From a virus: 64,000 nucleotides of DNA. Below are positions 1 to 64,000 of the stretch, piece by piece. The stretch lies in IMG/VR virus record IMGVR_UViG_3300028844_005216, positions 20,269 through 84,268 of that record. One strand, given 5' to 3'. The position numbers and the translations under genes are program-made. The notes below the pieces were generated by a model, which worked only from the letters and a program-made list of their open reading frames with translations, was not told the DNA's origin and did no database searches. How positions within the stretch are numbered: position 1 is the stretch's first letter; each line of letters starts with the position of its first letter.

Positions 1-1
1 A

Positions 2-616
2 GAAGAAGCAAAGCCGACTCCAGCGTCAAAGGCACCAGAAGAGAAGAAATTGAGTAGAGACGAACAACTGCTACAGGATTTAGACGAACAAACTGGTGTT
101 CCAAAGTTTTTGCTTAAAAAACATAAAGAAGAATATATTGAAGACGAAGATGAAAGAGGCCGACTTGGCGCTATGTACAGAACCAACCGCAGTCCCACGG
201 GTGACAATATAATGTGGGACAAGGAAAACAAGCAGTATAAGAAAGATACAAGAACCGATGATGAAAGAAAACTCTCTAATGAAGTAGATGAATTTAATAG
301 AGCATCAACGGAAAGTCTAAATTCTCCCGAAGCGGTAAAAAAACGGGAAGAAGCGATGGCGCGGGAAAATGAAATGCTTCGTGCAGAATACGAAGCGGAT
401 CTCATGAATTCTGGAAAAGACCCAAGAGGAGCAGCCGCAGCCAATATCCAAAATGCAGGAGTCGAGTCTGGAGCGGGTGGTGGTGGAGGCGGATCAACCG
501 TTGTAATTGATCAAAAAGATCAGAGTGTGAGCCAAGCTGCAAGCAATCTTGTTCCGATGCCATTCCACACTCAAACTGATCCAGCAATGGCTCAAAGCGC
601 AAACGTAGACCTTTAG
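2..616 (+). CDS. C-terminal part of a low-complexity protein, possibly virion/baseplate-hub associated (5' truncated)
   Basis: Frame is open from base 2 to TAG at 614-616; charged helical region, Gly run, Ser/Ala/Gln-rich tail; converges on gene 32. Confidence 0.4.
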   Translation, partial: EEAKPTPASKAPEEKKLSRDEQLLQDLDEQTGVPKFLLKKHKEEYIEDEDERGRLGAMYRTNRSPTGDNIMWDKENKQYKKDTRTDDERKLSNEVDEFNRASTESLNSPEAVKKREEAMARENEMLRAEYEADLMNSGKDPRGAAAANIQNAGVESGAGGGGGGSTVVIDQKDQSVSQAASNLVPMPFHTQTDPAMAQSANVDL

Positions 617-618
617 TC

Positions 619-1125
619 ATGCCTTGGTTTAGTTTCTTACAACCAATCGAAACGTGGGAAAACTCAGAGCCACCGGACCCAGAGACTTGGCAATTTATAA
701 TGCAGGAACCTGATGCAAATGGGTGGCCGTCTAACCAAACAAATGTTCCGATCATAGCAGAATCATTCTACTTAAATTGTAACGAATCTTTTGTAGAAAA
801 CTTTTGTTATGATGAATTGAGGAAAAAAACAGACGAGATCGACCCATTTCTCGATCCCGCACAATCAGAAATAGATTACTGTGTTACCGTAAACTTGAAC
901 AGGTGTGTTGAGGTATTCACAGATGATCTTCCATATCAAAATGGGTGGTTACAGGCAAGATCATGTGATATAAATCAAGCATCATGCTCACGCTGGTCAA
1001 AAGCCACAGTCGTTTCTGAACCAAGTTTTGCCCTTACATTAACAGTAGTAATTTTGGGTATCGCAGTTTTTCGTATGTTGAAAAACAAAAAGCCCCCCAC
1101 GCCGAAACGCGAGGGGCTTTTTTAG
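619..1125 (+). CDS. Cys-containing protein with C-terminal PEP-CTERM-like sorting signal
   Basis: C-terminal VSEPS + hydrophobic FALTLTVVILGIAVF + basic RMLKNKK. Confidence 0.5.
   Translation: MPWFSFLQPIETWENSEPPDPETWQFIMQEPDANGWPSNQTNVPIIAESFYLNCNESFVENFCYDELRKKTDEIDPFLDPAQSEIDYCVTVNLNRCVEVFTDDLPYQNGWLQARSCDINQASCSRWSKATVVSEPSFALTLTVVILGIAVFRMLKNKKPPTPKREGLF
1087..1123. terminator. Bidirectional rho-independent terminator
   Basis: AAAAAGCCCC...GGGGCTTTTT hairpin flanked by A and T tracts between convergent genes. Confidence 0.85.
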
Positions 1126-1137
1126 TCGAAGACTATA

Positions 1138-2001
1138 TTAAACGTCTTCTGCCAACTTCTTGAAATAATCAAGACCACCATCGGACTCATCAGCCGAAAC
1201 CGACTCTTGGTAATTCGCAACAGGCTCATCAAAAGATTCTGTTGCTGACGTGGAAACGTCAGACCCACCAATAACAAGCTCAAAGCGAGTCTTCAGATCT
1301 TCATACGACTTGAACTGATCAGGTGCAATCAATTCTTGGAGTGAATGTTGCGTGTTCCAAACACGCTCAAGCTCACCATCGTCGTCGAAAAGCGCAGAAG
1401 AAGAATCAAACTCCGACTTATCATATGATCGGAATCCTTCCTTTTTGCGAGCGCGGAGTCTGAAGTTGCACCCATTCCAAAGGTCAAAAGGATTCACTGG
1501 AGTCTCATCCTCAAAAGACGGCTTCATCTTATCGTCGAGAAGATCGAAAATAGACTTACCATACTTGAAGAGAAAAACCTTTCCCTCATTTTCCGGGTTG
1601 GCAGGATCGCTAACAACAAAAATGTTAGAGATGTACTTGCTCTGACGCTTCTGCTTTCGCGCAACGTCCTTATCAGATTCAATACCAGAGTTCCACTTCT
1701 GGGAATTGTATTCCGAAACCGGATCATCCTTACCGAGAGTAGTTAGAGAGTTCTCGATATACCATCCACCAGTCGGACCCTGAAAAGCATGTTGAAAGAG
1801 TCGAACCCACGGAACAGTTTCACCCTTTGATGCAGGAAGAAACCGAATGATCGCATGACCATTCTGAGACTTATCCACATCCAACTTCCAATACCGATCA
1901 TCCTCGTAAGAAGTCTTGCTATTAATCTTTCCAAGCTCTGCGGAAAGGTCATTCAAGCTACTTGCGCTTGTCTTCTTGAGTTGGCTAAATGATGCTGACA
2001 T
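1138..2001 (-). CDS. gp32: Single-stranded DNA-binding protein (T4 gp32 family)
   Basis: DDRYWKL, AIIRFLPA, WYIENSLTTLGKDDPV, FKYGKSIFD, NPFDLW, acidic tail ending YFKKLAE. Confidence 0.97.
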   Translation of the reverse strand: MSASFSQLKKTSASSLNDLSAELGKINSKTSYEDDRYWKLDVDKSQNGHAIIRFLPASKGETVPWVRLFQHAFQGPTGGWYIENSLTTLGKDDPVSEYNSQKWNSGIESDKDVARKQKRQSKYISNIFVVSDPANPENEGKVFLFKYGKSIFDLLDDKMKPSFEDETPVNPFDLWNGCNFRLRARKKEGFRSYDKSEFDSSSALFDDDGELERVWNTQHSLQELIAPDQFKSYEDLKTRFELVIGGSDVSTSATESFDEPVANYQESVSADESDGGLDYFKKLAEDV

Positions 2002-2008
2002 AATATTA

Positions 2009-2070
2009 CCTCGTTTTTTTTTATTTTTTTTTATTTTTTTTTTATTTTTTAGTGTATAGTTGTTTTTTTT
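2009..2070 (-). promoter_or_regulatory. Unstructured A-rich leader, putative gp32 autogenous translational operator
   Basis: mRNA reads A6-U-A10-U-A9-U-A9-CGAGG-UAAUAUU-AUG directly at the gene 32 RBS. Confidence 0.65.
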
Positions 2071-2124
2071 CTTAATGCTTTATATATATCTAAATCATCT
2101 TCCTCCTCAGAATCTTCATGATTA

Positions 2125-2322
2125 TCATTTGTAGGTCGATACCAAATCAACAGACTCGATCACGGTATCTCTTAGTTTTGTATTCTCTTCTTCAAGATCC
2201 AAAATCATGTGCTTTTGCAATACCACCATATCCTCTAAATCACTAACGCGCTTACGAAATGAAAAACTCTGTTTAATTCTACTAGAGAATCTTATAATCA
2301 TATTTTTAAATGACACTAGCAA
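2125..2322 (-). CDS. Hypothetical coiled-coil protein
   Basis: ORF overlapping the gp59 stop, co-oriented. Confidence 0.5.
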   Translation of the reverse strand: MLVSFKNMIIRFSSRIKQSFSFRKRVSDLEDMVVLQKHMILDLEEENTKLRDTVIESVDLVSTYK

Positions 2323-2947
2323 ATTCCTTCCAAAGTATTTCCTTGAACTTATTGCGCTGAGACACGCTGAAGTTTAGAAATGGCGTATATTTAATACACA
2401 TGTGATAAAAATCATCCCATATAACATCCCCACTCAACTCACGTTCCCAATGTCTAAAGCACCCCAAAACCAAATCAACACCAATAAGAGTTTCTAACGA
2501 AATTGTTCCCTCTGTGTGAAATTCAAATAGCTGCGGGTACTCATCGGACTTAGTAAGAAACAATTGATTGAAATCCTGATCGACTTGTTGCAAATGGTTC
2601 ATGTTCGACTTAATGGAGAGTATATCAGACTGGAACTGATAAGTCAATGATTGTTTCATCTTTTTCCAATCAAGATATGTTTTTTCACACGCAGCATTTT
2701 TCGCAAGTTCCCCAATCCAAATATCCCGGTTTTTAATTAAATTGGAGACGTAGAATATAATCAACTCATCTCCCTCATATTTGCGGGACACCTTCTCGAA
2801 GAAAAATCGGTCTTTCTTTGTCTTAAAGGTATTTAGGTTAGAACGAACCTTTCCTTTATATTTGAAGAAGTCATAAGAGGTGCTTGTAAAATGTTGCTTC
2901 ATAGCGATAAACTTATTGTAAGCATTAAACGCTGTTGCTTCGGACAT
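2306..2947 (-). CDS. gp59: Helicase loader (T4 gp59 family)
   Basis: AMKQHFTSTSYDFFKYKGK, KDRFFFEK, ISLETL, KYTPFL; synteny between gp33 and gp32. Confidence 0.92.
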   Translation of the reverse strand: MSEATAFNAYNKFIAMKQHFTSTSYDFFKYKGKVRSNLNTFKTKKDRFFFEKVSRKYEGDELIIFYVSNLIKNRDIWIGELAKNAACEKTYLDWKKMKQSLTYQFQSDILSIKSNMNHLQQVDQDFNQLFLTKSDEYPQLFEFHTEGTISLETLIGVDLVLGCFRHWERELSGDVIWDDFYHMCIKYTPFLNFSVSQRNKFKEILWKEFASVI

Positions 2948-2955
2948 TTTGTCTC

Positions 2956-3198
2956 CTACAGAGGCAATTTTGAACGTCGTGGTAAGAAGTTTAGATCTCG
3001 GGCTTCCGCCTCAACCTTAGCTTTAATGTTTTTGTTCAGAAGACCCGCTGCCTTTTCTGGTTCAATATTTCTTTTGTTCGCATTGAACACGATTGCATCC
3101 ATGTAAGATAGTTTTTCATTGTAAACTATATGTTCCACTTCCATAGAGAAAGTGTTTGAAAGTTCCCTTTTACTCAACATGATAATTTCCTCACTCAT
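2956..3198 (-). CDS. gp33: Late transcription co-activator (T4 gp33 family)
   Basis: FSMEVEHIV, YMDAIV, IEPE, KVEAEARDLNFLPR. Confidence 0.92.
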   Translation of the reverse strand: MSEEIIMLSKRELSNTFSMEVEHIVYNEKLSYMDAIVFNANKRNIEPEKAAGLLNKNIKAKVEAEARDLNFLPRRSKLPL

Positions 3199-3757
3199 AA
3201 AAAATGTGTTGATCTATTTGTGCAACCTGCTGCATACGCTTCGACCAGCCCGGACTAACATAGTCAGCGTGATAGTGCATAACATCATCGAAGTTAATAA
3301 ACTCTGCCCGTCCTTCTAAAATATCCTTAGCAAGTTTCTGGGATGTCTCCCATGCTCGATCATCCCTTGGGACATCAGACTTCCCATCATCCACCCAAGA
3401 AAACTGACTCTTCTGATTGACCACTTCACAAATCGTATTAGGGTATCGTTCGCTGGCAACACGATTCATAACCACCAAACCAACTGCGAGCTTTCCGATA
3501 GAAGATTGATTCCCTGCCTCAAAGTAGATGTTACGAGAAAGACAATCTAAGTCTTGAACATTATAATTAACATAACGCTTCTCGCTATTAGTCTTCTTGC
3601 GTGGTCTTGATACGTTCATGTGAATGTGGGTGTGTGTGACCGATCTCTCCTTTTCTACGATTGTTTCACTTGACCAATTTTGACCCACAACAAAACCAAT
3701 ACACACAAATACCAAAAAAGCCATAAGAGCAATAGTTGTTTCTATAAAGGTCTTCAT
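3191..3757 (-). CDS. Cell wall hydrolase, SleB/CwlJ (Hydrolase_2) family with N-terminal TM/signal
   Basis: CLSRNIYFEA, AVGLVVMNRV, YPNTICEVV, QFSW, HYHADYVSPGW, IDQHIFY. Confidence 0.92.
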   Translation of the reverse strand: MKTFIETTIALMAFLVFVCIGFVVGQNWSSETIVEKERSVTHTHIHMNVSRPRKKTNSEKRYVNYNVQDLDCLSRNIYFEAGNQSSIGKLAVGLVVMNRVASERYPNTICEVVNQKSQFSWVDDGKSDVPRDDRAWETSQKLAKDILEGRAEFINFDDVMHYHADYVSPGWSKRMQQVAQIDQHIFYE

Positions 3758-3761
3758 AACC

Positions 3762-3902
3762 TTACCTCACAAAAAGATCCCAAAGGAAATCGAAAACAGC
3801 AACACCGACGAAAATCATTATGAGTGGGTCGTTGTATACGGAAAGAAAAACTCCCCACCAGTCTGTATCAGTCCAACTCCATCCATGCTTATACCATTTC
3901 AT
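3762..3902 (-). CDS. Small Trp-rich membrane protein (46 aa, not in ORF track)
   Basis: Translated by hand: MKWYKHGWSWTDTDWWGVFLSVYNDPLIMIFVGVAVFDFLWDLFVR; fills the gap between neighbours. Confidence 0.55.
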   Translation of the reverse strand: MKWYKHGWSWTDTDWWGVFLSVYNDPLIMIFVGVAVFDFLWDLFVR

Positions 3903-4566
3903 CTCTATACCTCTTGATCGTATCTTTCAACGGCTGAATCCAATCTTTGACTGGAGAGGGGAACGCTTGCATCTTTGGCATGTTGCCAGCAACAGAAATC
4001 AAAATAAGACCATGATCAATTTTAATTCCTGTCAACTCTTCATACATAACTGAATAACCAGCACACTGCATATAGTAATTTGAAATCCAATTTTCCCTCT
4101 TTGGTTTAGCAGAAGTCTTAAAGTCAATGATCGCAGGAATCCCCATCCATTCACCAATCAAATCAACCCTTCCAGCAATACCCAATGAAACAGAATAAAG
4201 AGGAACCTCTACATGATAAACCTTCGTGAGATATTTTTCCAAACTCGGTTTCAGAACATTGAACATTTCGATTGATGTGGGCTGTTGATTCGTGATCAGT
4301 TGCTCTTCATTGTTCACGAACCGTTCGCACAAATCATGGACTTCGTTTCCGCGAAAGCGTGCTTTCAAAGAAACACTATCTGCTTCTTCAGTTCCGACCC
4401 GCTTCCTCCACTTTGCAATAGAATCTTTTGAATTGACAGAGAGAACCGAAGTGATGCTAGGACACAAAACCCCCGGCTCCACCTCATAAAATCTGTCTCC
4501 ATTATTATAAGAAACACTTAACGGTGAATACTTCAAATTAATTGGGGGCTCATGTACGAACGGCAT
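3889..4566 (-). CDS. PD-(D/E)XK exonuclease of T4-like phages
   Basis: PSITSVLS, KWRKRVG, RGNEVH, AGRVDLI, IIDFKTS, YYMQCAGY. Confidence 0.9.
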   Translation of the reverse strand: MPFVHEPPINLKYSPLSVSYNNGDRFYEVEPGVLCPSITSVLSVNSKDSIAKWRKRVGTEEADSVSLKARFRGNEVHDLCERFVNNEEQLITNQQPTSIEMFNVLKPSLEKYLTKVYHVEVPLYSVSLGIAGRVDLIGEWMGIPAIIDFKTSAKPKRENWISNYYMQCAGYSVMYEELTGIKIDHGLILISVAGNMPKMQAFPSPVKDWIQPLKDTIKRYRDEMV

Positions 4567-4567
4567 A

Positions 4568-4930
4568 TCACTCTCCTACTCTTGGTTTACCCTTTAATTT
4601 ATCATGAACTGTGGTCTTAATTTCATGCTTAGTCAACGGCTTCTGTTTAGTCTTTTCCCGATTTTCTAACCGACCTTCTATCTCGTATCGTGTTCCCTTA
4701 ATACCACTAGCTTCATTAATTTTGGCAACCACTTCATTATATGAATTATCGGGTTTTGTTATACCAAGGTTAACAGAATCTCCTATCATAACATTACCAA
4801 GCAATTGTCGAACAGAATCTTCACCACATTCAGGACAACCATTATCTATAGGAATCTTACGGTCGGCGATCCGATGAACTTCAGTAAATCCGCTGCCACA
4901 TGACTCACACTCGTAATCATACCAAGGCAT
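4568..4930 (-). CDS. FmdB-like zinc-ribbon protein
   Basis: [11 protein letters not shown]...CPECG. Confidence 0.8.
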   Translation of the reverse strand: MPWYDYECESCGSGFTEVHRIADRKIPIDNGCPECGEDSVRQLLGNVMIGDSVNLGITKPDNSYNEVVAKINEASGIKGTRYEIEGRLENREKTKQKPLTKHEIKTTVHDKLKGKPRVGE

Positions 4931-5154
4931 CAGTACCCATCCTTATACCAACCTTTGCCCTTGAGGACAAAACTGGTGTTGGAAATTAATCGTTTGACTG
5001 GCGCTTTACAGCACTCATCGACCAAAATAGAATCTGGCGGCGGGATATCTCCCGCACCATCATGAACTGGACAGCACTCAAGAGGCTCTTCTTTAATTCC
5101 TTGCCAATACTCAAACACATGCCCGTCTTCACACTCATAGTCATACCTCGGCAT
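4930..5154 (-). CDS. FmdB family zinc-ribbon protein
   Basis: [14 protein letters not shown]...CP...[15 protein letters not shown]. Confidence 0.85.
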
Positions 5155-5344
5155 TCTTTTTTGCCTTGCGCTTTCGCTTCTGAGGTTTTTCCCCAGAGTC
5201 AGCCTTAACGCCAGCGTCTTTACGACGCTTCAGCCATCGCTGAATATTTTCGTTATAATCCTCGGCAATTTCAATTGCCTCATCAAGAGAAACGATACCC
5301 CTCTTCACCTTCTGGCGAAGACCCATCTTATTTTCATCAGACAT
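5141..5344 (-). CDS. Hypothetical basic protein
   Basis: Probable start MSDENK; Lys/Arg-rich tail; tightly packed operon. Confidence 0.55.
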
Positions 5345-5540
5345 CGAAAATGTCCTCCTCAATTTTAAGTTCAATAGAATCAACAAAGCCTTCAACAAAT
5401 CCACGATTCTTGATCCCAAACTCTACATTCGCTTTACCAACAACATAATCCTTTAGATTATTACCCCTGTAACCAGAAACAATTCCGTCGTTTATAAGAT
5501 TAGAAAGAAGAATGCACCGTTCACTAACTCTATTACCCAT
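5337..5540 (-). CDS. Hypothetical protein
   Basis: Translationally coupled to both neighbours. Confidence 0.55.
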   Translation of the reverse strand: MGNRVSERCILLSNLINDGIVSGYRGNNLKDYVVGKANVEFGIKNRGFVEGFVDSIELKIEEDIFDV

Positions 5541-5842
5541 TATATATCTCCCAAATTCCAGTCACAATTATTGCCCCAATCAAAATCAATTTTCAATTTT
5601 CTTTGTATTTTTTTCAAACTCCTTTGGTGCAATTGGTTTCTCTTGTAGTAACTCAAATGCGTTAATTTACAAGACTCCACAATGGACTGCAATTCTTCAA
5701 AACTGAGATTGACTAAAGTTTCAAAAAGTTCACTTCGAGATTCCTTCTCAATCAAAAATTCTAAAGGATTTACATCATAGCTAGGAAGACATCTAGCCTG
5801 TTGAAGATTAGACCAATACAAATCCTCGATCGAGGCTAACAT
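5540..5842 (-). CDS. Hypothetical protein resembling an isolated sigma-70 region 4
   Basis: NPLEFLIEKESRSELFETLVNLS..E and RNQLHQRSLKKIQRKL. Confidence 0.45.
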   Translation of the reverse strand: MLASIEDLYWSNLQQARCLPSYDVNPLEFLIEKESRSELFETLVNLSFEELQSIVESCKLTHLSYYKRNQLHQRSLKKIQRKLKIDFDWGNNCDWNLGDI

Positions 5843-6119
5843 CTAAACGACCCTTTTCTTTCTGATCAAAACAGTCAGGACAAGCATACTTGGCTTCCGA
5901 ATGCATTCGATCATAATCTTTGTCAAGAACGATTCGTCTCACTGCATAAGTTTCCTGATTGCAGAAATCACATACATACAACTCTTCACTAAATTCCTCC
6001 AACAAATCCATAGAGTTGGGTCGCGAATCATGCCTGCGAAGCCTGCGATCTCTCATTGGACCCGCAGAATTTCTAAAATGGGCACTAACAGCGTTCCAGT
6101 TTCTATTATTGGTATTCAT
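5808..6119 (-). CDS. Hypothetical zinc-finger protein
   Basis: CDFC...CPDC. Confidence 0.6.
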   Translation of the reverse strand: MNTNNRNWNAVSAHFRNSAGPMRDRRLRRHDSRPNSMDLLEEFSEELYVCDFCNQETYAVRRIVLDKDYDRMHSEAKYACPDCFDQKEKGRLDVSLDRGFVLV

Positions 6120-6504
6120 TTCCCAACTCGTTTTGTTGTTTTGTTAATGATGCATTCAAAATATGACCTTCTCCACAATGTGAACATCTCTCATGCACCT
6201 CAACGCCGGAAGCAGGTTTGATCATAACTTGATGATCAATAATCTCATCCAAAATAAGACCACTCTCAACCAAAGTTTCCATTGTGGAATTCATTCCATC
6301 CTCGTTTCCCCTGCTCCAAGAATTGAAAGCAATAAGTATTGCCATGCCTGCCATAAATCCAATAATAAGCACAGACTCTAGAATGCTAAGTGAGCTGTAT
6401 GAAAGGAATAAAATAAACCCAACCGTTGCTAGGTAAGGAAACCATACATCAAGAAAAAATGTATACCAGTTCGTCAATGTTCTCGTCTCTACTTGGTCGC
6501 TCAT
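6106..6504 (-). CDS. Hypothetical two-TM membrane protein with C-terminal CxxC
   Basis: Two hydrophobic segments, CSHC; start uncertain. Confidence 0.55.
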   Translation of the reverse strand: MSDQVETRTLTNWYTFFLDVWFPYLATVGFILFLSYSSLSILESVLIIGFMAGMAILIAFNSWSRGNEDGMNSTMETLVESGLILDEIIDHQVMIKPASGVEVHERCSHCGEGHILNASLTKQQNELGNEYQ

Positions 6505-6997
6505 AATTATTCTTTGCCTCTTCAATCTGCTCAAAACTACAGCCCCTAAGCCGGAGTTCTTCGTCAGAGAGTTCCCATGCAATCACAACCTTGTGGTATG
6601 CATCAGGAAACATTCCAAGAATTTTGTTTCTTTCTAATATAGTCAAATTTGTGTAATCGAAAATAAAAGACTCTCTTTGTTTAATCCGCTTGCGAACATC
6701 ACGCATCTCTCGTGACATGGTTAACATTCCATTTTTAAACAAATCATGATCAATGATATTTAGCTCAGCCGTTGGATCAACTGTGCTTTTTTTTCCAGAC
6801 TCAGACCCACGAACTTGAAGACCGCTGGTTTCAATAAACCGCGACTTTCCGCATCCACGAGGACCGACTAATACATTCAAAGACGGTCCCTCTAGAGAAT
6901 TTAACCAATCATCAATATCATTATCATCGGGCCAACCTCTGTGTATCTGTAAATCGTAAGGTTTGTTTAATACACTACTCATACCGTTAATATCCAT
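6449..6997 (-). CDS. P-loop kinase-like protein (AAA_33/PNK-like)
   Basis: LVGPRGCGKS Walker A; IFDYTNLT..ER; YERPS..E. Confidence 0.7.
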   Translation of the reverse strand: MDINGMSSVLNKPYDLQIHRGWPDDNDIDDWLNSLEGPSLNVLVGPRGCGKSRFIETSGLQVRGSESGKKSTVDPTAELNIIDHDLFKNGMLTMSREMRDVRKRIKQRESFIFDYTNLTILERNKILGMFPDAYHKVVIAWELSDEELRLRGCSFEQIEEAKNNYERPSRDENIDELVYIFS

Positions 6998-7009
6998 CTA
7001 TAATAAAAT

Positions 7010-7347
7010 CGGGGACCGGGGAAATAAGTTATCCCCTTGCACGAACAAGTAAGTTGTGTTCGCTGCCCCCGATCATTCCATCCATTTTTATTAACCCATT
7101 ATACTAAAATTAAGCGGGAGGGTTGTTGCCGGTGGTCTTCGTGCGCTTGGCACATTACACAGGACTTAGCACAACTTCCCCTATCGGACCCAGTAGCCGC
7201 CATCAAAAAATGGATTTGTTAAGGTTATTAAATTAAGTTGCTAACGCATTTAACCATACTCGCGAAATATCATAATCGCGAACCTCCTCATTTTCATGGT
7301 TTAGTGGGGGAATGGTAGCCTCACGGCATTTCCCATATCTTAACCAT
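7010..7347 (-). ncRNA. Candidate cluster of three structured non-coding RNA elements (unclassified)
   Basis: Three GC-rich self-complementary blocks (7010-7071, 7114-7200, 7252-7347) separated by AT spacers in a 350-bp gap without a plausible long ORF. Confidence 0.4.
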
Positions 7348-7354
7348 CCCAAGC

Positions 7355-7546
7355 TCAAGGATCAGAAGAAAATTCTTCTTCAAATTCATATTCATCATAT
7401 TCACCTGAAAGAACAGCATCTACTAAATTCTTCTCTGCGGTGCGACGGTTCTTCTTTTGCTTTTTCTTAGACTCTCGTCGATATGCATAATCATCATCGT
7501 CATCCAAATGCCTATTCTTAACACGATCCCGATTTGTTCTACCCAT
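7355..7546 (-). CDS. Hypothetical charged protein
   Basis: MGRTNRDR..., basic and acidic blocks; immediately downstream of rnh. Confidence 0.6.
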   Translation of the reverse strand: MGRTNRDRVKNRHLDDDDDYAYRRESKKKQKKNRRTAEKNLVDAVLSGEYDEYEFEEEFSSDP

Positions 7547-7553
7547 TTTTACA

Positions 7554-8399
7554 TTAAAACTCCGCAATATGTTCCATTAGATTAGAAAGACGCATATCAA
7601 CAAAATAAGGAAATACCAATTCGCGTCCCTGTTCAGGGGCTTTTTCAAATACTCGCACGATATCCTTCTCCAAATCTTCGGGAATATATTCAAAGTCAAT
7701 TAGACGACGATTCCGATCAAATCCGATATCACCATTCTTGTAATCAACCTTACCCTTTTGCATCCATTCATTGAGTCTCTTCTTTGTGATTGGAGTTTGA
7801 CGATCTCCAGACACAAATGTAGAATCTTTGCTCAGACAATTTGGAATACCGTCACTCGTATCACCACGAACAATATGCTCAAACAGAAACTCTTGTGGAT
7901 TGTCCGTCCGAAGAAACTTCTTCTGAACAGGAGAATATTGTTTTACGTTATCGTATTTTTGCAATTGCATGAAATCCTTATCACCAGACAAAATCAAAAC
8001 CCCTTCGTCCTTCGACCATTGTTTTGCCAAAACAGCAATAATATCATCTGCTTCAGCCTTCTCAAGATGAACTACCTTATAAGGCATTCGTTCATCAAGT
8101 TCTTGTCTGATTTTATTTAGGGTTTCAAAAATGTGGTTCCAGTCATAACCAGAGGCAGCGCGTGTCTTCTTTCGGTTGCGCTTGTAATAAGGAAATGCTT
8201 CTCGCCGCCATGTATTGCGACCATCGCAGCAAATGACAAGCTCGCCAAACTCTTCTGTAAATTTGTTTCTATTAAAGCGAAGTGAATTGAGGATCATATG
8301 CCGAAGCATATTTTCGTCTACTATATCCAACTGATTCATTTTTAAATTGATCATCAGATTGGATATTGCAACTTGATTGAAGTCAACTAGGATAGGCAT
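7554..8399 (-). CDS. rnh: T4-type RNase H / 5'-3' exonuclease
   Basis: ILVDFNQ, WRREAFPYYKRNR, EADDIIA, ILSGDKDFMQLQ, GDTSDGIPN. Confidence 0.96.
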   Translation of the reverse strand: MPILVDFNQVAISNLMINLKMNQLDIVDENMLRHMILNSLRFNRNKFTEEFGELVICCDGRNTWRREAFPYYKRNRKKTRAASGYDWNHIFETLNKIRQELDERMPYKVVHLEKAEADDIIAVLAKQWSKDEGVLILSGDKDFMQLQKYDNVKQYSPVQKKFLRTDNPQEFLFEHIVRGDTSDGIPNCLSKDSTFVSGDRQTPITKKRLNEWMQKGKVDYKNGDIGFDRNRRLIDFEYIPEDLEKDIVRVFEKAPEQGRELVFPYFVDMRLSNLMEHIAEF

Positions 8400-8401
8400 T
8401 T

Positions 8402-8599
8402 CTATCTCCCGATATCGCGAGCCATTGTTCGACTCGTAATATACTGATATGCACCTTTGTTAAACGCAGGCGCGACTCGTCTTGATTTTTCTCTTGCTTC
8501 ACGGTTTGCATCAACCGCACCACAATCCAAACACGTCTTGTACCCAAGAGCATCACGTCTCGGGTCCACCTCTTCTTCACAACGAACACATTCGATCAC
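8402..8599 (-). CDS. TraR/DksA-like C4 zinc-finger protein
   Basis: CVRC-EEEVDPRRDALGYKT-CLDC. Confidence 0.55.
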   Translation of the reverse strand: MIECVRCEEEVDPRRDALGYKTCLDCGAVDANREAREKSRRVAPAFNKGAYQYITSRTMARDIGR

Positions 8600-8736
8600 G
8601 AAACCATCCTCATAATTTTTTCTGCCATAATATGGAAATACTCATCCATAGAATCCTTGGTCTGATCACTATGATCCTTAGACCCTTGACGATATATATC
8701 TTCAACTAATTGTATTAGATCATCCATCATAAACAT
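8596..8736 (-). CDS. Small hypothetical protein (46 aa, not in ORF track)
   Basis: MFMMDDLIQLVEDIYRQ...IMRMVS; stop overlaps next start. Confidence 0.45.
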   Translation of the reverse strand: MFMMDDLIQLVEDIYRQGSKDHSDQTKDSMDEYFHIMAEKIMRMVS

Positions 8737-8742
8737 CCTTCA

Positions 8743-8888
8743 CTAAGGATACCATTGAAGAGTTTGAAGTAACATGGCAACTTGCTCTTCAATGGTATCA
8801 TTTATAAACATGAACAAGTAAAAAAATCCAGCCAATATTGCGATTTGTATCGACCACCCTATAAGATAGGCAAAAAACTTAGCCATTA
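8743..8888 (-). CDS. Small membrane protein
   Basis: Hydrophobic MAKFFAYLIGWSIQIAILAGFFYLFMF segment; start approximate. Confidence 0.45.
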
Positions 8889-9365
8889 TACATTCCACCA
8901 ATTGGGCTTGTCTCGCTTTGACCACTTGGCAAAGTAAGCCTTGTCACCCATGTAGTAATTTCGATATGCTGTAACAGAATCATCACACTTGTATTCATCA
9001 GGCATACACTGAGGAGGTTGAGTATACTTGCCTGTCTTAATGTTTTTTGGAAGCCAGCCAAGAGCATCACGCAGCTTTGAATCGGACATATGAGTTTTGC
9101 CATAGCGATGAGTATACTCATAACAAAGACCCACAAAATGATCGTATAGCCAAGAATAGTTGGCTGCACTTGATCGTGTCCAGATCGTGCTTGGATGATT
9201 CAGATGTGCTTTCTTGTAAAAGTTTTGAGGCACATCATCATTGTCCAACTCTCGATGAGCGGTGCAGAGCATCTGCGCGCTTTCAAGAATCATCTTGACC
9301 ACATGTTTGTCGCAACTCATTTCAGCAGCAACGTATGGATCAGAGTCTAGATAAAAGATGTTCAC
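8886..9365 (-). CDS. denV: Pyrimidine-dimer DNA glycosylase / endonuclease V-like
   Basis: MNIFYLD, CDKHVVKMILESAQML, HLNHPSTIW, EYTHRYGKTH, PPQCMPDEYK, AYRNYY. Confidence 0.85.
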   Translation of the reverse strand: MNIFYLDSDPYVAAEMSCDKHVVKMILESAQMLCTAHRELDNDDVPQNFYKKAHLNHPSTIWTRSSAANYSWLYDHFVGLCYEYTHRYGKTHMSDSKLRDALGWLPKNIKTGKYTQPPQCMPDEYKCDDSVTAYRNYYMGDKAYFAKWSKRDKPNWWNV

Positions 9366-9478
9366 TTGAGATCCTTTACTCGGGTTTCCAGAACCTTGAT
9401 GCCAATGGCGATATTCGCCAAACTATTACCGATCCAAAACAGAATCGGAACAAACATAATTACAATCCATTCAATCAT
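9362..9478 (-). CDS. Small membrane protein (38 aa, not in ORF track)
   Basis: MIEWIVIMFVPILFGSVIVLANIAIGIKVLETRVKDLK; ATGA/GTGA coupling at both ends. Confidence 0.5.
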   Translation of the reverse strand: MIEWIVIMFVPILFWIGNSLANIAIGIKVLETRVKDLK

Positions 9479-10608
9479 TTCACAATCCTCACAATTACCA
9501 TTTCCTTACCAATGCGTCCGGTGACTGCAACCTCCTTGGCTGCAATATTCACAAGGGACTTTTTCAACTTAACCTTACCACCTTTCACAACGTCATCAAG
9601 AACCTTCTTGCAATACGATTCACGAATCTTCTTCTTGAATGACTGATCAGCATCAAACTCTTTGAGTGTGCTTCCCTTCACAGACATACCAATATCAGAA
9701 ATATACTTGTGCATGAATCGCGTTTTGGTATCAAACACCCAGACCTGAGTTGCACCAATGATATCAGAAGACTTAACACTCTCAATACCAAAGTCTTCGT
9801 CAGACTTCTTGAAGTTCAATGACTTCACAAGATCCTTCGGTGACTTGACCTTGCGCTTGCGAGCCTTGCGCTTTCCTCGACTCTGCTTCTGCCATTCGCG
9901 ACAATCGTTGATGATGTTCGCAAGAAAAGCAATCAGCTTACGCTTACGAGGCTTGGTCAGAAAAGCATAACCTTCAACCAATTGCTCATCCTCTCCACGA
10001 AGTGCTTCCTGCAATTCTTCGTAGATCGGCTGAAAGTGGTCAATGAAATACTTCATATAACCACCCTTAATTTCAGCCTGCTGAAGATAATCAAAAGTGC
10101 TGAACTTGCTCTTGCAGTTCGACTCAATGAAATCATCAAGCTCACCTTCGATGTGACCAATGTGTTCACTCGCAGCATTGCGTGTGCGTTCTTGAATAGA
10201 AACAACAGGAGCAGAACTTTTTGCCTGCTTCTTTGCCTGCTTCTTTCCAAGAGCCTCATTGCCATCGACAATCAACTTGGCAACATATTCATCCAACTTG
10301 ATCTTGTATCGCTCAAGGACAGAGGGAAACTCAAGACCGTTCGATGCCATCTTCGCAACAAAACCATAAGTCGTCTTGATAGAAGATGCGTCGAGCGCAG
10401 AGATCGCAGCAGCATCATTCTTTGAACTAACATACTTTGCCAGAAAGTCCTGAGCATTATTATTGGAGTAGTTGTAATTGTACCAGTTGAGAGCATTGCC
10501 GAAACGGGAGTTCAGATCCTCATCTTTAAGGTCGTACTGATCGTCCCAGTCGGGCTCCGATCCCTGAAGCTCATATGCCTTCGGAATCTTCGATGCCTTG
10601 CGTGCCAT
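9475..10608 (-). CDS. Conserved T4-like hypothetical protein (early)
   Basis: ALNWYNY, SIQER, QLVEGY, IIGATQVWVFDTKTR, SVKGSTL, TGRI; sigma70 promoter upstream. Confidence 0.75.
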   Translation of the reverse strand: MARKASKIPKAYELQGSEPDWDDQYDLKDEDLNSRFGNALNWYNYNYSNNNAQDFLAKYVSSKNDAAAISALDASSIKTTYGFVAKMASNGLEFPSVLERYKIKLDEYVAKLIVDGNEALGKKQAKKQAKSSAPVVSIQERTRNAASEHIGHIEGELDDFIESNCKSKFSTFDYLQQAEIKGGYMKYFIDHFQPIYEELQEALRGEDEQLVEGYAFLTKPRKRKLIAFLANIINDCREWQKQSRGKRKARKRKVKSPKDLVKSLNFKKSDEDFGIESVKSSDIIGATQVWVFDTKTRFMHKYISDIGMSVKGSTLKEFDADQSFKKKIRESYCKKVLDDVVKGGKVKLKKSLVNIAAKEVAVTGRIGKEMVIVRIVK

Positions 10609-10653
10609 TTGATTATACCTTTCAGTTCGGGGTGTTCTTCCCAGTGTCTCTAG

Positions 10654-10681
10654 AGTATAGCACTCTGAGGTGTGGTGTCAA
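10654..10681 (-). promoter_or_regulatory. Sigma70-type early promoter
   Basis: TTGACA-16 nt-TATACT with extended -10 TGn. Confidence 0.75.
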
Positions 10682-10767
10682 CACCCAATCCAAAAATAAT
10701 CGAAAAAAAGTTTTCATCTCTGATTATATTGAAATTGGACATATATGTAGAAGATACTTAAATATAT

Positions 10768-11715
10768 TTATTTTTGTTTAACTTGCTCTTCAATCCAATC
10801 ATAGGTAAGTTTCATCCCGTCTCGCATCGTATATTTCGGAGCCCATCCAAGAGCAGCAATCTTATCGACTGTTTGGTATCGACCCAAAACTCCAACGGGA
10901 CCATCAATGTGTTTTCGGGAAACACCCTTGCCTGAAACATCAGAAACCATATCAACCAACTCATTGACTGTAACAATTTCTGTAGTTCCGATATTAAGGG
11001 GTTCGTGAATATCAGACTGAGTAAGTGTATAGATTGCATTACAAAGATCATCAACATAGATGAAATTTCTTTCAGCCGTACCATCACCCCAAACTTCAAT
11101 CTCACCACCCTCTTGTGGAAGCATCGCAATCTTTCGACAAATAGCTGCGGGAGCCTTTTCCCTACCACCATCCCATGTTCCTTCGGGACCGAAGCAATTT
11201 TGGAAACGTGCGATGCGAACTTCTAGCCCTGTATTTCTAGCAAAGGCAAGTGCCATTCTTTCTGCGTATAATTTTTCCCATCCATATTCATTATCAGGAA
11301 ATGCAGGATAAACTTCATCTTCACTAATCCAACGCGAACCCAATTCTTGATCAGCATATACACAAGCAGAAGAAGAATAAAAATAACGACTCACCTTTCT
11401 TTCAGATGCAACATTGACCATATGAATATTGATCAATGCGCTGTTTGTCATGATATCAGTCTCAGCGGAATCAATAAATCCCATGCCACCCATGTCAGCA
11501 GCCAACTGATAAACCTCGTCTATCGTATCATCCAAAACAACTTCACACACCTCTCGCTTGGAAAGATCGCCAATGATAAACTCATCAGCTTCCGTTTCTG
11601 CATACGGAGGATGTTTGAGATCCGCACCACGAACCCAATAACCTTCACGCTTCAACTTCTTAACAAGATGGGCTCCGATGAACCCGCCTGCTCCACATAC
11701 TAATGCTCTCTTCAT
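10768..11715 (-). CDS. GDP-mannose 3,5-epimerase-like NAD-dependent epimerase
   Basis: GAGGFIG, QLAADMGGMGFI, YSSSACVY, YGWEK, GGREKAPAAICRK; GAGGAG RBS before MKRALV. Confidence 0.88.
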   Translation of the reverse strand: MKRALVCGAGGFIGAHLVKKLKREGYWVRGADLKHPPYAETEADEFIIGDLSKREVCEVVLDDTIDEVYQLAADMGGMGFIDSAETDIMTNSALINIHMVNVASERKVSRYFYSSSACVYADQELGSRWISEDEVYPAFPDNEYGWEKLYAERMALAFARNTGLEVRIARFQNCFGPEGTWDGGREKAPAAICRKIAMLPQEGGEIEVWGDGTAERNFIYVDDLCNAIYTLTQSDIHEPLNIGTTEIVTVNELVDMVSDVSGKGVSRKHIDGPVGVLGRYQTVDKIAALGWAPKYTMRDGMKLTYDWIEEQVKQK

Positions 11716-11744
11716 TTCAAATCTCCTCACGTTTAAGATTTTTT

Positions 11745-12377
11745 TCATACTAACTCCATATTTTTAAACTCTTCAAAAGATATTAAATTCAATAAATCTT
11801 TTTTGTATAAACAAAACAAATCAAAATCATCCAGAACATCTTCACAAGAAAAAATTTCATTAGTATAAAGTTCTTGCTTTCCTCTCGGGTTTATAATTCC
11901 ACACCCCTCATCAGTATCAACAGTATACACCTCAATATTTGAATTAGTGTATCTCAACTTAATCAACGATTTATATACAGTTCCATTCCAATGAGTTTTA
12001 GATTGTGTAGTAAAATCATAATAATCTTCTCTAATATCATGCACAGTAACAGGACAACAATCATGTAAAACAATTAACCCACTATCCGAAATATGATCTA
12101 AAGAATTTTTTATGTCACGATCTACCTGTTCCTCTAAATGTAAACCGTCAATAAAAATTAAATCATATTTATCATCTTCTGGAATAGTATTGAAGTATTC
12201 GTCCGAAGTCATCACAAAAATATTTGGAGATGTATATTGCGGCGATGGATCAACCCCAGTTTTATTATCACACGCAATTTGCATAAAACAATGACCGGCG
12301 TGAATGCCAATCTCTAAATAGCTGGAATAATCTTTAACCTGTATCATGTGATTTATTATTTGCTCTTTTGTCGTCAT
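11745..12377 (-). CDS. Class I SAM-dependent methyltransferase (Methyltransf_24-like)
   Basis: YLEIG, GVDP, TSDEYF, DLIFIDGLH, IVLHDC, WNGTVYK. Confidence 0.85.
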   Translation of the reverse strand: MTTKEQIINHMIQVKDYSSYLEIGIHAGHCFMQIACDNKTGVDPSPQYTSPNIFVMTSDEYFNTIPEDDKYDLIFIDGLHLEEQVDRDIKNSLDHISDSGLIVLHDCCPVTVHDIREDYYDFTTQSKTHWNGTVYKSLIKLRYTNSNIEVYTVDTDEGCGIINPRGKQELYTNEIFSCEDVLDDFDLFCLYKKDLLNLISFEEFKNMELV

Positions 12378-12384
12378 TCTAATA

Positions 12385-13152
12385 TTACTCCTCGCGTTCA
12401 TCAGAATATCTCATACTCAAATCCATTTGATTCATATTTTTTCCACCGAATCTCTTTTTAGCATCAAACCATGTCCTAAGTTTATCGTGTTTTATAAAAC
12501 ACGATTCTACCACAAAACTCCTCATCCCCTTTGGTGTGTTATGATAAAACATATATTCTTCTTGACCACCCCACATTTCATATTCTCTTGTAGAAAAAAG
12601 CCAATGACGATCTCTATACTTTTTTATAAATTCAGAATGAAATCCCAGAAAAAAACCATTTAAAGGAAATCCTGAATGGTTGCCCCAAACATAATTAGTC
12701 ACTTCGATCACATCACTTCCACGATCATTTCTAATTTGGGGTGTACATCCGGGCACACCATGTTTATTTGAAACCGGACCATACAAACCATCAGGTTTAC
12801 AATCAGAATTCCTAATAACATCTACAAATGAATTAATCCCATCATCCACTACCAAATCATCATTTAGATTACAAATAACATCACACCCATAATCAAATGC
12901 ATAATTAACGCCAACATTCCATGCGTATGTCAAACCACCAATTTTTTGATCAGTTATTTTATAATAAATCATATCATCAGATACACCATCCACAAATTCA
13001 AAGTCTAAGGTAGACGAATTGTCGATAACAAAAATCTTATAATCCGAAGTGATAGAATTTCTTATAGAACGCACCAACCTTTCCAGCATACGCCTTCCAG
13101 TAGGTCGATGGTTTTCATCATGGTAGTACGTTATCACAAATCCAGAAGTCAT
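12385..13152 (-). CDS. GT-A fold glycosyltransferase (GT2-like)
   Basis: FVIDNSS, GLTYAWNVG, LNDD. Confidence 0.75.
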   Translation of the reverse strand: MTSGFVITYYHDENHRPTGRRMLERLVRSIRNSITSDYKIFVIDNSSTLDFEFVDGVSDDMIYYKITDQKIGGLTYAWNVGVNYAFDYGCDVICNLNDDLVVDDGINSFVDVIRNSDCKPDGLYGPVSNKHGVPGCTPQIRNDRGSDVIEVTNYVWGNHSGFPLNGFFLGFHSEFIKKYRDRHWLFSTREYEMWGGQEEYMFYHNTPKGMRSFVVESCFIKHDKLRTWFDAKKRFGGKNMNQMDLSMRYSDEREE

Positions 13153-13943
13153 AATATCTTATTAGCCCAACCCGTTATCAAATTCTCCCAATATATAGAA
13201 TATGCCAAATCTTTTGGGTTATTTTTAACTCTTTCATATTCCGAATTCAAAAAATCTAAATCAGATAATTGATTCCAATCAGACAGAGCAATGATCGGTG
13301 CCTCCAAAAAAGATTCCAAAGGAAACTTGCTCTTAACAATCGGAACCCGACCAAACCGAATAACCTCCCAAAGTCTATGAGTATCAGCGGGAGCATTTCC
13401 TCTAGGACACACCACCATCTTATGGTCCAAAATATTCAAAGCATAATCGTAAAAAGATAAGGGAGCATGATCTTGTGGTTTGTTGTAAATATGACAAGTT
13501 ATATGAGGGAGATTTTGGCAAATTTGTGCAACACGATTCCGACCGAAATAATTACCAAAATTGAAATTGGCATATACTTCTTTTGTAGGATCTCTTTGGG
13601 GGGGAGTTTCCAAAGTTTCTTTCTTTAACGTCCTCCACGGGCCCGGAACAGAACCCTGCATTTCTACAGCACATTCTTCTGTATTCTCTAATCCAAAAGG
13701 AACAGGAACAACCAATGGGCTATCTACCTGAACAACTTGACAAAACCATTTTTTAAGGCTAGGTGGAGCCATTGACAATAATTCATCAGTAACCGGATAA
13801 TCACTGTTACCAGAGATTAAAATAAATGGGTCATCACGATATTTTGCCTGCTCAAATAAAGATAAAACAAATTCATATTTTCTGAAAAAAATATTCTTGT
13901 TATTATCCAATTTGGATAGATCATTAAATCTAAAAAATTTCAC
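13149..13943 (-). CDS. Exostosin/GT47-like glycosyltransferase
   Basis: VPFGLEN, YANF, VVCPRGN..DTHRLWE, GRVPIV. Confidence 0.7.
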   Translation of the reverse strand: MKFFRFNDLSKLDNNKNIFFRKYEFVLSLFEQAKYRDDPFILISGNSDYPVTDELLSMAPPSLKKWFCQVVQVDSPLVVPVPFGLENTEECAVEMQGSVPGPWRTLKKETLETPPQRDPTKEVYANFNFGNYFGRNRVAQICQNLPHITCHIYNKPQDHAPLSFYDYALNILDHKMVVCPRGNAPADTHRLWEVIRFGRVPIVKSKFPLESFLEAPIIALSDWNQLSDLDFLNSEYERVKNNPKDLAYSIYWENLITGWANKIL

Positions 13944-14800
13944 AACGACTTTTCCTTTTCTATAATAGTCTTTACAATGTCATCTATAATATACTTATGA
14001 TCTTCATAAGGACGAGCCGGAAATACATCTATAAAAAACCCATCAAGGATCATTTGTTTTTGTTCGGGAGTTAATTTTTTCTGAAACCAAAAATCATAAT
14101 TAAAATTTGGAATTCCCATCTGAACCATAATACTTGCGGTACGATCTATTCTTCGCAGGCTGCGCTGAAGAACAAAATCTGGATGATCTATATGCTTACA
14201 TTTAATTTTATTTTCTCGAATTAACCAAGCAAATAATGATTCATCTGAAAACTCATCAAATATATGTTTGGTACTTTCTTTACCGTCTCGGGGATTATTA
14301 ATATTAGAAAATTTATTAATAAAATCATCAAAGGACATTCCTTTATTAATTCCAAACAATTTCCTAAATCCTTGAGAATATGCTGTAGTAAAATACATTG
14401 GAAATTTCCCATCAATACCATATGGTCTTCCAATGTATCCATTTGCTCCAATGGCTATAAGATCATTGTCAATTAAATAATCTTCTTTAATGCAGGAATT
14501 TAACCAATCAAAATTAATAAGAAATTGGTCAATATCCATAAGTGTAAAAAGAGATTCTTCATCATCTAACTGAGAAACCAAAAAACTTCTTCCTAATTTA
14601 GCCTGAATTCCAGAAGCAAATCCATCAAGAAGTGGAAAAATCTCTACTTTTTCTATATTCAAATGGCTCCAAGGATGCGTATCTTTGTCTGTCACATACG
14701 AAACATAGACCTTATGCCCCAACTCTATATAAAAAGAAGCAGCCTTCTCTAAGAAAGAGAAATAAGTAGGATCATCATTTACAGATAGAACAATATTCAT
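13940..14800 (-). CDS. Putative glycosyltransferase
   Basis: DID motif, KFPMY, FSDESL, RIDR; island context. Confidence 0.55.
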   Translation of the reverse strand: MNIVLSVNDDPTYFSFLEKAASFYIELGHKVYVSYVTDKDTHPWSHLNIEKVEIFPLLDGFASGIQAKLGRSFLVSQLDDEESLFTLMDIDQFLINFDWLNSCIKEDYLIDNDLIAIGANGYIGRPYGIDGKFPMYFTTAYSQGFRKLFGINKGMSFDDFINKFSNINNPRDGKESTKHIFDEFSDESLFAWLIRENKIKCKHIDHPDFVLQRSLRRIDRTASIMVQMGIPNFNYDFWFQKKLTPEQKQMILDGFFIDVFPARPYEDHKYIIDDIVKTIIEKEKSL

Positions 14801-14809
14801 TATAGTTCC

Positions 14810-15417
14810 TCACCTATATTCTATGGGAATATAAATATTATTATCACTAAGTATTGATTCAATATCTAATGTTGTAATGATACCATTCAAATGAGCAAAC
14901 TCATGCTGCCCCAGCCAACCATTTGCCCGCAAAAGTGCTGCATTAACATTAGGATTTTTACCTTAGAATTTATATGGTTTTTAAATTTATCAAAATCATC
15001 ATCATTGTATACATCTCCTCTAAAATGCGTAATCTTATTTGTGTTGTGTTCATATTGATTTATTTGGTCTGAGGATTTTACTTTAGTAAATTTAGATTCT
15101 ATTGTTGGATTAATTTTGTTAATATCAAAGGCATACAGATTTGAGTGGTTCAAAAAATTAGAAACTTGATAGAATGTTTTCAAAACAGAAACCCCTACCT
15201 CTACATAATTAATTTCTTTGGTTTCAAAATATGTCTGCAAATACAACATCAAATCAACATAAGTAATCTCACGATCTATAGACAAATCAATTAAATTCCT
15301 AACCTGTGGAGGCAATCCATAATTATCAGAACTGGCGTGATAATCTTCATCAGTTATAAAGGATTCTACAGATTCTAATGTCTTGCGATTAATATCAATA
15401 ACTCCAGACATATTCAT
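14810..15417 (-). pseudogene. Frame-disrupted SAM-methyltransferase-like gene
   Basis: N-terminal ORF with YVEVGVS and YAFDI goes out of frame near 14960; a 49-codon C-terminal segment (KNPNVNAALLRANGWLGQHEFAHLNGIITT...) continues in the -1 frame to TGA at 14810-14812. Confidence 0.6.
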
Positions 15418-16133
15418 AACAATTTACTCCTATGGTGATATATCAACTGCTCATTTTCTAATATCACTCCAGACTTAAATCCCCATTGAGTAATATCTGA
15501 GTATATATATGCGTCATACTTTCTGCATAATAAACTAAAGATTGACTGATCGTGTCTATGATCTTCAAAGTCAGAAAAGTTTTCTTGATAGACATTTTCC
15601 GAATCCGTAATCGAAGACTCAACACAACACGCACTTAACCACTGATTTATAAAATCAAGCGAAAAGTCATTTTTACAAATCGCAATAAAACTAGCCATTA
15701 CTTGAGGAAGGTCTGCATATTTATTCACGTTCAAGTTGTAAAAGCAATCACCCTTAGTCCATCTGGAATTTTTATGAAAATCTTCAAGTTGAAATCCAAC
15801 TATTCCTCTGCTTTCATTGACACACTTATCAAAAATAGGATCAAATGAATTTATAAAAACGGAAGCACTATCCGCATATACAACAACATCACCACATTCG
15901 ACCTCTTCAAGAGCATCTAAAATTATATAAGGTTTCCACAACCAATAACCAGCACCACGTTTACTACTCAATATATTATGATACTCTTGTAAAAAAGTTT
16001 CGTCTATAAGACTAGGATCGTATTCAAAAACATCATCAAAATTACCTGTCTCTAAAGCAGACTCAGAATTTATGTGTTGTGTTTTTTTATAATCTTCTGT
16101 TGCATAATTAACCAGAATTCTTTTCATATTCAA
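15414..16133 (-). CDS. Putative glycosyltransferase
   Basis: RGAGYWLWKPYII, VVYADS, WTKGD, DHRHDQSIFSLL. Confidence 0.7.
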   Translation of the reverse strand: MNMKRILVNYATEDYKKTQHINSESALETGNFDDVFEYDPSLIDETFLQEYHNILSSKRGAGYWLWKPYIILDALEEVECGDVVVYADSASVFINSFDPIFDKCVNESRGIVGFQLEDFHKNSRWTKGDCFYNLNVNKYADLPQVMASFIAICKNDFSLDFINQWLSACCVESSITDSENVYQENFSDFEDHRHDQSIFSLLCRKYDAYIYSDITQWGFKSGVILENEQLIYHHRSKLL

Positions 16134-16148
16134 AGAAGCTCCTTAGTA

Positions 16149-17144
16149 TCACTTTCTCCAAAAAGAATACATTTTTGTTTCTAATTCATAATCAACATTT
16201 TTAACTTCTCTCTCAGGCTGATCCATAGCCCAAATAAACATTTCTCTAAATGTAGATTCTAAATCCGTTTCATCTCTAAACGATAAAAGATTTTTTGCTT
16301 TTGTTTGATCAGAATATGCAAACTTAACTTCATTTCTAGGTTCATGATGGACAATTTTTGAATCGTATCCATAGTCACGCCCAATTCTCTGAATCATTTT
16401 TGCTGCATCCAAAATTGTAATTTTTTCATCTGCACCAATATTGAATATTTCAGAATCATGATAAAACATCAAATCATAAAAAGGCTTCATGTAATATCGA
16501 ATGTCTGAGAATGATCTCTCTTGCAAACCATCACCGAAAACCGTAATGTCTTCCCCCGCAAGCAGTTTTCTAATCCAAATACCTATTACGTTTCGGTATC
16601 TGTCCCAGATATTTTGCTTCACTCCAATTACATTGTGTGGTCTTACGATAGAATACCTAAGTCCAAAATGATCAAATGCAGACTTCAAATCATGTTCAAC
16701 GGCAAACTTTGCAATTCCATACGGATCTTCCGGTTCCGGTTTCATGTCTTCCGTGAATGGTGGATTTTGACCACCATAAACTGCCATAGAAGATGTGAAG
16801 ATTATCTTTTTAACCTGATACTTCACGCACAGGTTTATCACATTCACAGAACACAAAACATTATTAGTGTAGTTGAAATTGCGAATCCAATGAGAAAGAC
16901 CTTCTGCTGCATATGCAGCAAAATGAAAAACATAATCAATGTTTTCATTCAAAAATATCTCCTCTAAGGAATCCCGATCACACAAATCAATTTCATAGAA
17001 ATGGAGTCTTGGATCTACAAAAGATCGGTATCCTCCAGACAAATTATCTATACCAACAACACCAATACCATTGTCTAAAAGATATTTTGAAAAATGACCT
17101 CCCAATAGACCAGCACATCCTGTCACTAAAACTTTCATCAACAA
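16149..17144 (-). CDS. NAD-dependent sugar epimerase/dehydratase
   Basis: VLVTGCAGLLG, HFAAYAAEGLS, TSSMAVYG, YGIAK. Confidence 0.9.
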   Translation of the reverse strand: MLMKVLVTGCAGLLGGHFSKYLLDNGIGVVGIDNLSGGYRSFVDPRLHFYEIDLCDRDSLEEIFLNENIDYVFHFAAYAAEGLSHWIRNFNYTNNVLCSVNVINLCVKYQVKKIIFTSSMAVYGGQNPPFTEDMKPEPEDPYGIAKFAVEHDLKSAFDHFGLRYSIVRPHNVIGVKQNIWDRYRNVIGIWIRKLLAGEDITVFGDGLQERSFSDIRYYMKPFYDLMFYHDSEIFNIGADEKITILDAAKMIQRIGRDYGYDSKIVHHEPRNEVKFAYSDQTKAKNLLSFRDETDLESTFREMFIWAMDQPEREVKNVDYELETKMYSFWRK

Positions 17145-18037
17145 CTCTCCAAAAAATAGCCCATTTTATGAGTCCAATAAGACAATTTAATCTTATTCAT
17201 ATCATAATCATTTTGAATCTTTCGCTTTGAAATTTTTTCATATTCTAATTGTAAATACTCAAAATTCAAATCATCCCAATCCTTTACAGCCAAAATGGGC
17301 AAATCTTGATACAATTCCGATATAGGGGATTTTTCTACAATTGGAATACAATCGAGATATAATGCCTCCCAAGTCCTGTGACAATCTACCCCGGCACCGG
17401 GAGGAGACATGATATATTTACAGTTAATCATTTCATCGTAAACAAAGGGTGATGTTTCAGAAATTTTTATTTTTCCATCGACATTTGAAGTTTTCCAATA
17501 CTCATTTAATGGGGCAGTATATGGAAAATTATGACAAAAGGAACTCCATTCATTATTAGAATTATTATATAAATTTGATCTGGTGGGGGTGTGGTCCAAA
17601 AAATTAACACCAACCCAGTGATCTCTATTATGAAAATCAATTTTATGATCTAAAAGATAATTACTCAAAGAATTTTTTTGCCCATAATGATTTAAACCGA
17701 TAGGAATTGCTGAAATTTTATCATGACCCCCTTCAGGGATATTCCATGCAAAAATGTGCCTGAGATTTGGGTTTTGCAAAACCCCAAAATCCAAAAAATA
17801 TTCATCAGACTCGATAATAATTAATACGAACGGAACATTTATTTTATTGACACATTCGCTAAAAAAGAAGTTCAAAATATTCTGATAACCAGTTAAGCAC
17901 ACAAAAACAGTTCCAGTTAATTCATGAAAATCAATATCATTAATATTACTAAAATCTCTGGTGTGAACAATACAATCTTTCTGATTCTTAACCCAATTCA
18001 CAATTCCAACTTCAGATATAAGATCAACCACAATCAA
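17138..18037 (-). CDS. Exostosin/GT47-like glycosyltransferase
   Basis: IPIGL, SPPGAGVDCHRTWEALYL..IPIV, DLPIL; similar to 13149..13943. Confidence 0.72.
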   Translation of the reverse strand: MIVVDLISEVGIVNWVKNQKDCIVHTRDFSNINDIDFHELTGTVFVCLTGYQNILNFFFSECVNKINVPFVLIIIESDEYFLDFGVLQNPNLRHIFAWNIPEGGHDKISAIPIGLNHYGQKNSLSNYLLDHKIDFHNRDHWVGVNFLDHTPTRSNLYNNSNNEWSSFCHNFPYTAPLNEYWKTSNVDGKIKISETSPFVYDEMINCKYIMSPPGAGVDCHRTWEALYLDCIPIVEKSPISELYQDLPILAVKDWDDLNFEYLQLEYEKISKRKIQNDYDMNKIKLSYWTHKMGYFLESC

Positions 18038-18735
18038 ACCCCTAACCCAAAGTTGTTTGCCTTGCGTTCGTAGAACAACTTCTCATCATGAATACGATCC
18101 TCATCATTATCATTATCTATGTATAACTGATCATACCCACTCTTTGCCCCATCATATCCATTTGAGTGTGTCCAGTCTGGGTGCTGATGCTTGAATATTG
18201 GTTCAGGGATAAATGCTAATTTATCAAGACGATCAGCAACTTCTGTAAACTCATTGTCGCACCAAAAGGTAATGTATTCTGGATAATAGATGTAGTTGAA
18301 TCGTTCATAATAGGGCTTTCCCATGATACACATTGTATCGGTCCTATTGTTGTATCCATCATAAAACCAAAGCACCCCATCTCCGTCATCATAACAAACA
18401 TCAAGTTCCTGAACGATTACGTCATCCCAACCTTTCTGTAAGACTTCCCAGTCATCAGAAGGCTGCATTAGAATATCGTAATCCGAAGAAACCTTTTCAA
18501 TATCCCGATTTACAGAACCAATCTTTCCAGCACGTTCATCGAAAAAATACGAAAGATTGTCATATGATTCAAGGCGCTTAATTGTTTCGGGAGTATTCAT
18601 AGTCTCGTCATCATTGTCACACGAAATTAGATAATGACAATCATGGTCCCCAGACTGTGAATTAACAAACTGATCCAACACATTAAAAAATGTGTCATGT
18701 CTTCCGCGAGTCGGAAACTTTACCAACAACTTCAT
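18034..18735 (-). CDS. GT2-like glycosyltransferase
   Basis: KFPTRGR, KIGSVNRD, SDD, GWD, WCDNEFT, HQHP. Confidence 0.8.
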   Translation of the reverse strand: MKLLVKFPTRGRHDTFFNVLDQFVNSQSGDHDCHYLISCDNDDETMNTPETIKRLESYDNLSYFFDERAGKIGSVNRDIEKVSSDYDILMQPSDDWEVLQKGWDDVIVQELDVCYDDGDGVLWFYDGYNNRTDTMCIMGKPYYERFNYIYYPEYITFWCDNEFTEVADRLDKLAFIPEPIFKHQHPDWTHSNGYDGAKSGYDQLYIDNDNDEDRIHDEKLFYERKANNFGLGV

Positions 18736-19652
18736 ATCATATTCTCCAAAACATATTCACCCTTTTTCTGACCATCCCAAATCTGTGGAAGTGAAACAAA
18801 AGGCAAATCAGAAATTTTCACACCAGACAAAATCTGATAGATTTCTTTTTGTATTTCCTTCTCCAAAAACCCGTCAACGTCAAAGGGCCACCCTTTGTTC
18901 GGGTCCAGAGAATGTTCTTGTCGCGACGACGACTGATCATCTAAACAATCATACACATATATATCATTACAATCTGTGCCCACAAATTTCATCTCATCTC
19001 TAAGATGAGCAGCAACACCCTGACATAAAAATGGATAGTCATCAGCCAATCCAATATCATCCAAATAACGCAGTTCACATTCTACTGCTTTATTAGACAG
19101 ACAAAGAGGAGGCTCTCCACCGGGGCATGTTTGCCCGTCCCAAAGAATTTTTGAGGGTAATCCGAATCGCTGATCAAAAAAAGAATGAATGTATATTCCA
19201 TCAGCTATTTGAAAATTAATTCTTGGGTCCAGATCGGCTGGAGGATTTCGGCGTACAGTATCAACGAATGGACAGGTGCCACTGAGATAATCGAAATTGG
19301 ATTCATCATGTATTTTCTTGACACAATCCAATGCCATCGGATAATAATAATCGTCTCCGTCGATACCCATCACATGAGTATAATCACGGTCTTTGTAAAT
19401 ATCTCGATATACATCATAACGAGCATTATGACCCTTACCACTCTTCCCATTAGATGCTGTATCAAATACATCATACTCACTGAAAGTAGCTTTGACTTGG
19501 GAAGTGTATTCATCATCAAGAGAGTTCACGACGACCACAATATCATGATCAAACTCAACTGAATCTTGAGCCTCAATAGACCAGACACACCTTTCCAAAT
19601 GAGAAATGGAAACAGAAGGAGAAGCCAACGGCATAACACAAACATTTTTCAT
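18732..19652 (-). CDS. GT2-like glycosyltransferase
   Basis: VVVVNS, SNGKSGKGHN, IDGDD. Confidence 0.75.
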   Translation of the reverse strand: MKNVCVMPLASPSVSISHLERCVWSIEAQDSVEFDHDIVVVVNSLDDEYTSQVKATFSEYDVFDTASNGKSGKGHNARYDVYRDIYKDRDYTHVMGIDGDDYYYPMALDCVKKIHDESNFDYLSGTCPFVDTVRRNPPADLDPRINFQIADGIYIHSFFDQRFGLPSKILWDGQTCPGGEPPLCLSNKAVECELRYLDDIGLADDYPFLCQGVAAHLRDEMKFVGTDCNDIYVYDCLDDQSSSRQEHSLDPNKGWPFDVDGFLEKEIQKEIYQILSGVKISDLPFVSLPQIWDGQKKGEYVLENMI

Positions 19653-20569
19653 GGAAGTTCATTCCTCGCAGCAAACTCACACTTTTCCCTATGCGACCAA
19701 ACTTGCGGCATTGTCACATATGGAAAAAATTGACGAGTAATTCCAGCGAGCTTTTGATACTCTTCGGCGTTCATTTCCGAGTAAACTAAACCGTTAACAT
19801 CAAAAGGATAACCTTTCTCTTCATCATATTTTTCAGAATCAAACTTAGTCTCTTCGGTATAATCCTGAACATATATTTCATTACAGTCTGTACTGACAAA
19901 TGTAAGCTCTTTGTTCAAGTGATGAGTAATTGCATCAAGAGTAAGGAAGTATCCCGCAATATCGTGATTTCCCTCCAATGTTTTCAATCCAACTTCAACT
20001 GCCTTCGACGAAGCACATAGAGGAAAATCTTCTCCATTCATATTCTCACCATCCCAAAATAGAAACGGAAAAACGGGAAGACGATTATCAATGAAAGACC
20101 ACAACCAACGCTTTGGTTGATATGGATAAACTTTTCTTGGATCTTCTCGATGTGGGGGAATTGGTCGAATGGAGTCTACATGATGAGCCATACCACTCAA
20201 ATAATCAAAACCAGACTTCTCATGAATCTCATTCAACAGATCAAATGACATTGGATAAAAGTAATCGGAGGTTTTGATGATCGAAATATGGGACCACTCA
20301 CAATCACCACGATGATCCGCATAATGTTTCAAACAAGAATTGATTCCATTACCAAAGAAACCATCACCCTTCGTATTGAATACAACATACTCTTCGGGAA
20401 CTGCATTCTTTACTAATTCATAAAAATCAGAATCTTCGGTTTGGCAATTTACAACGACATCAAATTCAACACTTGTAGGCTGATTATCAATAGACCAGAG
20501 ACACCGCTCAATTTTATTTTTATTGTCATTATCTGTTACAAGAATGTATACTGCCAACTTCTCAATCAT
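19649..20569 (-). CDS. GT2-like paralog of 18732..19652 lacking the DxD motif
   Basis: Shared ERCxWSI, YPM..D..IH..S.FDYLSG, TDCN.IYV, KG.PFDV.G, PQ.W; IDGDD replaced by IKTSD. Confidence 0.65.
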   Translation of the reverse strand: MIEKLAVYILVTDNDNKNKIERCLWSIDNQPTSVEFDVVVNCQTEDSDFYELVKNAVPEEYVVFNTKGDGFFGNGINSCLKHYADHRGDCEWSHISIIKTSDYFYPMSFDLLNEIHEKSGFDYLSGMAHHVDSIRPIPPHREDPRKVYPYQPKRWLWSFIDNRLPVFPFLFWDGENMNGEDFPLCASSKAVEVGLKTLEGNHDIAGYFLTLDAITHHLNKELTFVSTDCNEIYVQDYTEETKFDSEKYDEEKGYPFDVNGLVYSEMNAEEYQKLAGITRQFFPYVTMPQVWSHREKCEFAARNELP

Positions 20570-21525
20570 TATAATAATCCCCTCAAAAGACCATTCCATT
20601 TACCAACACACATATCCATACTATAGAAATAATTATAGTATGTAGCCTGCATGGTCAACGATGCCTGAACACGATCTGTCCAGAAGGTGTTAAGCGCGTT
20701 GGTCAGATAGTGGTAGTGAGTGGCAGCGTGTTGCTGAATGTCAGGACTCCACGGATACATGTGAGCAAAGTCCTTACACGTTTCCGGCAACGCACCATAG
20801 TTTGGAACCACTGCCATACATCCTGCTGCCATTGATTCAATTGCAACAAGACACGAAGTTTCAAGGTATGTGGAGGGGTATGCGAGGATGTGTGTCTTCA
20901 ACAATGCCTTACGAATCTCATCGTTTGAAACTGTCCCGTGATAATTAACACACTTCAGCTCTTCAAGACGTTCATAGAGTTCCTTAAATTCGGGATGCTC
21001 ATCTTGCTCATCTCTACCGTATAACTTGAAGCTGGAATATACATCAATTTCAAAATCATTTCTAGCATCCTGCATCACGCGAGCAACAGACTCTAGGATA
21101 TTAAGACCGCGATGGGGGGTGGAGAAATAGACAATTCGTGCCTTTCCGTCCTTGGGCTTCTCGTGTTCCTCAATGGGATTAATGCAATTCGGAATGACAA
21201 CAGACTTTTCGTAAGGGACGCCGAGCTTCTGATGAAACTCCCACAATGCCCAATTACTAGGAAAAACGAATCGTTCAAACATATCACGATTCTCTTCGTA
21301 TTTGAGATGTTCAGATTCAGGGTCTTCCGCAAGATCATGAAGCCAAAGAATCTTTTTGCGAGAATCCCCAACATGTTCTTCGCGAACTCGTTGCGGTACT
21401 ATAAGAAATTCATCCTTTAGATCATCATCAATACGGTCTAAAACTCGATTATAAATCAGCTCCGTACCACCCATAGGTGTAGATGATTCCTGATTAATCT
21501 GAAACTCGAAACTATCTGTTGGCAT
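20569..21525 (-). CDS. GT-B glycosyltransferase (GT4-like)
   Basis: MGGTE, LWLHD, STPHRGL, YPSTYLETSCLVAIESMAAGC, GALPET. Confidence 0.88.
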   Translation of the reverse strand: MPTDSFEFQINQESSTPMGGTELIYNRVLDRIDDDLKDEFLIVPQRVREEHVGDSRKKILWLHDLAEDPESEHLKYEENRDMFERFVFPSNWALWEFHQKLGVPYEKSVVIPNCINPIEEHEKPKDGKARIVYFSTPHRGLNILESVARVMQDARNDFEIDVYSSFKLYGRDEQDEHPEFKELYERLEELKCVNYHGTVSNDEIRKALLKTHILAYPSTYLETSCLVAIESMAAGCMAVVPNYGALPETCKDFAHMYPWSPDIQQHAATHYHYLTNALNTFWTDRVQASLTMQATYYNYFYSMDMCVGKWNGLLRGLL

Positions 21526-21573
21526 GATATTATATGCTCCTCATCAATTCATCATGTATGGTAGTATATAGGC

Positions 21574-21633
21574 AAAAAAAGAGGGGGCAGAACGATGAGT
21601 CTCTCTGGACTTACTTAATCGTTCTACCCCCTC
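21574..21633 (-). terminator. Long-stem rho-independent terminator
   Basis: 16-bp stem GAGGGGGTAGAACGAT/ATCGTTCTGCCCCCTC followed by T7. Confidence 0.8.
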
Positions 21634-21677
21634 GATTTAATTCAATCTAGACTAGAGAAGACTGAATTTATATAAGA

Positions 21678-21899
21678 CTACGATAGTCGGTGAATACCAT
21701 ACTTCGTAGATCCGTTAGCGGCAACATCCTTGGTAACTTCCCAATTACCATAAGCCTCAACAGTCTTACGGATAGTTGACATCGTAGCACTAAAGTTCTG
21801 CACGCCAAAGCGTGCGCGAGCCTGTGCCGCAGTAAGGGTACGACCCTCGCTGAGATAGTCAACAATCTTTCGTGTCTTAGAATTAGCTGCAAATGCCAT
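21678..21899 (-). CDS. Small winged-helix/HTH DNA-binding protein
   Basis: KIVDYLSEGRTLTAAQARARFGV.N..A; GAGGAAATAAAAAT RBS. Confidence 0.75.
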   Translation of the reverse strand: MAFAANSKTRKIVDYLSEGRTLTAAQARARFGVQNFSATMSTIRKTVEAYGNWEVTKDVAANGSTKYGIHRLS

Positions 21900-21918
21900 A
21901 TTTTTATTTCCTCTTATT

Positions 21919-21966
21919 GTCGGCTTCAAAAAAGTTTTGTAGAAACGCCGACCCAATCTACAAAAC
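21919..21966 (-). promoter_or_regulatory. Terminator-like hairpin with potential pseudoknot in 5' leader
   Basis: Stem GTTTTGTAGA/TCTACAAAAC then T6; loop GTCGGC complementary to downstream GCCGAC next to the RBS. Confidence 0.6.
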
Positions 21967-21979
21967 GGTTTAAAAATCT

Positions 21980-22162
21980 TTATCGAAGAATCGTCTTGTC
22001 CTTCGGAATCTCACGGTATGAATCACCTTCTCTGAAGCCCCAAAACCAAGATCGCTTACCATTATCTACGCGAAGGATTCGAGTCAACTTATTATCAGTT
22101 CCCGCTTCATACCAAAAGCGATGATCATTTTCACCGCTTCGTCTCGTCTTAACCCCGCTCAT
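21980..22162 (-). CDS. Hypothetical protein (early)
   Basis: GAGGAG RBS; first gene after a sigma70 promoter. Confidence 0.6.
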   Translation of the reverse strand: MSGVKTRRSGENDHRFWYEAGTDNKLTRILRVDNGKRSWFWGFREGDSYREIPKDKTILR

Positions 22163-22191
22163 ATATGTAGCTCCTCTTAAAGTAGACCCAT

Positions 22192-22219
22192 ATTATACAC
22201 CACTGAGATTCAAAGTCAA
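22192..22219 (-). promoter_or_regulatory. Sigma70-type early promoter
   Basis: TTGACT-16 nt-TATAAT with upstream A-tracts (UP-element-like). Confidence 0.75.
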
Positions 22220-22250
22220 TAGAAAAATGCATTTTTTTGCATTTTTTTTA

Positions 22251-22808
22251 TTAGTTGAATATACCACACTTTAAAATATAATAGGCATCCACAACATCAT
22301 TTAATGGACTAATTATATTGTCCGAGCGAGGCGTCAAAGAATCTTTCAAATTAGATTCACCGTTCTCCTCAACAAATTGATTATACATATCAACCTTTGA
22401 TGCTCTTCCCGAACCTGTTGCAAATTTCTTGACTGTGGTAGGAGCAAGAATATCACAATGAATTAAAGCATCCCATAATTTATATTTCAATATACCAGTA
22501 TTTTCCGCTATATTGAAAACACGACCTGTCGAACCAAACGAGTATCCCTCCAAATAAACCTGAGTCACTTGATGTTTAGTCAAGACCTTCACAGCCCATG
22601 ATGAAATGTCGTTATATCTATCTATTTCAGAATCCCAAGGTCCATGATTACTTCCGTGAAGATTCCCTTCACTAAATGTATCGAATCTAGCCAAATTTGA
22701 ACGAAAATACATTTCTGTGCGTTGGTAAGAAAAGTCACCCTTTTCTGTATCGTAAACACAAATAGCTGGGGAAGTTAAAGAATAGTCAATACCCGCCAAA
22801 ACAGGCAT
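22251..22808 (-). CDS. RuvC-like Holliday junction resolvase / RNase H-fold nuclease
   Basis: AGIDYSLTSPAIC, YLEGYSFGS, IAENTGILK, VKKFATGSG.ASK, DVVDAYY. Confidence 0.8.
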   Translation of the reverse strand: MPVLAGIDYSLTSPAICVYDTEKGDFSYQRTEMYFRSNLARFDTFSEGNLHGSNHGPWDSEIDRYNDISSWAVKVLTKHQVTQVYLEGYSFGSTGRVFNIAENTGILKYKLWDALIHCDILAPTTVKKFATGSGRASKVDMYNQFVEENGESNLKDSLTPRSDNIISPLNDVVDAYYILKCGIFN

Positions 22809-22993
22809 TATTCTAGTTCCTCTTCTACCCTATCATAATCAACGTTGTAGACGCCGCAGAACGGGCAATATCGAGCCTGTTCCAAAAAACCGTGCGTATT
22901 TGTAAAAACGCTATATTCGGTACGACACTCTGCACACTCTAAGTTGATTTCGACAACCTCTTTTTCGTATTCTTCGTCAAATGGAATAGACAT
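22808..22993 (-). CDS. Small zinc-ribbon protein
   Basis: CAEC...YCPFCG. Confidence 0.65.
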   Translation of the reverse strand: MSIPFDEEYEKEVVEINLECAECRTEYSVFTNTHGFLEQARYCPFCGVYNVDYDRVEEELE

Positions 22994-24903
22994 TAAATGA
23001 TCTCACATTCTCCGCTTGTACATGCCATCGTCTGCGAACCAATTGTTTGGTCTGATTCCTCATACTTTCCAAGCTCGGTCCAATCCAAACTCTGTGGCAT
23101 GTTTTTGTTTAATTCAACATATTTCCCCTTGTCAATCTCCATGAAAGGAGCTTGTTTATATATATGATCTGTATGGGGCAGAAACGAAACACCAGTTAAT
23201 TCATCGAAGTGTTCATATACCCATGCACCAACCTCAACCCATTCATGTTCTTTTACGGTTACTGTACATGATGGATTGTGTTCACACCAATGTTGCTTAT
23301 AAGCCAACCATCTCTCCAACTGTTCAATGGCAGAAAGATCAGTAGTGACAACAGAGTCCTTTGGAGCAGAAACCGGAAAAGAAAATACATGATTGTGGTC
23401 TGGAGCAATAATATCATCCTCAACAGGAACTCCCCGATCAATCATGAATTGACTTGCCGGATCTTTTTTGTCGGCACGAACCGTCCGAATATAGTATGGC
23501 GAAAACCTTGAATGAATACCACTCGCAGAATCAACTAGGACGGAAACCGTTCCAGAAGGTTTGACTGTCGTAATCGCAGTTGATTGCGGAATACCAAAAA
23601 CCTTTGACCATACCAAATTAGTTTCAATCGCAACTCCCTTGAGAATGGTAAGGATCTCGGCGAGATTATTTCTCTTGCCATTAGTCAACTTGTTATCCAT
23701 GATACCAGTTAGGCTGACACCCAACAGTCGCTCCTCTTCAGCATTCTTTTTCCAGTCTGCACGAAGATACTTAAACTTGGTCAGAGTAGACTGCATAGTT
23801 CCAATAATCGTTGCAATCTCAACCTTTCGTTCAAGATCTGCAAGAGTATCTGATTCGCGGACAACTACCTCAGAAAGATTACAGAATCCATTTGGACGAA
23901 GAATAATTTCAGAACATGGATTTACGCCAAACTCATAATCAATATCTCGTCTTCCGTTTTCTGCTGCTTTTTCTTTAAGAGCTTGACGATTGACAATACC
24001 ACGTTCACCACTCTTGGAGTTATAAAGTGAAAGCCACTCTGCCATAAACACACCAATGTCAGGCTTTTCTTTATATACCGCAGAGTTATTTGAAAACGAA
24101 CGATGTTGTTCTGTCGTATACCACTGACCCGTCTTGGCATGTCGCATTCGCTCATCAGTCAAATCGGAAAGAGAAATCAAAGCCGCGCGACGAACACCAC
24201 CAACCACAACACAAGATGCCACATGGCACATAAGATCATGACACTCAAGAGAAGTCAGCTTTCTACCAGAAGCCTGTCGGAATGTATTGATGAAGGATAT
24301 AAATGTTTTGACCAACGGTTCTGGTCCAGATGCTCGACCACCAAAAACTTTTAAAGGTGCGCCAGAGGGACGAACATTTGAGGTGTCAATGTTTGGAATT
24401 TGTCCTGTGTAAAGCATTGCAACAAGTTCTTTTAGAGCCTTTGCCCAACCCAACTTGCTATCGGCAACAACAATCGTACTGTCTGTTTCGTGAAATTCTT
24501 CGGCAACGTTAGGAAGTTTTTCGATATGCTGGGTTTCCACAGAAAATCCAACACCCGTACCATTCATAAGAATATAAAGAGATTCATCAAATGCGCGCGG
24601 AGAGTCAACAGCAACAAAGGAACAATTATATCCTGCAATATTTTCACGTTCCAATGCAGTACCCGCTGTCATCATAGATCGCATAGAAGGCATAACTTCC
24701 ATGTTGAAAATCGCTTGACGGATATCATCTTTCACATCTTCAATCGAACCCTTCGTGGTATTTTTGAGATGTTCATCAAAGAAGTTCACAAATCGGTCAA
24801 CAGTTTCATCCCATGTTTCTCGACGACTCTTCTCAGGAAGCCATCGAGCATATCGAGAAGAGTGAATGTATTGTTGTAGAACGGTCATCTTAGGGGTTGT
24901 CAT
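22993..24903 (-). CDS. nrdJ: Class II adenosylcobalamin-dependent ribonucleotide reductase
   Basis: SRYARW, RRETW.ETV.R, YNCSF, GTGVGFSVE, GGRASGPEPL, VGGVRRAALISL, NPCSEI, TVKPSGT, C-terminal CTSGEC. Confidence 0.93.
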   Translation of the reverse strand: MTTPKMTVLQQYIHSSRYARWLPEKSRRETWDETVDRFVNFFDEHLKNTTKGSIEDVKDDIRQAIFNMEVMPSMRSMMTAGTALERENIAGYNCSFVAVDSPRAFDESLYILMNGTGVGFSVETQHIEKLPNVAEEFHETDSTIVVADSKLGWAKALKELVAMLYTGQIPNIDTSNVRPSGAPLKVFGGRASGPEPLVKTFISFINTFRQASGRKLTSLECHDLMCHVASCVVVGGVRRAALISLSDLTDERMRHAKTGQWYTTEQHRSFSNNSAVYKEKPDIGVFMAEWLSLYNSKSGERGIVNRQALKEKAAENGRRDIDYEFGVNPCSEIILRPNGFCNLSEVVVRESDTLADLERKVEIATIIGTMQSTLTKFKYLRADWKKNAEEERLLGVSLTGIMDNKLTNGKRNNLAEILTILKGVAIETNLVWSKVFGIPQSTAITTVKPSGTVSVLVDSASGIHSRFSPYYIRTVRADKKDPASQFMIDRGVPVEDDIIAPDHNHVFSFPVSAPKDSVVTTDLSAIEQLERWLAYKQHWCEHNPSCTVTVKEHEWVEVGAWVYEHFDELTGVSFLPHTDHIYKQAPFMEIDKGKYVELNKNMPQSLDWTELGKYEESDQTIGSQTMACTSGECEII

Positions 24904-24905
24904 TT

Positions 24906-25574
24906 TTAATTTTCTCCTACCAGATATTTCCAAGATACCGGGAATCTTTCTTTCATACTGAAACTAATTAAGTCAGCGATTTCTCTCGTCTCTCTTTGAG
25001 TGTCTTTTGCACATCGTAAATTACAAACTCTTGCAAATGCATATAGAGAGCCTGTCCAATACCACTCTGTCATAAGACTTTGAGGAAGAACCATACGAGC
25101 CTGTTCCGCACAGACACCCGCGTCAATCAGTTGATTATATAGGTTCACACATTTCTTACCCATTTTCTCAACTGCATCATCAACCGAAAGTTCATTAATC
25201 AAAAGCCACAAAACTTCTTCAGTTTCAGAAGAACCTTGCTTTTTATTCTCAGGATTGGCTCGCCAACTCTCTGGTCTAAAAAGTTCTGGTTCTGTTTGAA
25301 TATATCTCCGCGATACTTCGTTCCAAGTTAAACCCACTTGATGCTTAACCAATTGTCTCGCAACGAAAATGGGAGCCTTTATCCTAAACTGCAAAGAGCA
25401 ATGTCCAAACGGAGTCCAGTGATTATTTTCCGCAAGAAACTTAATCAGCTTTTCATCTCCACTCGAAAAATGCTCTACATTTTTATTAAAACTCACTCTG
25501 GCTGCATTAACGACTGTCAAGTCGCTTCCCATGCAATCAACCAACCTTACTTCACTCGGGGTCAACCGTTCCAT
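24906..25574 (-). CDS. thyX: FAD-dependent thymidylate synthase
   Basis: VVNAARVSF, HWTPF, APIFVARQLVKHQVG, NEVSRRY, EQARMVLPQ. Confidence 0.96.
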   Translation of the reverse strand: MERLTPSEVRLVDCMGSDLTVVNAARVSFNKNVEHFSSGDEKLIKFLAENNHWTPFGHCSLQFRIKAPIFVARQLVKHQVGLTWNEVSRRYIQTEPELFRPESWRANPENKKQGSSETEEVLWLLINELSVDDAVEKMGKKCVNLYNQLIDAGVCAEQARMVLPQSLMTEWYWTGSLYAFARVCNLRCAKDTQRETREIADLISFSMKERFPVSWKYLVGEN

Positions 25575-26602
25575 TATATAAGTACCTTCTTCCATGCGTT
25601 AAATGCCACCAATGCCTGCAAACCAGAATAGGTGTTTTTATTTATCATTTCTTCGATTTTGCTCGCGGGGGTTCCTGCAAGAATCATATCATTAATGTCT
25701 TTTTCCTTAATGTTTTCAGGCCAGATGCAAACACGATAATCATCGTCAATAATTTTTTTAATTTTTTTAACAATTTCTTTATTTCTGGGCTCATTATCAA
25801 ATACGATAACACACTTATCTTTCCTAACTTCCGATTCTAGTTTGGAAAAATCAGCACCACCCACTGCAATTGCGTTGTCTAGAAATAAAGAATCAATCGG
25901 ACCCTCAACAACATAAATAGAATCTCTAGAATTTCTTTTGGTTTGATCAAGACCAAATATCATCGGCGCATTATTATTAAGACGGAATGCAAGATAACGC
26001 ATTTTCGTAGAGCTGTGAATTGCTCTCGCAGCAATTCCAACAAGCTCCCCATCCCTATTAATAAATGGAAGAATAACTCTAGGCTGATTTCCCCGAATTC
26101 GATTTTTGTAGATAGGATCTACCTTCTCCAAAGCATTATCATCGTGGATGTAATACAATCGGTTTAAAGATGAATCGGGAATTCTTCGATCATTGATAAA
26201 GCGATGGACCACATGATTCCTTGGAATACGATCAACTCTTTCTGCCCCCAAATCTTCAAGGAAACGTACATCACGCACCCTCCTCTTTCGCTTAGGCGTT
26301 TCTCGTTTTTCCTCACGTTGCGTATTCTTACCAAAACCCTCAAGCATATAATTCTTATACATCATATTATCGACATGCTTAATTAGATTGCCGAAGGATC
26401 TAGTATCACCACAATTGTGACACTTAAACACAAAACTGTCTCGATCCTTGCTTGGATATAGGTATCCACGAGCTTTATAACGATTCTTTTCAGAATCTCC
26501 ACAAAGCGGACAACGGAAATTATAGAGATTATTGGTTTTTTTCTTGAACTGTTGTAATCTGGACGACAATAGCCCAACGTACTTCACGTCTACATGCTTC
26601 AT
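25574..26602 (-). CDS. gp61: DNA primase (T4 gp61 family)
   Basis: NFRCPLCGDS, KARGY, FKCHNCG, VVEGPIDSLFL, FDNEPRN, KDINDM. Confidence 0.96.
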   Translation of the reverse strand: MKHVDVKYVGLLSSRLQQFKKKTNNLYNFRCPLCGDSEKNRYKARGYLYPSKDRDSFVFKCHNCGDTRSFGNLIKHVDNMMYKNYMLEGFGKNTQREEKRETPKRKRRVRDVRFLEDLGAERVDRIPRNHVVHRFINDRRIPDSSLNRLYYIHDDNALEKVDPIYKNRIRGNQPRVILPFINRDGELVGIAARAIHSSTKMRYLAFRLNNNAPMIFGLDQTKRNSRDSIYVVEGPIDSLFLDNAIAVGGADFSKLESEVRKDKCVIVFDNEPRNKEIVKKIKKIIDDDYRVCIWPENIKEKDINDMILAGTPASKIEEMINKNTYSGLQALVAFNAWKKVLI

Positions 26603-26626
26603 AATATATTCTCACGGGTAAATGAT

Positions 26627-26896
26627 TTAGTTATTTTTTGATATTTCTAGCTTCTCTCGGACCTGAGCGCGAAACTCAGTCTGCTCAATCATCGCACGAT
26701 GAAAGGTGTCTTTAATTTCATCCGTGTTGGATCTAATCCGATCAATATCTTCATCAAATTTATTTTCGAGATGTTTAACTTCTTCTCTTACGTCGTTTAC
26801 CGATTCAGAAGAAGCCCGAGTAGCAGCAAATACCCATAAACCACACATCGCTGAAATTAATACACCAACTGATACCTGCCGAAAAACATCTTCCAT
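26627..26896 (-). CDS. Single-TM coiled-coil protein (possibly lysis-related)
   Basis: N-terminal hydrophobic helix; next to spanin-like pair. Confidence 0.5.
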   Translation of the reverse strand: MEDVFRQVSVGVLISAMCGLWVFAATRASSESVNDVREEVKHLENKFDEDIDRIRSNTDEIKDTFHRAMIEQTEFRAQVREKLEISKNN

Positions 26897-26911
26897 TACA
26901 TTACACCTTCT

Positions 26912-27187
26912 TTATGTACCTTCTAAATAAACATCCAGAGCCTCGCAATGCCTCTGATTCTCTCCCAACTGATAATACAAAGATTCCATGTCTATCTCAC
27001 CAAGCTCCTGTAATACATAAAGAAATTCTAATTCAGAAATAGCCTCTTCGGACCAAACAGGACACGCAGGAGGCGTGACCACTGGAATCGTTTTACAACT
27101 ACTTCCCAGAAGACTTAGACTTAGAACGCTTACGAATATTATCGGTAAGACTCTTGCCAGTCTTGATAGGTTTCTGTAAAATATCAT
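26912..27187 (-). CDS. Putative o-spanin (Rz1-like lipoprotein)
   Basis: Signal peptide ending LSLLGSS-C, followed by Pro-rich KTIPVVTPPACP; overlaps upstream gene in another frame. Confidence 0.6.
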   Translation of the reverse strand: MIFYRNLSRLARVLPIIFVSVLSLSLLGSSCKTIPVVTPPACPVWSEEAISELEFLYVLQELGEIDMESLYYQLGENQRHCEALDVYLEGT

Positions 27188-27359
27188 CTGCTTTTTTTCT
27201 CCTCTTTGCATTCTCTTCATGTGCCTCATTTTGTGCCTCGGCTTTTCCGCGTTTTCGAGAACTCTGAATCCTCATCCACTCACCAACAATTCCACTAAAA
27301 AAAGTAACAATCGCATTCAGGGCAATTTTTATTGCAGAAATAAGAAAACCAACCATCAC
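27099..27359 (-). CDS. Putative i-spanin (Rz-like)
   Basis: N-terminal TM, then charged helix; overlaps the lipoprotein gene. Confidence 0.55.
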   Translation of the reverse strand: MMVGFLISAIKIALNAIVTFFSGIVGEWMRIQSSRKRGKAEAQNEAHEENAKRRKKADDILQKPIKTGKSLTDNIRKRSKSKSSGK

Positions 27360-27715
27360 CGCTTACCCCTTCTAAGATACATCATCATGCCATAGGTAGA
27401 ATCCTTAATGATAATACCTTTTTTTGGATTCTTCAAACCATATTCGCGAATATTTTGACCACATTCATCACCACCAACATGTTTTACATAACGATCATAT
27501 CTTGATTTCTCACCCTTACACTTAGCAAAAACCTCGGAAGAAACTTCATACACATTTGTCCCAGCAAAGATCTCTTGCTTTTTTTTCTTCTTCTTTTTTG
27601 GACCCGGAGGTTCGCCGACCATTCCACCACCAACTGAACCAACAGTTGTAGCAGGAGCTTCAGATTCTTCAAAATCACGAAGAGATTCAATAAGATCTGT
27701 ATATGTTTTTAGCAT
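27356..27715 (-). CDS. Conserved T4-like hypothetical late protein
   Basis: MLKTYTDLIE N-terminus, EPPG + poly-K, IIIKDSTYG.M.YLR. Confidence 0.65.
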   Translation of the reverse strand: MLKTYTDLIESLRDFEESEAPATTVGSVGGGMVGEPPGPKKKKKKKQEIFAGTNVYEVSSEVFAKCKGEKSRYDRYVKHVGGDECGQNIREYGLKNPKKGIIIKDSTYGMMMYLRRGKR

Positions 27716-27716
27716 T

Positions 27717-28121
27717 TCATATCTCCCTCAACCTATCCACAACATCGGTACATGTGGGTATATCAGAACCGATGATATCTTTACCTTTTATATTTACAAC
27801 AATGTCTGGCATAAAATTTAAATATGTCAAAAACGTTTTTAATACAGAATAATCATCAGGTTCCATTTTGAAAAATAATATTCGAGTTGCAGCTTCAAAC
27901 TCAAATACATTATAGAACATTATAATATGATTTAGAATCAGCCGCTCTTTCAATTCACCAGAACTCAAATACCGATTAATCAATCTTTTGATATACTTAG
28001 GTATTTTAACGTCGTCATGAAATTCCTCAAGGTCTACACACTGAGGATTATTATACGACATAATCATATAGGAATCAATAGTTTTTTCATTCAAAGAAGA
28101 AATATTCATAATAATTAGCAC
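27717..28121 (-). CDS. Conserved T4-like hypothetical protein
   Basis: YNNPQC...EFHDD...KYIKRL..RY...GELKERLILNHII..YNVF. Confidence 0.8.
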   Translation of the reverse strand: MLIIMNISSLNEKTIDSYMIMSYNNPQCVDLEEFHDDVKIPKYIKRLINRYLSSGELKERLILNHIIMFYNVFEFEAATRILFFKMEPDDYSVLKTFLTYLNFMPDIVVNIKGKDIIGSDIPTCTDVVDRLREI

Positions 28122-28124
28122 TAA

Positions 28125-28775
28125 TTACTTAATTCGATAGTTGCTCCTATACTTTGGTTGATGCACCGGCTCTGTGTGACCAACCGCCTGATGCTGCGCG
28201 CTGCCATACTTATCTCCTCCACGAGAAGATGCCTTATTTTCCCCACCAGAAAATTTATCATTCGCAGTTGCATGGGAAAGATATCGGTTTGCTGCTTGTT
28301 CGGGAGTAAGTCCCTCAATGTACGCAACTCGCCGCTGCAACGGATCAAGATATGCGCTTGGCTCTTTTGATGAAACGAGCGAATCAAATTTATTCATCCA
28401 ATCATTTCGGAAAGATTCTTCCTCTTTGTTTGAATAAGAAAATACCGAATCAAAAGAAGCCTCAAGATTCTCAAGCATCGCGGATCGTTCGTCTCGAAAA
28501 TCTTCATTCACATCGGGATTGATGGTAATCTGCTCTTTTTTTCCAGAAAGATCTAATTTCTTCCCTCGTTTAGATGGCTTGCGAATAGCTTTACTGATAG
28601 CCTTTCGTCGATTTTTAAGATACTGATCAGAAGAATCTGTATCCCCATCGTTATCAATGTCACCATCTTCTTTTCCCACAGGGTCAAGACGTGTTCCATT
28701 AGATTTTTTTTCTTGCAGTACACCAGAAACCGCATCAGCAAGACTATCTGAAATTTGTTTATGCCAAGTAGACAT
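28125..28775 (-). CDS. Hypothetical virion protein with DxDNDGD Ca-binding-like loop
   Basis: LDPVGKEDGDIDNDGDTDSSDQYLKNRRKAISKA; late promoter upstream. Confidence 0.7.
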   Translation of the reverse strand: MSTWHKQISDSLADAVSGVLQEKKSNGTRLDPVGKEDGDIDNDGDTDSSDQYLKNRRKAISKAIRKPSKRGKKLDLSGKKEQITINPDVNEDFRDERSAMLENLEASFDSVFSYSNKEEESFRNDWMNKFDSLVSSKEPSAYLDPLQRRVAYIEGLTPEQAANRYLSHATANDKFSGGENKASSRGGDKYGSAQHQAVGHTEPVHQPKYRSNYRIK

Positions 28776-28809
28776 TTTGTATCTCCCTTAAACCCTAAAG
28801 TTATATTAC

Positions 28810-28817
28810 TATTTAGT
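28810..28817 (-). promoter_or_regulatory. T4-like late promoter variant (ACTAAATA)
   Basis: Variant of TATAAATA, ~35 nt upstream of ATG 28775. Confidence 0.55.
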
Positions 28818-28843
28818 AATACATAAATCCCATTAAAAAATAT

Positions 28844-30175
28844 TCAATCCTTATTGCCAAAAAGTTTCCATGCAGTTGCATAAAGAACCTTTTCTCCGTT
28901 CTTTTCACCATACTGCTTCTTAAACTTGGCTTTATTGGCTTTGATGAATCTCTCTGCACCTGCACTCGGAGGAGCGACTTCATGAAAATCAATAAGCGGC
29001 TCAATGTCTTCAACATCATCAGGCTGACCCGGAACCTCTTTACTGTAACGACTTGCCAGTTCCTTCGTTCCCCACTCAGCAGGAGTAGTATCCTGCACCA
29101 AATCTTTAAACTTCTTCATGCCATATCTCCTATCAGACTTCTTTTGAAAACTCTCCCAAATATCAGAGTCTACGCTTCTTCTTGAATTACCACCAGAGAC
29201 AAAGGAGTTGACCCGATCAAATGCATATTGATGTGCTGTCTTATCTCCGTAAATTGGACTTGAGGCTAATCCCCTCAAAAATACCTCAAGCAAAGACTGA
29301 TAAGCAATTCCACTCTTCTCTGATTTTTTAACAAGAGCATCGCGATGATCTTCTTTCATTAAGAAATCATCATGCAGGAGAAGAAGCATTCTCCTGTAGA
29401 GCAAATCATCTGCCATAACATACTCAAGAACTTTATCTACAACAGCGATAATATGTTTTCGCAACTCTGGATTTGAACCGGACTTCTCAAGATCTTTGAA
29501 TGTTCTCTTTGTGATTGGAAGGTCTTTCATCGGAACCAAACCAAAGCGAAGAAGTGTATTGAAACGCCTTCCCGTCACACTCTTATCACCTACAACGTGA
29601 GTGTCTTCAATTGATTCATAGATATGTTCCGTGATCTGCATTCCACGCCGGATAGCATCATAAAGTGCCTTGGGATTCTTCATCGGAGAACCCTTCTTGA
29701 ACTCTTTATAATTACCATCAACTGCAAACTTCCGCATCTTGGATGCAGACATTCCGGTCACATCTTCGGCATCAGGATCTCTTTCTCCTGCCGAGATGAT
29801 CTCAATTTTATCAAAATCATATTCTTTTCCATTATACTGATTAAGCAGTCTCTTAAACTCTTGGGCTCTGTCGGAACCCACAACAAGAGACACCTCTTGA
29901 TACTTCTTATCAAGAAATTTCATAACATCAAGAACGGTCTTGATACTCGGAGAAGCATTAATGTTATTTGAATGTGTAGGAAAGGACTGCTTGAGAAACT
30001 TGACCTTCGTGCGGAAGGTGAGTGGATTCTTCTTGGGGTCATTGGATTTAGATGCAAATATAGCATACTCCGCTTTTCGCGACTTTGCTTCTTTTGCAAC
30101 GCGGTCCATGACGACCTTATGTCCTGTCGTGGGAGGATTAAATCTTCCCCACGCAAATACAATTTTTCTTTTCAT
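28844..30175 (-). CDS. HxGH nucleotidyltransferase (phage 'cytidyltransferase' family) with C-terminal extension
   Basis: FAWGRFNPPTTGH, KNPL, VVGSDR, SAGERDPDA, GMSASKMR. Confidence 0.85.
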   Translation of the reverse strand: MKRKIVFAWGRFNPPTTGHKVVMDRVAKEAKSRKAEYAIFASKSNDPKKNPLTFRTKVKFLKQSFPTHSNNINASPSIKTVLDVMKFLDKKYQEVSLVVGSDRAQEFKRLLNQYNGKEYDFDKIEIISAGERDPDAEDVTGMSASKMRKFAVDGNYKEFKKGSPMKNPKALYDAIRRGMQITEHIYESIEDTHVVGDKSVTGRRFNTLLRFGLVPMKDLPITKRTFKDLEKSGSNPELRKHIIAVVDKVLEYVMADDLLYRRMLLLLHDDFLMKEDHRDALVKKSEKSGIAYQSLLEVFLRGLASSPIYGDKTAHQYAFDRVNSFVSGGNSRRSVDSDIWESFQKKSDRRYGMKKFKDLVQDTTPAEWGTKELASRYSKEVPGQPDDVEDIEPLIDFHEVAPPSAGAERFIKANKAKFKKQYGEKNGEKVLYATAWKLFGNKD

Positions 30176-30213
30176 AGCAGGTTTCCCTTAGCCTAACTGC
30201 TGTAACATACTAT

Positions 30214-30573
30214 TCAGCTTTTTGGAGCAGATGACTTCATCTGCTTAAATCTTTCGGCTTCCTTCTTCTTGATCTTTGGCAGTATCTTGACTGCCAACTT
30301 ATTGATCTTTGCCTTGTGCTTTTCTAGTCTCTTCTCGATTGAAATCAACATTTGCTTAGATTCAATCTCACCCTTAGTTTTTCCAGAAGTCAGCTTCTTG
30401 AATAGAATTTCTCTCGCTGCCTTTTGGGCTCGTCTCTTTAGTGATTTGGCATCAGCAAACTTAGAAAGTTTTCGCTTGCGAGCGCGTGCAATAAGGTTAG
30501 CTTTTCGCTTCATCATCTGCCCTTGCTTTCGGCGTCTTTGCATTGACCAAACTTCGTTCATTTTATTCTCCAA
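30214..30573 (-). CDS. Highly basic hypothetical late protein
   Basis: Lys/Arg-rich helix; CCTAAATA at 30582-30589. Confidence 0.65.
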   Translation of the reverse strand: MENKMNEVWSMQRRRKQGQMMKRKANLIARARKRKLSKFADAKSLKRRAQKAAREILFKKLTSGKTKGEIESKQMLISIEKRLEKHKAKINKLAVKILPKIKKKEAERFKQMKSSAPKS

Positions 30574-30584
30574 ATATATTATAT

Positions 30585-31829
30585 TTAGGAATCCCAGTTT
30601 TTGATAGCAGTGAAATTCTGATGTGAAAACTCAAGACGATCAACTAATTTGATTGTCTTTCCGTCACGATCCACTGCAACAAAACCCTCGTCTCCTGTGA
30701 CTCGGTATCCTGTATTGGTCTTAACAAAGGTTCTATACTGATTTGCACCACTTCCGAGCTTTTCCACAATCACATTCTTTGCATTGACCACATGTGTCTG
30801 ATACTCTGCAAACGCAATCAACGTAGGTTTAACTTTTCGATATACTTTGAGATGCTCTTGCTTTGTTCGTTCTTTGATATCCTTTGTCTTTTGCATTTTC
30901 AGACCAGCAATATGAGTATCCCACCACTGAGTAAAATAATTATAATACTCAACGGCATGTTTGCGAGGATTAGTAATTGCCTCTCCTGCACGAACCTTCG
31001 TGTTGCAATAGGTCTTATAGGAAGACCCCACCGCAGCCGAAGGAATCTTATTCTGCATATCAATAAACAAATCTAAATCTTTTGACTTAACCTTTCGGAA
31101 TGCCTTACCAGCCCGCGAAAGATGGCGATTAAGTTCTTTGATTTCCTTGGGGGTGAATAACACATTACCCGAAAGATCGTGATAGTAGGCGTCGTCATAC
31201 CACACACTCTTTGGTTTTTTCATGCCCGCAATGTTTACACCAATAGATGCAGACATATCAGGAAGAGTATCACCAGTATATGTTGTGTGCCACACGACAC
31301 CAATCTTTGCTGCTTTAATTTGCTTGGCAAGTGCTGATGTCGTATCTACTGCATAGACGATTGTATTGGGTTGAAATGTAACGTAATCAATTCCATCAAT
31401 CGTTTCATCAGAAAGGTCACTCTTGGTGAACATCATGTCACCCTGAATGACTCCATTGATTCCCAGCTTGGGCAGTTCCTTGAGCGCAATCTTTAACTTA
31501 TCTGCAAGACCACCAGAATAACCATACTTCTTTAGATCGGCATTCGACTTGACCAGCTTGGCATTCTTGGCAAACACACCTTTGGTTCCAACAAAAAACT
31601 TCCCATCTTCTGGATCGGTTCCTGCAAAGACAGCAGGGGCTCCATCCCACTTCACATGTAGATCAACCTTCTTCGTAGACTTGCCGGAAAGCATGTCCCG
31701 AATAGAACGAAGGAAGTTGATACCAGAGCGCATACCATCAATACCATAAAAGAATACAAGATCCTCAAGATGTTCAAGGTGCAAGTTCTTGGTTGCGTCT
31801 TCTGTCAAAAATTGATTAAATGATTGCAT
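30585..31829 (-). CDS. Conserved T4-like protein with ATP-dependent ligase/nucleotidyltransferase-like motifs
   Basis: KNLHLEHLED, VKWDGAPA, IQGDMMF, FQPNTIVY, EGFVA, KLVDRLEFS. Confidence 0.7.
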   Translation of the reverse strand: MQSFNQFLTEDATKNLHLEHLEDLVFFYGIDGMRSGINFLRSIRDMLSGKSTKKVDLHVKWDGAPAVFAGTDPEDGKFFVGTKGVFAKNAKLVKSNADLKKYGYSGGLADKLKIALKELPKLGINGVIQGDMMFTKSDLSDETIDGIDYVTFQPNTIVYAVDTTSALAKQIKAAKIGVVWHTTYTGDTLPDMSASIGVNIAGMKKPKSVWYDDAYYHDLSGNVLFTPKEIKELNRHLSRAGKAFRKVKSKDLDLFIDMQNKIPSAAVGSSYKTYCNTKVRAGEAITNPRKHAVEYYNYFTQWWDTHIAGLKMQKTKDIKERTKQEHLKVYRKVKPTLIAFAEYQTHVVNAKNVIVEKLGSGANQYRTFVKTNTGYRVTGDEGFVAVDRDGKTIKLVDRLEFSHQNFTAIKNWDS

Positions 31830-33178
31830 TATGCATACTCCGCAATTAGATCACCCATAAATTTCCCCTTTTCTATCAAATTACGATAGTAACCGCCACC
31901 AACAGATTCTCTTTTTACCCTCACTATAAGCAGTTGTGCGCGAGAAGTTTTTTCCACGATAATTACACTCGGAAGAGGTTCACCAGTGGTTTTATTTATT
32001 CCCTTAACATAATCAACATCAAAATCATACTCAGCTAAAACATTATTCAAACCACGAAAATTATATATTTTCGCTTCACCTTTAGCCAATTGTACAAGAG
32101 TTACATGTTCTTCGCCGAGAGTAGCAAAATCATCTATGGCGTCTCCCAGATTCTTAAACACATCAGCTCTTTGTCGTTTAGTTCTCATTCGACTTGTTAA
32201 CTCACTCGCAACGTGATCATATATGTAATTAATTGCACCAGAAGTGTCTTTTTCTTTATGCAGCTTTCTATTATACACATTCTTCTTTGATTTAATATTA
32301 ATACCAAACAACTTATCAAAAAGTTCTACATAACCATCAACCATTTTGCCTTGTGCATTTTTTTGGCGGTCAAAATTAACACCACCCTTTTGACCAAACT
32401 GTTTAACGTCATCAACCTTTAAGGACACCTTAATATCAACGTCCTGCGGTTTACCTTTATCATCTGTAATAGTAACAAAAGTATCAACCTTGGTGGTGGT
32501 CTGTCCCATTCCGGGCAAACTACCAACACCATCTGATATTATTTCTATTTGGTCATATCTTCTATTTTCATATATGATCTTTGCCCATTTTTTTACATTT
32601 ATATTATTTGCATATGCTACCGAAGATTGTGCATAACCATTTAGTGCTGCTTTGCTTTTTTTATCAATCAAAAAATTTAAATTAGCCTTTGCCAAAGATA
32701 TGTATAACTTTACATCATCCTTTAATGAAATACCTTCATTATCGGCTTTTACATTTTTCTCAACTTTGGCACCACCTTTTACTGTTTCGGTTTTTCTTAT
32801 ACCATTCAAAACTTTAAATACATCAGTCACCTTAACATCTGTATTTCTATTTGTGAATCGACAAAAAATCGCAGCAGCAAACACACCCTCGGCAGTGTCC
32901 CCCATATTTGCAGTAACTTTTGGTTTGCGTATTTGACCGAATGTATATACCTTTCCATCATCACCCAAAAAGGTCAAATTCACGGCTTCTCTATTTTGTC
33001 CAGAATTTACTAATTTCAAAAACTTATCTAATGCTTTTTTGTCTTTTGATCCAACCATCTTCGTGGAACTAACCTTAAATTTTCCAGCAGCAAACATATC
33101 TGCAACAGATGGTGCATATTTTTCGATCTTTAATCCAGTAGTACCAGATAGTGGTTGAGTTGATTGAGTAATTTCCAC
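31829..33178 (-). CDS. Hypothetical protein, possible PD-(D/E)XK (D...SxK) endonuclease fold
   Basis: GDTAEG helix, TKVD, VSLK; TATAAATA upstream. Confidence 0.5.
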   Translation of the reverse strand: MEITQSTQPLSGTTGLKIEKYAPSVADMFAAGKFKVSSTKMVGSKDKKALDKFLKLVNSGQNREAVNLTFLGDDGKVYTFGQIRKPKVTANMGDTAEGVFAAAIFCRFTNRNTDVKVTDVFKVLNGIRKTETVKGGAKVEKNVKADNEGISLKDDVKLYISLAKANLNFLIDKKSKAALNGYAQSSVAYANNINVKKWAKIIYENRRYDQIEIISDGVGSLPGMGQTTTKVDTFVTITDDKGKPQDVDIKVSLKVDDVKQFGQKGGVNFDRQKNAQGKMVDGYVELFDKLFGINIKSKKNVYNRKLHKEKDTSGAINYIYDHVASELTSRMRTKRQRADVFKNLGDAIDDFATLGEEHVTLVQLAKGEAKIYNFRGLNNVLAEYDFDVDYVKGINKTTGEPLPSVIIVEKTSRAQLLIVRVKRESVGGGYYRNLIEKGKFMGDLIAEYA

Positions 33179-33206
33179 AGATAATCCCCTTAAAACAATA
33201 CAATAT

Positions 33207-33214
33207 TATTTATA
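33207..33214 (-). promoter_or_regulatory. T4 late promoter TATAAATA
   Basis: Exact consensus 29 nt upstream of the GTG start. Confidence 0.75.
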
Positions 33215-33289
33215 AGAGGCAAGGGTTTCCTGCGCCATCCTGATCTGCAAGCGTCTCCAGTATCTTTTCTTTTTCCATAACAAAATACA

Positions 33290-33329
33290 AAAACCCAGAA
33301 TTTGGGTCATATAACCTAAACTCTGGGTT
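33290..33329. terminator. Hairpin, possible terminator
   Basis: AACCCAGA.TTTGGGT...ACCTAAA.TCTGGGTT inverted repeat downstream of the small membrane gene. Confidence 0.5.
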
Positions 33330-33351
33330 AATGTAAACACTTCCCAAACAA

Positions 33352-33531
33352 TTAGGCATCAGGGTCGTTCGACGCCCGACCTAAATTGCCACCAAGCATG
33401 TTGATCAGATTTAAAATAAAATCAACCGCTTTGTTATCACTCTCGTTCGGCGTCAACGTCGCAACAACCGCAGCAACTCCAACAATATGAACGAGAATAT
33501 CCACAATACTAACCATAAATTCCGTAGTCAT
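33352..33531 (-). CDS. Small membrane protein, holin-like (59 aa, not in ORF track)
   Basis: MTTEFMVSIVDILVHIVGVAAVVATLTPNESDNKAVDFILNLINMLGGNLGRASNDPDA; AAGGAG RBS; ACTAAATA at 33572-33579. Confidence 0.7.
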   Translation of the reverse strand: MTTEFMVSIVDILVHIVGVAAVVATLTPNESDNKAVDFILNLINMLGGNLGRASNDPDA

Positions 33532-33574
33532 AATTCATTCTCCTTTTTATGTTTATCACAACTGACATATGTAT

Positions 33575-34972
33575 TTAGTCCACAATGAAATCCGAAAACT
33601 TGCTCACACCCTTGGGGGCAGTTGAGTTATTCTTATTAGAAGACAAGCTGCTATCCTGCATAAGATCACTCTGAGCATCATCTTCACAATCAAACAATCG
33701 CATTTTATTACGATCAACTCCAATCACAAACCTGCGTTTAGAAGTCATATCAGAATACCGATTTTTTAATTGCTTAATCATAATCTGGTTCATCTCATCC
33801 AATTCATCTGTACGAATCAACGCCAGAAAAAGATCAGCCGTCGCAGGAAGTCCAAAACTCTCTGCAACATCTTCCATCGAAACATCACTACTAGATGATC
33901 CAGAACGATTAATCTGAGTCGCAGTAACAATGGGAACAGCGAGTTCAACAGCCAGTCCACGAAGCTCTTCTGCGATACTTTTAATTTTCTCATAACTATT
34001 TACGTTTGCTCCTCTGTAAACCATCGACTGACAAAGATTGATGTAGTCAATGAAAACAAGATCAGGAACAAAATTTTTCTTCATGGCAAGTTCTTTTGCA
34101 AGATGCCGAAAATGACCTGCTCCAGCTTGAACTGTTGGATATTCCTTTACAATAAGTTTGCCCGTAGTCTTTTGTCGCAGATCACTGATCTTGTTGTCAT
34201 AAATTGATTTGGCAAGACCCTTTAAGTCTGACATCGAAACATTCATCAGGTTCGCATCTATTCTTTCAGAGATTTTTTCTTCTGCCATTTCAAGAGTAAT
34301 GTACAAAACATTGTATCCACTGGACATTGCACTTGCAGCCATATGACACATTGCCAAAGTTTTACCAGCACCCGGAGATGCCATCAAAACGTTTAACGTC
34401 TTTTTAATCAACCCGCCTTCAGTAATCTCGTTAAAAAGAGAAATATCAAAGGGAATGTGTTCTTCCTTTCTGTTATAAAAGGCAAATCGTTCAGCAGAAT
34501 CCTCAATGTAGTCATGACCAATATGAGAGTCAAACGAAACGGAAAGAGCCTCTGTCAAAAGAGTTGGAATAGCACCTTTGTCCTTTTTAGTATTTCCATC
34601 AAGAATCTGAATAGACTCCATGATTGAATTATAGATTGCCTTGTCTTGACAAAACTTTTCGGTCGTATCAATCAACCACTGCTCTTCGTTATTAGGATCA
34701 GACTTCTCAATCTCATCAATAGTTTCAATAACAGATTCATAATCTTGCCCGTTTCCGCCTCCGACATTGGCGTCGTCGATCTCTACACGCAAAGATTCTA
34801 CGGAAGGATTGGTATTATACTTGTTGACATACTTAACAATAGCATCGAAAATAATCCGATCCGCATTATCATGAAAATACTCACTCTTCAGAAACGGAAC
34901 TGCGCTTTTCATGAAGGACTGGTCCTTCATGAGACTCGTCAGTATTATCAATTCCGTCTTCCGTGTTGCCAT
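33575..34972 (-). CDS. gp41: Replicative DnaB-like helicase (T4 gp41)
   Basis: TEKFCQDKA, IGHDY, ASPGAGKT, YITLEMAEE, LIVKEYPT, FIDYINL, IAEELRGLAVE, ESFGLPATAD, KQLKNRY. Confidence 0.97.
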   Translation of the reverse strand: MATRKTELIILTSLMKDQSFMKSAVPFLKSEYFHDNADRIIFDAIVKYVNKYNTNPSVESLRVEIDDANVGGGNGQDYESVIETIDEIEKSDPNNEEQWLIDTTEKFCQDKAIYNSIMESIQILDGNTKKDKGAIPTLLTEALSVSFDSHIGHDYIEDSAERFAFYNRKEEHIPFDISLFNEITEGGLIKKTLNVLMASPGAGKTLAMCHMAASAMSSGYNVLYITLEMAEEKISERIDANLMNVSMSDLKGLAKSIYDNKISDLRQKTTGKLIVKEYPTVQAGAGHFRHLAKELAMKKNFVPDLVFIDYINLCQSMVYRGANVNSYEKIKSIAEELRGLAVELAVPIVTATQINRSGSSSSDVSMEDVAESFGLPATADLFLALIRTDELDEMNQIMIKQLKNRYSDMTSKRRFVIGVDRNKMRLFDCEDDAQSDLMQDSSLSSNKNNSTAPKGVSKFSDFIVD

Positions 34973-35297
34973 GTCGATTTCTCACTTCCTTATCCGCTTC
35001 GTCTTGGACCATATCTACCAAAACATTTAAGAGCAATTGATCAAAACTATCCTTCATATCTTCGGGGTAGTCCACATCTCGAATTTCCTCTGGGATATGA
35101 AGAACCTCAAACTGATACTCCACCTTCAAATTCTCATCAAGCTCACTGGGCTTACCAAAGCGAAAATCGCCATACTTATACACCAATCCCGAAAATGGAC
35201 CCGTTGTCAATTCAACCGCACCCTCACTATTATTTTCTGGATTGGAAACTAAACGATAGTAGTCCTTAATATTATTTTCACTCGTCTCCCACATCAC
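34881..35297 (-). CDS. Conserved T4-like hypothetical protein
   Basis: VELTTGPFSGLVYKYG; lies between uvsX and gene 41. Confidence 0.65.
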   Translation of the reverse strand: MMWETSENNIKDYYRLVSNPENNSEGAVELTTGPFSGLVYKYGDFRFGKPSELDENLKVEYQFEVLHIPEEIRDVDYPEDMKDSFDQLLLNVLVDMVQDEADKEVRNRHGNTEDGIDNTDESHEGPVLHEKRSSVSEE

Positions 35298-36333
35298 TCA
35301 CCTCCTCAATATCTTCACTCATTGTAGCCTGCGTGGTTCCATATTTAAACTCGACCCCACATGCCTTATCAATCTTATCTAAAATATCTTTTGTAAAAAT
35401 CTTCTCTGCGTTTTTTATAATGTGGCTTGCATAGTGTTTGTTTCCATCCGGCAACTCAATCTTATTAGAAACCTTCTTGAAAATTTCATGAGCCACAGCA
35501 AGTTCAATTAAACCATAATACCTATCCAGTCCTGTATCATAACGAAGAAGAACATCAACCATCTTGTTCTCTACCGTTAAACGAGACTTGTAGTTTCTAC
35601 AATGAATAACATTACCAACAACATCTGTCCCAACCTTTTCCTTTCGCTTAGTAAGAAATATAATATTATCAGCAGAATACTTCAAGCCACTACCACCAGC
35701 AAGTTCCTTTGTTGGATACAGACTCCCGATGCTGTCGTATGTATGATTAGTGACAACCATTGGGATTCCCAGCTTACCTAACTGAATCGTCAACACACGA
35801 AACGCACCCTTAATCATAGGAGCGCGAGTCATGTCTCTCTTTTCAGAACCAGACTCAACATCAGCAACTTCCTTGCTTGTTGACAACTGACCCAGACTAT
35901 CCAAGCAAAATAGAAGAGGGTGACGACTACTTTCGGGTGTCTCCTGAACTCTCTTCAGAATATTCATTGCCTGTGTACGAAACTCTTCAACAGTAGACAC
36001 CGGAAGCATTGTTACTCGCTGGCTATCAATGCCACGTTCATCAAACATATCATGCGTAATGGCAGATTCACTTTCAAAGAAAATAACTCCACCGTCTTTG
36101 TGATCATTAAGAAATTGGCGAATCATTCCCATCAAAAAGAATGTCTTGCCCGTTGCAGACTCACCAGCAAGGGCAGTAATCTTATTCCCCGGAAGACCTT
36201 TGTAAATCGAACCCGAAATAAGACCATTCAAAATATAAGAACCCGTATCAGTATATGATGTTACATCTGCATACTGATCAACAAAGGGATTCACCTTACT
36301 CAAATCACCAAGAAAATCAAATGTTCCGCTCAT
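35278..36333 (-). CDS. uvsX: RecA-like recombinase
   Basis: DTGSYILNGLISGS, AGESATGKTF, LDSLGQL, DMTRA, VTNHTY, GGSGLKY. Confidence 0.96.
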   Translation of the reverse strand: MSGTFDFLGDLSKVNPFVDQYADVTSYTDTGSYILNGLISGSIYKGLPGNKITALAGESATGKTFFLMGMIRQFLNDHKDGGVIFFESESAITHDMFDERGIDSQRVTMLPVSTVEEFRTQAMNILKRVQETPESSRHPLLFCLDSLGQLSTSKEVADVESGSEKRDMTRAPMIKGAFRVLTIQLGKLGIPMVVTNHTYDSIGSLYPTKELAGGSGLKYSADNIIFLTKRKEKVGTDVVGNVIHCRNYKSRLTVENKMVDVLLRYDTGLDRYYGLIELAVAHEIFKKVSNKIELPDGNKHYASHIIKNAEKIFTKDILDKIDKACGVEFKYGTTQATMSEDIEEVSDVGDE

Positions 36334-36590
36334 AATCCACCTTCTCCAAAACCACCTTGTTCATTTTCAAAGTGTTCAATAAGATCTTCATAACCACCAA
36401 TCAAAACAGAGTCCCTAAAAATTTTAGGGACGGTTAACTTTGCATTATGTTGTTCAGTTATATGTTGAAATTCTTCTTTAGAAAGATCCTCTGGGATATT
36501 TCTCTCATTGTATGAGAGATTCCTCTTTTTGAATTCCTTCTTTGCCAGAACACACCACTTACAATTATCTTTCGTAATAATTGTGTACAT
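36330..36590 (-). CDS. Glutaredoxin
   Basis: CKWC, TVPKIF, IGGYEDL. Confidence 0.92.
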   Translation of the reverse strand: MYTIITKDNCKWCVLAKKEFKKRNLSYNERNIPEDLSKEEFQHITEQHNAKLTVPKIFRDSVLIGGYEDLIEHFENEQGGFGEGGL

Positions 36591-37216
36591 CAGTAAAGAT
36601 CCTTAACCTGATCACAAATACCAAACTTCTTTGCTTCTGAAGCACCAAGCCAAACATCATGAGCTGGAAGCAATACCTCCCTAATCTTCTTTTCGGTCAT
36701 TCCCGTACATTTCTTATAATGAGTAAGAATCATTTTTGCAGTCAGATCAAATGCTTTCTTTGCAGTCAAAAGCTCATGCTCCTTACCCCATTTACCCCAT
36801 GAGTATTGATGAGATAGAATGGCAGTGTTTGGAGTCAATGTTCGATGACCCGTTGCTCCTGCCATAAAGATCATCAAAGCTGCACTAGACACCTCACCCA
36901 AACCAATTGTATGAACAGGAATACCAGAACCTCGCATAGTATCAATAAGCGCGAATGCATCTGTGACACTACCACCACCCGAATTTACAATGAGTGTAAG
37001 ATTTTCTGGCTGAGATGGGGAAAGGTTATTTCTCAGTATCCACTCAATCACTGGTCGAACCGAATCGTTCTTAATATCATCCATCAACATGTATACGCCA
37101 GCCTTGTCCAATCCATCACCATCTCCACCAAACAAAGCACCGAGAACATCTGTTGTCGCATTGTTAGTTAACTCCAAAGCATCTTGATTTTCATCATTTA
37201 CATTTTCCATATTCAT
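36590..37216 (-). CDS. clpP: ClpP-family protease subunit
   Basis: IVNSGGGSV..AFALID.M, VSSAA (Ser), ILSHQ (His), D.WL.A.EAKKFGICD. Confidence 0.88.
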   Translation of the reverse strand: MNMENVNDENQDALELTNNATTDVLGALFGGDGDGLDKAGVYMLMDDIKNDSVRPVIEWILRNNLSPSQPENLTLIVNSGGGSVTDAFALIDTMRGSGIPVHTIGLGEVSSAALMIFMAGATGHRTLTPNTAILSHQYSWGKWGKEHELLTAKKAFDLTAKMILTHYKKCTGMTEKKIREVLLPAHDVWLGASEAKKFGICDQVKDLY

Positions 37217-39789
37217 TTAAAAAACCTCTCTAGTGTATTAGATTTTTCAGATTTCCATCCTATGCAATCCAACAACACTTTAACTGGGTCAAGAAATGCC
37301 TTGACAAATTGTATATCATAATCGACATATTGCTGCAAACCAAACTCGTTGGGCAAATTATTCTGAATTGAAATCACAGACTCGCCGCAAGGATTGGGTT
37401 TTTTCAGATACAAAAACTTAATTTTATCACCATTTCCAATAAGCTGATACGCCAAATTCAAATCATGACTTTTAATTAGCCGATTGTAAATAATAGACCC
37501 CTTCACATGAATCGGAGTACCCTTTATGTATGCGTCATTATCTTCATACTTATTGATACCATTCACTCCACGCGGAAAGGCAATGTCCTCAACTGGAAGT
37601 GAATAAAACTCAGACTTGAATGACTCAATAAACCTTTGGGCATCCTCCTCTTTACCGTTCATGATGATATCCAAAGCATCCTTAATCTTCTGCCTACAAA
37701 CTTCTGGAGTAGAAGACTTGACTGCCTCAAGACCCATAACCTTTAATTTGGGTTCACTATAACTTACCCCCTCGTTATTATAGACACTAAGAACATATCG
37801 TTTCTTGGCTGTCCACAAACCCTTGGATGCAATGGCTTCTCGTTTCATCACCATCTTCTGATCATATGCATTCATATAATCGGCAAGCTCATCATAGCAC
37901 TCATCAATATAAGGCTCTAGCTTTTCCGAACAAACCTTGTCAAGAAAATCCACCACCTTTTCTGTTTTAACTTCTCCAACTCCAGCTCCAAAAGCCAAAC
38001 TAACAAGTGAATCAAGAGTAAGATATATGCTGTCGGTATCAGAAGCCACCACAAAATCTTCATCGGTCGTCCCCAAGAGAGTATTCAAATATTTATTAAT
38101 TTTACTCTCTATCCAACGAATTGAAAGCTGACCGGCTTTGGTCACAGCTTCCGCGATACGAAGATCATAGAATCTAAAGTATTGATTTCCCAAGGCACCA
38201 TACGCACTATTCAACTGAACCTTACGGGCAAGCTGATCGTTATTATGCTCAGAAATCAAATTCAGATAATATTGCTTTTCCTTTCCAGTTGAATTTTCTG
38301 CCAACTTCTGACATTCGATCATCTTCCTCTTTGATGTTGATCTACTATTATATAGATCCTCTAGAATCTCAGGAAGAAACCCACGAGAGTCTCGCTTAAA
38401 AAACATAATGTTTGGAGTCACCGTAAGATCATCCCGCTTTAAAAGTGAAGTGTCGAACTCCTTTTCAATAATTTTATCATAACTGCTAATGGTGTCCCAA
38501 GGACCACGTTTCAATGAAGCGACAAGATCATCATTTGCCATATCCTCTGGAACCAATTTCTCTGGGCTAAGATTATATTGCATCATCAAATGAGGGTAAA
38601 GTGAATTTAGATCAAAAGACACCACCCAGTTATGGGCTCCAACTTGAGGCTCCTTAACATAGGCACCCTCAAACTGAACAGTCTTTGTTGAATCTTTTCG
38701 CGAAGGGAACACCCTTTTGGTTTTATTGAGATGATGATAACAAAGATTCTCCCACATTCTCACTTGAGAGAACACATCATCATAATTGACTTTTGCAGAA
38801 TAGGACAAAGCAACTGCCAATTCAATCAGCTTCATCTTATCCTCTAAACGAGCAACAAGCTCAACATCCTTCACATTATATTCAATAAACTTATGATAAT
38901 CCTTCTTATATAATGTATGCAAGCTGCCAAACTCGGAATAAGAAAGTTTTTTCTCTCCCAACTCAACGTTCGCAATATAGTCTAAACGATAACTCTCTCG
39001 ATTAACATATGTAAACTTTTTATAAAGCTCAAGGTAATCAAGAACACAAACCCCAGTCAAGAAGATATTAGTTTGGTCTTTACCATAAACACCCCTGAAT
39101 GTTCTGGTGGTAGAATATTTCCAAGGAGAAAGCATTCGCGCCTTCTTCTCATCCCACAACCGAGTGAGACGATTGTAAAGATATGGAATATCAAAACCAT
39201 TTACGTTCCACCCAGTGATAATATCAGGAGAATACTCATTCCAAGTATGAAGGAAACTTTCCAAAAGATCACGCTCGTCATGACAGGAAACATAGATAAT
39301 GTCTCTAGCCGAGAGAGTTTCTTTGATTGGACACCCTTCAGGTTCCCCAAATCCGAATACATAAAACGCATCATTGAACTTAACTGAAATTGAAATAACA
39401 GGTTTTGCTGCGGATTCTGGGAAAGGGAACCCATCATCCGACTCGACCTCAATATCAATATTAGCAATCATAATCTTTTTGAAATCGTATTCAATCTTTT
39501 CAGGATATGTGTCGCCAACGAAAGTAGTATCAAACCGATCATAGCCGTAATAAGAAAAGTTAGATACGTCTTTGTATCCTTCAATAAAATTTCGAGCTTC
39601 AGCCATAGTATCAAAGTTTATAGGTGAAACGGGTATACCATCAATGGTAGTGTACTCCGTAATTTCCTTTGAAGGAGTAAATAGTGTTGGACTGTATCGA
39701 ACCTTCTTAGAGAATCGTTCTCCTAGATCATCCACGCCACGAAGGAAAATATGATTTCCAACAGCTCTTACGTTTGTATAAAATGCCAT
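37213..39789 (-). CDS. gp43: Family B DNA polymerase (T4 gp43)
   Basis: DIEV, GWNV.GFDIPY, YNVKDV, SFDLNSLYP, KVQLNSAYG, SDTDS, AKKRY, KSSTP. Confidence 0.98.
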   Translation of the reverse strand: MAFYTNVRAVGNHIFLRGVDDLGERFSKKVRYSPTLFTPSKEITEYTTIDGIPVSPINFDTMAEARNFIEGYKDVSNFSYYGYDRFDTTFVGDTYPEKIEYDFKKIMIANIDIEVESDDGFPFPESAAKPVISISVKFNDAFYVFGFGEPEGCPIKETLSARDIIYVSCHDERDLLESFLHTWNEYSPDIITGWNVNGFDIPYLYNRLTRLWDEKKARMLSPWKYSTTRTFRGVYGKDQTNIFLTGVCVLDYLELYKKFTYVNRESYRLDYIANVELGEKKLSYSEFGSLHTLYKKDYHKFIEYNVKDVELVARLEDKMKLIELAVALSYSAKVNYDDVFSQVRMWENLCYHHLNKTKRVFPSRKDSTKTVQFEGAYVKEPQVGAHNWVVSFDLNSLYPHLMMQYNLSPEKLVPEDMANDDLVASLKRGPWDTISSYDKIIEKEFDTSLLKRDDLTVTPNIMFFKRDSRGFLPEILEDLYNSRSTSKRKMIECQKLAENSTGKEKQYYLNLISEHNNDQLARKVQLNSAYGALGNQYFRFYDLRIAEAVTKAGQLSIRWIESKINKYLNTLLGTTDEDFVVASDTDSIYLTLDSLVSLAFGAGVGEVKTEKVVDFLDKVCSEKLEPYIDECYDELADYMNAYDQKMVMKREAIASKGLWTAKKRYVLSVYNNEGVSYSEPKLKVMGLEAVKSSTPEVCRQKIKDALDIIMNGKEEDAQRFIESFKSEFYSLPVEDIAFPRGVNGINKYEDNDAYIKGTPIHVKGSIIYNRLIKSHDLNLAYQLIGNGDKIKFLYLKKPNPCGESVISIQNNLPNEFGLQQYVDYDIQFVKAFLDPVKVLLDCIGWKSEKSNTLERFFK

Positions 39790-39798
39790 AATATAATC

Positions 39799-40398
39799 CT
39801 ATAATTTTTCGATTTCATCTCCCAATTTACGAGTGCGAACAATTAAATCATTCACACCTTCTTCGATACCCATCAATTCCTCAAACAATTTAATAAATTC
39901 TTTTTTGGATTCAACAATTCCAGCATTGAGTTTAACAACTTCATCAGCATAAGCATACAAAGAAGATGTCCTCTGCATCACCCCCAAATCAGTTAGATTT
40001 AGAATTTCATTGTAATCAAAGACAGGGCATTCCTTATCAGAAACTTCACAATGACCGTGGAAAGTTACATCAGCAATTTTATCATCAATTTGTTCACACA
40101 AATCTTTTAACGACTCAAACTGTTCTTGAGTAAAGTCGTCTACCGCAAGACCCGAAAGACAAATTGCAATCGTTCCTGTATTGTGACCTCTCTGTGCTGC
40201 TGGAGTAATTTCAACATCCCTTCCTCGATGAACCGTTCCGTCAAAAGTGATGTAATAGGTATAACCAATGTCACTCCAACCATTATTGAGGTGCCAGCCA
40301 CGAATCACTCCAACATCGTCATGCGCTTTTAAACTTGACGCAGAGCAGTGAATAAAAACACGATCAACTTCCCTAACGGGCTTATTAAAAATAAACAT
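39799..40398 (-). CDS. N-acetylmuramoyl-L-alanine amidase (T7 lysozyme-like) with C-terminal coiled coil
   Basis: VFIHCSA, WH...GWSDIGY, GR, GHN, HGHCEV..KECP.FD. Confidence 0.9.
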   Translation of the reverse strand: MFIFNKPVREVDRVFIHCSASSLKAHDDVGVIRGWHLNNGWSDIGYTYYITFDGTVHRGRDVEITPAAQRGHNTGTIAICLSGLAVDDFTQEQFESLKDLCEQIDDKIADVTFHGHCEVSDKECPVFDYNEILNLTDLGVMQRTSSLYAYADEVVKLNAGIVESKKEFIKLFEELMGIEEGVNDLIVRTRKLGDEIEKL

Positions 40399-40415
40399 AA
40401 AATATCTCCTAGCAT

Positions 40416-40443
40416 AAAAAAGGGGGGAGCAAAAGCTCCCCCC
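40416..40443 (-). terminator. Rho-independent terminator
   Basis: GGGGGGAGC-TTTT-GCTCCCCCC-TTTTTT after hsp20. Confidence 0.88.
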
Positions 40444-40497
40444 AATGAACGGACGTTCTACCCGTTCAATACATGTGGACCTTCCACAAAATCATCA

Positions 40498-40947
40498 TCA
40501 GTTCCCATTATTGATTTTAATCGTGATGGGCTTTGCCTCTTCGGGGATCTCGTTCTTCAACGAAATTACGAGAAGACCATTCGTAAACTCGGCTCCAATA
40601 ACCTTAACTGTGGGACTAAGTGTCCACGCACGTTTGAAATTTCGTGCTGCAATTCCTTGATGAACATACACAGCAGAATCGGCACTATGATCCTTCTCGG
40701 ATTCGACGGTAAGAACATCTTCCTTCACCGCAACCTTAATTTCGCTTTCTGTAAATCCAGCAAGGGCAATCTCAATAGCAAAGCTATCGGAATTATCATT
40801 CCTTACAATATTGTAAGGCGGGTACGATGGAGATTGCGCTGTCGCTGCGCCTGTCGAAACAATCCGATCAAAAATTTGATCAAACCCTACAAGAAACGGA
40901 TCGTTCCTAAGTTCGTTAAAAATATTAGTTGGTACTAGTCTAGTCAT
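40498..40947 (-). CDS. Small heat-shock protein (Hsp20/IbpA-like)
   Basis: GFDQIFD, YPPYNI, IEIALAGF, HQGIAARNF, A.F.NGLL.I.L...IPE. Confidence 0.95.
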   Translation of the reverse strand: MTRLVPTNIFNELRNDPFLVGFDQIFDRIVSTGAATAQSPSYPPYNIVRNDNSDSFAIEIALAGFTESEIKVAVKEDVLTVESEKDHSADSAVYVHQGIAARNFKRAWTLSPTVKVIGAEFTNGLLVISLKNEIPEEAKPITIKINNGN

Positions 40948-41018
40948 TCTATGTTCTCCTTAATTAAGCAAGTTATATTTAAATTAAACAAACCCAATTT
41001 GGCATTTGTTCAACCCTA

Positions 41019-41047
41019 AAGATAAGCACGGAATCCTTATCTGTCAA
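41019..41047 (-). promoter_or_regulatory. Sigma70-type promoter with overlapping inverted repeat
   Basis: TTGACA-17 nt-TATCTT; AGATAAG-N9-CTTATCT inverted repeat inside. Confidence 0.55.
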
Positions 41048-41049
41048 CC

Positions 41050-41637
41050 CTAATCTTCAAGTTTTTTCAACTCTTCTCGAATTTCTTTCGCGTAAAGCGA
41101 AATAGCCCACTTTCCGTTATATGTCATGGGCTTTGAAACCTCTTCGTATGATTCAAAAGCAAACTTTCTCCCCTTTACGCGAGAGAAGAATTCACCCTTG
41201 GCATCACCAAAGACAGGTTTACCAACAACTACCTTTTGACTATAATCAGGAAAAGCGTCGTCTCGTTTTGATGTTCCGTAAAGGTATCCCTTCTTTTCAA
41301 ACGGAACACTCAATATACTGTCTTGATCATAAAGGCGACCCAGCTTAATCAAATCACGTTCAAGCTGACCACCATCATCGCCGTCGATCTTGTAGTTTGC
41401 GACGAAAAAGGATTCTTCGCCTACCTCTCTCTGGGTTGGCTTTTGAAAGTTTTCCCAATAACTACCCTTCACCTTAATGACCGAGTAGCCAGCATTCATT
41501 AAATACGCGAGAACCTTTTTGTTATTTGACTTATTTTCTGCCTTGGTTTTGTCACCCCGAAAAGCAGTGACCGCACCAACAGCATGGTTCTTCGTTTTTT
41601 GATAAATTCTATTAAGACTAGCTTCTAAAAGTTCCAA
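41050..41637 (-). CDS. Conserved phage hypothetical protein
   Basis: EASLNRI, TAFRG, V.G.Y.E, E.SFFV, LG..Y.QDSIL; AAGGAG RBS before TTG. Confidence 0.7.
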   Translation of the reverse strand: MELLEASLNRIYQKTKNHAVGAVTAFRGDKTKAENKSNNKKVLAYLMNAGYSVIKVKGSYWENFQKPTQREVGEESFFVANYKIDGDDGGQLERDLIKLGRLYDQDSILSVPFEKKGYLYGTSKRDDAFPDYSQKVVVGKPVFGDAKGEFFSRVKGRKFAFESYEEVSKPMTYNGKWAISLYAKEIREELKKLED

Positions 41638-41647
41638 GACGAACTCC

Positions 41648-42082
41648 TTATTTTGTTTTATTGCCTATATTGTACTTAGCAACCAAGTCCCAATTATTCT
41701 TGTCTTTGTGTGCGATAATTTTAATCTGTCCAAGAGGGACTATTGGTTCGGCACTTTTTTGTGGAGTTACCAAACTCAACAGCCCCCACTCAGCCAAGAG
41801 ATTCACTATTGTGTTTCTTCTTCCAATATCATTTTCACTAAAATTAGAAACTTTGCCATCCAAAGCGAAAAGCTCTTTGAAGTGAACGATATAATATCTT
41901 CCACGTTTATGTAGAATGTGACATGATTGAAATAGGGTTTGGTCCTTGCGGCTCGCAATCCCAATTCTAGTAAGGGTTTCTCTTATTTTCAAAAAATCCT
42001 CATCATCATTCAATTCAATTTCAACTAACGTGTCTAAATCAACTGGAACATTTTGCGAATCACATTTTTGATCTCTTTCCAT
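41648..42082 (-). CDS. regA: Translational repressor RegA
   Basis: DFLKIRETLTRIGIASRK, LFQSCHILHKRGRYYIVHFKELFALDG, RRNTI..LL.EWGL. Confidence 0.97.
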   Translation of the reverse strand: MERDQKCDSQNVPVDLDTLVEIELNDDEDFLKIRETLTRIGIASRKDQTLFQSCHILHKRGRYYIVHFKELFALDGKVSNFSENDIGRRNTIVNLLAEWGLLSLVTPQKSAEPIVPLGQIKIIAHKDKNNWDLVAKYNIGNKTK

Positions 42083-42464
42083 TCTTAATCCCACCTCTCT
42101 GCAACCTTTGGTGAATAAGAGATAGTTGATTGTCAGTCAAGATACTAAGTACCTCGCGTGCCTTCATTTCACTACAAGAATAATACTCCTTGATAACATC
42201 AATGTCATCATCCTGATCAGGCTTCAACCATCTCGAAAACCGTTTCTTTTTCCTAACACTATTTAGGTAATAGTCATTCTGAAGACGGGTTTCGATGTGG
42301 GGTCGAAGGTTCATTTCGTTTGCATAAAGAACAGTATCCTGAAAATAAGACAATGAACGATTTATCACGAATGGAGGATACTCATTTTCACTTAATGGAT
42401 CATCTTCCATCAAATTTTTCTTGCTAAGGTTAATAGCAGTTAGAAAATCCCCAAGTTTAGCCAT
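42060..42464 (-). CDS. gp62: Clamp loader small subunit
   Basis: FLTAIN..K, YPPFVINRSLSYF.D...ANEMN, RKKKRFSRW, IKEYY..S..KA. Confidence 0.93.
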   Translation of the reverse strand: MAKLGDFLTAINLSKKNLMEDDPLSENEYPPFVINRSLSYFQDTVLYANEMNLRPHIETRLQNDYYLNSVRKKKRFSRWLKPDQDDDIDVIKEYYSCSEMKAREVLSILTDNQLSLIHQRLQRGGIKNGKRSKM

Positions 42465-42685
42465 TAATCGTCATCCTCGTCATCATCTGTCTTGAAAAAT
42501 AAAAGACCCTCTCCACCATAACCAGAAGACAGGAACTTGTCTATAAAAAACTCAGCACCCTTTTCCTCAGAAAAAGGACCGAACACTTTAACAGCGGTTT
42601 CCAGATCTTCCTCAACAGGCTCAAAGTCTACAATAAAAAAACCGGAAGGTCTTTTCACAATCGAATAATATTCTTCCATTATCAC
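42464..42685 (-). CDS. Hypothetical acidic protein
   Basis: Coupled ORF inserted between genes 44 and 62. Confidence 0.6.
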   Translation of the reverse strand: MIMEEYYSIVKRPSGFFIVDFEPVEEDLETAVKVFGPFSEEKGAEFFIDKFLSSGYGGEGLLFFKTDDDEDDD

Positions 42686-43632
42686 TTATACTCCAATTCT
42701 ACCATCAGTTCAGTTAAACAAGCAACCATATTCAATTCCGCATCAGCCACAAAAGCAGCCTTATACTGATAATCAGCCAAGGTTAAAACTGCCTTCGGAA
42801 CACTTTGAGGTTTCACGGAACCAAACAATCCATCATAGATAAGACGGAAAATACGAGATGGATCAGAATCCAAATTTTGGACAACCCACTTTCTCATATC
42901 CTTCCAATTCTTTTCCTTTAGAAGTAGCATCAAATCCTTGATAGACTTGTCACTAATGTTTGTAAGAATACCAGCATCAATCTCACCTGAAACAGAATAC
43001 CGCTGAAGCTCATTCAGAATTCTTCTGAAGTCAGGAAAATGCTTCATGATAAGTTCAACAAGAACCTTCTCACTATACTTAACATTCTCCTTTTCCAGAA
43101 TCTCAATGGTCCTCTTCAGGAATTGAAGTGCCAGTTTTGGACTATCTTGTTTACCAAATCGAAAATCAATTACACTGCACCGACTATGAATCGGTTCAAT
43201 GATTCGATTCTTGAAATTGCAAGTAAGAATAAATCCACAGTTCTGAGAAAACTCTTCAATAAACCCACGGAGAGCAGGTTGAGTTGAAGACGGGTTTAGA
43301 TAATCAGCCTCGTCGAGAATGACAATCTTTCGCTTTCCGCTGTTGGTAAAAGAAACACCAGAAGCGAAGTTGCGAATGTCATTGCGAAGAGTGTCAATGT
43401 TTCCACTTTCACTCCCATTGATGATGATATAATCAACACCAAGTTCTTGGCATAACGCTCTTGCTACAGTAGTCTTTCCCGTTCCAGCGGAACCCGAAAA
43501 CAGCAGGTTTGGGATATCCCCATTGGAAAGAAAGTCCTTAAAGGTATCCTTCAAAGATTTAGGGAGGATGCAATCATCAATCGTTTGGGGTCGATACTTC
43601 TGACACCAAACAAAATCATCACGAACGTTCAT
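42682..43632 (-). CDS. gp44: Clamp loader large subunit
   Basis: W.QKYRP..I..CILP, GSAGTGKTT, ILDEADYL, QPALRGFIEEF, PIHSRC, FPDFRR. Confidence 0.97.
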   Translation of the reverse strand: MNVRDDFVWCQKYRPQTIDDCILPKSLKDTFKDFLSNGDIPNLLFSGSAGTGKTTVARALCQELGVDYIIINGSESGNIDTLRNDIRNFASGVSFTNSGKRKIVILDEADYLNPSSTQPALRGFIEEFSQNCGFILTCNFKNRIIEPIHSRCSVIDFRFGKQDSPKLALQFLKRTIEILEKENVKYSEKVLVELIMKHFPDFRRILNELQRYSVSGEIDAGILTNISDKSIKDLMLLLKEKNWKDMRKWVVQNLDSDPSRIFRLIYDGLFGSVKPQSVPKAVLTLADYQYKAAFVADAELNMVACLTELMVELEYK

Positions 43633-43643
43633 AATACATTCCC

Positions 43644-44339
43644 TTATTCAGACACCACAGAATAGTTTATTTGTGGTGCGATGAAGTATTCCAAATCAAG
43701 ATTCTTATTAAAGAAGTGACACACTCCAGTACGATAAAGACTTACTACATAATCACCCGGAAAAAGTTTTACAGTATCGACATTCAGCGTCGTGTAAAAA
43801 TCAGAATCTCCAGCAATCTCAACATCAGCAATTTTCACATCGAAACCATTGAGAGTCTTTTTGGATTTGTCTGCCACCGAAGCAACGATGCTACCGTTCT
43901 TCATATTAAAACAAACATGTGGAAGATTGAGAACACCAGCAGACTTCTTAATCGTCTTGATGTTATCATTCGTCAAGATAAACTTGAAGTCTGGGTCATC
44001 AGGAAGAGAAATTGTTCCTCCGGGAACGCAACTTTGCAAAAGGATTGGATCAGAATATTCAAGACGAATCTTTCGATTTGAATCAGAAGACTCGACGAAA
44101 ATAAACTTATCATCAAACTCAAAAACCGGACTATCTTCTAGAAGAGATGTTGCGCTCAAGAACTCAGTCAAGTCATAAAGCCCAAACTTCTTAGGAAAGG
44201 TTTCATCCACCACCGCATGAGCCATGATGGTTTGGTCTTCAGAAATAGTCTTCAAGCCAGAACCACTATCCACAACAATCGAGTTTTGGATGGAAGCAAA
44301 ATTACTAAGAATAGAAAGAGTGTCTTCACTAATCTTCAT
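43644..44339 (-). CDS. gp45: Sliding clamp
   Basis: MKISEDTLSILSNFASI..SI, FGLYDL.EFL, PGDY.V, YFIA; synteny with gp44. Confidence 0.92.
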   Translation of the reverse strand: MKISEDTLSILSNFASIQNSIVVDSGSGLKTISEDQTIMAHAVVDETFPKKFGLYDLTEFLSATSLLEDSPVFEFDDKFIFVESSDSNRKIRLEYSDPILLQSCVPGGTISLPDDPDFKFILTNDNIKTIKKSAGVLNLPHVCFNMKNGSIVASVADKSKKTLNGFDVKIADVEIAGDSDFYTTLNVDTVKLFPGDYVVSLYRTGVCHFFNKNLDLEYFIAPQINYSVVSE

Positions 44340-44619
44340 TATCAAATTCTCCATTATTTTTTTCACTAAAATGCATCATCAAAAGCGTGTAATGGATTGC
44401 CTTGAGCAAATCCATTTTGTTCTTCCCATTTTTTCTACCATATCGTGCAATGTATTTCATCGCATTTCCTTGGCAAAACTTTTCTGCCACACCAATTGAA
44501 TCCAACAAATCCTGAATCTGAATTCCATCCTCGTCTTTTCCAACATAGTGTGAAGAATATGTCTTCGCAATATAATCCTTCACTTCATCCAGATTATCCA
44601 GTTCACTATATTTCCACAT
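44329..44619 (-). CDS. DUF3310-like protein
   Basis: YI..TY..HY, FCQGNAMKYIARYGRK.G....DLLKAIHY. Confidence 0.8.
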   Translation of the reverse strand: MWKYSELDNLDEVKDYIAKTYSSHYVGKDEDGIQIQDLLDSIGVAEKFCQGNAMKYIARYGRKNGKNKMDLLKAIHYTLLMMHFSEKNNGEFDNED

Positions 44620-45644
44620 TATGAATTACTCTTTTTCTTCGCCTTTCTTTTTTTACGACGCTCTTCGGCTTCCTTGCGACGACGTTCTGCACGGGTCGCG
44701 AGTTGCTCTTCACTCACCTTTGGAAATGGGATTGCGGGCTGTGGAGGTTCAATCTGGGGAGCCTTAATTTCAAACGGTTTACCAGATCCAGCCATCTTCG
44801 CAACAGGCTTATCTACGACACCACCATGCGATGCGTTAGGAAGTTGTGCGATTGCAGGAAGGTTTCCCGCAAAGACATAAGAACCGATATGCTGTAGTTG
44901 CATCCACGGACACATCCAAACCTTGAAGCCAATCTTTCGCGACCACTGACAGAACATGTAGTCCTCTGAAAGATAACGCTTAGACTGAGGATCAATGATT
45001 GTATCGAAGAATGCTGTGATCTCACGCGACCCATCGAAGTGTTCCGAACGATTGTGATCAGGAAGATAACTAGCAATTTCTTTATACTCTTCGGCATACT
45101 TTTCAAACACATGTCGTTGAATACACATAAACCCAGTGCCACCTTCAAGCACCTCTACAGGTTCGCCAATTGCCATCTTTTGTGCGCCACCAACAGGGTT
45201 GAATACAAAGTCTCCAACATACTGCTCAAGTGAAGCAGGATTGCCATCTGGCGGAATACCATATTCAACAGCAGCCGCAATGCGTTCCCATGCAATACAC
45301 TTCTTGGGATACGGACCACAGACAATATCCTTATCGGAATCCTCGTCTGCAAGTGCTACCATCGCCAAAACATCGTGCGGGTTAAAACCAATATCACTAT
45401 CCAAAAAAACCAGATGAGAAAATCCTGATCTAATAAACTCGTCACAAATATAATTCCGTGCCCGTGTAATCAAACTCTCATTAAACAAATAAAAGAATCG
45501 AAGCTCGATTCCCATGTTGGCACACATCGCAGAAAGGTCATTACAAGACTTTGCATACATACCATGACACTGCCCACCATACATCGGAGTGCCGATAAAA
45601 ATTTTCTTCTTTCGCATCTCCTCCATAGTCACTTCTAACTTCAC
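44619..45644 (-). CDS. GT-A fold glycosyltransferase-like protein
   Basis: IGTPMYGG, NESLITRARN, FLDSDIGF, GPYPKK, GTGFMCI, YLSEDYMFC, H.G.Y. Confidence 0.75.
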   Translation of the reverse strand: MKLEVTMEEMRKKKIFIGTPMYGGQCHGMYAKSCNDLSAMCANMGIELRFFYLFNESLITRARNYICDEFIRSGFSHLVFLDSDIGFNPHDVLAMVALADEDSDKDIVCGPYPKKCIAWERIAAAVEYGIPPDGNPASLEQYVGDFVFNPVGGAQKMAIGEPVEVLEGGTGFMCIQRHVFEKYAEEYKEIASYLPDHNRSEHFDGSREITAFFDTIIDPQSKRYLSEDYMFCQWSRKIGFKVWMCPWMQLQHIGSYVFAGNLPAIAQLPNASHGGVVDKPVAKMAGSGKPFEIKAPQIEPPQPAIPFPKVSEEQLATRAERRRKEAEERRKKRKAKKKSNS

Positions 45645-45673
45645 ATCAATACCTCCAAAAAATAGTCATTATT

Positions 45674-46207
45674 TTATTGTCCAGTTGAACCAAACCCACC
45701 TACCCTATCGGTGGTTCTGGAAGGAGCTTCATCAATTTCACGAATCCAATAATTAGATAACGTAACAAGCTCCCCTTGAGCAATCCTATCATTATGTATA
45801 ATCCGTTTGGGAACCAAAGAAAAATTAATCATAGAAATAAAAATTTGTTCTTTGTAGTCCGCATCCACAATACCCTCTTGATTACCCAACGCAACACCAC
45901 TCTTAAACGAAAGACCCGAACGTGGATGAATTCTAATGGAATACCCACTTGGAATATCGGCAATCAATCCTGTCGGAATTAATGCTCTGTGATTTGGTCT
46001 GAGAATGAAGCTATTATTGGTATCAGTAGAAGACAGCATAGGATCTACTTCATAGGGTTCATTCTGTTCACTTCGACAACTCACCATCGCAACACCTCGA
46101 AAGTTAGCATGAAAATCAAAACATGCTGAATCGGGGGTTGCCATTTTCGGGAGAGTTACATAATCATTCATACGATAAAACTTCAAAATATCAATTCCCA
46201 AAATCAT
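45674..46207 (-). CDS. dut: dUTPase
   Basis: ACFD, LIPTGL, PRSGL, GIVDADY, DRIAQ, RVGGFGSTG. Confidence 0.96.
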   Translation of the reverse strand: MILGIDILKFYRMNDYVTLPKMATPDSACFDFHANFRGVAMVSCRSEQNEPYEVDPMLSSTDTNNSFILRPNHRALIPTGLIADIPSGYSIRIHPRSGLSFKSGVALGNQEGIVDADYKEQIFISMINFSLVPKRIIHNDRIAQGELVTLSNYWIREIDEAPSRTTDRVGGFGSTGQ

Positions 46208-46494
46208 TCTCCATAATCTTCACAATCTTCTTGCAACTTCTCCCACGCTGCCGTCCAAAGAGTTTCTCCGGCTTCTCTCATGGGAGCAGGAAGGCATCTC
46301 TTATCATACGCCTCCCGGTGATCAATAATAGAATCAAACTTTTCATGCACAATATATTGTGCGCGTGATGGACTGCATCGAATGTGCCGCGCTGATGCGA
46401 GAAAAATGGTTGATGGTCTTTTGTATACAAGAGACTCCAAAATGGTAGCATCTTCTTTATGACTCACAATCTCTCCGCACATATCACAATTCAT
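46204..46494 (-). CDS. Hypothetical protein (N-terminal CxxC)
   Basis: MNCDMCG; coupled to dut. Confidence 0.55.
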   Translation of the reverse strand: MNCDMCGEIVSHKEDATILESLVYKRPSTIFLASARHIRCSPSRAQYIVHEKFDSIIDHREAYDKRCLPAPMREAGETLWTAAWEKLQEDCEDYGE

Positions 46495-46495
46495 T

Positions 46496-46687
46496 TTAAT
46501 TAAACCTCTTTGCAAAGTCAATAACAAATCCAATATTGGCAATTGCATATGCACCAAAGGTGATTGCCATCCCCACTTCATTCTGTCGTAAATAGGCAAT
46601 CATCTGCCCAGCATACAAAAGACCCGTTAGAACGAGTGGGGCTGGAGAGTCTGTTAAAAACTTAACCAACCATTCAATAATAATCAT
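46496..46687 (-). CDS. Small membrane protein
   Basis: Two hydrophobic segments; GGAGG RBS. Confidence 0.6.
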   Translation of the reverse strand: MIIIEWLVKFLTDSPAPLVLTGLLYAGQMIAYLRQNEVGMAITFGAYAIANIGFVIDFAKRFN

Positions 46688-46720
46688 AATAAAATTCCTC
46701 CCGTTCTAACGGGTTATTCA

Positions 46721-47452
46721 TTAGTAATTAGCGTAAATATTTAAGACCTCCGAAACAACAGGGTGTCGCTCAACTTCATCTGAAGAAAATTCAACAACTC
46801 CAATCATGTCACTATGATATTGAGTAAGCCTATCAGTAAACATTTTCAATCCGTTATCCTGATATCCTCTATCGTGCTGTTCCAAATCTCCTGTGACCAC
46901 AAGTTTACTACAGTCGCCGACTCTTGTCAAGAGCATTTTCATTTGACTGTCAGTTGCATTCTGCATTTCGTCGGCAATGATCAAAGCATTTTTGAAAGTT
47001 CGTCCACGCATATATGCGAGCGGAGCGATTTCTATTACGTTATCTTTAATCATTTTTTCTATTTGATATGGAGCATAATACTCCTCAAATATATCGAACA
47101 TTGGTCGTGTCCACGGACCCATCTTTTCTACCAATGTTCCCGGCAAGAATCCATGTTGTTCATCAACACTCACTGCCGGTCTTGTGATAACTATTTTTTT
47201 AATTTCACCTTCTTGAAATTTTTTAATTGCATAGAGCGTGCTGATCAGGGTCTTTCCCGTACCCGCTGGTCCTATTGCAAAATTGATGTGTTTATTTGGA
47301 TTCTCCAAAAGACTTAGCAAATATCTCTGTTTAAGATTACGAGGTGTTATAGTTACTTCCATAACACGACGCTTTTTCAAGTGGGCATTCTCCTCTACTA
47401 GTTGCAGATGTTCAGCTTCCTTAACTTTGAGTCTTCTGTTTTTGCGTCCCAA
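46721..47452 (-). CDS. phoH: PhoH family ATPase
   Basis: GPAGTGKT, ITRPAV, GFLPG, APLAYMRGRTF, IADEMQN, LTR.G..SK.VVTGD..Q.DR, RHP. Confidence 0.96.
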   Translation of the reverse strand: MGRKNRRLKVKEAEHLQLVEENAHLKKRRVMEVTITPRNLKQRYLLSLLENPNKHINFAIGPAGTGKTLISTLYAIKKFQEGEIKKIVITRPAVSVDEQHGFLPGTLVEKMGPWTRPMFDIFEEYYAPYQIEKMIKDNVIEIAPLAYMRGRTFKNALIIADEMQNATDSQMKMLLTRVGDCSKLVVTGDLEQHDRGYQDNGLKMFTDRLTQYHSDMIGVVEFSSDEVERHPVVSEVLNIYANY

Positions 47453-47479
47453 ACAAAACCTCCTCCAGCCTCACAAAAC

Positions 47480-47487
47480 TATTTAGG
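47480..47487 (-). promoter_or_regulatory. T4-like late promoter variant (CCTAAATA) upstream of phoH
   Basis: Same variant recurs at 30582 and 57126. Confidence 0.5.
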
Positions 47488-47501
47488 AGATCGTGTTTTC
47501 A

Positions 47502-47894
47502 TCAATCGTCGCGACCTTCTATCAAATCAGTCCAAAGTTGGGCATATACAATTCCAAAGTCAGGACCATGTACACCATACTTACAAGTTCTACCTTCCTC
47601 GACTATTGAATCACCCACCCATGTAAATGCATGAGCGAGTTCGTGAATCATATTGACTCGACACAAATCTCGACCATGAGACGAATTTAAATATTCTTGA
47701 TCAAAAGCAATCTCAATATATTTTTTGTTTCCCTTGCCTTTTAATTCAGTAGTCGCATAACAGTCTTCCATTTTTTCTTCGGGAAGGAACACGACCTTAA
47801 TTGGATAACAGGCAACATGCCCCATCCAATCTGCCTGCTCAACCAGAGAACGAATATATCTTCTGGCTTTTTTATTTTCTTTGCTTAGTGACAT
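47502..47894 (-). CDS. Zn metallopeptidase-like protein (HExxH, SprT-like)
   Basis: IHELAH...HGPDF. Confidence 0.7.
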   Translation of the reverse strand: MSLSKENKKARRYIRSLVEQADWMGHVACYPIKVVFLPEEKMEDCYATTELKGKGNKKYIEIAFDQEYLNSSHGRDLCRVNMIHELAHAFTWVGDSIVEEGRTCKYGVHGPDFGIVYAQLWTDLIEGRDD

Positions 47895-47912
47895 TAATGT
47901 CCTTTTAAAAAA

Positions 47913-47989
47913 TGGTCGGGGCAGCAGGACTCGAACCTGCGGCTTTCTGCTCCCAAAGCAGACACTCTACCAGACTGAGCTATGCCCCG
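47913..47989 (-). tRNA. tRNA-Pro(UGG)
   Basis: CGGGGCA...TTGGGA anticodon loop...GTTCGAG...TGCCCCG-ACCA. Confidence 0.96.
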
Positions 47990-48076
47990 TGGTGTCGGAT
48001 GCGGGACTCGAACCCGCAAGACCATTAGGTCGGGAGATTTTAAGTCTCCTGCGTATACCAATTCCGCCAATCCGAC
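47990..48076 (-). tRNA. tRNA-Leu(UAA)
   Basis: GTCGGAT...CTTAAAA loop, long variable arm, GTTCGAG, ACCA. Confidence 0.96.
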
Positions 48077-48085
48077 ATAACATAT

Positions 48086-48286
48086 TCATTTATTCTTTCG
48101 ATCTTCCTTCCGTTTTTTCGCCACCACATATCTACGCTCTTGACGATTTAGATATATGAGATCCTCGGGCAAAAGATTATTCCAAGTATCGTCTCGCCAA
48201 GAAATCCGTTCTGCTGATTGACCTCTGTTATAATTAGCATTCTTCTTCGCTACCAGCTTTTTTCTCATAATCATTATCCTTATCAA
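48086..48286 (-). CDS. Small basic hypothetical protein inside the tRNA cluster
   Basis: ORF between tRNA-Thr and tRNA-Leu. Confidence 0.45.
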   Translation of the reverse strand: MIRIMIMRKKLVAKKNANYNRGQSAERISWRDDTWNNLLPEDLIYLNRQERRYVVAKKRKEDRKNK

Positions 48287-48295
48287 ATTAAAAAA

Positions 48296-48370
48296 TGGAG
48301 CCTTCTATCCGACTTGAACGGATGACCTGCTCATTACAAGTGAGCTGCTCTACCACTGAGCTAAGAAGGC
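48296..48370 (-). tRNA. tRNA-Thr(UGU)
   Basis: GCCTTCT...CTTGTAA loop...GTTCAAG...TCCA. Confidence 0.96.
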
Positions 48371-48378
48371 ATTAAAAA

Positions 48379-48465
48379 TGGTGGAGGGAGGAGGATTTGA
48401 ACCTCCGTAGGCATTATGCCAGCAGATTTACAGTCTGCCCCGTTTAACCGCTTCGGTATCCCTCC
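48379..48465 (-). tRNA. tRNA-Tyr(GUA)
   Basis: GGAGGGA...CTGTAAA loop, long variable arm, GTTCAAA, ACCA. Confidence 0.96.
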
Positions 48466-48475
48466 GATAATCATG

Positions 48476-48871
48476 TTAGCTATTGAACTTAGATATTCGA
48501 TGTTTCAATTCAGAACTACTCCACCCATGACCCCTTGGAATAATTTCAATATCAATATCCAAATCGCTACCCGTAAAATCATTTCGATCTTTATAGTCTT
48601 CGCCTAAGAAACGAACACTCGGCGCTAGAGCTATTAACAATGTTTCAAGTTCATGCTCATGTTGATATACTACAATTTCATCTACATACTTGCAGGCTTG
48701 CAATTGTAAAAATCTTTCGGAAACCAATTGTACGACCACGTTCTTATGTGCTGGAAATGTGTGAAAGGCAGCGATCAAATGATCACACCGCTCGCTCGCA
48801 TATCTCAAAGCACACACATGACCCGGATGAAGTAAGTCCCAACACGAAGCAATTATTCCAGTTTTCATCAA
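48476..48871 (-). CDS. TagD-like cytidylyltransferase
   Basis: WDLLHPGH, ER..QL.ACKYVDEI, R.LGEDY, R.HGWSSSELK. Confidence 0.88.
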   Translation of the reverse strand: MMKTGIIASCWDLLHPGHVCALRYASERCDHLIAAFHTFPAHKNVVVQLVSERFLQLQACKYVDEIVVYQHEHELETLLIALAPSVRFLGEDYKDRNDFTGSDLDIDIEIIPRGHGWSSSELKHRISKFNS

Positions 48872-48895
48872 TCATCTCCATATTAAATTAAAAAA

Positions 48896-48971
48896 TGGTG
48901 AACCCCCTGAGACTCGAACTCAGAACCTAAAGGTTAAAAGCCTTTTGCTCTACCAATTGAGCTAGGGGTCC
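48896..48971 (-). tRNA. tRNA-Lys(UUU)
   Basis: GGACCCC...CTTTTAA loop...GTTCGAG...ACCA. Confidence 0.95.
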
Positions 48972-48974
48972 ACA

Positions 48975-49051
48975 TGGCACACCCGATAGGACTTGAACCT
49001 ATGACCTACTGCTTAGAAGGCAGTTGCTCTATCCATCTGAGCTACGGGTGC
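48975..49051 (-). tRNA. tRNA-Arg(UCU)
   Basis: GCACCCG...CTTCTAA loop...GTTCAAG...GCCA. Confidence 0.96.
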
Positions 49052-49054
49052 GTA

Positions 49055-49213
49055 TTAGTAGATCTTCCTCACTAAAGAGGTTTGATCCGAATCACATAAT
49101 GGACAAACAAAACTAAAGCTATCTTCACCATGTGCATTTTCTTGAACATCAACAAATTCTACATCTCGTGTGTCTTGCCATTCATCACAATCTCCACACC
49201 AACATTCATTCAT
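49055..49213 (-). CDS. Small zinc-ribbon protein (52 aa, not in ORF track)
   Basis: MNECWCGDCDEW...FVCPLCDS...; ATGA coupling. Confidence 0.6.
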   Translation of the reverse strand: MNECWCGDCDEWQDTRDVEFVDVQENAHGEDSFSFVCPLCDSDQTSLVRKIY

Positions 49214-49410
49214 GACGGACCCTTCATCCAACTTTCATCATCATCATCATAAGGATCTTCATGATCGAAAACTTCACCGAAAAATTCACTCATATCCAAT
49301 CGAACTCTATTAAGTGCTAACTTCAAGTGAGAAATATCATCTGGATCAGAAAGATTTTCAAGAACCACAAGCACTGGATCTAGAAGTTCTTCAATAATAG
49401 CAGTCTTCAT
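49210..49410 (-). CDS. Hypothetical acidic protein
   Basis: Coupled ORF. Confidence 0.55.
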   Translation of the reverse strand: MKTAIIEELLDPVLVVLENLSDPDDISHLKLALNRVRLDMSEFFGEVFDHEDPYDDDDESWMKGPS

Positions 49411-49598
49411 TCTGGGTATCCTCCGATATCCTCAAGCTCTCGATTCATATCTTCTAGCAGAGAGGCAACGATAATGTGTGCAGTATGTAAAACAGAATCC
49501 GATTCAGGGTCTACAATCTCATCCCTGAAAATGGATAGTTCTGATTCAATCCTATTGATTGAATTCTCTACTATATATCGAATATTGGGGACATTCAT
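49407..49598 (-). CDS. Hypothetical protein
   Basis: AAGGAG RBS before MNVPNI. Confidence 0.55.
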   Translation of the reverse strand: MNVPNIRYIVENSINRIESELSIFRDEIVDPESDSVLHTAHIIVASLLEDMNRELEDIGGYPE

Positions 49599-49599
49599 T

Positions 49600-49989
49600 T
49601 TACTCATTCTCCTTCTTAATACCGATCTTGTTGAGAACCCGAAGTCTATTAATATGATTCTCGTCATGGTTTTCGTAATCATTGTGAGAGTGTCGTTTAA
49701 TCGTAGCCTTTACGATATAACAACAATCAACTTCAAGGGGATCATCCCCGTGTTTAATGTCATCAGAGAAACTAATGAAAAGATTGTTGCCCTCATCAAC
49801 AAACTTAAATACGCTGTATCCCTGTCTCGTAGAGTTCACCGAAAGAAATTTCAAAAACATGTTCCGGCGATCACCAGTCTCGTACATTGGAATCGATTTT
49901 CTAGGTGTGTCACCGAGATTGGTGTAAAAAGGACGAGTGACGGAAATTCCATCATAATCCGTTTCAATAAAAGCAGAAGCAGCAGACAT
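49600..49989 (-). CDS. Hypothetical beta-rich (OB-like) protein
   Basis: FKFVDEGNNL, VKATIKRH, INR; GGAG RBS. Confidence 0.55.
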   Translation of the reverse strand: MSAASAFIETDYDGISVTRPFYTNLGDTPRKSIPMYETGDRRNMFLKFLSVNSTRQGYSVFKFVDEGNNLFISFSDDIKHGDDPLEVDCCYIVKATIKRHSHNDYENHDENHINRLRVLNKIGIKKENE

Positions 49990-50042
49990 ATAATCAAATC
50001 TCCAAAGATGTTATGCGTGATAGTAGCGGCAGAACCGATGAA

Positions 50043-51281
50043 CTAGAAGGGAGCAATGTCAACACTCGCAGTCGATTCAGCAGGAGCATCAGAATCAGCA
50101 ACCACTTCAGTCGGAGCGTTAGCATCGGCATCAATCTTCTTATAAAGATCAACAAACGATTCCTTCGTTTCCTCATCGAACCGAGCAACACAAAGCTCGA
50201 CTGCCTTGAGACGATCACCGAAGATCGAGAACGCCTTGGCAATGTGAATCAATCGACGAGTCGCAATGATCTCGTCAACCCCACCATCGAAGAACGTCTT
50301 ACGAATGGTGTCTGCCCAACTAACAAGCAGACCAGCAAACTCATTATCCTCGACACCGAGAATCTTGAGTTCCTTCGCAACGATCTTCTTCTCAACAGTC
50401 ATCGAAGGATAGGATTGTTCAAACGTAATCGGGAACCGCTCAAGGAACGCTTCGTTCAGTACGTTAGTTCCGATGAAGCGACCAGCCTCATCACCCTTAC
50501 CCTTAGTGTTTGCAGTAGCAACAATGTTGAAACCCGGAGCAGGCTCAACCACTTCACCAATCTTCTTGAGAAAGAGAGGCTTGCCTTCAAGCACCGGCTG
50601 GAGACACATGATCTTATTAGAAGCAAGATCAATTTCGTCGAGAAGCAAAACAGCACCACGCTCCATTGCTTCCGTCACCGGACCCTTCTGATAAACGGTC
50701 TGTCCGTCAATCAATCGGAAGCCACCGATCAAATCATCCTCATCGGTTTCGATGGTAAGGTTGACGCGAATGCATTCACGACCAGCCTTGGCACATGCCT
50801 GCTCAACACCGAACGTCTTACCGTTACCGGAAAGACCAGTGATGAACATCGGGTAGAACATTTCCGAAGAAATGATCGTATGCCAATCAGCGAAAGAACC
50901 AAAGGGAACGAAGTTCTTCGACTTCGCCGGAACCAGACCATCAAGCAACTGGGACCGAACCGAAGAAGTACCGTCAGCAGAATCATCTGCATCAGCAACC
51001 GGAGTAGCAACTACTTTCTTGGATACCTTCTTCTTGGCTACCCGCTTAACAGCAGGAGCAGAAGAACCACCCTCAAATTGAGCCGGGACCGAATAAAGTC
51101 CGCGACCAGCAGCAAACTTGCCACCCATCAACCAAGTCGGAATAGGAAGATCGTTATCCTCGCAGAGCGACATAACTTGCGCTCGTGTGATCGTCGATCC
51201 AAACTCTTTCGTCGCAACAGCGATGAAAGCATTCTTATCAGCGATAGTAGCACGACCTTGACGATTAGACATATTATACAT
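50043..51281 (-). CDS. MoxR/CobS-like AAA+ ATPase
   Basis: GLSGNGKT, RVNLTIETDEDDLIGG, LLLDEID, ATANTKG.G, NEAFLERF, I.TRRL. Confidence 0.92.
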   Translation of the reverse strand: MYNMSNRQGRATIADKNAFIAVATKEFGSTITRAQVMSLCEDNDLPIPTWLMGGKFAAGRGLYSVPAQFEGGSSAPAVKRVAKKKVSKKVVATPVADADDSADGTSSVRSQLLDGLVPAKSKNFVPFGSFADWHTIISSEMFYPMFITGLSGNGKTFGVEQACAKAGRECIRVNLTIETDEDDLIGGFRLIDGQTVYQKGPVTEAMERGAVLLLDEIDLASNKIMCLQPVLEGKPLFLKKIGEVVEPAPGFNIVATANTKGKGDEAGRFIGTNVLNEAFLERFPITFEQSYPSMTVEKKIVAKELKILGVEDNEFAGLLVSWADTIRKTFFDGGVDEIIATRRLIHIAKAFSIFGDRLKAVELCVARFDEETKESFVDLYKKIDADANAPTEVVADSDAPAESTASVDIAPF

Positions 51282-51330
51282 TACCTTTTTTTATTGAAAT
51301 ACAAACTAACATTAAGTGAAACAAAGTTTA

Positions 51331-53820
51331 CTAAGAGATAGTCTCAATAAACTTCTTGAGCAGGACTCGGGACTTGATCTTGCCCTTGGAACCCTTTTTG
51401 AATGCCGAGCGAATCTGCCCAACCTTCGCACCATGAGCAACCGAATCGAGAGGATTGCTGTCATCAGTATTCAGAGAAGAACCACCCTGAATAGCGAACC
51501 TAACATCGTAACCATCACAACCAGTCACGACTGCGCCATCCCGTTTCAAGACAGCATAGGATTCATCAGCCACTTCATGATCATTAACGATCCTCCTCAA
51601 TTCGTTCTTGGCATTGCGACCATTTGAAGGAAGGACATAGAACCCAACGATACGAACATCGGTGCGTGCCTTCATACCATCAAGAATGAACGCAGTCTGA
51701 TCAGAGCGACCATAACGACGACCCGAAAGTTTCATCGTTTTGCGTGTCAGTTCATCATAAAGATACTGAAATTCAGCACCATAAGAACCAAGAGAAGCTG
51801 GAACCAGACCACCATCTTCACTAAAGGCAGCACGATAGTACAGAGGGTTAGAATCTCCGTCGCTCAGAATAACAAGGTTGCAAATCTGAACACCAGTCTT
51901 ATCACGAAAATCATTGATTAGACCAGAAGCCAAAATCAAAGCATCGTTTAGCGGAGTAGACCCCAATTGATCAGAGTCTACCATTCTCATGTAATACTTA
52001 TTAGTCCAATTGCAATCGTTTCGGCTAGTATAGTTTGACCAAAATTCCTTCATGAAGAAGATATATTCAAGAGCCTTCTTAAACATACCAGCCTTCAAGT
52101 CAGAAGAGATGAACTCCCGAAGATAAACCTCATTATCAAGCATCACATCATCAGGCAAGTAATTCGGAAATGCATTATCCGCAGACCCCCCCCATTGACG
52201 CATAAACGAATCATTGAAACCATACACCCTGAATGGAATCTGAACACGCTTGCAGAACAGAACCAGATTGATCAACTGCTCCAGAGTACCAGCCATGTTA
52301 GGCTGCATGGAACCCGAAAGATCCAGCATCATAATCATGCCATGATTCTTAGCATCAGGCATGATTGACTTGCGAAGGAAAAGATCCTCCTCATACTTGT
52401 AAGCATGAAGTTTGCCAACGTTGATAACACCCGTCCGAGAAGTCGAAGAGCGACGATGCTGGTCAGCAGCTTTCTTCATATCAAACTCTTTCGCCATCAA
52501 AGAGACGACAGGCTTGACAGAAGAAACATACTTCGCACACTCAGCCGAAAGCTCAGCCTGAAAAGCAGCGACATTATTTTCGCCATTATTACCCAAGTGG
52601 TATTCCTGCTTTGCGACAAACTCCTCAAGAATGCGCTTCGTATCATGAACATGCTTAGTATAATCAACTCGATCAAACGGAATAGCACATCGTGTAGTAG
52701 AGGCACCAAGTTTATCAGAAAGCGACTCTGCATTCTCGCGACTAGCCTCGTCGGTCTTGGACGCCGGTTCATAGTCAGGATTGAAAGCATCACCCTTGCC
52801 AGCATCACCCGTAGTCACATCGCCGCCGCTGTCCTCGTCGCCATCATCGTCTGAATCGGAGTCGGAAGAATCATCACCCTCATCGTCATCCTCATCAGCA
52901 TCGGAACCAGAACTTGCCGAATCAGCATCACCCTCATCATCACCCTCATCATCACCGTTAGGCGTGATTGTGTCAGAAGAAAAATCACCCTCGTCATCCG
53001 AATCATCAGACGATTTATTATCATCAGAAGACTTGTTATCATCAGGAGAATCAGAATCACCTTCATCAGAAGAGTCGCCATCACTAGAACCAGAATCAGA
53101 ATCATCAGGCTCACCATCTTCATCAGGCTCACCATCTTCGCAAGGTGCACCTTGGGTATCCTGATCATCCTCGTCCTGATTGTCCAACATATATTCGTAA
53201 ATATCATTGGCAAGAGCAACCGCTTCATCGAACGACTCAAGAGCATAGCCTCGATCAAGGAAGCTAAGCTCATCGTCATTATGGAACGGAATCATAGAAG
53301 CAAGATCCGAACCACACTTGAAACGAATGTTGAGACGATCAGCAACGTTGCCATTAGCAGCAACGTCGGCAAGCGAGTCGCCGAAGAAGCCCGCATCAAT
53401 CAATCGCTTGTAACCTTCGCTGAAGTCAGATCGAAGACCGGGATACTTGCGCTTAACACGCTTCTCAATCCGAACGTCCTCAGTCACATTGAGAATCGAA
53501 CGATACCCATTGCTCTCGATATACTCAGCAGGAATCAATGCACTACCAAACGCATCAACTGGAGTGTATAGCGCGTGACCAATCTCATGACCCGCGAAGA
53601 GAAGATAGCAAACCTTCGGCATATCTTTAAAAGCCGGAAGAGTCAGCGTCCGAGTTTTTGTGTTGAACATCGCAGTATGAGCAGAAGGATCATGAATAAC
53701 ATTCAAATCCTCGGTGGCAAACAACCGCGCAAGCTGATTGAGAGCGTCGATGTTAACTGGATTGCGGTAATAAGCAGTACGTTCATCCGAAGTGAGTAGC
53801 GCGTCAGAGTTGAAATTCAC
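51331..53820 (-). CDS. Metallopeptidase-like + acidic linker + VWA protein (CobT-like partner of the AAA+ ATPase)
   Basis: LFATEDL.V, GHEIGHAL.TP, NV.ED.RIE, MLDLSGSM MIDAS, STPLNDA, LSDG. Confidence 0.88.
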   Translation of the reverse strand: MNFNSDALLTSDERTAYYRNPVNIDALNQLARLFATEDLNVIHDPSAHTAMFNTKTRTLTLPAFKDMPKVCYLLFAGHEIGHALYTPVDAFGSALIPAEYIESNGYRSILNVTEDVRIEKRVKRKYPGLRSDFSEGYKRLIDAGFFGDSLADVAANGNVADRLNIRFKCGSDLASMIPFHNDDELSFLDRGYALESFDEAVALANDIYEYMLDNQDEDDQDTQGAPCEDGEPDEDGEPDDSDSGSSDGDSSDEGDSDSPDDNKSSDDNKSSDDSDDEGDFSSDTITPNGDDEGDDEGDADSASSGSDADEDDDEGDDSSDSDSDDDGDEDSGGDVTTGDAGKGDAFNPDYEPASKTDEASRENAESLSDKLGASTTRCAIPFDRVDYTKHVHDTKRILEEFVAKQEYHLGNNGENNVAAFQAELSAECAKYVSSVKPVVSLMAKEFDMKKAADQHRRSSTSRTGVINVGKLHAYKYEEDLFLRKSIMPDAKNHGMIMMLDLSGSMQPNMAGTLEQLINLVLFCKRVQIPFRVYGFNDSFMRQWGGSADNAFPNYLPDDVMLDNEVYLREFISSDLKAGMFKKALEYIFFMKEFWSNYTSRNDCNWTNKYYMRMVDSDQLGSTPLNDALILASGLINDFRDKTGVQICNLVILSDGDSNPLYYRAAFSEDGGLVPASLGSYGAEFQYLYDELTRKTMKLSGRRYGRSDQTAFILDGMKARTDVRIVGFYVLPSNGRNAKNELRRIVNDHEVADESYAVLKRDGAVVTGCDGYDVRFAIQGGSSLNTDDSNPLDSVAHGAKVGQIRSAFKKGSKGKIKSRVLLKKFIETIS
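52820..53185 (-). repeat. Low-complexity Asp/Ser/Gly/Glu coding repeats
   Basis: EDGEPDEDGEPD, DDNKSSDDNKSS, DDEGDDEGD duplications. Confidence 0.8.
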
Positions 53821-53877
53821 GAGTAAAACCTTTAATGAAAGAAACGAAAAGAAAAGAAAAACCAGAGAGGCTAGGAA

Positions 53878-54345
53878 CTAACGAAGCGACCGCGAGGCGC
53901 GAACCATGTTATCATGCGCTCGTCGCGACTTGTCTAGAGAGTTGACACCAGAACCACCAGAGACACGAACCTTACTGGATCGCTTGAATCCCGCAGAAGT
54001 TCTAGTCGGAAGAACTTCAATAGAACCCCCGTTGGCTAGGAAAGCTCGCATCGACTTGGAATCAGAAGAACCAGAAGACAACCGAAGAGTGTAATCGGCA
54101 GAAGCGCGAGTGACTCGCTTCGCTGCTTTGGGAAAAACAAGGGACTTGAATTCGACCCGCGCAGTCCGAACCTTGGAAGCATCGACAGCAGCAGCGCGTC
54201 GGATGTTAGTCGCGATGGCTCGCTTGATCGCAGCAGGACGATGGTGAAGGGGAAGCGCAAGAATACGCTCCGCGCCTGCTAGAGAATCATCGCCAATAGC
54301 AAGCAAGATATCGGCAAGGGTGGTAAAGCGGGAAATGACGTACAT
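53878..54345 (-). CDS. Basic Ala/Arg-rich hypothetical protein, first gene of an early operon
   Basis: GAGGAG RBS before MYVISR; directly downstream of a sigma70 promoter. Confidence 0.65.
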   Translation of the reverse strand: MYVISRFTTLADILLAIGDDSLAGAERILALPLHHRPAAIKRAIATNIRRAAAVDASKVRTARVEFKSLVFPKAAKRVTRASADYTLRLSSGSSDSKSMRAFLANGGSIEVLPTRTSAGFKRSSKVRVSGGSGVNSLDKSRRAHDNMVRASRSLR

Positions 54346-54374
54346 GGTGATTTTTCTCCTCAATCAACAAACAA

Positions 54375-54403
54375 ATTATACCGCAGCATACCCTCTAGGG
54401 CAA
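54375..54403 (-). promoter_or_regulatory. Sigma70-type early promoter
   Basis: TTGCCC-17 nt-TATAAT. Confidence 0.65.
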
Positions 54404-54439
54404 TAGGTTTATCCCCCACGGGGGAAAATAGTTGGTTTG

Positions 54440-54452
54440 TAAGTGGTTGATT
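54440..54452 (-). promoter_or_regulatory. IHF-binding consensus site
   Basis: AATCAACCACTTA matches WATCAANNNNTTR. Confidence 0.55.
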
Positions 54453-54528
54453 TTATTGAGGAATTAGACTTTCTTTTCTAGGGGCTCTGTGTTGAGTCTC
54501 AGAGCTTCCCTCGGGGGATAAAAGACGC

Positions 54529-54565
54529 AAAAAAGGGTCACGGGGAGCGTTTCCCCCATGACCCT
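54529..54565 (-). terminator. Rho-independent terminator
   Basis: AGGGTCATGGGGGAAACGCTCCCCGTGACCC-TTTTTT. Confidence 0.75.
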
Positions 54566-54969
54566 AAATGTAAGCACCAGTTTTCTTTGTCAAGTGGCCT
54601 AAATACTTTTAAATGTTGCCAAAAAACTATTATATATATTATAGAGTTTCTAAAGAAAATCCTTGAAACTCATATGGTTCAAGAAAACAACATGATCAAA
54701 TAAATAAAAACGTTGATCCAACGGATCAACAATCGTCCGAAGGACGATTTCTTTAGAAAAAGATTTTGCTCATCCCAATCCTAATCGAATAACCACTTAA
54801 AGTACGTTTCGGTAAACTCCGATAACGTCTCCTTCTGCATCTCCGCATTGTGCATTCTCCCACATTCAACTTTCGCGTACTATCACGCCTAACACTCGTA
54901 GCATCATTCGATAACTACAAGTGTATGTAGAAGATTTTATAAAAAAACTCTATGAACTTCTGGTTAAGT

Positions 54970-55332
54970 TTACGCTTTATCTATAAACTTGAATGCTAAA
55001 TCCACTAACCAAATCACCGCAGAAAATAAAACGGCAATTACTGAGAATGCTGTATATATTTTTATTTTAATTTTAGTGAGTTCATCCGTAAGATCAAACA
55101 CCCGGTTTTCCAATTCTTCAATAGATTCCGAGTGATCTTTGGAGTGGTGTACACTTGACGATAAAGATCTTTTAAATTCCTCAATATCATCTTTCGTCAT
55201 TGTACCAATTCCAGAGAGAGATATAATGGTTTGCAAATTACGCAATTTGTGTTTCAAATCTTTCAGCTCTTGTTCTAAAGCACCAAATTCTCGATCTGTA
55301 ACAGATATAGATTTCTGCTCTGGGCTCGACAT
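54970..55332 (-). CDS. Coiled-coil protein with C-terminal TM
   Basis: Heptad pattern, hydrophobic IYTAFSVIAVLFSAVIWLV; TATAAATA at 55369-55376. Confidence 0.6.
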   Translation of the reverse strand: MSSPEQKSISVTDREFGALEQELKDLKHKLRNLQTIISLSGIGTMTKDDIEEFKRSLSSSVHHSKDHSESIEELENRVFDLTDELTKIKIKIYTAFSVIAVLFSAVIWLVDLAFKFIDKA

Positions 55333-55397
55333 CCCTTTATCCTTTATATGTATACGACAATTAAACCATATTTATATAATGAACTAAGGGTTTTCCC

Positions 55398-55799
55398 TTA
55401 CTTTATTCTTCGCTCAATAATATTTTGAAACTCAGGGTAAATAGAAAGATGCTCGGTCAGATTTCTGATATCCTTTGATACATTCAATAGAACTCGTTCA
55501 TCCAACCGATCATCTTTAATAGAACTCAATAGTGCAGTAATGACCTTTGCATTTTCTACAAGATCTGCGTGTTTTTCGGAAAGTGATTTAGACTGAGGAC
55601 AGGTGCCACCTCGATTTTCAATAAGAGTTCTAGTAACGGTTTGCATGAAATCTTTTGTAATCTTTCCACTGACCTGACCATTAACATCTCTGTATTGATT
55701 TCGATTCTCATTAAAATTTTTATCTTCGGCGGTCAGTCTATTTGTGTTAATAGGCTCCTCGCCATTCATCATTCTGAAAGTATCTTCTAAAGATGCCAT
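55398..55799 (-). CDS. Hypothetical late protein
   Basis: ORF with GAGG RBS. Confidence 0.6.
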   Translation of the reverse strand: MASLEDTFRMMNGEEPINTNRLTAEDKNFNENRNQYRDVNGQVSGKITKDFMQTVTRTLIENRGGTCPQSKSLSEKHADLVENAKVITALLSSIKDDRLDERVLLNVSKDIRNLTEHLSIYPEFQNIIERRIK

Positions 55800-55940
55800 T
55801 TAAGCACCCTCTACTTCGTCAAGATGATCCATCCAGTCATCCCCATACTTCTCTCGCAAACGCTTAATTGTCTCGTTAATTTCTTCGCCAACTCCATCAT
55901 CCTCTCCATAAATTTCTTGTATAATTTTCTTTCCTGACAT
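55800..55940 (-). CDS. Small acidic protein (46 aa, not in ORF track)
   Basis: MSGKKIIQEIYGEDDG...DEVEGA; GGAGG RBS. Confidence 0.55.
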   Translation of the reverse strand: MSGKKIIQEIYGEDDGVGEEINETIKRLREKYGDDWMDHLDEVEGA

Positions 55941-55941
55941 A

Positions 55942-56226
55942 TTATGAATCCTCCAGTTTTTGTTCTCGCAATCTAGGCTCTTTACGATTATATGATTTAG
56001 TCACAATAGAAAGATTTGTTTTATCTTTATTCATGGGATTATGATCTTTGTGATGAACATCTTTCCCATTTGTATCTTTTCTTGCGGCAGTTTTAAGAAT
56101 TATTCTTCGCGCTGAATTTCTGGCAGACCTTCGCGCAATCTGCTTCGGATCAGAATGATAATTATCATACTCTTTCTTGTAATTTCTTTCATTTATGCTG
56201 TCTGACAATTCTTGATATGTCTTCAT
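55942..56226 (-). CDS. HNH-like small protein with T4 internal-protein-like N-terminus
   Basis: MKTYQEL; RNYKKEY..YH, R.ARN.ARR, GKDVHHKD.N..N....NL....S.NR. Confidence 0.75.
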   Translation of the reverse strand: MKTYQELSDSINERNYKKEYDNYHSDPKQIARRSARNSARRIILKTAARKDTNGKDVHHKDHNPMNKDKTNLSIVTKSYNRKEPRLREQKLEDS

Positions 56227-56243
56227 TTTAATTCCAATATCGT

Positions 56244-56594
56244 TTAATACATTCCGACCAAGAAAGTTGCAGTAGTATTTTGGGAAGTATCTGCTTCCGC
56301 CTCATTGTATACATATACGCCATCGGTACGAATTGGGAGAATTGTTCCTGCCTTTACTGTGTGAAAGAACACATTCGCTTCAGTGTGAGTTGCGTTTCCT
56401 CCAGCCATTCTACAAAAAACGTTTCCGTCTCCACCAATATATAATCCTCGTGTTGTAACACTTAGATTAGAATCATTATTTGGTGTAATTTGGAATGCAC
56501 GATACGCAGGAGAATCTAATTCACCAGAACCTTTTTGATCGAATGTATCTGTATTTGTAATTGTGGGAGGATATGTTGCCTCTACGTCTGCCAT
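56244..56594 (-). CDS. Head-spike base protein-like (RcGTA Rcc01079 family resemblance)
   Basis: SPA..AF.ITP.N...L...TRGLYIG..GNV, F..V.AG.ILPIR...V, TTAT.LV.MY. Confidence 0.65.
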   Translation of the reverse strand: MADVEATYPPTITNTDTFDQKGSGELDSPAYRAFQITPNNDSNLSVTTRGLYIGGDGNVFCRMAGGNATHTEANVFFHTVKAGTILPIRTDGVYVYNEAEADTSQNTTATFLVGMY

Positions 56595-56609
56595 GACTTT
56601 TTACCTCTT

Positions 56610-57095
56610 TTATTTATTTAAATCCCTACCCTTCTCCATTACATGAGAAAGATTCCTTTGGGCTTTTCTAAGGGTTTCCGTTTGTTTGGCTTTCGCCATA
56701 GGATCTTTTGTATCCCTAATTTTTTGACGTGCGGTTTCTATATGATCCCTTGCTTTACTCAGCTTCTCTCGATAATTTGCAAGTTGTCTTACTTTCATTT
56801 CCCGTTCACGCATTCGATCCGCTATACTTTTTGTTCCATTCTCCTCTTCGCGAAGGTTCTCTACCTCTGCAAAAATCTCTGGCGCAATATCTTCAACTAT
56901 ACTGAATAGCTGGCTGTTCAAATCAAACATAATATCATAACAGTTATTCTCTGGTATATTTAGTAGATTTTCTAGAGTATCCTTTTCGTCTAAAAGATCA
57001 ACATAGCGTTCCGTTAGAACATCAATTTTTATAGAATCTCTGGTTTCTAAATCAGCCCCATAAAATGCGCTAACACTACCTTGCGAGAACTTCAT
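56610..57095 (-). CDS. Hypothetical late protein, C-terminal coiled coil
   Basis: AAGGAG RBS; CCTAAATA at 57126-57133. Confidence 0.6.
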   Translation of the reverse strand: MKFSQGSVSAFYGADLETRDSIKIDVLTERYVDLLDEKDTLENLLNIPENNCYDIMFDLNSQLFSIVEDIAPEIFAEVENLREEENGTKSIADRMREREMKVRQLANYREKLSKARDHIETARQKIRDTKDPMAKAKQTETLRKAQRNLSHVMEKGRDLNK

Positions 57096-57125
57096 CTGTA
57101 TTTGCTCCTTGATGGTTCATGTTAT

Positions 57126-57178
57126 TATTTAGGAATACTCAAATTTCATCATCTTCTAAATATTGTAGCTGATAAATA
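57126..57178. promoter_or_regulatory. Divergent late promoters
   Basis: CCTAAATA (minus, 57126-57133); TCTAAATA and GATAAATA (plus, 57155-57162 and 57171-57178). Confidence 0.55.
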
Positions 57179-57200
57179 ATATATCAGGGGGTTTATATAA

Positions 57201-57800
57201 ATGTATACTAGTTTACATTCTAAGATTGATGAAATAATTCATCCGAATCAGTATGACACCATAGAAGATGTTATTGTGGTTCTGGAATTTATATCAATTA
57301 TTGAATCTGACGATTCTATTTTGACCGAAGCTCGTGGAGACACAATAAAATCTCTTTTTTCACAAATTTCAAATAAAATTGGTGGATCTTCGGGAGATAA
57401 AAAGAATCTTTTTGGGCTCTTGCGTTCGATTGGACAAACTGGATCAAAATCTATTCTATATGCAATTCAAGCTGCCGCTGGTCGTGAAGGTGCCGAAGAA
57501 AAACTCAAAAAAACCCTCAAAAACTCCAATGCAAAAGCCGAGATCATTGACTTTATTATTCGCGCAGATGTATTGACACTGCATTTAATCAGTACGCCGA
57601 TTCATATGATTGATGCGATTGCAGGTTTTGATATTGCAGAAAAGATTAGAGAGAAGGCTGTTGGTGGCGGGGAAAGACTTAAAGATGCTGTTGACTTAAT
57701 CCAAAAATCTGCAAAGAACCTCGGAAATCCCTCAACTGCACGAAAAGTCAAAAAAAGTTTGAATACAATTAACCGGGCATTCTCCCTGAAAGCAGTATAA
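57201..57800 (+). CDS. Hypothetical late protein
   Basis: ORF after plus-strand late promoter; ILTE processing-like motif. Confidence 0.6.
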   Translation: MYTSLHSKIDEIIHPNQYDTIEDVIVVLEFISIIESDDSILTEARGDTIKSLFSQISNKIGGSSGDKKNLFGLLRSIGQTGSKSILYAIQAAAGREGAEEKLKKTLKNSNAKAEIIDFIIRADVLTLHLISTPIHMIDAIAGFDIAEKIREKAVGGGERLKDAVDLIQKSAKNLGNPSTARKVKKSLNTINRAFSLKAV

Positions 57801-58648
57801 TGAAAACTTTCAATGAAGTGTATAAAGATTCTGGTCTAGGGAAGTGGTTTCATAATCAATCTGCTGGTGGAGAACCCGGATGGGATCGCTATGATAGCAC
57901 AGGAAAGAAATCTGGAAAGTGTGGAGACTCTAAAGACGGTGAACCATATGCTGCGTGTCTATCCAAGCAAAAGGCACAGAAGCTAGGAAAGAAAGGTGTT
58001 TCATCTTTTGTAAAACGAAAGAGAAAGGCTCAGAGTTCCGCAGGGAAACCCGATAAGGGTGACGGTGGAAAAGGAGCAAAGCCGGTTAATGTTAAAACCG
58101 GAGTCACAGATAAAGACCCAAAGAAGAAGGGAATACAAGAGATGAAGACATTTCGCGAGCTAACGGTAGAACTACAGGAAAAGAATGAACCCACTAATCC
58201 CAAGCTATGGTCATCTGTTCTTTCACAGGCACGTTCTAAGTTTGATGTGTATCCCTCTGCGTATGCTAACGCATGGGCATCCAAGCAATACAAGAGCAAG
58301 GGTGGCGGCTGGAAAAGTGTGAAGGAAGAAGAAGTCGATTGTGGATGCGAAGCCTGCTCCGAAGAGCGCATTGACGAGAAGTCTGCTGCATGGCAACGCA
58401 AAGCAGGGAAGAATCAAGAAGGCGGCTTGAATGCGGCTGGAAGAAAATCATACGAAAGAGAAAATCCCGGCAGCGATCTAAAGGCTCCGGTGTCTGCTGC
58501 ACAAGCCAAGAAGAGTGGCAAGGGTGGCAAGGCAGCAAATAGACGCAAATCATTCTGCGCTCGTATGGGTGGAATGCCGGGACCAATGAAGGACGAGAAG
58601 GGAAGACCAACTCGTAAAGCTCTGGCTCTACGAAAGTGGGATTGTTAG
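57800..58648 (+). CDS. Basic multi-module protein of phage 'internal protein' type
   Basis: Three modules: GLGKWF..C..CL; FDVYPSAYANAWASKQYKSKGGGW; GGLNAAGR...RRKSFCARM...ALRKWDC. Confidence 0.7.
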   Translation: MKTFNEVYKDSGLGKWFHNQSAGGEPGWDRYDSTGKKSGKCGDSKDGEPYAACLSKQKAQKLGKKGVSSFVKRKRKAQSSAGKPDKGDGGKGAKPVNVKTGVTDKDPKKKGIQEMKTFRELTVELQEKNEPTNPKLWSSVLSQARSKFDVYPSAYANAWASKQYKSKGGGWKSVKEEEVDCGCEACSEERIDEKSAAWQRKAGKNQEGGLNAAGRKSYERENPGSDLKAPVSAAQAKKSGKGGKAANRRKSFCARMGGMPGPMKDEKGRPTRKALALRKWDC

Positions 58649-59091
58649 TCCCATTCAGAACTTGCGATTTGAATATTCATTATATCTTTTGTGTATGTGT
58701 AATTTCCTGATACAAATTCATTTTCCCATGTGGTCACTGGGTCAGTGGGTGGAATTCCATCATACCACTCTGGTGAGAATGTGTGCATTCGTGTTTTATT
58801 GGATTCTGTAACGATCTGGTCCGCAAGAGAATCCCGCGATATTTTAAATAGAGTGATGAAGCATGATCTTCCGGGTGATGTGGCTGTCGCTACCAATTGC
58901 GTATTTGGCTGAACACGATATTCCACCACTCCAGATATAGGTGTTCCATCCCCAAGAGTAACACTTCCTTCCATCATAACAATGGAAAAGTCTTCATCAA
59001 CACTCCAATCATAATTTAAGGTTTCTCCATAATCTAACATATTTAATATGATTAAAGATTCTGTATTAAATATCGCTCTAGCATATGCCAT
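58645..59091 (-). CDS. Cupin-like beta-rich protein, paralog of 60750..61202
   Basis: Shared FNTE.L...NMLD.GET..Y.WS.D.D.S.V..EGSV, EYR.QPN, ATS.GR, SGNYT.TK. Confidence 0.6.
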   Translation of the reverse strand: MAYARAIFNTESLIILNMLDYGETLNYDWSVDEDFSIVMMEGSVTLGDGTPISGVVEYRVQPNTQLVATATSPGRSCFITLFKISRDSLADQIVTESNKTRMHTFSPEWYDGIPPTDPVTTWENEFVSGNYTYTKDIMNIQIASSEWD

Positions 59092-59120
59092 TATATAATC
59101 CCCACATCTTTCATTATTCT

Positions 59121-60206
59121 TTATTTAAAATTTTTGATATATTTAATAAAAAGGCTGACCGCCTCATTTGTTGGAGTTGGTGATGGATCGTCTACGCAAT
59201 CTGTAAAATTTTCATATTCCAGAACACCAATTTCATCAAATACATTTCTAACCCTATCAGTGAGAAGCCCGATTCTCTTTACGTTTGGAACTATCTTTGA
59301 AAATGCGACATGGGATGATGCTTTCAGAAATGGAGAATCTTTCAACCATTTTCGTATGTTCTGATTATTTTCTAAACCAAGTCTTTCTATGATTGGTTCA
59401 GCCGCAGACATTCCTTTATTTAATATCAAACTAGATTCGATTATAAATTCTTCGCGGACCTTTAATTCATTTTCTGTTAAGCCATCCTTATAAACACTCT
59501 CTAGCATTTTTACACCAAATGCAACATGCCGGGATTCATCTAACATAATTTTACTAGTAATTTCTTGAATTAATGGTTCATCGAAATTTGATGCCTTCAT
59601 AAGAGGAAATGATCCAAGAGCAACACCTTCAATCATAATTTGCATCCCGATCACTGAAATGTCCCAATCAGATGTGGACAAAATCTCATCGAAAAGTTCT
59701 TTTAATACATGACGTATCGGATAATTATTTTCTAATTTTTCTGTTAGATATCGTTTGTAGGTTTCTGCGTGCTTTATTTCATCCAATGCTTGTGTTGCTG
59801 AAAAATATTTTGCTGCCATGTCGGGACAAACTTGAACCAGTTTAGAACATCCAAGAATTCCACCCTGCTCTCCGTGGAAAAATTGGGAGATTGTATACGC
59901 ATTTCTTTCGACTACTATTTTGTTATAAAGTTCGTCTGAAATATTTTTAGGTGTTTGCATGATGATTTTTTGGTTTTGATTTCTTGCTTGCCTATTATGA
60001 ATTATTTTTTCCATATCGACATCGACACTCCAGTCGATATCGGTTGTTGGGTTCCATGAAAATTTTTTACTCTTTTCGTATAAATTTACTAATTCATTTT
60101 CTTCAGCATCATATTTCCAATTAAAAATTGTCGTTACTGTAGATTCCACCTCAGAATATTCCCCATACTCCGGCATGTGCAGACCAACCTTATTTTCATA
60201 TTTCAT
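59121..60206 (-). CDS. Ferritin-like diiron oxygenase (AurF-like family)
   Basis: LYEK.K...WNP..DIDWS, SQF.HGEQG, ATQ..DE.KH, Q.MIEG.AL..F, DESRHVAFG. Confidence 0.85.
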   Translation of the reverse strand: MKYENKVGLHMPEYGEYSEVESTVTTIFNWKYDAEENELVNLYEKSKKFSWNPTTDIDWSVDVDMEKIIHNRQARNQNQKIIMQTPKNISDELYNKIVVERNAYTISQFFHGEQGGILGCSKLVQVCPDMAAKYFSATQALDEIKHAETYKRYLTEKLENNYPIRHVLKELFDEILSTSDWDISVIGMQIMIEGVALGSFPLMKASNFDEPLIQEITSKIMLDESRHVAFGVKMLESVYKDGLTENELKVREEFIIESSLILNKGMSAAEPIIERLGLENNQNIRKWLKDSPFLKASSHVAFSKIVPNVKRIGLLTDRVRNVFDEIGVLEYENFTDCVDDPSPTPTNEAVSLFIKYIKNFK

Positions 60207-60214
60207 ATCTGCAT

Positions 60215-60745
60215 TTATCCCCAATCAATATTCAAATCGTCTGTCACAATATCATTCTCTGGTTCGTCATTGTAAATGTCGAATGTTTCTGGATTTCTTT
60301 TTGTCCCAACATAGCACTGATCTTTGATTATGACCGTTTGCGTTGGGTGTTCATCAATATATTCATGCTCTTCTTTTGTTGCAGCATTAATCTCTTTCCA
60401 GTTTCCTGTATTGTGTAAAGACTTTGGAATAATTGCCGTGTATGCTGAATTTGAATCGTTCAAGTTCACCATACCAAAACCGTTAGTATATTGTTCACCC
60501 GAACCACATAAAGGCCTCACAGCTCCAAAAGGCGATTGAACGTCCGCATGAACGTTCCAAATATTATGCGAGGTATTGGATGTAAATACTCTGGTGTTTC
60601 CCGAAGTCCAATATAAAATAGCATTTGCTGAAGCTAAATTATGACCTGATCGTGCGGCTGTCGAATGAACCTCGTCATTAGCAAAATATGTTTTGGCTGA
60701 CAGTACGACGTGATCTTTCGTTGCAATCCATTTTACTCTTCTCAT
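60215..60745 (-). CDS. Hypothetical protein
   Basis: Co-oriented within the operon. Confidence 0.6.
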   Translation of the reverse strand: MRRVKWIATKDHVVLSAKTYFANDEVHSTAARSGHNLASANAILYWTSGNTRVFTSNTSHNIWNVHADVQSPFGAVRPLCGSGEQYTNGFGMVNLNDSNSAYTAIIPKSLHNTGNWKEINAATKEEHEYIDEHPTQTVIIKDQCYVGTKRNPETFDIYNDEPENDIVTDDLNIDWG

Positions 60746-60749
60746 AGTA

Positions 60750-61202
60750 TTACCAATCTCCTAATAATATCTGATCATCAATCGCCGTTTTTGTTAAAGT
60801 ATAATTTCCAGATGCGAATATACTTTCCCATGACATTTCCAAATTATCTGAAAAGTCTGGCGCACCATATTCATACCATGTTGGTGTGTGATTTCTCATT
60901 TTATTTTTTGATGTCTGATTTACAATTTGGTTGGCAATATGATCTATATCTATTCTGAATAGTGAAATGAAATAGTTCCGACCAGAACTAGTTGCCGTCG
61001 CGGTTAAATTTTCATTTGGTTGAATTCTATATTCATTCACCGAATTTACCAATGTCGAATTTTGAAACCTTACAGATCCTTCTAGAACAACAACCGAGTA
61101 GTCAGTATCTAAACTCCAATTATAATCAATCGTTTCGCCTTCATCGAGCATGTTGAAAACACAAAGTGTTTCTGTATTAAATGAACATTTCGTCGTTGCC
61201 AT
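60750..61202 (-). CDS. Cupin-like beta-rich protein, paralog of 58645..59091
   Basis: Same shared motifs as its paralog. Confidence 0.6.
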   Translation of the reverse strand: MATTKCSFNTETLCVFNMLDEGETIDYNWSLDTDYSVVVLEGSVRFQNSTLVNSVNEYRIQPNENLTATATSSGRNYFISLFRIDIDHIANQIVNQTSKNKMRNHTPTWYEYGAPDFSDNLEMSWESIFASGNYTLTKTAIDDQILLGDW

Positions 61203-61210
61203 ATTTTTTC

Positions 61211-61423
61211 CTAGTCAATTTTGGGGTTATTTAAGTTATTCTGTCTCGACTGCCTACTCTTAAAAATCGCATTTTTTATTCTTTCTTCAACATACGCGGT
61301 ATTGCCATCGGCAGTAATTCCTATATTGATATGATCGAAAACATATTCCCCGTCGTCAATAACAGTAACAATGCAAGTTCCGGTATATGCTTCCATTTTA
61401 TGTATGGTCGTTTGAATAGGCAT
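61211..61423 (-). CDS. Small hypothetical protein (possible fibre-associated factor)
   Basis: Immediately downstream of the Gly-rich fibre gene. Confidence 0.5.
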   Translation of the reverse strand: MPIQTTIHKMEAYTGTCIVTVIDDGEYVFDHINIGITADGNTAYVEERIKNAIFKSRQSRQNNLNNPKID

Positions 61424-61425
61424 TT

Positions 61426-62832
61426 TTATGTAACCCGTATATCCCTTCCTTGCATCCAATTACCATCACCTCTTTCGTTAGTGAATGTATTGGAAACAGA
61501 TACGTTAGATGTGTTCCAAAAAATTAAAGAACCCTCAAGACCTGCGGTGTGGGCAAGAGCTAAAGCGTTGAATTTTCCGGGGGTTCCAGCGGCTTGTGAT
61601 GTATTATAAGATCCACTAGAATACCAAGATCCTCCGCTGCCACCAACACCACCTTCGTCCCCACCACCTCCTCCACCGGCACCACCTCGCATATATCCTG
61701 TTGTTTTGTTTATGATATTAATTCGAGTTCCACTTATGGCAGAATCAGTCCAAACATTTGACCTAAAATAAACAACATTTCCACCCCACCCCGCTTGTGT
61801 GACAGAATAATCGGGATTCCTTGCCGTGAAGCTGTTTATTTGAGATGATAAAGATGGATATGATCTTCCGGCATTTATCGCATCTCCCTGACCGGCTCCC
61901 CCCGAACCAAAACTACCTATGTCTGATGACGTTCCATTCGCGGCATAATTGGAAGATTCATTAACAGTGTGCGGCCACCAGTTATATCCAAGTCCCCCTG
62001 TTCCCGGCAACGGAAGAAAAGAATCGGGTGTTTCTGGAATATTCGCGCCAGTTGTACCCGTGGTTACTGCAATGTTTGAAAATTGATAATAACTATATTC
62101 TGTTGGATTCGTCGGGAAGTTTCCAGAAGAAATTGTTTGGTGAAGACCCATTCCAGCTCCACCACCACCTCCACCCTCTCCATTTGTTGCCTTTTCTTTA
62201 AACCTAACACCACCCATTCCGCCGTATCCACCACCACCTAGAGTGTTTCCACTATTTTCAATTGTTAAAATTGTATCATTGATTGTTCTTTCTGATACTT
62301 TGTTGGTGTTGAAGTCGATTAAAATGCAAGGATCGGCAGAAGCGTCTCTGTAATGATGTTCATCTGATCGGGAATTGAGTGCATAATCAGCTCCGGGTGA
62401 AGTAGCAGCTAATCCACTGTGATCATTTTCCCAAGAAGAAAATACATCTATTGCTTTTACATGTGTAGCATGTGAGTTTGTTCCAATAGACATTCCTTCG
62501 GGAATTTCAATTGTGATATTCAGTGGGGTATCAATTTCGTATGGAGAAGAAGCCGAGCGATATCCAGCAAAAGGATCTCTCGGCACTGTAGCGCCGGATT
62601 GATCAGAAACATCAAGAGTGTCTTCGCTGTTTATTGTGTGAACAAAGTCGTCTGGAAAACTTACCGTATAGTAATTTCCATCTGCATTTTTTCTGGACGC
62701 AATTGTACTACCGGCTGTACTGTAGGCGAGGGCATTTAAAGATAAATTTAGAGAAAGATTAGTATCTCCAAAAAATGCAGATACTCCAGACCTGTTTGTG
62801 TCTGATATGTTTACACCTAGTGAAATTTTCAA
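61426..62832 (-). CDS. Glycine-rich fibre/adhesin-like virion protein
   Basis: Probable TTG start (GAGGGG RBS) giving MKISLGVNI; TIENSG...GGGGYGG, GGGGGGAG, GGAGGGGGG (gp38-like polyglycine motifs). Confidence 0.7.
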   Translation of the reverse strand: MKISLGVNISDTNRSGVSAFFGDTNLSLNLSLNALAYSTAGSTIASRKNADGNYYTVSFPDDFVHTINSEDTLDVSDQSGATVPRDPFAGYRSASSPYEIDTPLNITIEIPEGMSIGTNSHATHVKAIDVFSSWENDHSGLAATSPGADYALNSRSDEHHYRDASADPCILIDFNTNKVSERTINDTILTIENSGNTLGGGGYGGMGGVRFKEKATNGEGGGGGGAGMGLHQTISSGNFPTNPTEYSYYQFSNIAVTTGTTGANIPETPDSFLPLPGTGGLGYNWWPHTVNESSNYAANGTSSDIGSFGSGGAGQGDAINAGRSYPSLSSQINSFTARNPDYSVTQAGWGGNVVYFRSNVWTDSAISGTRINIINKTTGYMRGGAGGGGGGDEGGVGGSGGSWYSSGSYNTSQAAGTPGKFNALALAHTAGLEGSLIFWNTSNVSVSNTFTNERGDGNWMQGRDIRVT

Positions 62833-62854
62833 ATTAATCCCCTCCATTCATGTT

Positions 62855-62882
62855 TATTTATAAATTTCGTTGAAGCTAAATA
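62855..62882. promoter_or_regulatory. Divergent late promoters
   Basis: TATAAATA (minus, 62855-62862) and GCTAAATA (plus, 62875-62882). Confidence 0.65.
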
Positions 62883-62918
62883 TAGAGTGTATTTTAATTT
62901 TAACTGGGGAATCCTAAC

Positions 62919-63635
62919 ATGATAACATATAAAGACTTAAAAGGACTCTTACAATTGTCTGAGGGTGTTAACGATCCCGGCATTTTTAAGATCGTTTTTA
63001 CTGCTGGTGGACCCGGATCGGGCAAATCTTTCATTGCAGGAAAGACTGGATTGACATCAATGGGTCTTCGTGCAGTTAATTCTGATGACATCTTTGAGAA
63101 GAAACTTGAGGCAGCATTTGAACGGAGTATGAATGATATTGGTCCAAAGGATATAATGTCACCCAGAGGTCAAGAAATTCGCGGAGCAGCAAAAAAACTT
63201 ACCGGCAAAAAACAAGATATTCTGATTGATGGTCGAATTGGTCTTTTGATTGATGGAACCGGAAAAGATGTTAACAAGATCAAAAAACAAAAAGCTGGTT
63301 TTGAGCGACTCGGATATGAGTGCATGATGATCTTCGTTAACACTACACTAGACACATCAATCTCGCGAGACAAGATGAGGTCAAGAACCGTTGGTGCTGA
63401 CGCTGTGACTGATATGTGGTCTGAGGTCCAAAACAACATTGGTGCTTTCCAGAGAATGTTTGGAAATGATAAATTTATTATTGTGGACAACACCGAGGGT
63501 AAAGACTTCAAAAAAGAAACCATGACTGCATATAAAACTGCAATAAAGTTTATTGGTAAGCCTCCGAAGACTCGGGCTGCGAAACGATGGATTCAAAATG
63601 AAATAAACAGAAGAAATATTACAAAGCGGAAGTAA
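62919..63635 (+). CDS. P-loop kinase (zeta toxin/AAA_33-like)
   Basis: EGVNDPGIFK, AGGPGSGKS, VNSDD.FE, LLIDGTG, MIFVNT.L.....R...R.R. Confidence 0.8.
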   Translation: MITYKDLKGLLQLSEGVNDPGIFKIVFTAGGPGSGKSFIAGKTGLTSMGLRAVNSDDIFEKKLEAAFERSMNDIGPKDIMSPRGQEIRGAAKKLTGKKQDILIDGRIGLLIDGTGKDVNKIKKQKAGFERLGYECMMIFVNTTLDTSISRDKMRSRTVGADAVTDMWSEVQNNIGAFQRMFGNDKFIIVDNTEGKDFKKETMTAYKTAIKFIGKPPKTRAAKRWIQNEINRRNITKRK

Positions 63636-63637
63636 TA

Positions 63638-64000
63638 ATGAAACGTTTCAAGGATTACATAACAGAAGCCCCTGCATGGACGAAAAGTGCCTCCGAGCAT
63701 ATCTTTTTTACTGACATTCATGTTCCACTGAGTGCCAAGATGCTCAAGCGTGCGCTCAACACCAAACTCCCACGAGCCACCGTGTTTCATGTGACCGATG
63801 CACAATATCTTGATGATATCATCAAGATGCAGGGAAAGCGAAAGTCTCTTTCGGCTGCAACCCAGATGCACCCTACTGTTGTCGCAGGGGGCATCAATGT
63901 TGGGGGTGGAATGGTCTTTGAACTAGAGGCTGATGTTATGGTGTCCGCACCTAACGACATTATGTCTCGACCCGATAAAACCGGAAGACGTTGGCTGGAA
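63638..64000 (+). CDS. Hypothetical protein with capsid-targeting-like N-terminus (3' truncated)
   Basis: MKRFKDYITE...VFHVTD...SLSA...VFELE; open to window end. Confidence 0.65.
   Translation, partial: MKRFKDYITEAPAWTKSASEHIFFTDIHVPLSAKMLKRALNTKLPRATVFHVTDAQYLDDIIKMQGKRKSLSAATQMHPTVVAGGINVGGGMVFELEADVMVSAPNDIMSRPDKTGRRWLE

What the first reader, a model, noticed from the sequence alone, without database searches (positions are those of the whole stretch)
28844..33214. Late operon of nuclease-like, KxDG ligase-like and HxGH nucleotidyltransferase genes: a candidate virion-delivered nucleic-acid/NAD repair module
Seen: a TATAAATA late promoter drives three enzyme-like genes. (i) 31829..33178 has an E...D...SLK pattern. 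(ii) 30585..31829 carries, in correct order, VKWDG (motif I KxDG), IQGD (III), EGFV (IV) and IKLVD (V), and starts MQSFNQFLTE. (iii) 28844..30175 has GRFNPPTTGH and SASKMR. Known: KxDG/EG/K motifs define the covalent nucleotidyltransferase superfamily (RNA/DNA ligases, capping enzymes); GRFxPxHxGH typifies NMNAT/NadM-type adenylyltransferases; T4 internal proteins begin MKTYQEFIAE. Inference: these usually 'hypothetical/cytidyltransferase' genes may be enzymes packaged late and injected into the next host to repair cut RNA/tRNA or restore NAD+, i.e. an undescribed anti-defence kit.
Basis: partly seen in the sequence, partly recalled or inferred. Interest (0 to 1): 0.8.

Follow-up and report, generated by a model that had tools for sequence, protein, structure and literature searches.

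The report
Phage ligase-like and adenylyltransferase cargo genes
A marine T4-like phage carries a late gene block whose conserved heart is an unstudied ligase-like protein (DUF6267) paired with an NAD-synthesis-like enzyme, and the ligase-like one bears the short tag that T4 uses to load proteins into its head, so it is probably injected with the DNA.

Summary
The three genes, their motifs and the TATAAATA box are all present as described. The window is a fragment of an uncultured marine T4-like (Kyanoviridae-like) phage. The block lies between helicase gp41 and primase gp61.

The conserved unit is two genes, not three. DUF6267 (30585-31829) and the HxGH nucleotidyltransferase (28844-30175) are adjacent in 33 of 57 related loci and fused in both orders elsewhere. 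The nuclease-like ORF1 precedes DUF6267 in only 5 of 64 loci.

DUF6267 keeps near-invariant ligase motifs I, IV and V. Its only profile signal is weak, to T4 Rnl1 (E 0.0013-0.011), though this beats all shuffles and negatives and equals known ligase-ligase pairs.

The HxGH protein passes Pfam CTP_transf_like and is nearest to NMNAT/NaMNAT models, far below their cut-offs. No NAMPT partner was found.

The DUF6267 N-terminus matches the T4 capsid-targeting sequence at its four functional positions. The window's HxGH protein lacks that leader. In three cyanophage virion proteomes, leader-bearing HxGH proteins were detected and leaderless DUF6267 proteins were not.

Virion-carried NMNAT-like proteins are already in print. 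This scan noted the same module before in other genomes. The anti-defence role is untested.

The parts
33207..33214 (-). T4-type late-promoter-like box TATAAATA, 29 nt upstream of the ORF1 start
   Evidence: The box recurs 900-1800 nt upstream of DUF6267 in 23 of 59 related loci.
31829..33178 (-). ORF1, 449 aa, phrog_3560. A possible PD-(D/E)XK-like nuclease (E97, D232, S252-x-K254) and a lineage-specific add-on.
30585..31829 (-). DUF6267 (PF19782) protein, 414 aa. Ligase-like, candidate covalent nucleotidyltransferase.
31800..31829 (-). Codons 1-10 of DUF6267 (MQSFNQFLTE): a T4 capsid-targeting-sequence-like leader with a predicted protease site after Glu10
31641..31652 (-). Motif I, K60-W-D-G63 (candidate nucleotidylated lysine)
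   Evidence: The N-part aligns residues 57-125 to Rnl1 96-155, which puts K60 opposite K99 by offset, E 0.16; a lax alignment shows the same pairing.
30735..31187 (-). Variable helical insert (about residues 215-365), absent from natural short forms of the family
30636..30689 (-). Motifs IV-V, E381-G-F-V ... K394-L-V-D-R398
   Evidence: hhalign to T4 Rnl1 E227-G228/K240 gives E 0.0022-0.0013; 0 of 40 column shuffles reach it.
30214..30573 (-). Small, very basic protein (119 aa, 34% K+R), conserved between DUF6267 and the HxGH gene in relatives
28844..30175 (-). HxGH (here TxGH) nucleotidyltransferase, 443 aa. The NMNAT-like N-domain covers residues 1-190 (29606-30175). A DUF5824-like stretch covers residues 279-367 (29075-29341). 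There is no capsid-targeting leader.
27356..28775 (-). Three downstream co-oriented genes. 28125-28775 carries a DPVGKEDGDIDNDGD motif. 27717-28121 is DUF7207. 27356-27715 starts MLKTYTDLIE and has a K7 run. Only the DUF7207 gene matches an S-SZBM1 gene (SSZBM1_135), which was not in that virion list; the detected S-SZBM1 and S-CREM2 genes are its neighbours in the same position before the primase.

Best explanation
This is a late-transcribed block of a marine T4-like phage. It sits between helicase gp41 and primase gp61, and its conserved core is a two-enzyme pair.

DUF6267 is most likely a divergent member of the lysine-nucleotidyl (covalent nucleotidyltransferase) superfamily. It resembles ATP-dependent RNA ligases that lack an OB domain. 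Motif I is K60xDG, a TK83 element lies 23 residues later, motif IV is E381GFV and motif V is K394. A dispensable helical insert separates the N-terminal part from motifs IV-V.

In this phage DUF6267 carries a T4-type capsid-targeting leader. It is therefore probably loaded into the prohead, trimmed by the gp21-type protease after Glu10, and ejected into the next host with the DNA.

It works with the neighbouring NMNAT-like HxGH adenylyltransferase. That enzyme would make or regenerate an adenylylated small molecule, with NAD+ the leading candidate. In this clade the HxGH protein has no leader, whereas in cyanophages it has one and is found in virions.

The proposed joint action is sealing or adenylylating nucleic-acid ends very early in infection.

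What is shown: the motifs and their conservation, the linkage and fusions, the leader and its enrichment, the placement of the late-type box, and virion detection of HxGH relatives. What is inferred: the ligase fold, packaging of this DUF6267, the substrate, and any anti-defence role. ORF1 is a separate, rarely linked, possibly nuclease-like gene.
For: Family identity:
- DUF6267 matches PF19782 at E 6e-101. The HxGH protein scores 26.3 bits against CTP_transf_like, above the cut-off of 21.

Linkage of the pair:
- phrog_455 is one 764-position profile that covers both proteins.
- P0170 is DUF6267 followed by CTP_transf_like and DUF5824. P0262 and P0195 are HxGH, a Zn ribbon, then DUF6267. P0140 is DUF6267 followed by an HxGH-like part.
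- An HxGH gene lies downstream on the same strand in 33 of 57 loci that have at least 2 kb downstream, usually after a small basic gene.

Ligase-like features:
- The motif residues are the family's near-invariant columns.
- Natural short forms lack only the middle insert.
- hhalign of the C-terminal part against the Rnl1 family aligns EGFV...K394 with E227-G228...K240 at E 0.0013, and the insert-excised core gives E 0.011. None of 40 column shuffles reaches either value. Twelve negative comparisons give E 0.10-0.62. Known ligase-ligase pairs give only 0.03-0.14.
- Pfam RNA_lig_T4_1 hits 4 of 104 members, best E 6.2e-4.
- Six complete Kyanoviridae genomes that carry DUF6267 have no PF01068 or PF09414 match, and four have no PF01653 or PF09511 match. 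The T4 control was positive for PF01068, PF09414 and PF09511; PF01653 was checked only by the tool's own control genomes.

Capsid-targeting leader:
- In DUF6267, position 4 is F in 61 of 104, position 7 is F or Y in 62, position 8 is L, I or V in 90, and position 10 is E in 73. These are the positions that matter in the T4 capsid-targeting sequence (PMC9026906, section 2.6).
- A strict leader pattern matches 86 of 217 DUF6267 proteins and 43 of 120 HxGH proteins, against 2 of 150 window ORFs.
- All 3 virion-detected HxGH proteins have the leader, and all 3 leaderless DUF6267 proteins were undetected.

Late promoter.
Against: - No ligase appears in four HMM searches of PDB sequences, at E up to 10 for the DUF6267 profiles.
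- hhalign probabilities are only 3.7-18%. The N-part alone aligns K60 to Rnl1 K99 at just E 0.16.
- The Pfam ligase hits are below the gathering score, and none of 10 further members I scanned showed one.
- Only one Lys lies in motif V, and motif III has Asp where ligases usually have Glu.
- The window's HxGH protein and its whole clade lack the leader.
- No gp21-type protease was found in the 84-kb fragment, which is 46% complete, although relatives have one.
- DUF6267 has never been seen in a virion proteome in the three papers or records I could check.
- The HxGH protein scores 21 bits against the 112-bit NadD cut-off.
- No NAMPT was found.
- The TATAAATA count is not above chance.
Confidence: 0.55

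Rival explanations
1. DUF6267 is the missing replicative or repair DNA ligase of Kyanoviridae. It would seal Okazaki fragments and nicks inside the infected cell, and the NMNAT-like partner would keep up the NAD+ (or another adenylyl donor) that it uses. Packaging would be irrelevant.
For: The block lies in the replication module between gp41 and gp61, next to UvsX. Six complete genomes have no PF01068 or PF09414 match, and four have no PF01653 or PF09511 match. gp30 is listed among quasi-core genes that are missing in some marine cyanophages (PMC2993671, passage). By my own reading, KxDG(A/S)P with TK 23 residues later resembles motifs I and Ia of DNA ligases; this comparison is recalled, not tested.
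Against: A late-type promoter, not an early or middle one, precedes the unit. A capsid-targeting-like leader is conserved. Only about 20 residues follow motif V, so there is no OB domain. In S-CREM2, S-SCSM1 and ACG-2014f the gene lies outside the replication module. hhalign of the C-part and the insert-excised core to the narrow T4 gp30 family alignment gives E 0.16-0.44.
Confidence: 0.17
2. The two enzymes are unrelated in function. The HxGH protein is a stand-alone NMNAT that restores NAD+ after depletion by host defence, in the manner of NARP2, or that boosts host NAD. DUF6267 is a non-enzymatic internal head protein whose 'ligase motifs' are coincidental.
For: NadD or NMNAT models are the commonest weak hits: TIGR00482 in 28 of 40 members. 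JGI names many homologues NaMN adenylyltransferase. NMNAT-like proteins are in four cyanophage virion proteomes, and an NAD role is proposed in print (PMC9602691 section 13; PMC9146016 Table 1; PMC10665884 Table 3). No significant ligase hit exists.
Against: Fusions recur in both orders, and adjacency holds in 33 of 57 loci. The invariant columns of DUF6267 are polar or catalytic-type residues (K, D, E, H) rather than a structural pattern. No NAMPT was found in the fragment or in 4 complete genomes. All NMNAT equivalog cut-offs are missed by a wide margin.
Confidence: 0.15
3. The pair is an injected effector that nucleotidylates a host or phage target rather than joining ends. Examples would be AMPylating a protein, capping an RNA or DNA 5' end, or building an App-linked nucleotide. 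This would be analogous to T4 Alt, which is a packaged modifying enzyme.
For: Both folds make A-5'-pp-5'-X linkages (established chemistry of the two superfamilies, recalled). A leader is present. T4 Alt is a packaged enzyme processed by gp21 (PMC9026906, passage). Motifs III and V are atypical.
Against: There is no direct evidence for any target, and none of the block's proteins has a PADLOC hit. This rival is not separable from the best explanation with the tools available.
Confidence: 0.1

Closest known systems
ATP-dependent RNA ligases without an OB domain (T4 Rnl1, PF09511; also Rnl2/Rnl5 types)
   Same: DUF6267 has a KxDG lysine motif, an EG(F/Y)V motif IV, and a motif V lysine 13 residues later, which is the same spacing as T4 Rnl1 E227 to K240. 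No OB domain follows motif V. The best, though weak, profile alignments fall exactly on these motifs.
   Different: There is no significant sequence match, and the Pfam hits are below cut-off. A helical insert of about 150 residues separates the N-part from motif IV. Motif III has Asp131 in QGD, and motif V has a single Lys followed by D-R. An N-terminal HLEHxED element and a capsid-targeting-like leader are present. Earlier notes of this scan name NgrRnl/Rnl2/REL1 as fold matches; I could not test that.
NMN/NaMN adenylyltransferases (NadD TIGR00482; NadR/NadM types) and the phage NAD+ salvage or reconstitution pathways (NARP2; KVP40 NadV-NatV, recalled)
   Same: The protein has the (H/T)xGH and ISxxxxR-type motifs and passes Pfam CTP_transf_like. 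NMNAT models are the most frequent weak hits.
   Different: It scores 21 bits against a 112-bit cut-off. The first His of HxGH is Thr, as in PPAT (a recalled comparison). It carries a C-terminal extension of about 250 residues with a DUF5824-like stretch. No NAMPT partner was found. It is linked or fused to DUF6267 instead.
T4 internal proteins IPII/IPIII and other capsid-targeted cargo (Alt)
   Same: DUF6267 has a ten-residue N-terminal leader with an aromatic residue at positions 4 and 7, an aliphatic residue at 8 and Glu at 10, and sits behind a late promoter. A small, very basic protein is encoded beside it.
   Different: The cargo would be a 46-kDa enzyme of a different family. Packaging is not shown for any DUF6267. 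The window's basic protein and HxGH protein lack the leader.
Virion-associated 'cytidylyltransferase/NMNAT' of cyanomyoviruses (S-SZBM1_140, S-CREM2 gp154, S-SCSM1 ORF91, S-CBWM1)
   Same: These are homologues of the HxGH domain: 38% identity to SSZBM1_140 and 45% to S-SCSM1 ORF91. In S-SZBM1 and S-CREM2 the gene lies upstream of the primase; in S-SCSM1 it lies within a run of virion-protein genes.
   Different: Those proteins carry the leader and a linker before the catalytic domain. The window's protein starts directly at the catalytic motif (residue 10).

Membership tests
Covalent nucleotidyltransferase superfamily (RNA/DNA ligases, capping enzymes) | Motif I KxDG with an invariant lysine | tested here: met
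   K60 is kept in 103 of 104, D62 in 103 of 104 and G63 in 104 of 104. Short forms have KIDG or KMDG.
Covalent nucleotidyltransferase superfamily (RNA/DNA ligases, capping enzymes) | Motifs IV (EGxx) and V (lysine) downstream, in order | tested here: met
   E381 is kept in 103 of 104, G382 in 104 of 104 and K394 in 104 of 104. They align to Rnl1 E227-G228/K240 at E 0.0013, and 0 of 40 shuffles reach that. Only one Lys lies in motif V.
Covalent nucleotidyltransferase superfamily (RNA/DNA ligases, capping enzymes) | Motif III acidic residue and motif IIIa aromatic residue | tested here: inconclusive
   QGD131 and F152-x-PNTI-x-Y159 are invariant or nearly so. No alignment places them reliably on ligase motifs.
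Covalent nucleotidyltransferase superfamily (RNA/DNA ligases, capping enzymes) | Significant profile match to a member family | tested here: inconclusive
   No PDB hit. Pfam RNA_lig_T4_1 hits 4 of 104 members, best E 6.2e-4, below cut-off. hhalign gives E 0.011 at probability 3.7%. The same method gives only 0.03-0.14 for known ligase pairs, so it cannot decide the question.
Covalent nucleotidyltransferase superfamily (RNA/DNA ligases, capping enzymes) | Nucleotidyltransferase fold; lysyl-NMP adduct | not testable with these tools
The adduct needs a bench assay.
DNA ligases / capping enzymes specifically | OB domain with motif VI after motif V | tested here: not met
   Only 20 residues follow K394.
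NMNAT / NaMNAT (NadD, NadR, NadM) | (H/T)xGH and ISxxxxR-type motifs; Pfam PF01467 at or above the gathering score | tested here: met
   GRFNPPTTGH and GMSASKMR are invariant in 40 members. The Pfam score is 26.3 bits against a cut-off of 21.
NMNAT / NaMNAT (NadD, NadR, NadM) | Score at or above the NCBIfam equivalog cut-off | tested here: not met
   TIGR00482 scores 21 bits against 112.45. Of 40 members, 28 hit it weakly and none comes near the cut-off.
Phage NAD+ reconstitution/salvage (NARP2-type) | A NAMPT (PF04095) partner in the same genome | tested here: not met
   0 of 5 records had a match: the G000 fragment plus Melnitz-3, S-SZBM1, S-CAM3 and S-CREM2.
PD-(D/E)XK nucleases (ORF1) | A conserved E...D...(D/E/S)xK pattern | tested here: met
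   E97, D232, S252 and K254 are invariant in 33 members. This is a pattern only.
PD-(D/E)XK nucleases (ORF1) | Significant match to a nuclease family, or the fold | tested here: inconclusive
   PDDEXK_10 hits 4 of 33 members, best E 0.0079, below cut-off. There are no PDB hits. One Atlas cluster has RE_HaeIII in 24% of its members. The fold was not modelled.
T4-type capsid-targeted proteins | An N-terminal leader: aromatic at positions 4 and 7, aliphatic at 8, Glu at 10 | tested here: met
   DUF6267 (MQSFNQFLTE) meets it. The window's HxGH protein and ORF1 do not.
T4-type capsid-targeted proteins | A gp21-type prohead protease in the genome; presence of the protein in virions | tested here: inconclusive
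   PF03420 was not found in the 46%-complete fragment but is present in Melnitz-3, S-SZBM1, S-CREM2 and T4. No virion data exist for this phage.

The most novel reading that the evidence does not exclude
DUF6267 and the HxGH enzyme form a capsid-delivered, pre-expression repair or counter-defence kit. It would act before any phage gene is transcribed. The ligase-like enzyme would reseal nucleic acid cut by host nucleases (for example tRNA or mRNA), or would adenylylate ends. The NMNAT-like partner would regenerate the adenylyl donor (NAD+), making the pair independent of a host pool that defence systems deplete. That would make one of the most abundant proteins of unknown function in ocean viromes an injected enzyme.
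Probability: 0.2. Interest if true: 0.85.

Novelty: new variant of a known kind. Interest (0 to 1): 0.6.

Why it matters
DUF6267 is very abundant. The search returned more than 8000 clusters at 90% identity, which was the cap, and 2558 clusters at 50% identity. It occurs in 464 phage records, nearly all of them marine cyanophages. A full-text search found no paper that names it.

If it is a ligase-type enzyme, it fills the 'no recognisable ligase' gap in Kyanoviridae. If it is loaded into heads, it adds an enzyme class to the short list of proteins that phages inject.

The link between the leader and virion detection gives a simple rule that can be tested: which of the two partners is packaged differs between clades. 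The HxGH part is already discussed in print, so the new content concerns DUF6267, the pairing, and the leader logic.

Tried and rejected
The ESM Atlas held both unknown proteins but had no models.
- PDB sequence searches with single proteins and with profiles A1, A2, A4 and A5 gave only spurious hits: ribosomal eS8, LSD1, enolase and S-layer proteins.
- hhalign of A1 against single T4 Rnl1, Rnl2 and gp30 sequences and against narrow family alignments gave probabilities of about 1% or less. Broader Rnl2 and Rnl1 alignments helped only for Rnl1.
- I tried to find the 4 members behind the Pfam RNA_lig_T4_1 hits by scanning 10 candidates. None of them had the hit.
- An Rnl1 HMM run against all fetched proteins gave noise only.
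- ORF1 is not fused to DUF6267 in long forms. Its profile does not detect the genes in the same position in Melnitz-3, S-CAM3 or S-SZBM1.
- No homologue of the ACG-2014f methyltransferase that flanks the ORF1 homologue occurs in the fragment.
- PADLOC gave no hits for six proteins of the block.
- A near-identity DNA search of the phage collection found nothing.
- Searching for short-form DUF6267 relatives in viral contigs gave only 3 loci.
- I did not use the look-up of sequencing runs or read laying, so there is no expression evidence.
- Supplementary tables were not opened. For S-SCSM1 I used the 'virion protein' notes in the GenBank record instead of the paper's own virion list.

Full report
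**What the window is.** The window is bases 20269-84268 of an 84-kb IMG/VR viral contig judged 46% complete. No phage record matches it at the DNA level. At the protein level the nearest isolate is Methylophilales phage Melnitz-3 (Kyanoviridae), at 49% identity for the DUF6267 protein.

All genes of the block run on the minus strand. In order they are UvsX (35278-36333), gp41 helicase (33575-34972), a 59-aa membrane-like ORF, ORF1, DUF6267, a small basic ORF, the HxGH gene, four or more small ORFs, and gp61 primase (25574-26602). The same position between gp41 and gp61 is occupied by DUF6267 plus a 'cytidyltransferase' in Melnitz-3, S-CAM3 and S-SZBM1.

TATAAATA lies 29 nt upstream of the ORF1 start, after a terminator-like hairpin. 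Its count in the window is what chance gives: 4 observed against 3.86 expected. However, all four copies are intergenic. Among 80 related loci the box lies 900-1800 nt upstream of DUF6267 in 23 of the 59 loci that have enough upstream sequence. That distance places it in front of the preceding gene, as in the window. It lies within 100 nt of DUF6267 in 5 of 80 loci.

A review of T4 late transcription states that highly similar late consensus sequences were identified for cyanophage S-PM2 (PMC2988020, passage). I accept the box as a likely late promoter for a unit that starts with ORF1. ORF1 and DUF6267 overlap by one base.

**Which genes belong together.** DUF6267 and the HxGH gene are a pair.
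- One PHROG profile (phrog_455, 764 positions) matches DUF6267 on positions 14-341 and the HxGH protein on positions 421-616.
- Among 10 long DUF6267 representatives scanned with Pfam, P0170 reads DUF6267, CTP_transf_like, DUF5824. P0262 has the HxGH domain at the N-terminus and DUF6267 at the C-terminus.
- Their sequences, and those of P0195 and P0140, show the HxGH and ISxSKMR motifs directly. P0195 also has a DFDDT (HAD-like) stretch and a CxxC...CxxC ribbon.
- In 80 IMG/VR loci, an HxGH-family gene lies downstream on the same strand in 33 of the 57 loci with at least 2 kb downstream, and in 41 of all 80. The typical gap is 350-450 nt.
- That gap holds a small basic protein homologous to the window's 119-aa ORF in 13 of 22 intervening ORFs.

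ORF1 is different. Its family precedes DUF6267 in only 5 of 64 loci. Its profile does not detect the genes at that position in Melnitz-3, S-CAM3 or S-SZBM1. Among isolates it occurs in 47 records, 45 of them labelled Synechococcus phage (the listed ones ACG-2014f) and 2 Desulfovibrio phages. In ACG-2014f it sits beside a DNA methyltransferase.

**Is DUF6267 a ligase-type enzyme?**

*Evidence for.*
- K60xD62G63, D131, E381G382 and K394 are kept in 103-104 of 104 diverse homologues.
- K83, in a TK(S/G) element 23 residues after motif I, is kept in 103 of 104.
- The spacing from E381 to K394 (13 residues) equals that from T4 Rnl1 E227 to K240.
- Natural short forms of about 300 aa in S-CREM2, S-SCSM1 and ACG-2014f lack only Pfam positions of about 207-311. 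The N-part and the motif IV-V tail therefore form the core, and the helical middle is an insert.
- hhalign puts EGFV...K394 on Rnl1 EGYV...K240 (E 0.0022, then 0.0013 with a broader Rnl1 alignment). It puts E381 on Rnl2 E204 (E 0.1) and K60 on Rnl1 K99 (E 0.16). With the insert excised, one collinear alignment spans motifs I to V (E 0.011).

*Controls.* None of 40 column-shuffled profiles reaches the observed values (minimum 0.0057 for the C-part and 0.013 for the core). Twelve comparisons of unrelated profiles (ORF1, HxGH, the insert) with the ligase alignments give 0.10-0.62. True superfamily pairs give only 0.14 (Rnl1-Rnl2), 0.03 (Rnl1-gp30) and 0.11 (Rnl2-gp30). The method at hand therefore cannot detect known relationships either, and DUF6267-Rnl1 scores at least as well as those pairs do.

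*Evidence against.*
- No ligase appears in the PDB sequence searches.
- The Pfam RNA_lig_T4_1 hits cover only 4 of 104 members, best E 6.2e-4, below the cut-off.
- The hhalign probabilities are low.
- No OB domain follows motif V. The architecture therefore fits RNA-ligase-like enzymes rather than DNA ligases or capping enzymes.

*Fold and context.* The fold could not be modelled here. Earlier follow-up notes of this scan, on other genomes, say that a predicted fold matches NgrRnl, Rnl2 or REL1. I list them as untested leads, not as support.

Six complete Kyanoviridae genomes with DUF6267 have no PF01068 or PF09414 match at E up to 1. Four of them have no PF01653 or PF09511 match. T4 was positive for PF01068, PF09414 and PF09511; for PF01653 the only check was the tool's control genomes.

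**The HxGH protein.** It passes Pfam CTP_transf_like (26.3 bits against 21). Its motifs are GRFNPP-T-x-GH and GMSASKMR.

Against NCBIfam, 28 of 40 family members weakly hit NadD (TIGR00482, best E 2.5e-5). Twenty-three hit the generic cytidylyl/adenylyltransferase domain, 10 hit NadR-type NMNAT and 5 hit CoaD. All are far below the cut-offs. It is therefore NMNAT-like, not a demonstrated NMNAT.

No NAMPT (PF04095) was found in the fragment or in four complete genomes that carry the gene. Residues 279-367 align with the DUF5824 region of the Melnitz homologue.

**Packaging.** T4 ipII and ipIII start MKTYQEFIAE. According to a review (PMC9026906, section 2.6, passages read), the first ten residues of IPIII suffice for head targeting. 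Residues 4 and 7 matter most for targeting, and residues 8 and 10 for processing.

In DUF6267 exactly these positions are conserved: F4 in 61 of 104, F or Y at position 7 in 62, L, I or V at position 8 in 90, and E10 in 73. A strict pattern for the leader matches:
- 86 of 217 full-length DUF6267 proteins;
- 43 of 120 HxGH proteins;
- 2 of 77 ORF1-family proteins;
- 2 of 150 window ORFs of at least 80 aa, one of which is DUF6267 itself.

The published virion proteomes agree with the leader logic.

| Phage | HxGH protein (N-terminus) | Detected in virions? | DUF6267 homologue (N-terminus) | Detected in virions? |
|---|---|---|---|---|
| S-SZBM1 | SSZBM1_140 (MRFRQFIIE) | Yes | SSZBM1_141 (MAKNTHLEH...) | No |
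| S-CREM2 | gp154 (MKNFSSFLTE) | Yes | 302-aa form | No |
| S-SCSM1 | ORF91 (MKSFLQFLKE) | Yes | SSCSM1_257 | No (not marked as a virion protein) |

Sources: PMC9146016 Table 1, PMC10665884 Table 3, and the GenBank record of S-SCSM1. That makes three of three in each direction. The numbers are small and the proteomes are shallow (30, 52 and 45 proteins).

In this window the roles are reversed. DUF6267 has the leader. The HxGH protein, like its closest listed homologues, starts directly at the catalytic motif; 42 of the 120 family members are leaderless with the motif within the first 20 residues. A gp21-type protease was not found in the fragment but is present in three relatives.

**What is already in print.** PMC9602691 (section 13, read in full) reports an NMNAT in S-SCSM1 virions. 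It notes NMNAT-like proteins in S-CBWM1 and another cyanophage, and it proposes that a virion-carried NMNAT could alter host NAD. A full-text search found no paper that names DUF6267. Two other searches, on cyanophage cytidylyltransferase and virion proteomes, gave 11 and 4 papers. None of the passages I read mentions a ligase-like partner.

**Verdict.** The core is a ligase-like plus NMNAT-like pair behind a late-type promoter, and in this phage DUF6267 is the partner tagged for the capsid. ORF1 is a variable neighbour with only weak nuclease hints. The biochemical activity, the substrate and the anti-defence role remain inference.

This scan has noted the same module several times on other DNA.

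Noticed in passing
window 63638-64000 (+), ORF runs off the window end: Its N-terminus, MKRFKDYITE, is the only other strict match to the T4-like capsid-targeting pattern among 150 window ORFs of at least 80 aa. It may be another head-cargo gene.
   Followed up: no
window 28125-28775 (-): This 216-aa protein has an acidic Ca-binding-like motif, DPVGKEDGDIDNDGDTDSSDQYLKNRRKAI. The motif recurs at the C-terminus of S-CAM3 gp181 (67% identity over 46 aa). It also appears in several PHROGs, including phrog_764, which is annotated 'cytidyltransferase'. It looks like a mobile module shared by proteins of this block.
   Followed up: partly
window 30214-30573 (-) and loci L066, L078, L079, L081, L090, L118, L128: The small, very basic protein (27-34% K+R) between DUF6267 and the HxGH gene is conserved. 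In many relatives it starts MKTF..L....E, like a T4 internal protein. The window's copy (MENKMNEVW...) lacks that start.
   Followed up: partly
proteins P0195, P0240, P0262 (metagenomic, 928-1066 aa): These giant fusions read HxGH nucleotidyltransferase, CxxC...CxxC ribbon, DUF6267. In P0195 a DFDDT (HAD-phosphatase-like) segment follows the HxGH part. That would add an end-healing-type domain to the pair.
   Followed up: partly
proteins P0445, P0451, P0453 (725-754 aa): These HxGH-family proteins carry a precomputed PF01909 (pol-beta-type nucleotidyltransferase) domain.
   Followed up: no
L056 (Synechococcus phage ACG-2014f) 4803-11057: The ORF1 homologue gp187 is followed by a DNA methyltransferase, a small ORF, an 892-aa 'cytitidyltransferase' with no Pfam hit, and a second methyltransferase. 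This looks like a restriction-modification-type arrangement around the same block.
   Followed up: partly
window 27356-27715 (-): This 119-aa ORF starts MLKTYTDLIE, close to the T4 leader but shifted by one residue, and contains a run of seven lysines.
   Followed up: no
L280 (S-SCSM1) 858-6336: The NMNAT gene lies inside a run of five consecutive genes marked 'virion protein' in the GenBank record. In that phage the enzyme is embedded in a cargo or structural cluster, far from its DUF6267 gene.
   Followed up: partly
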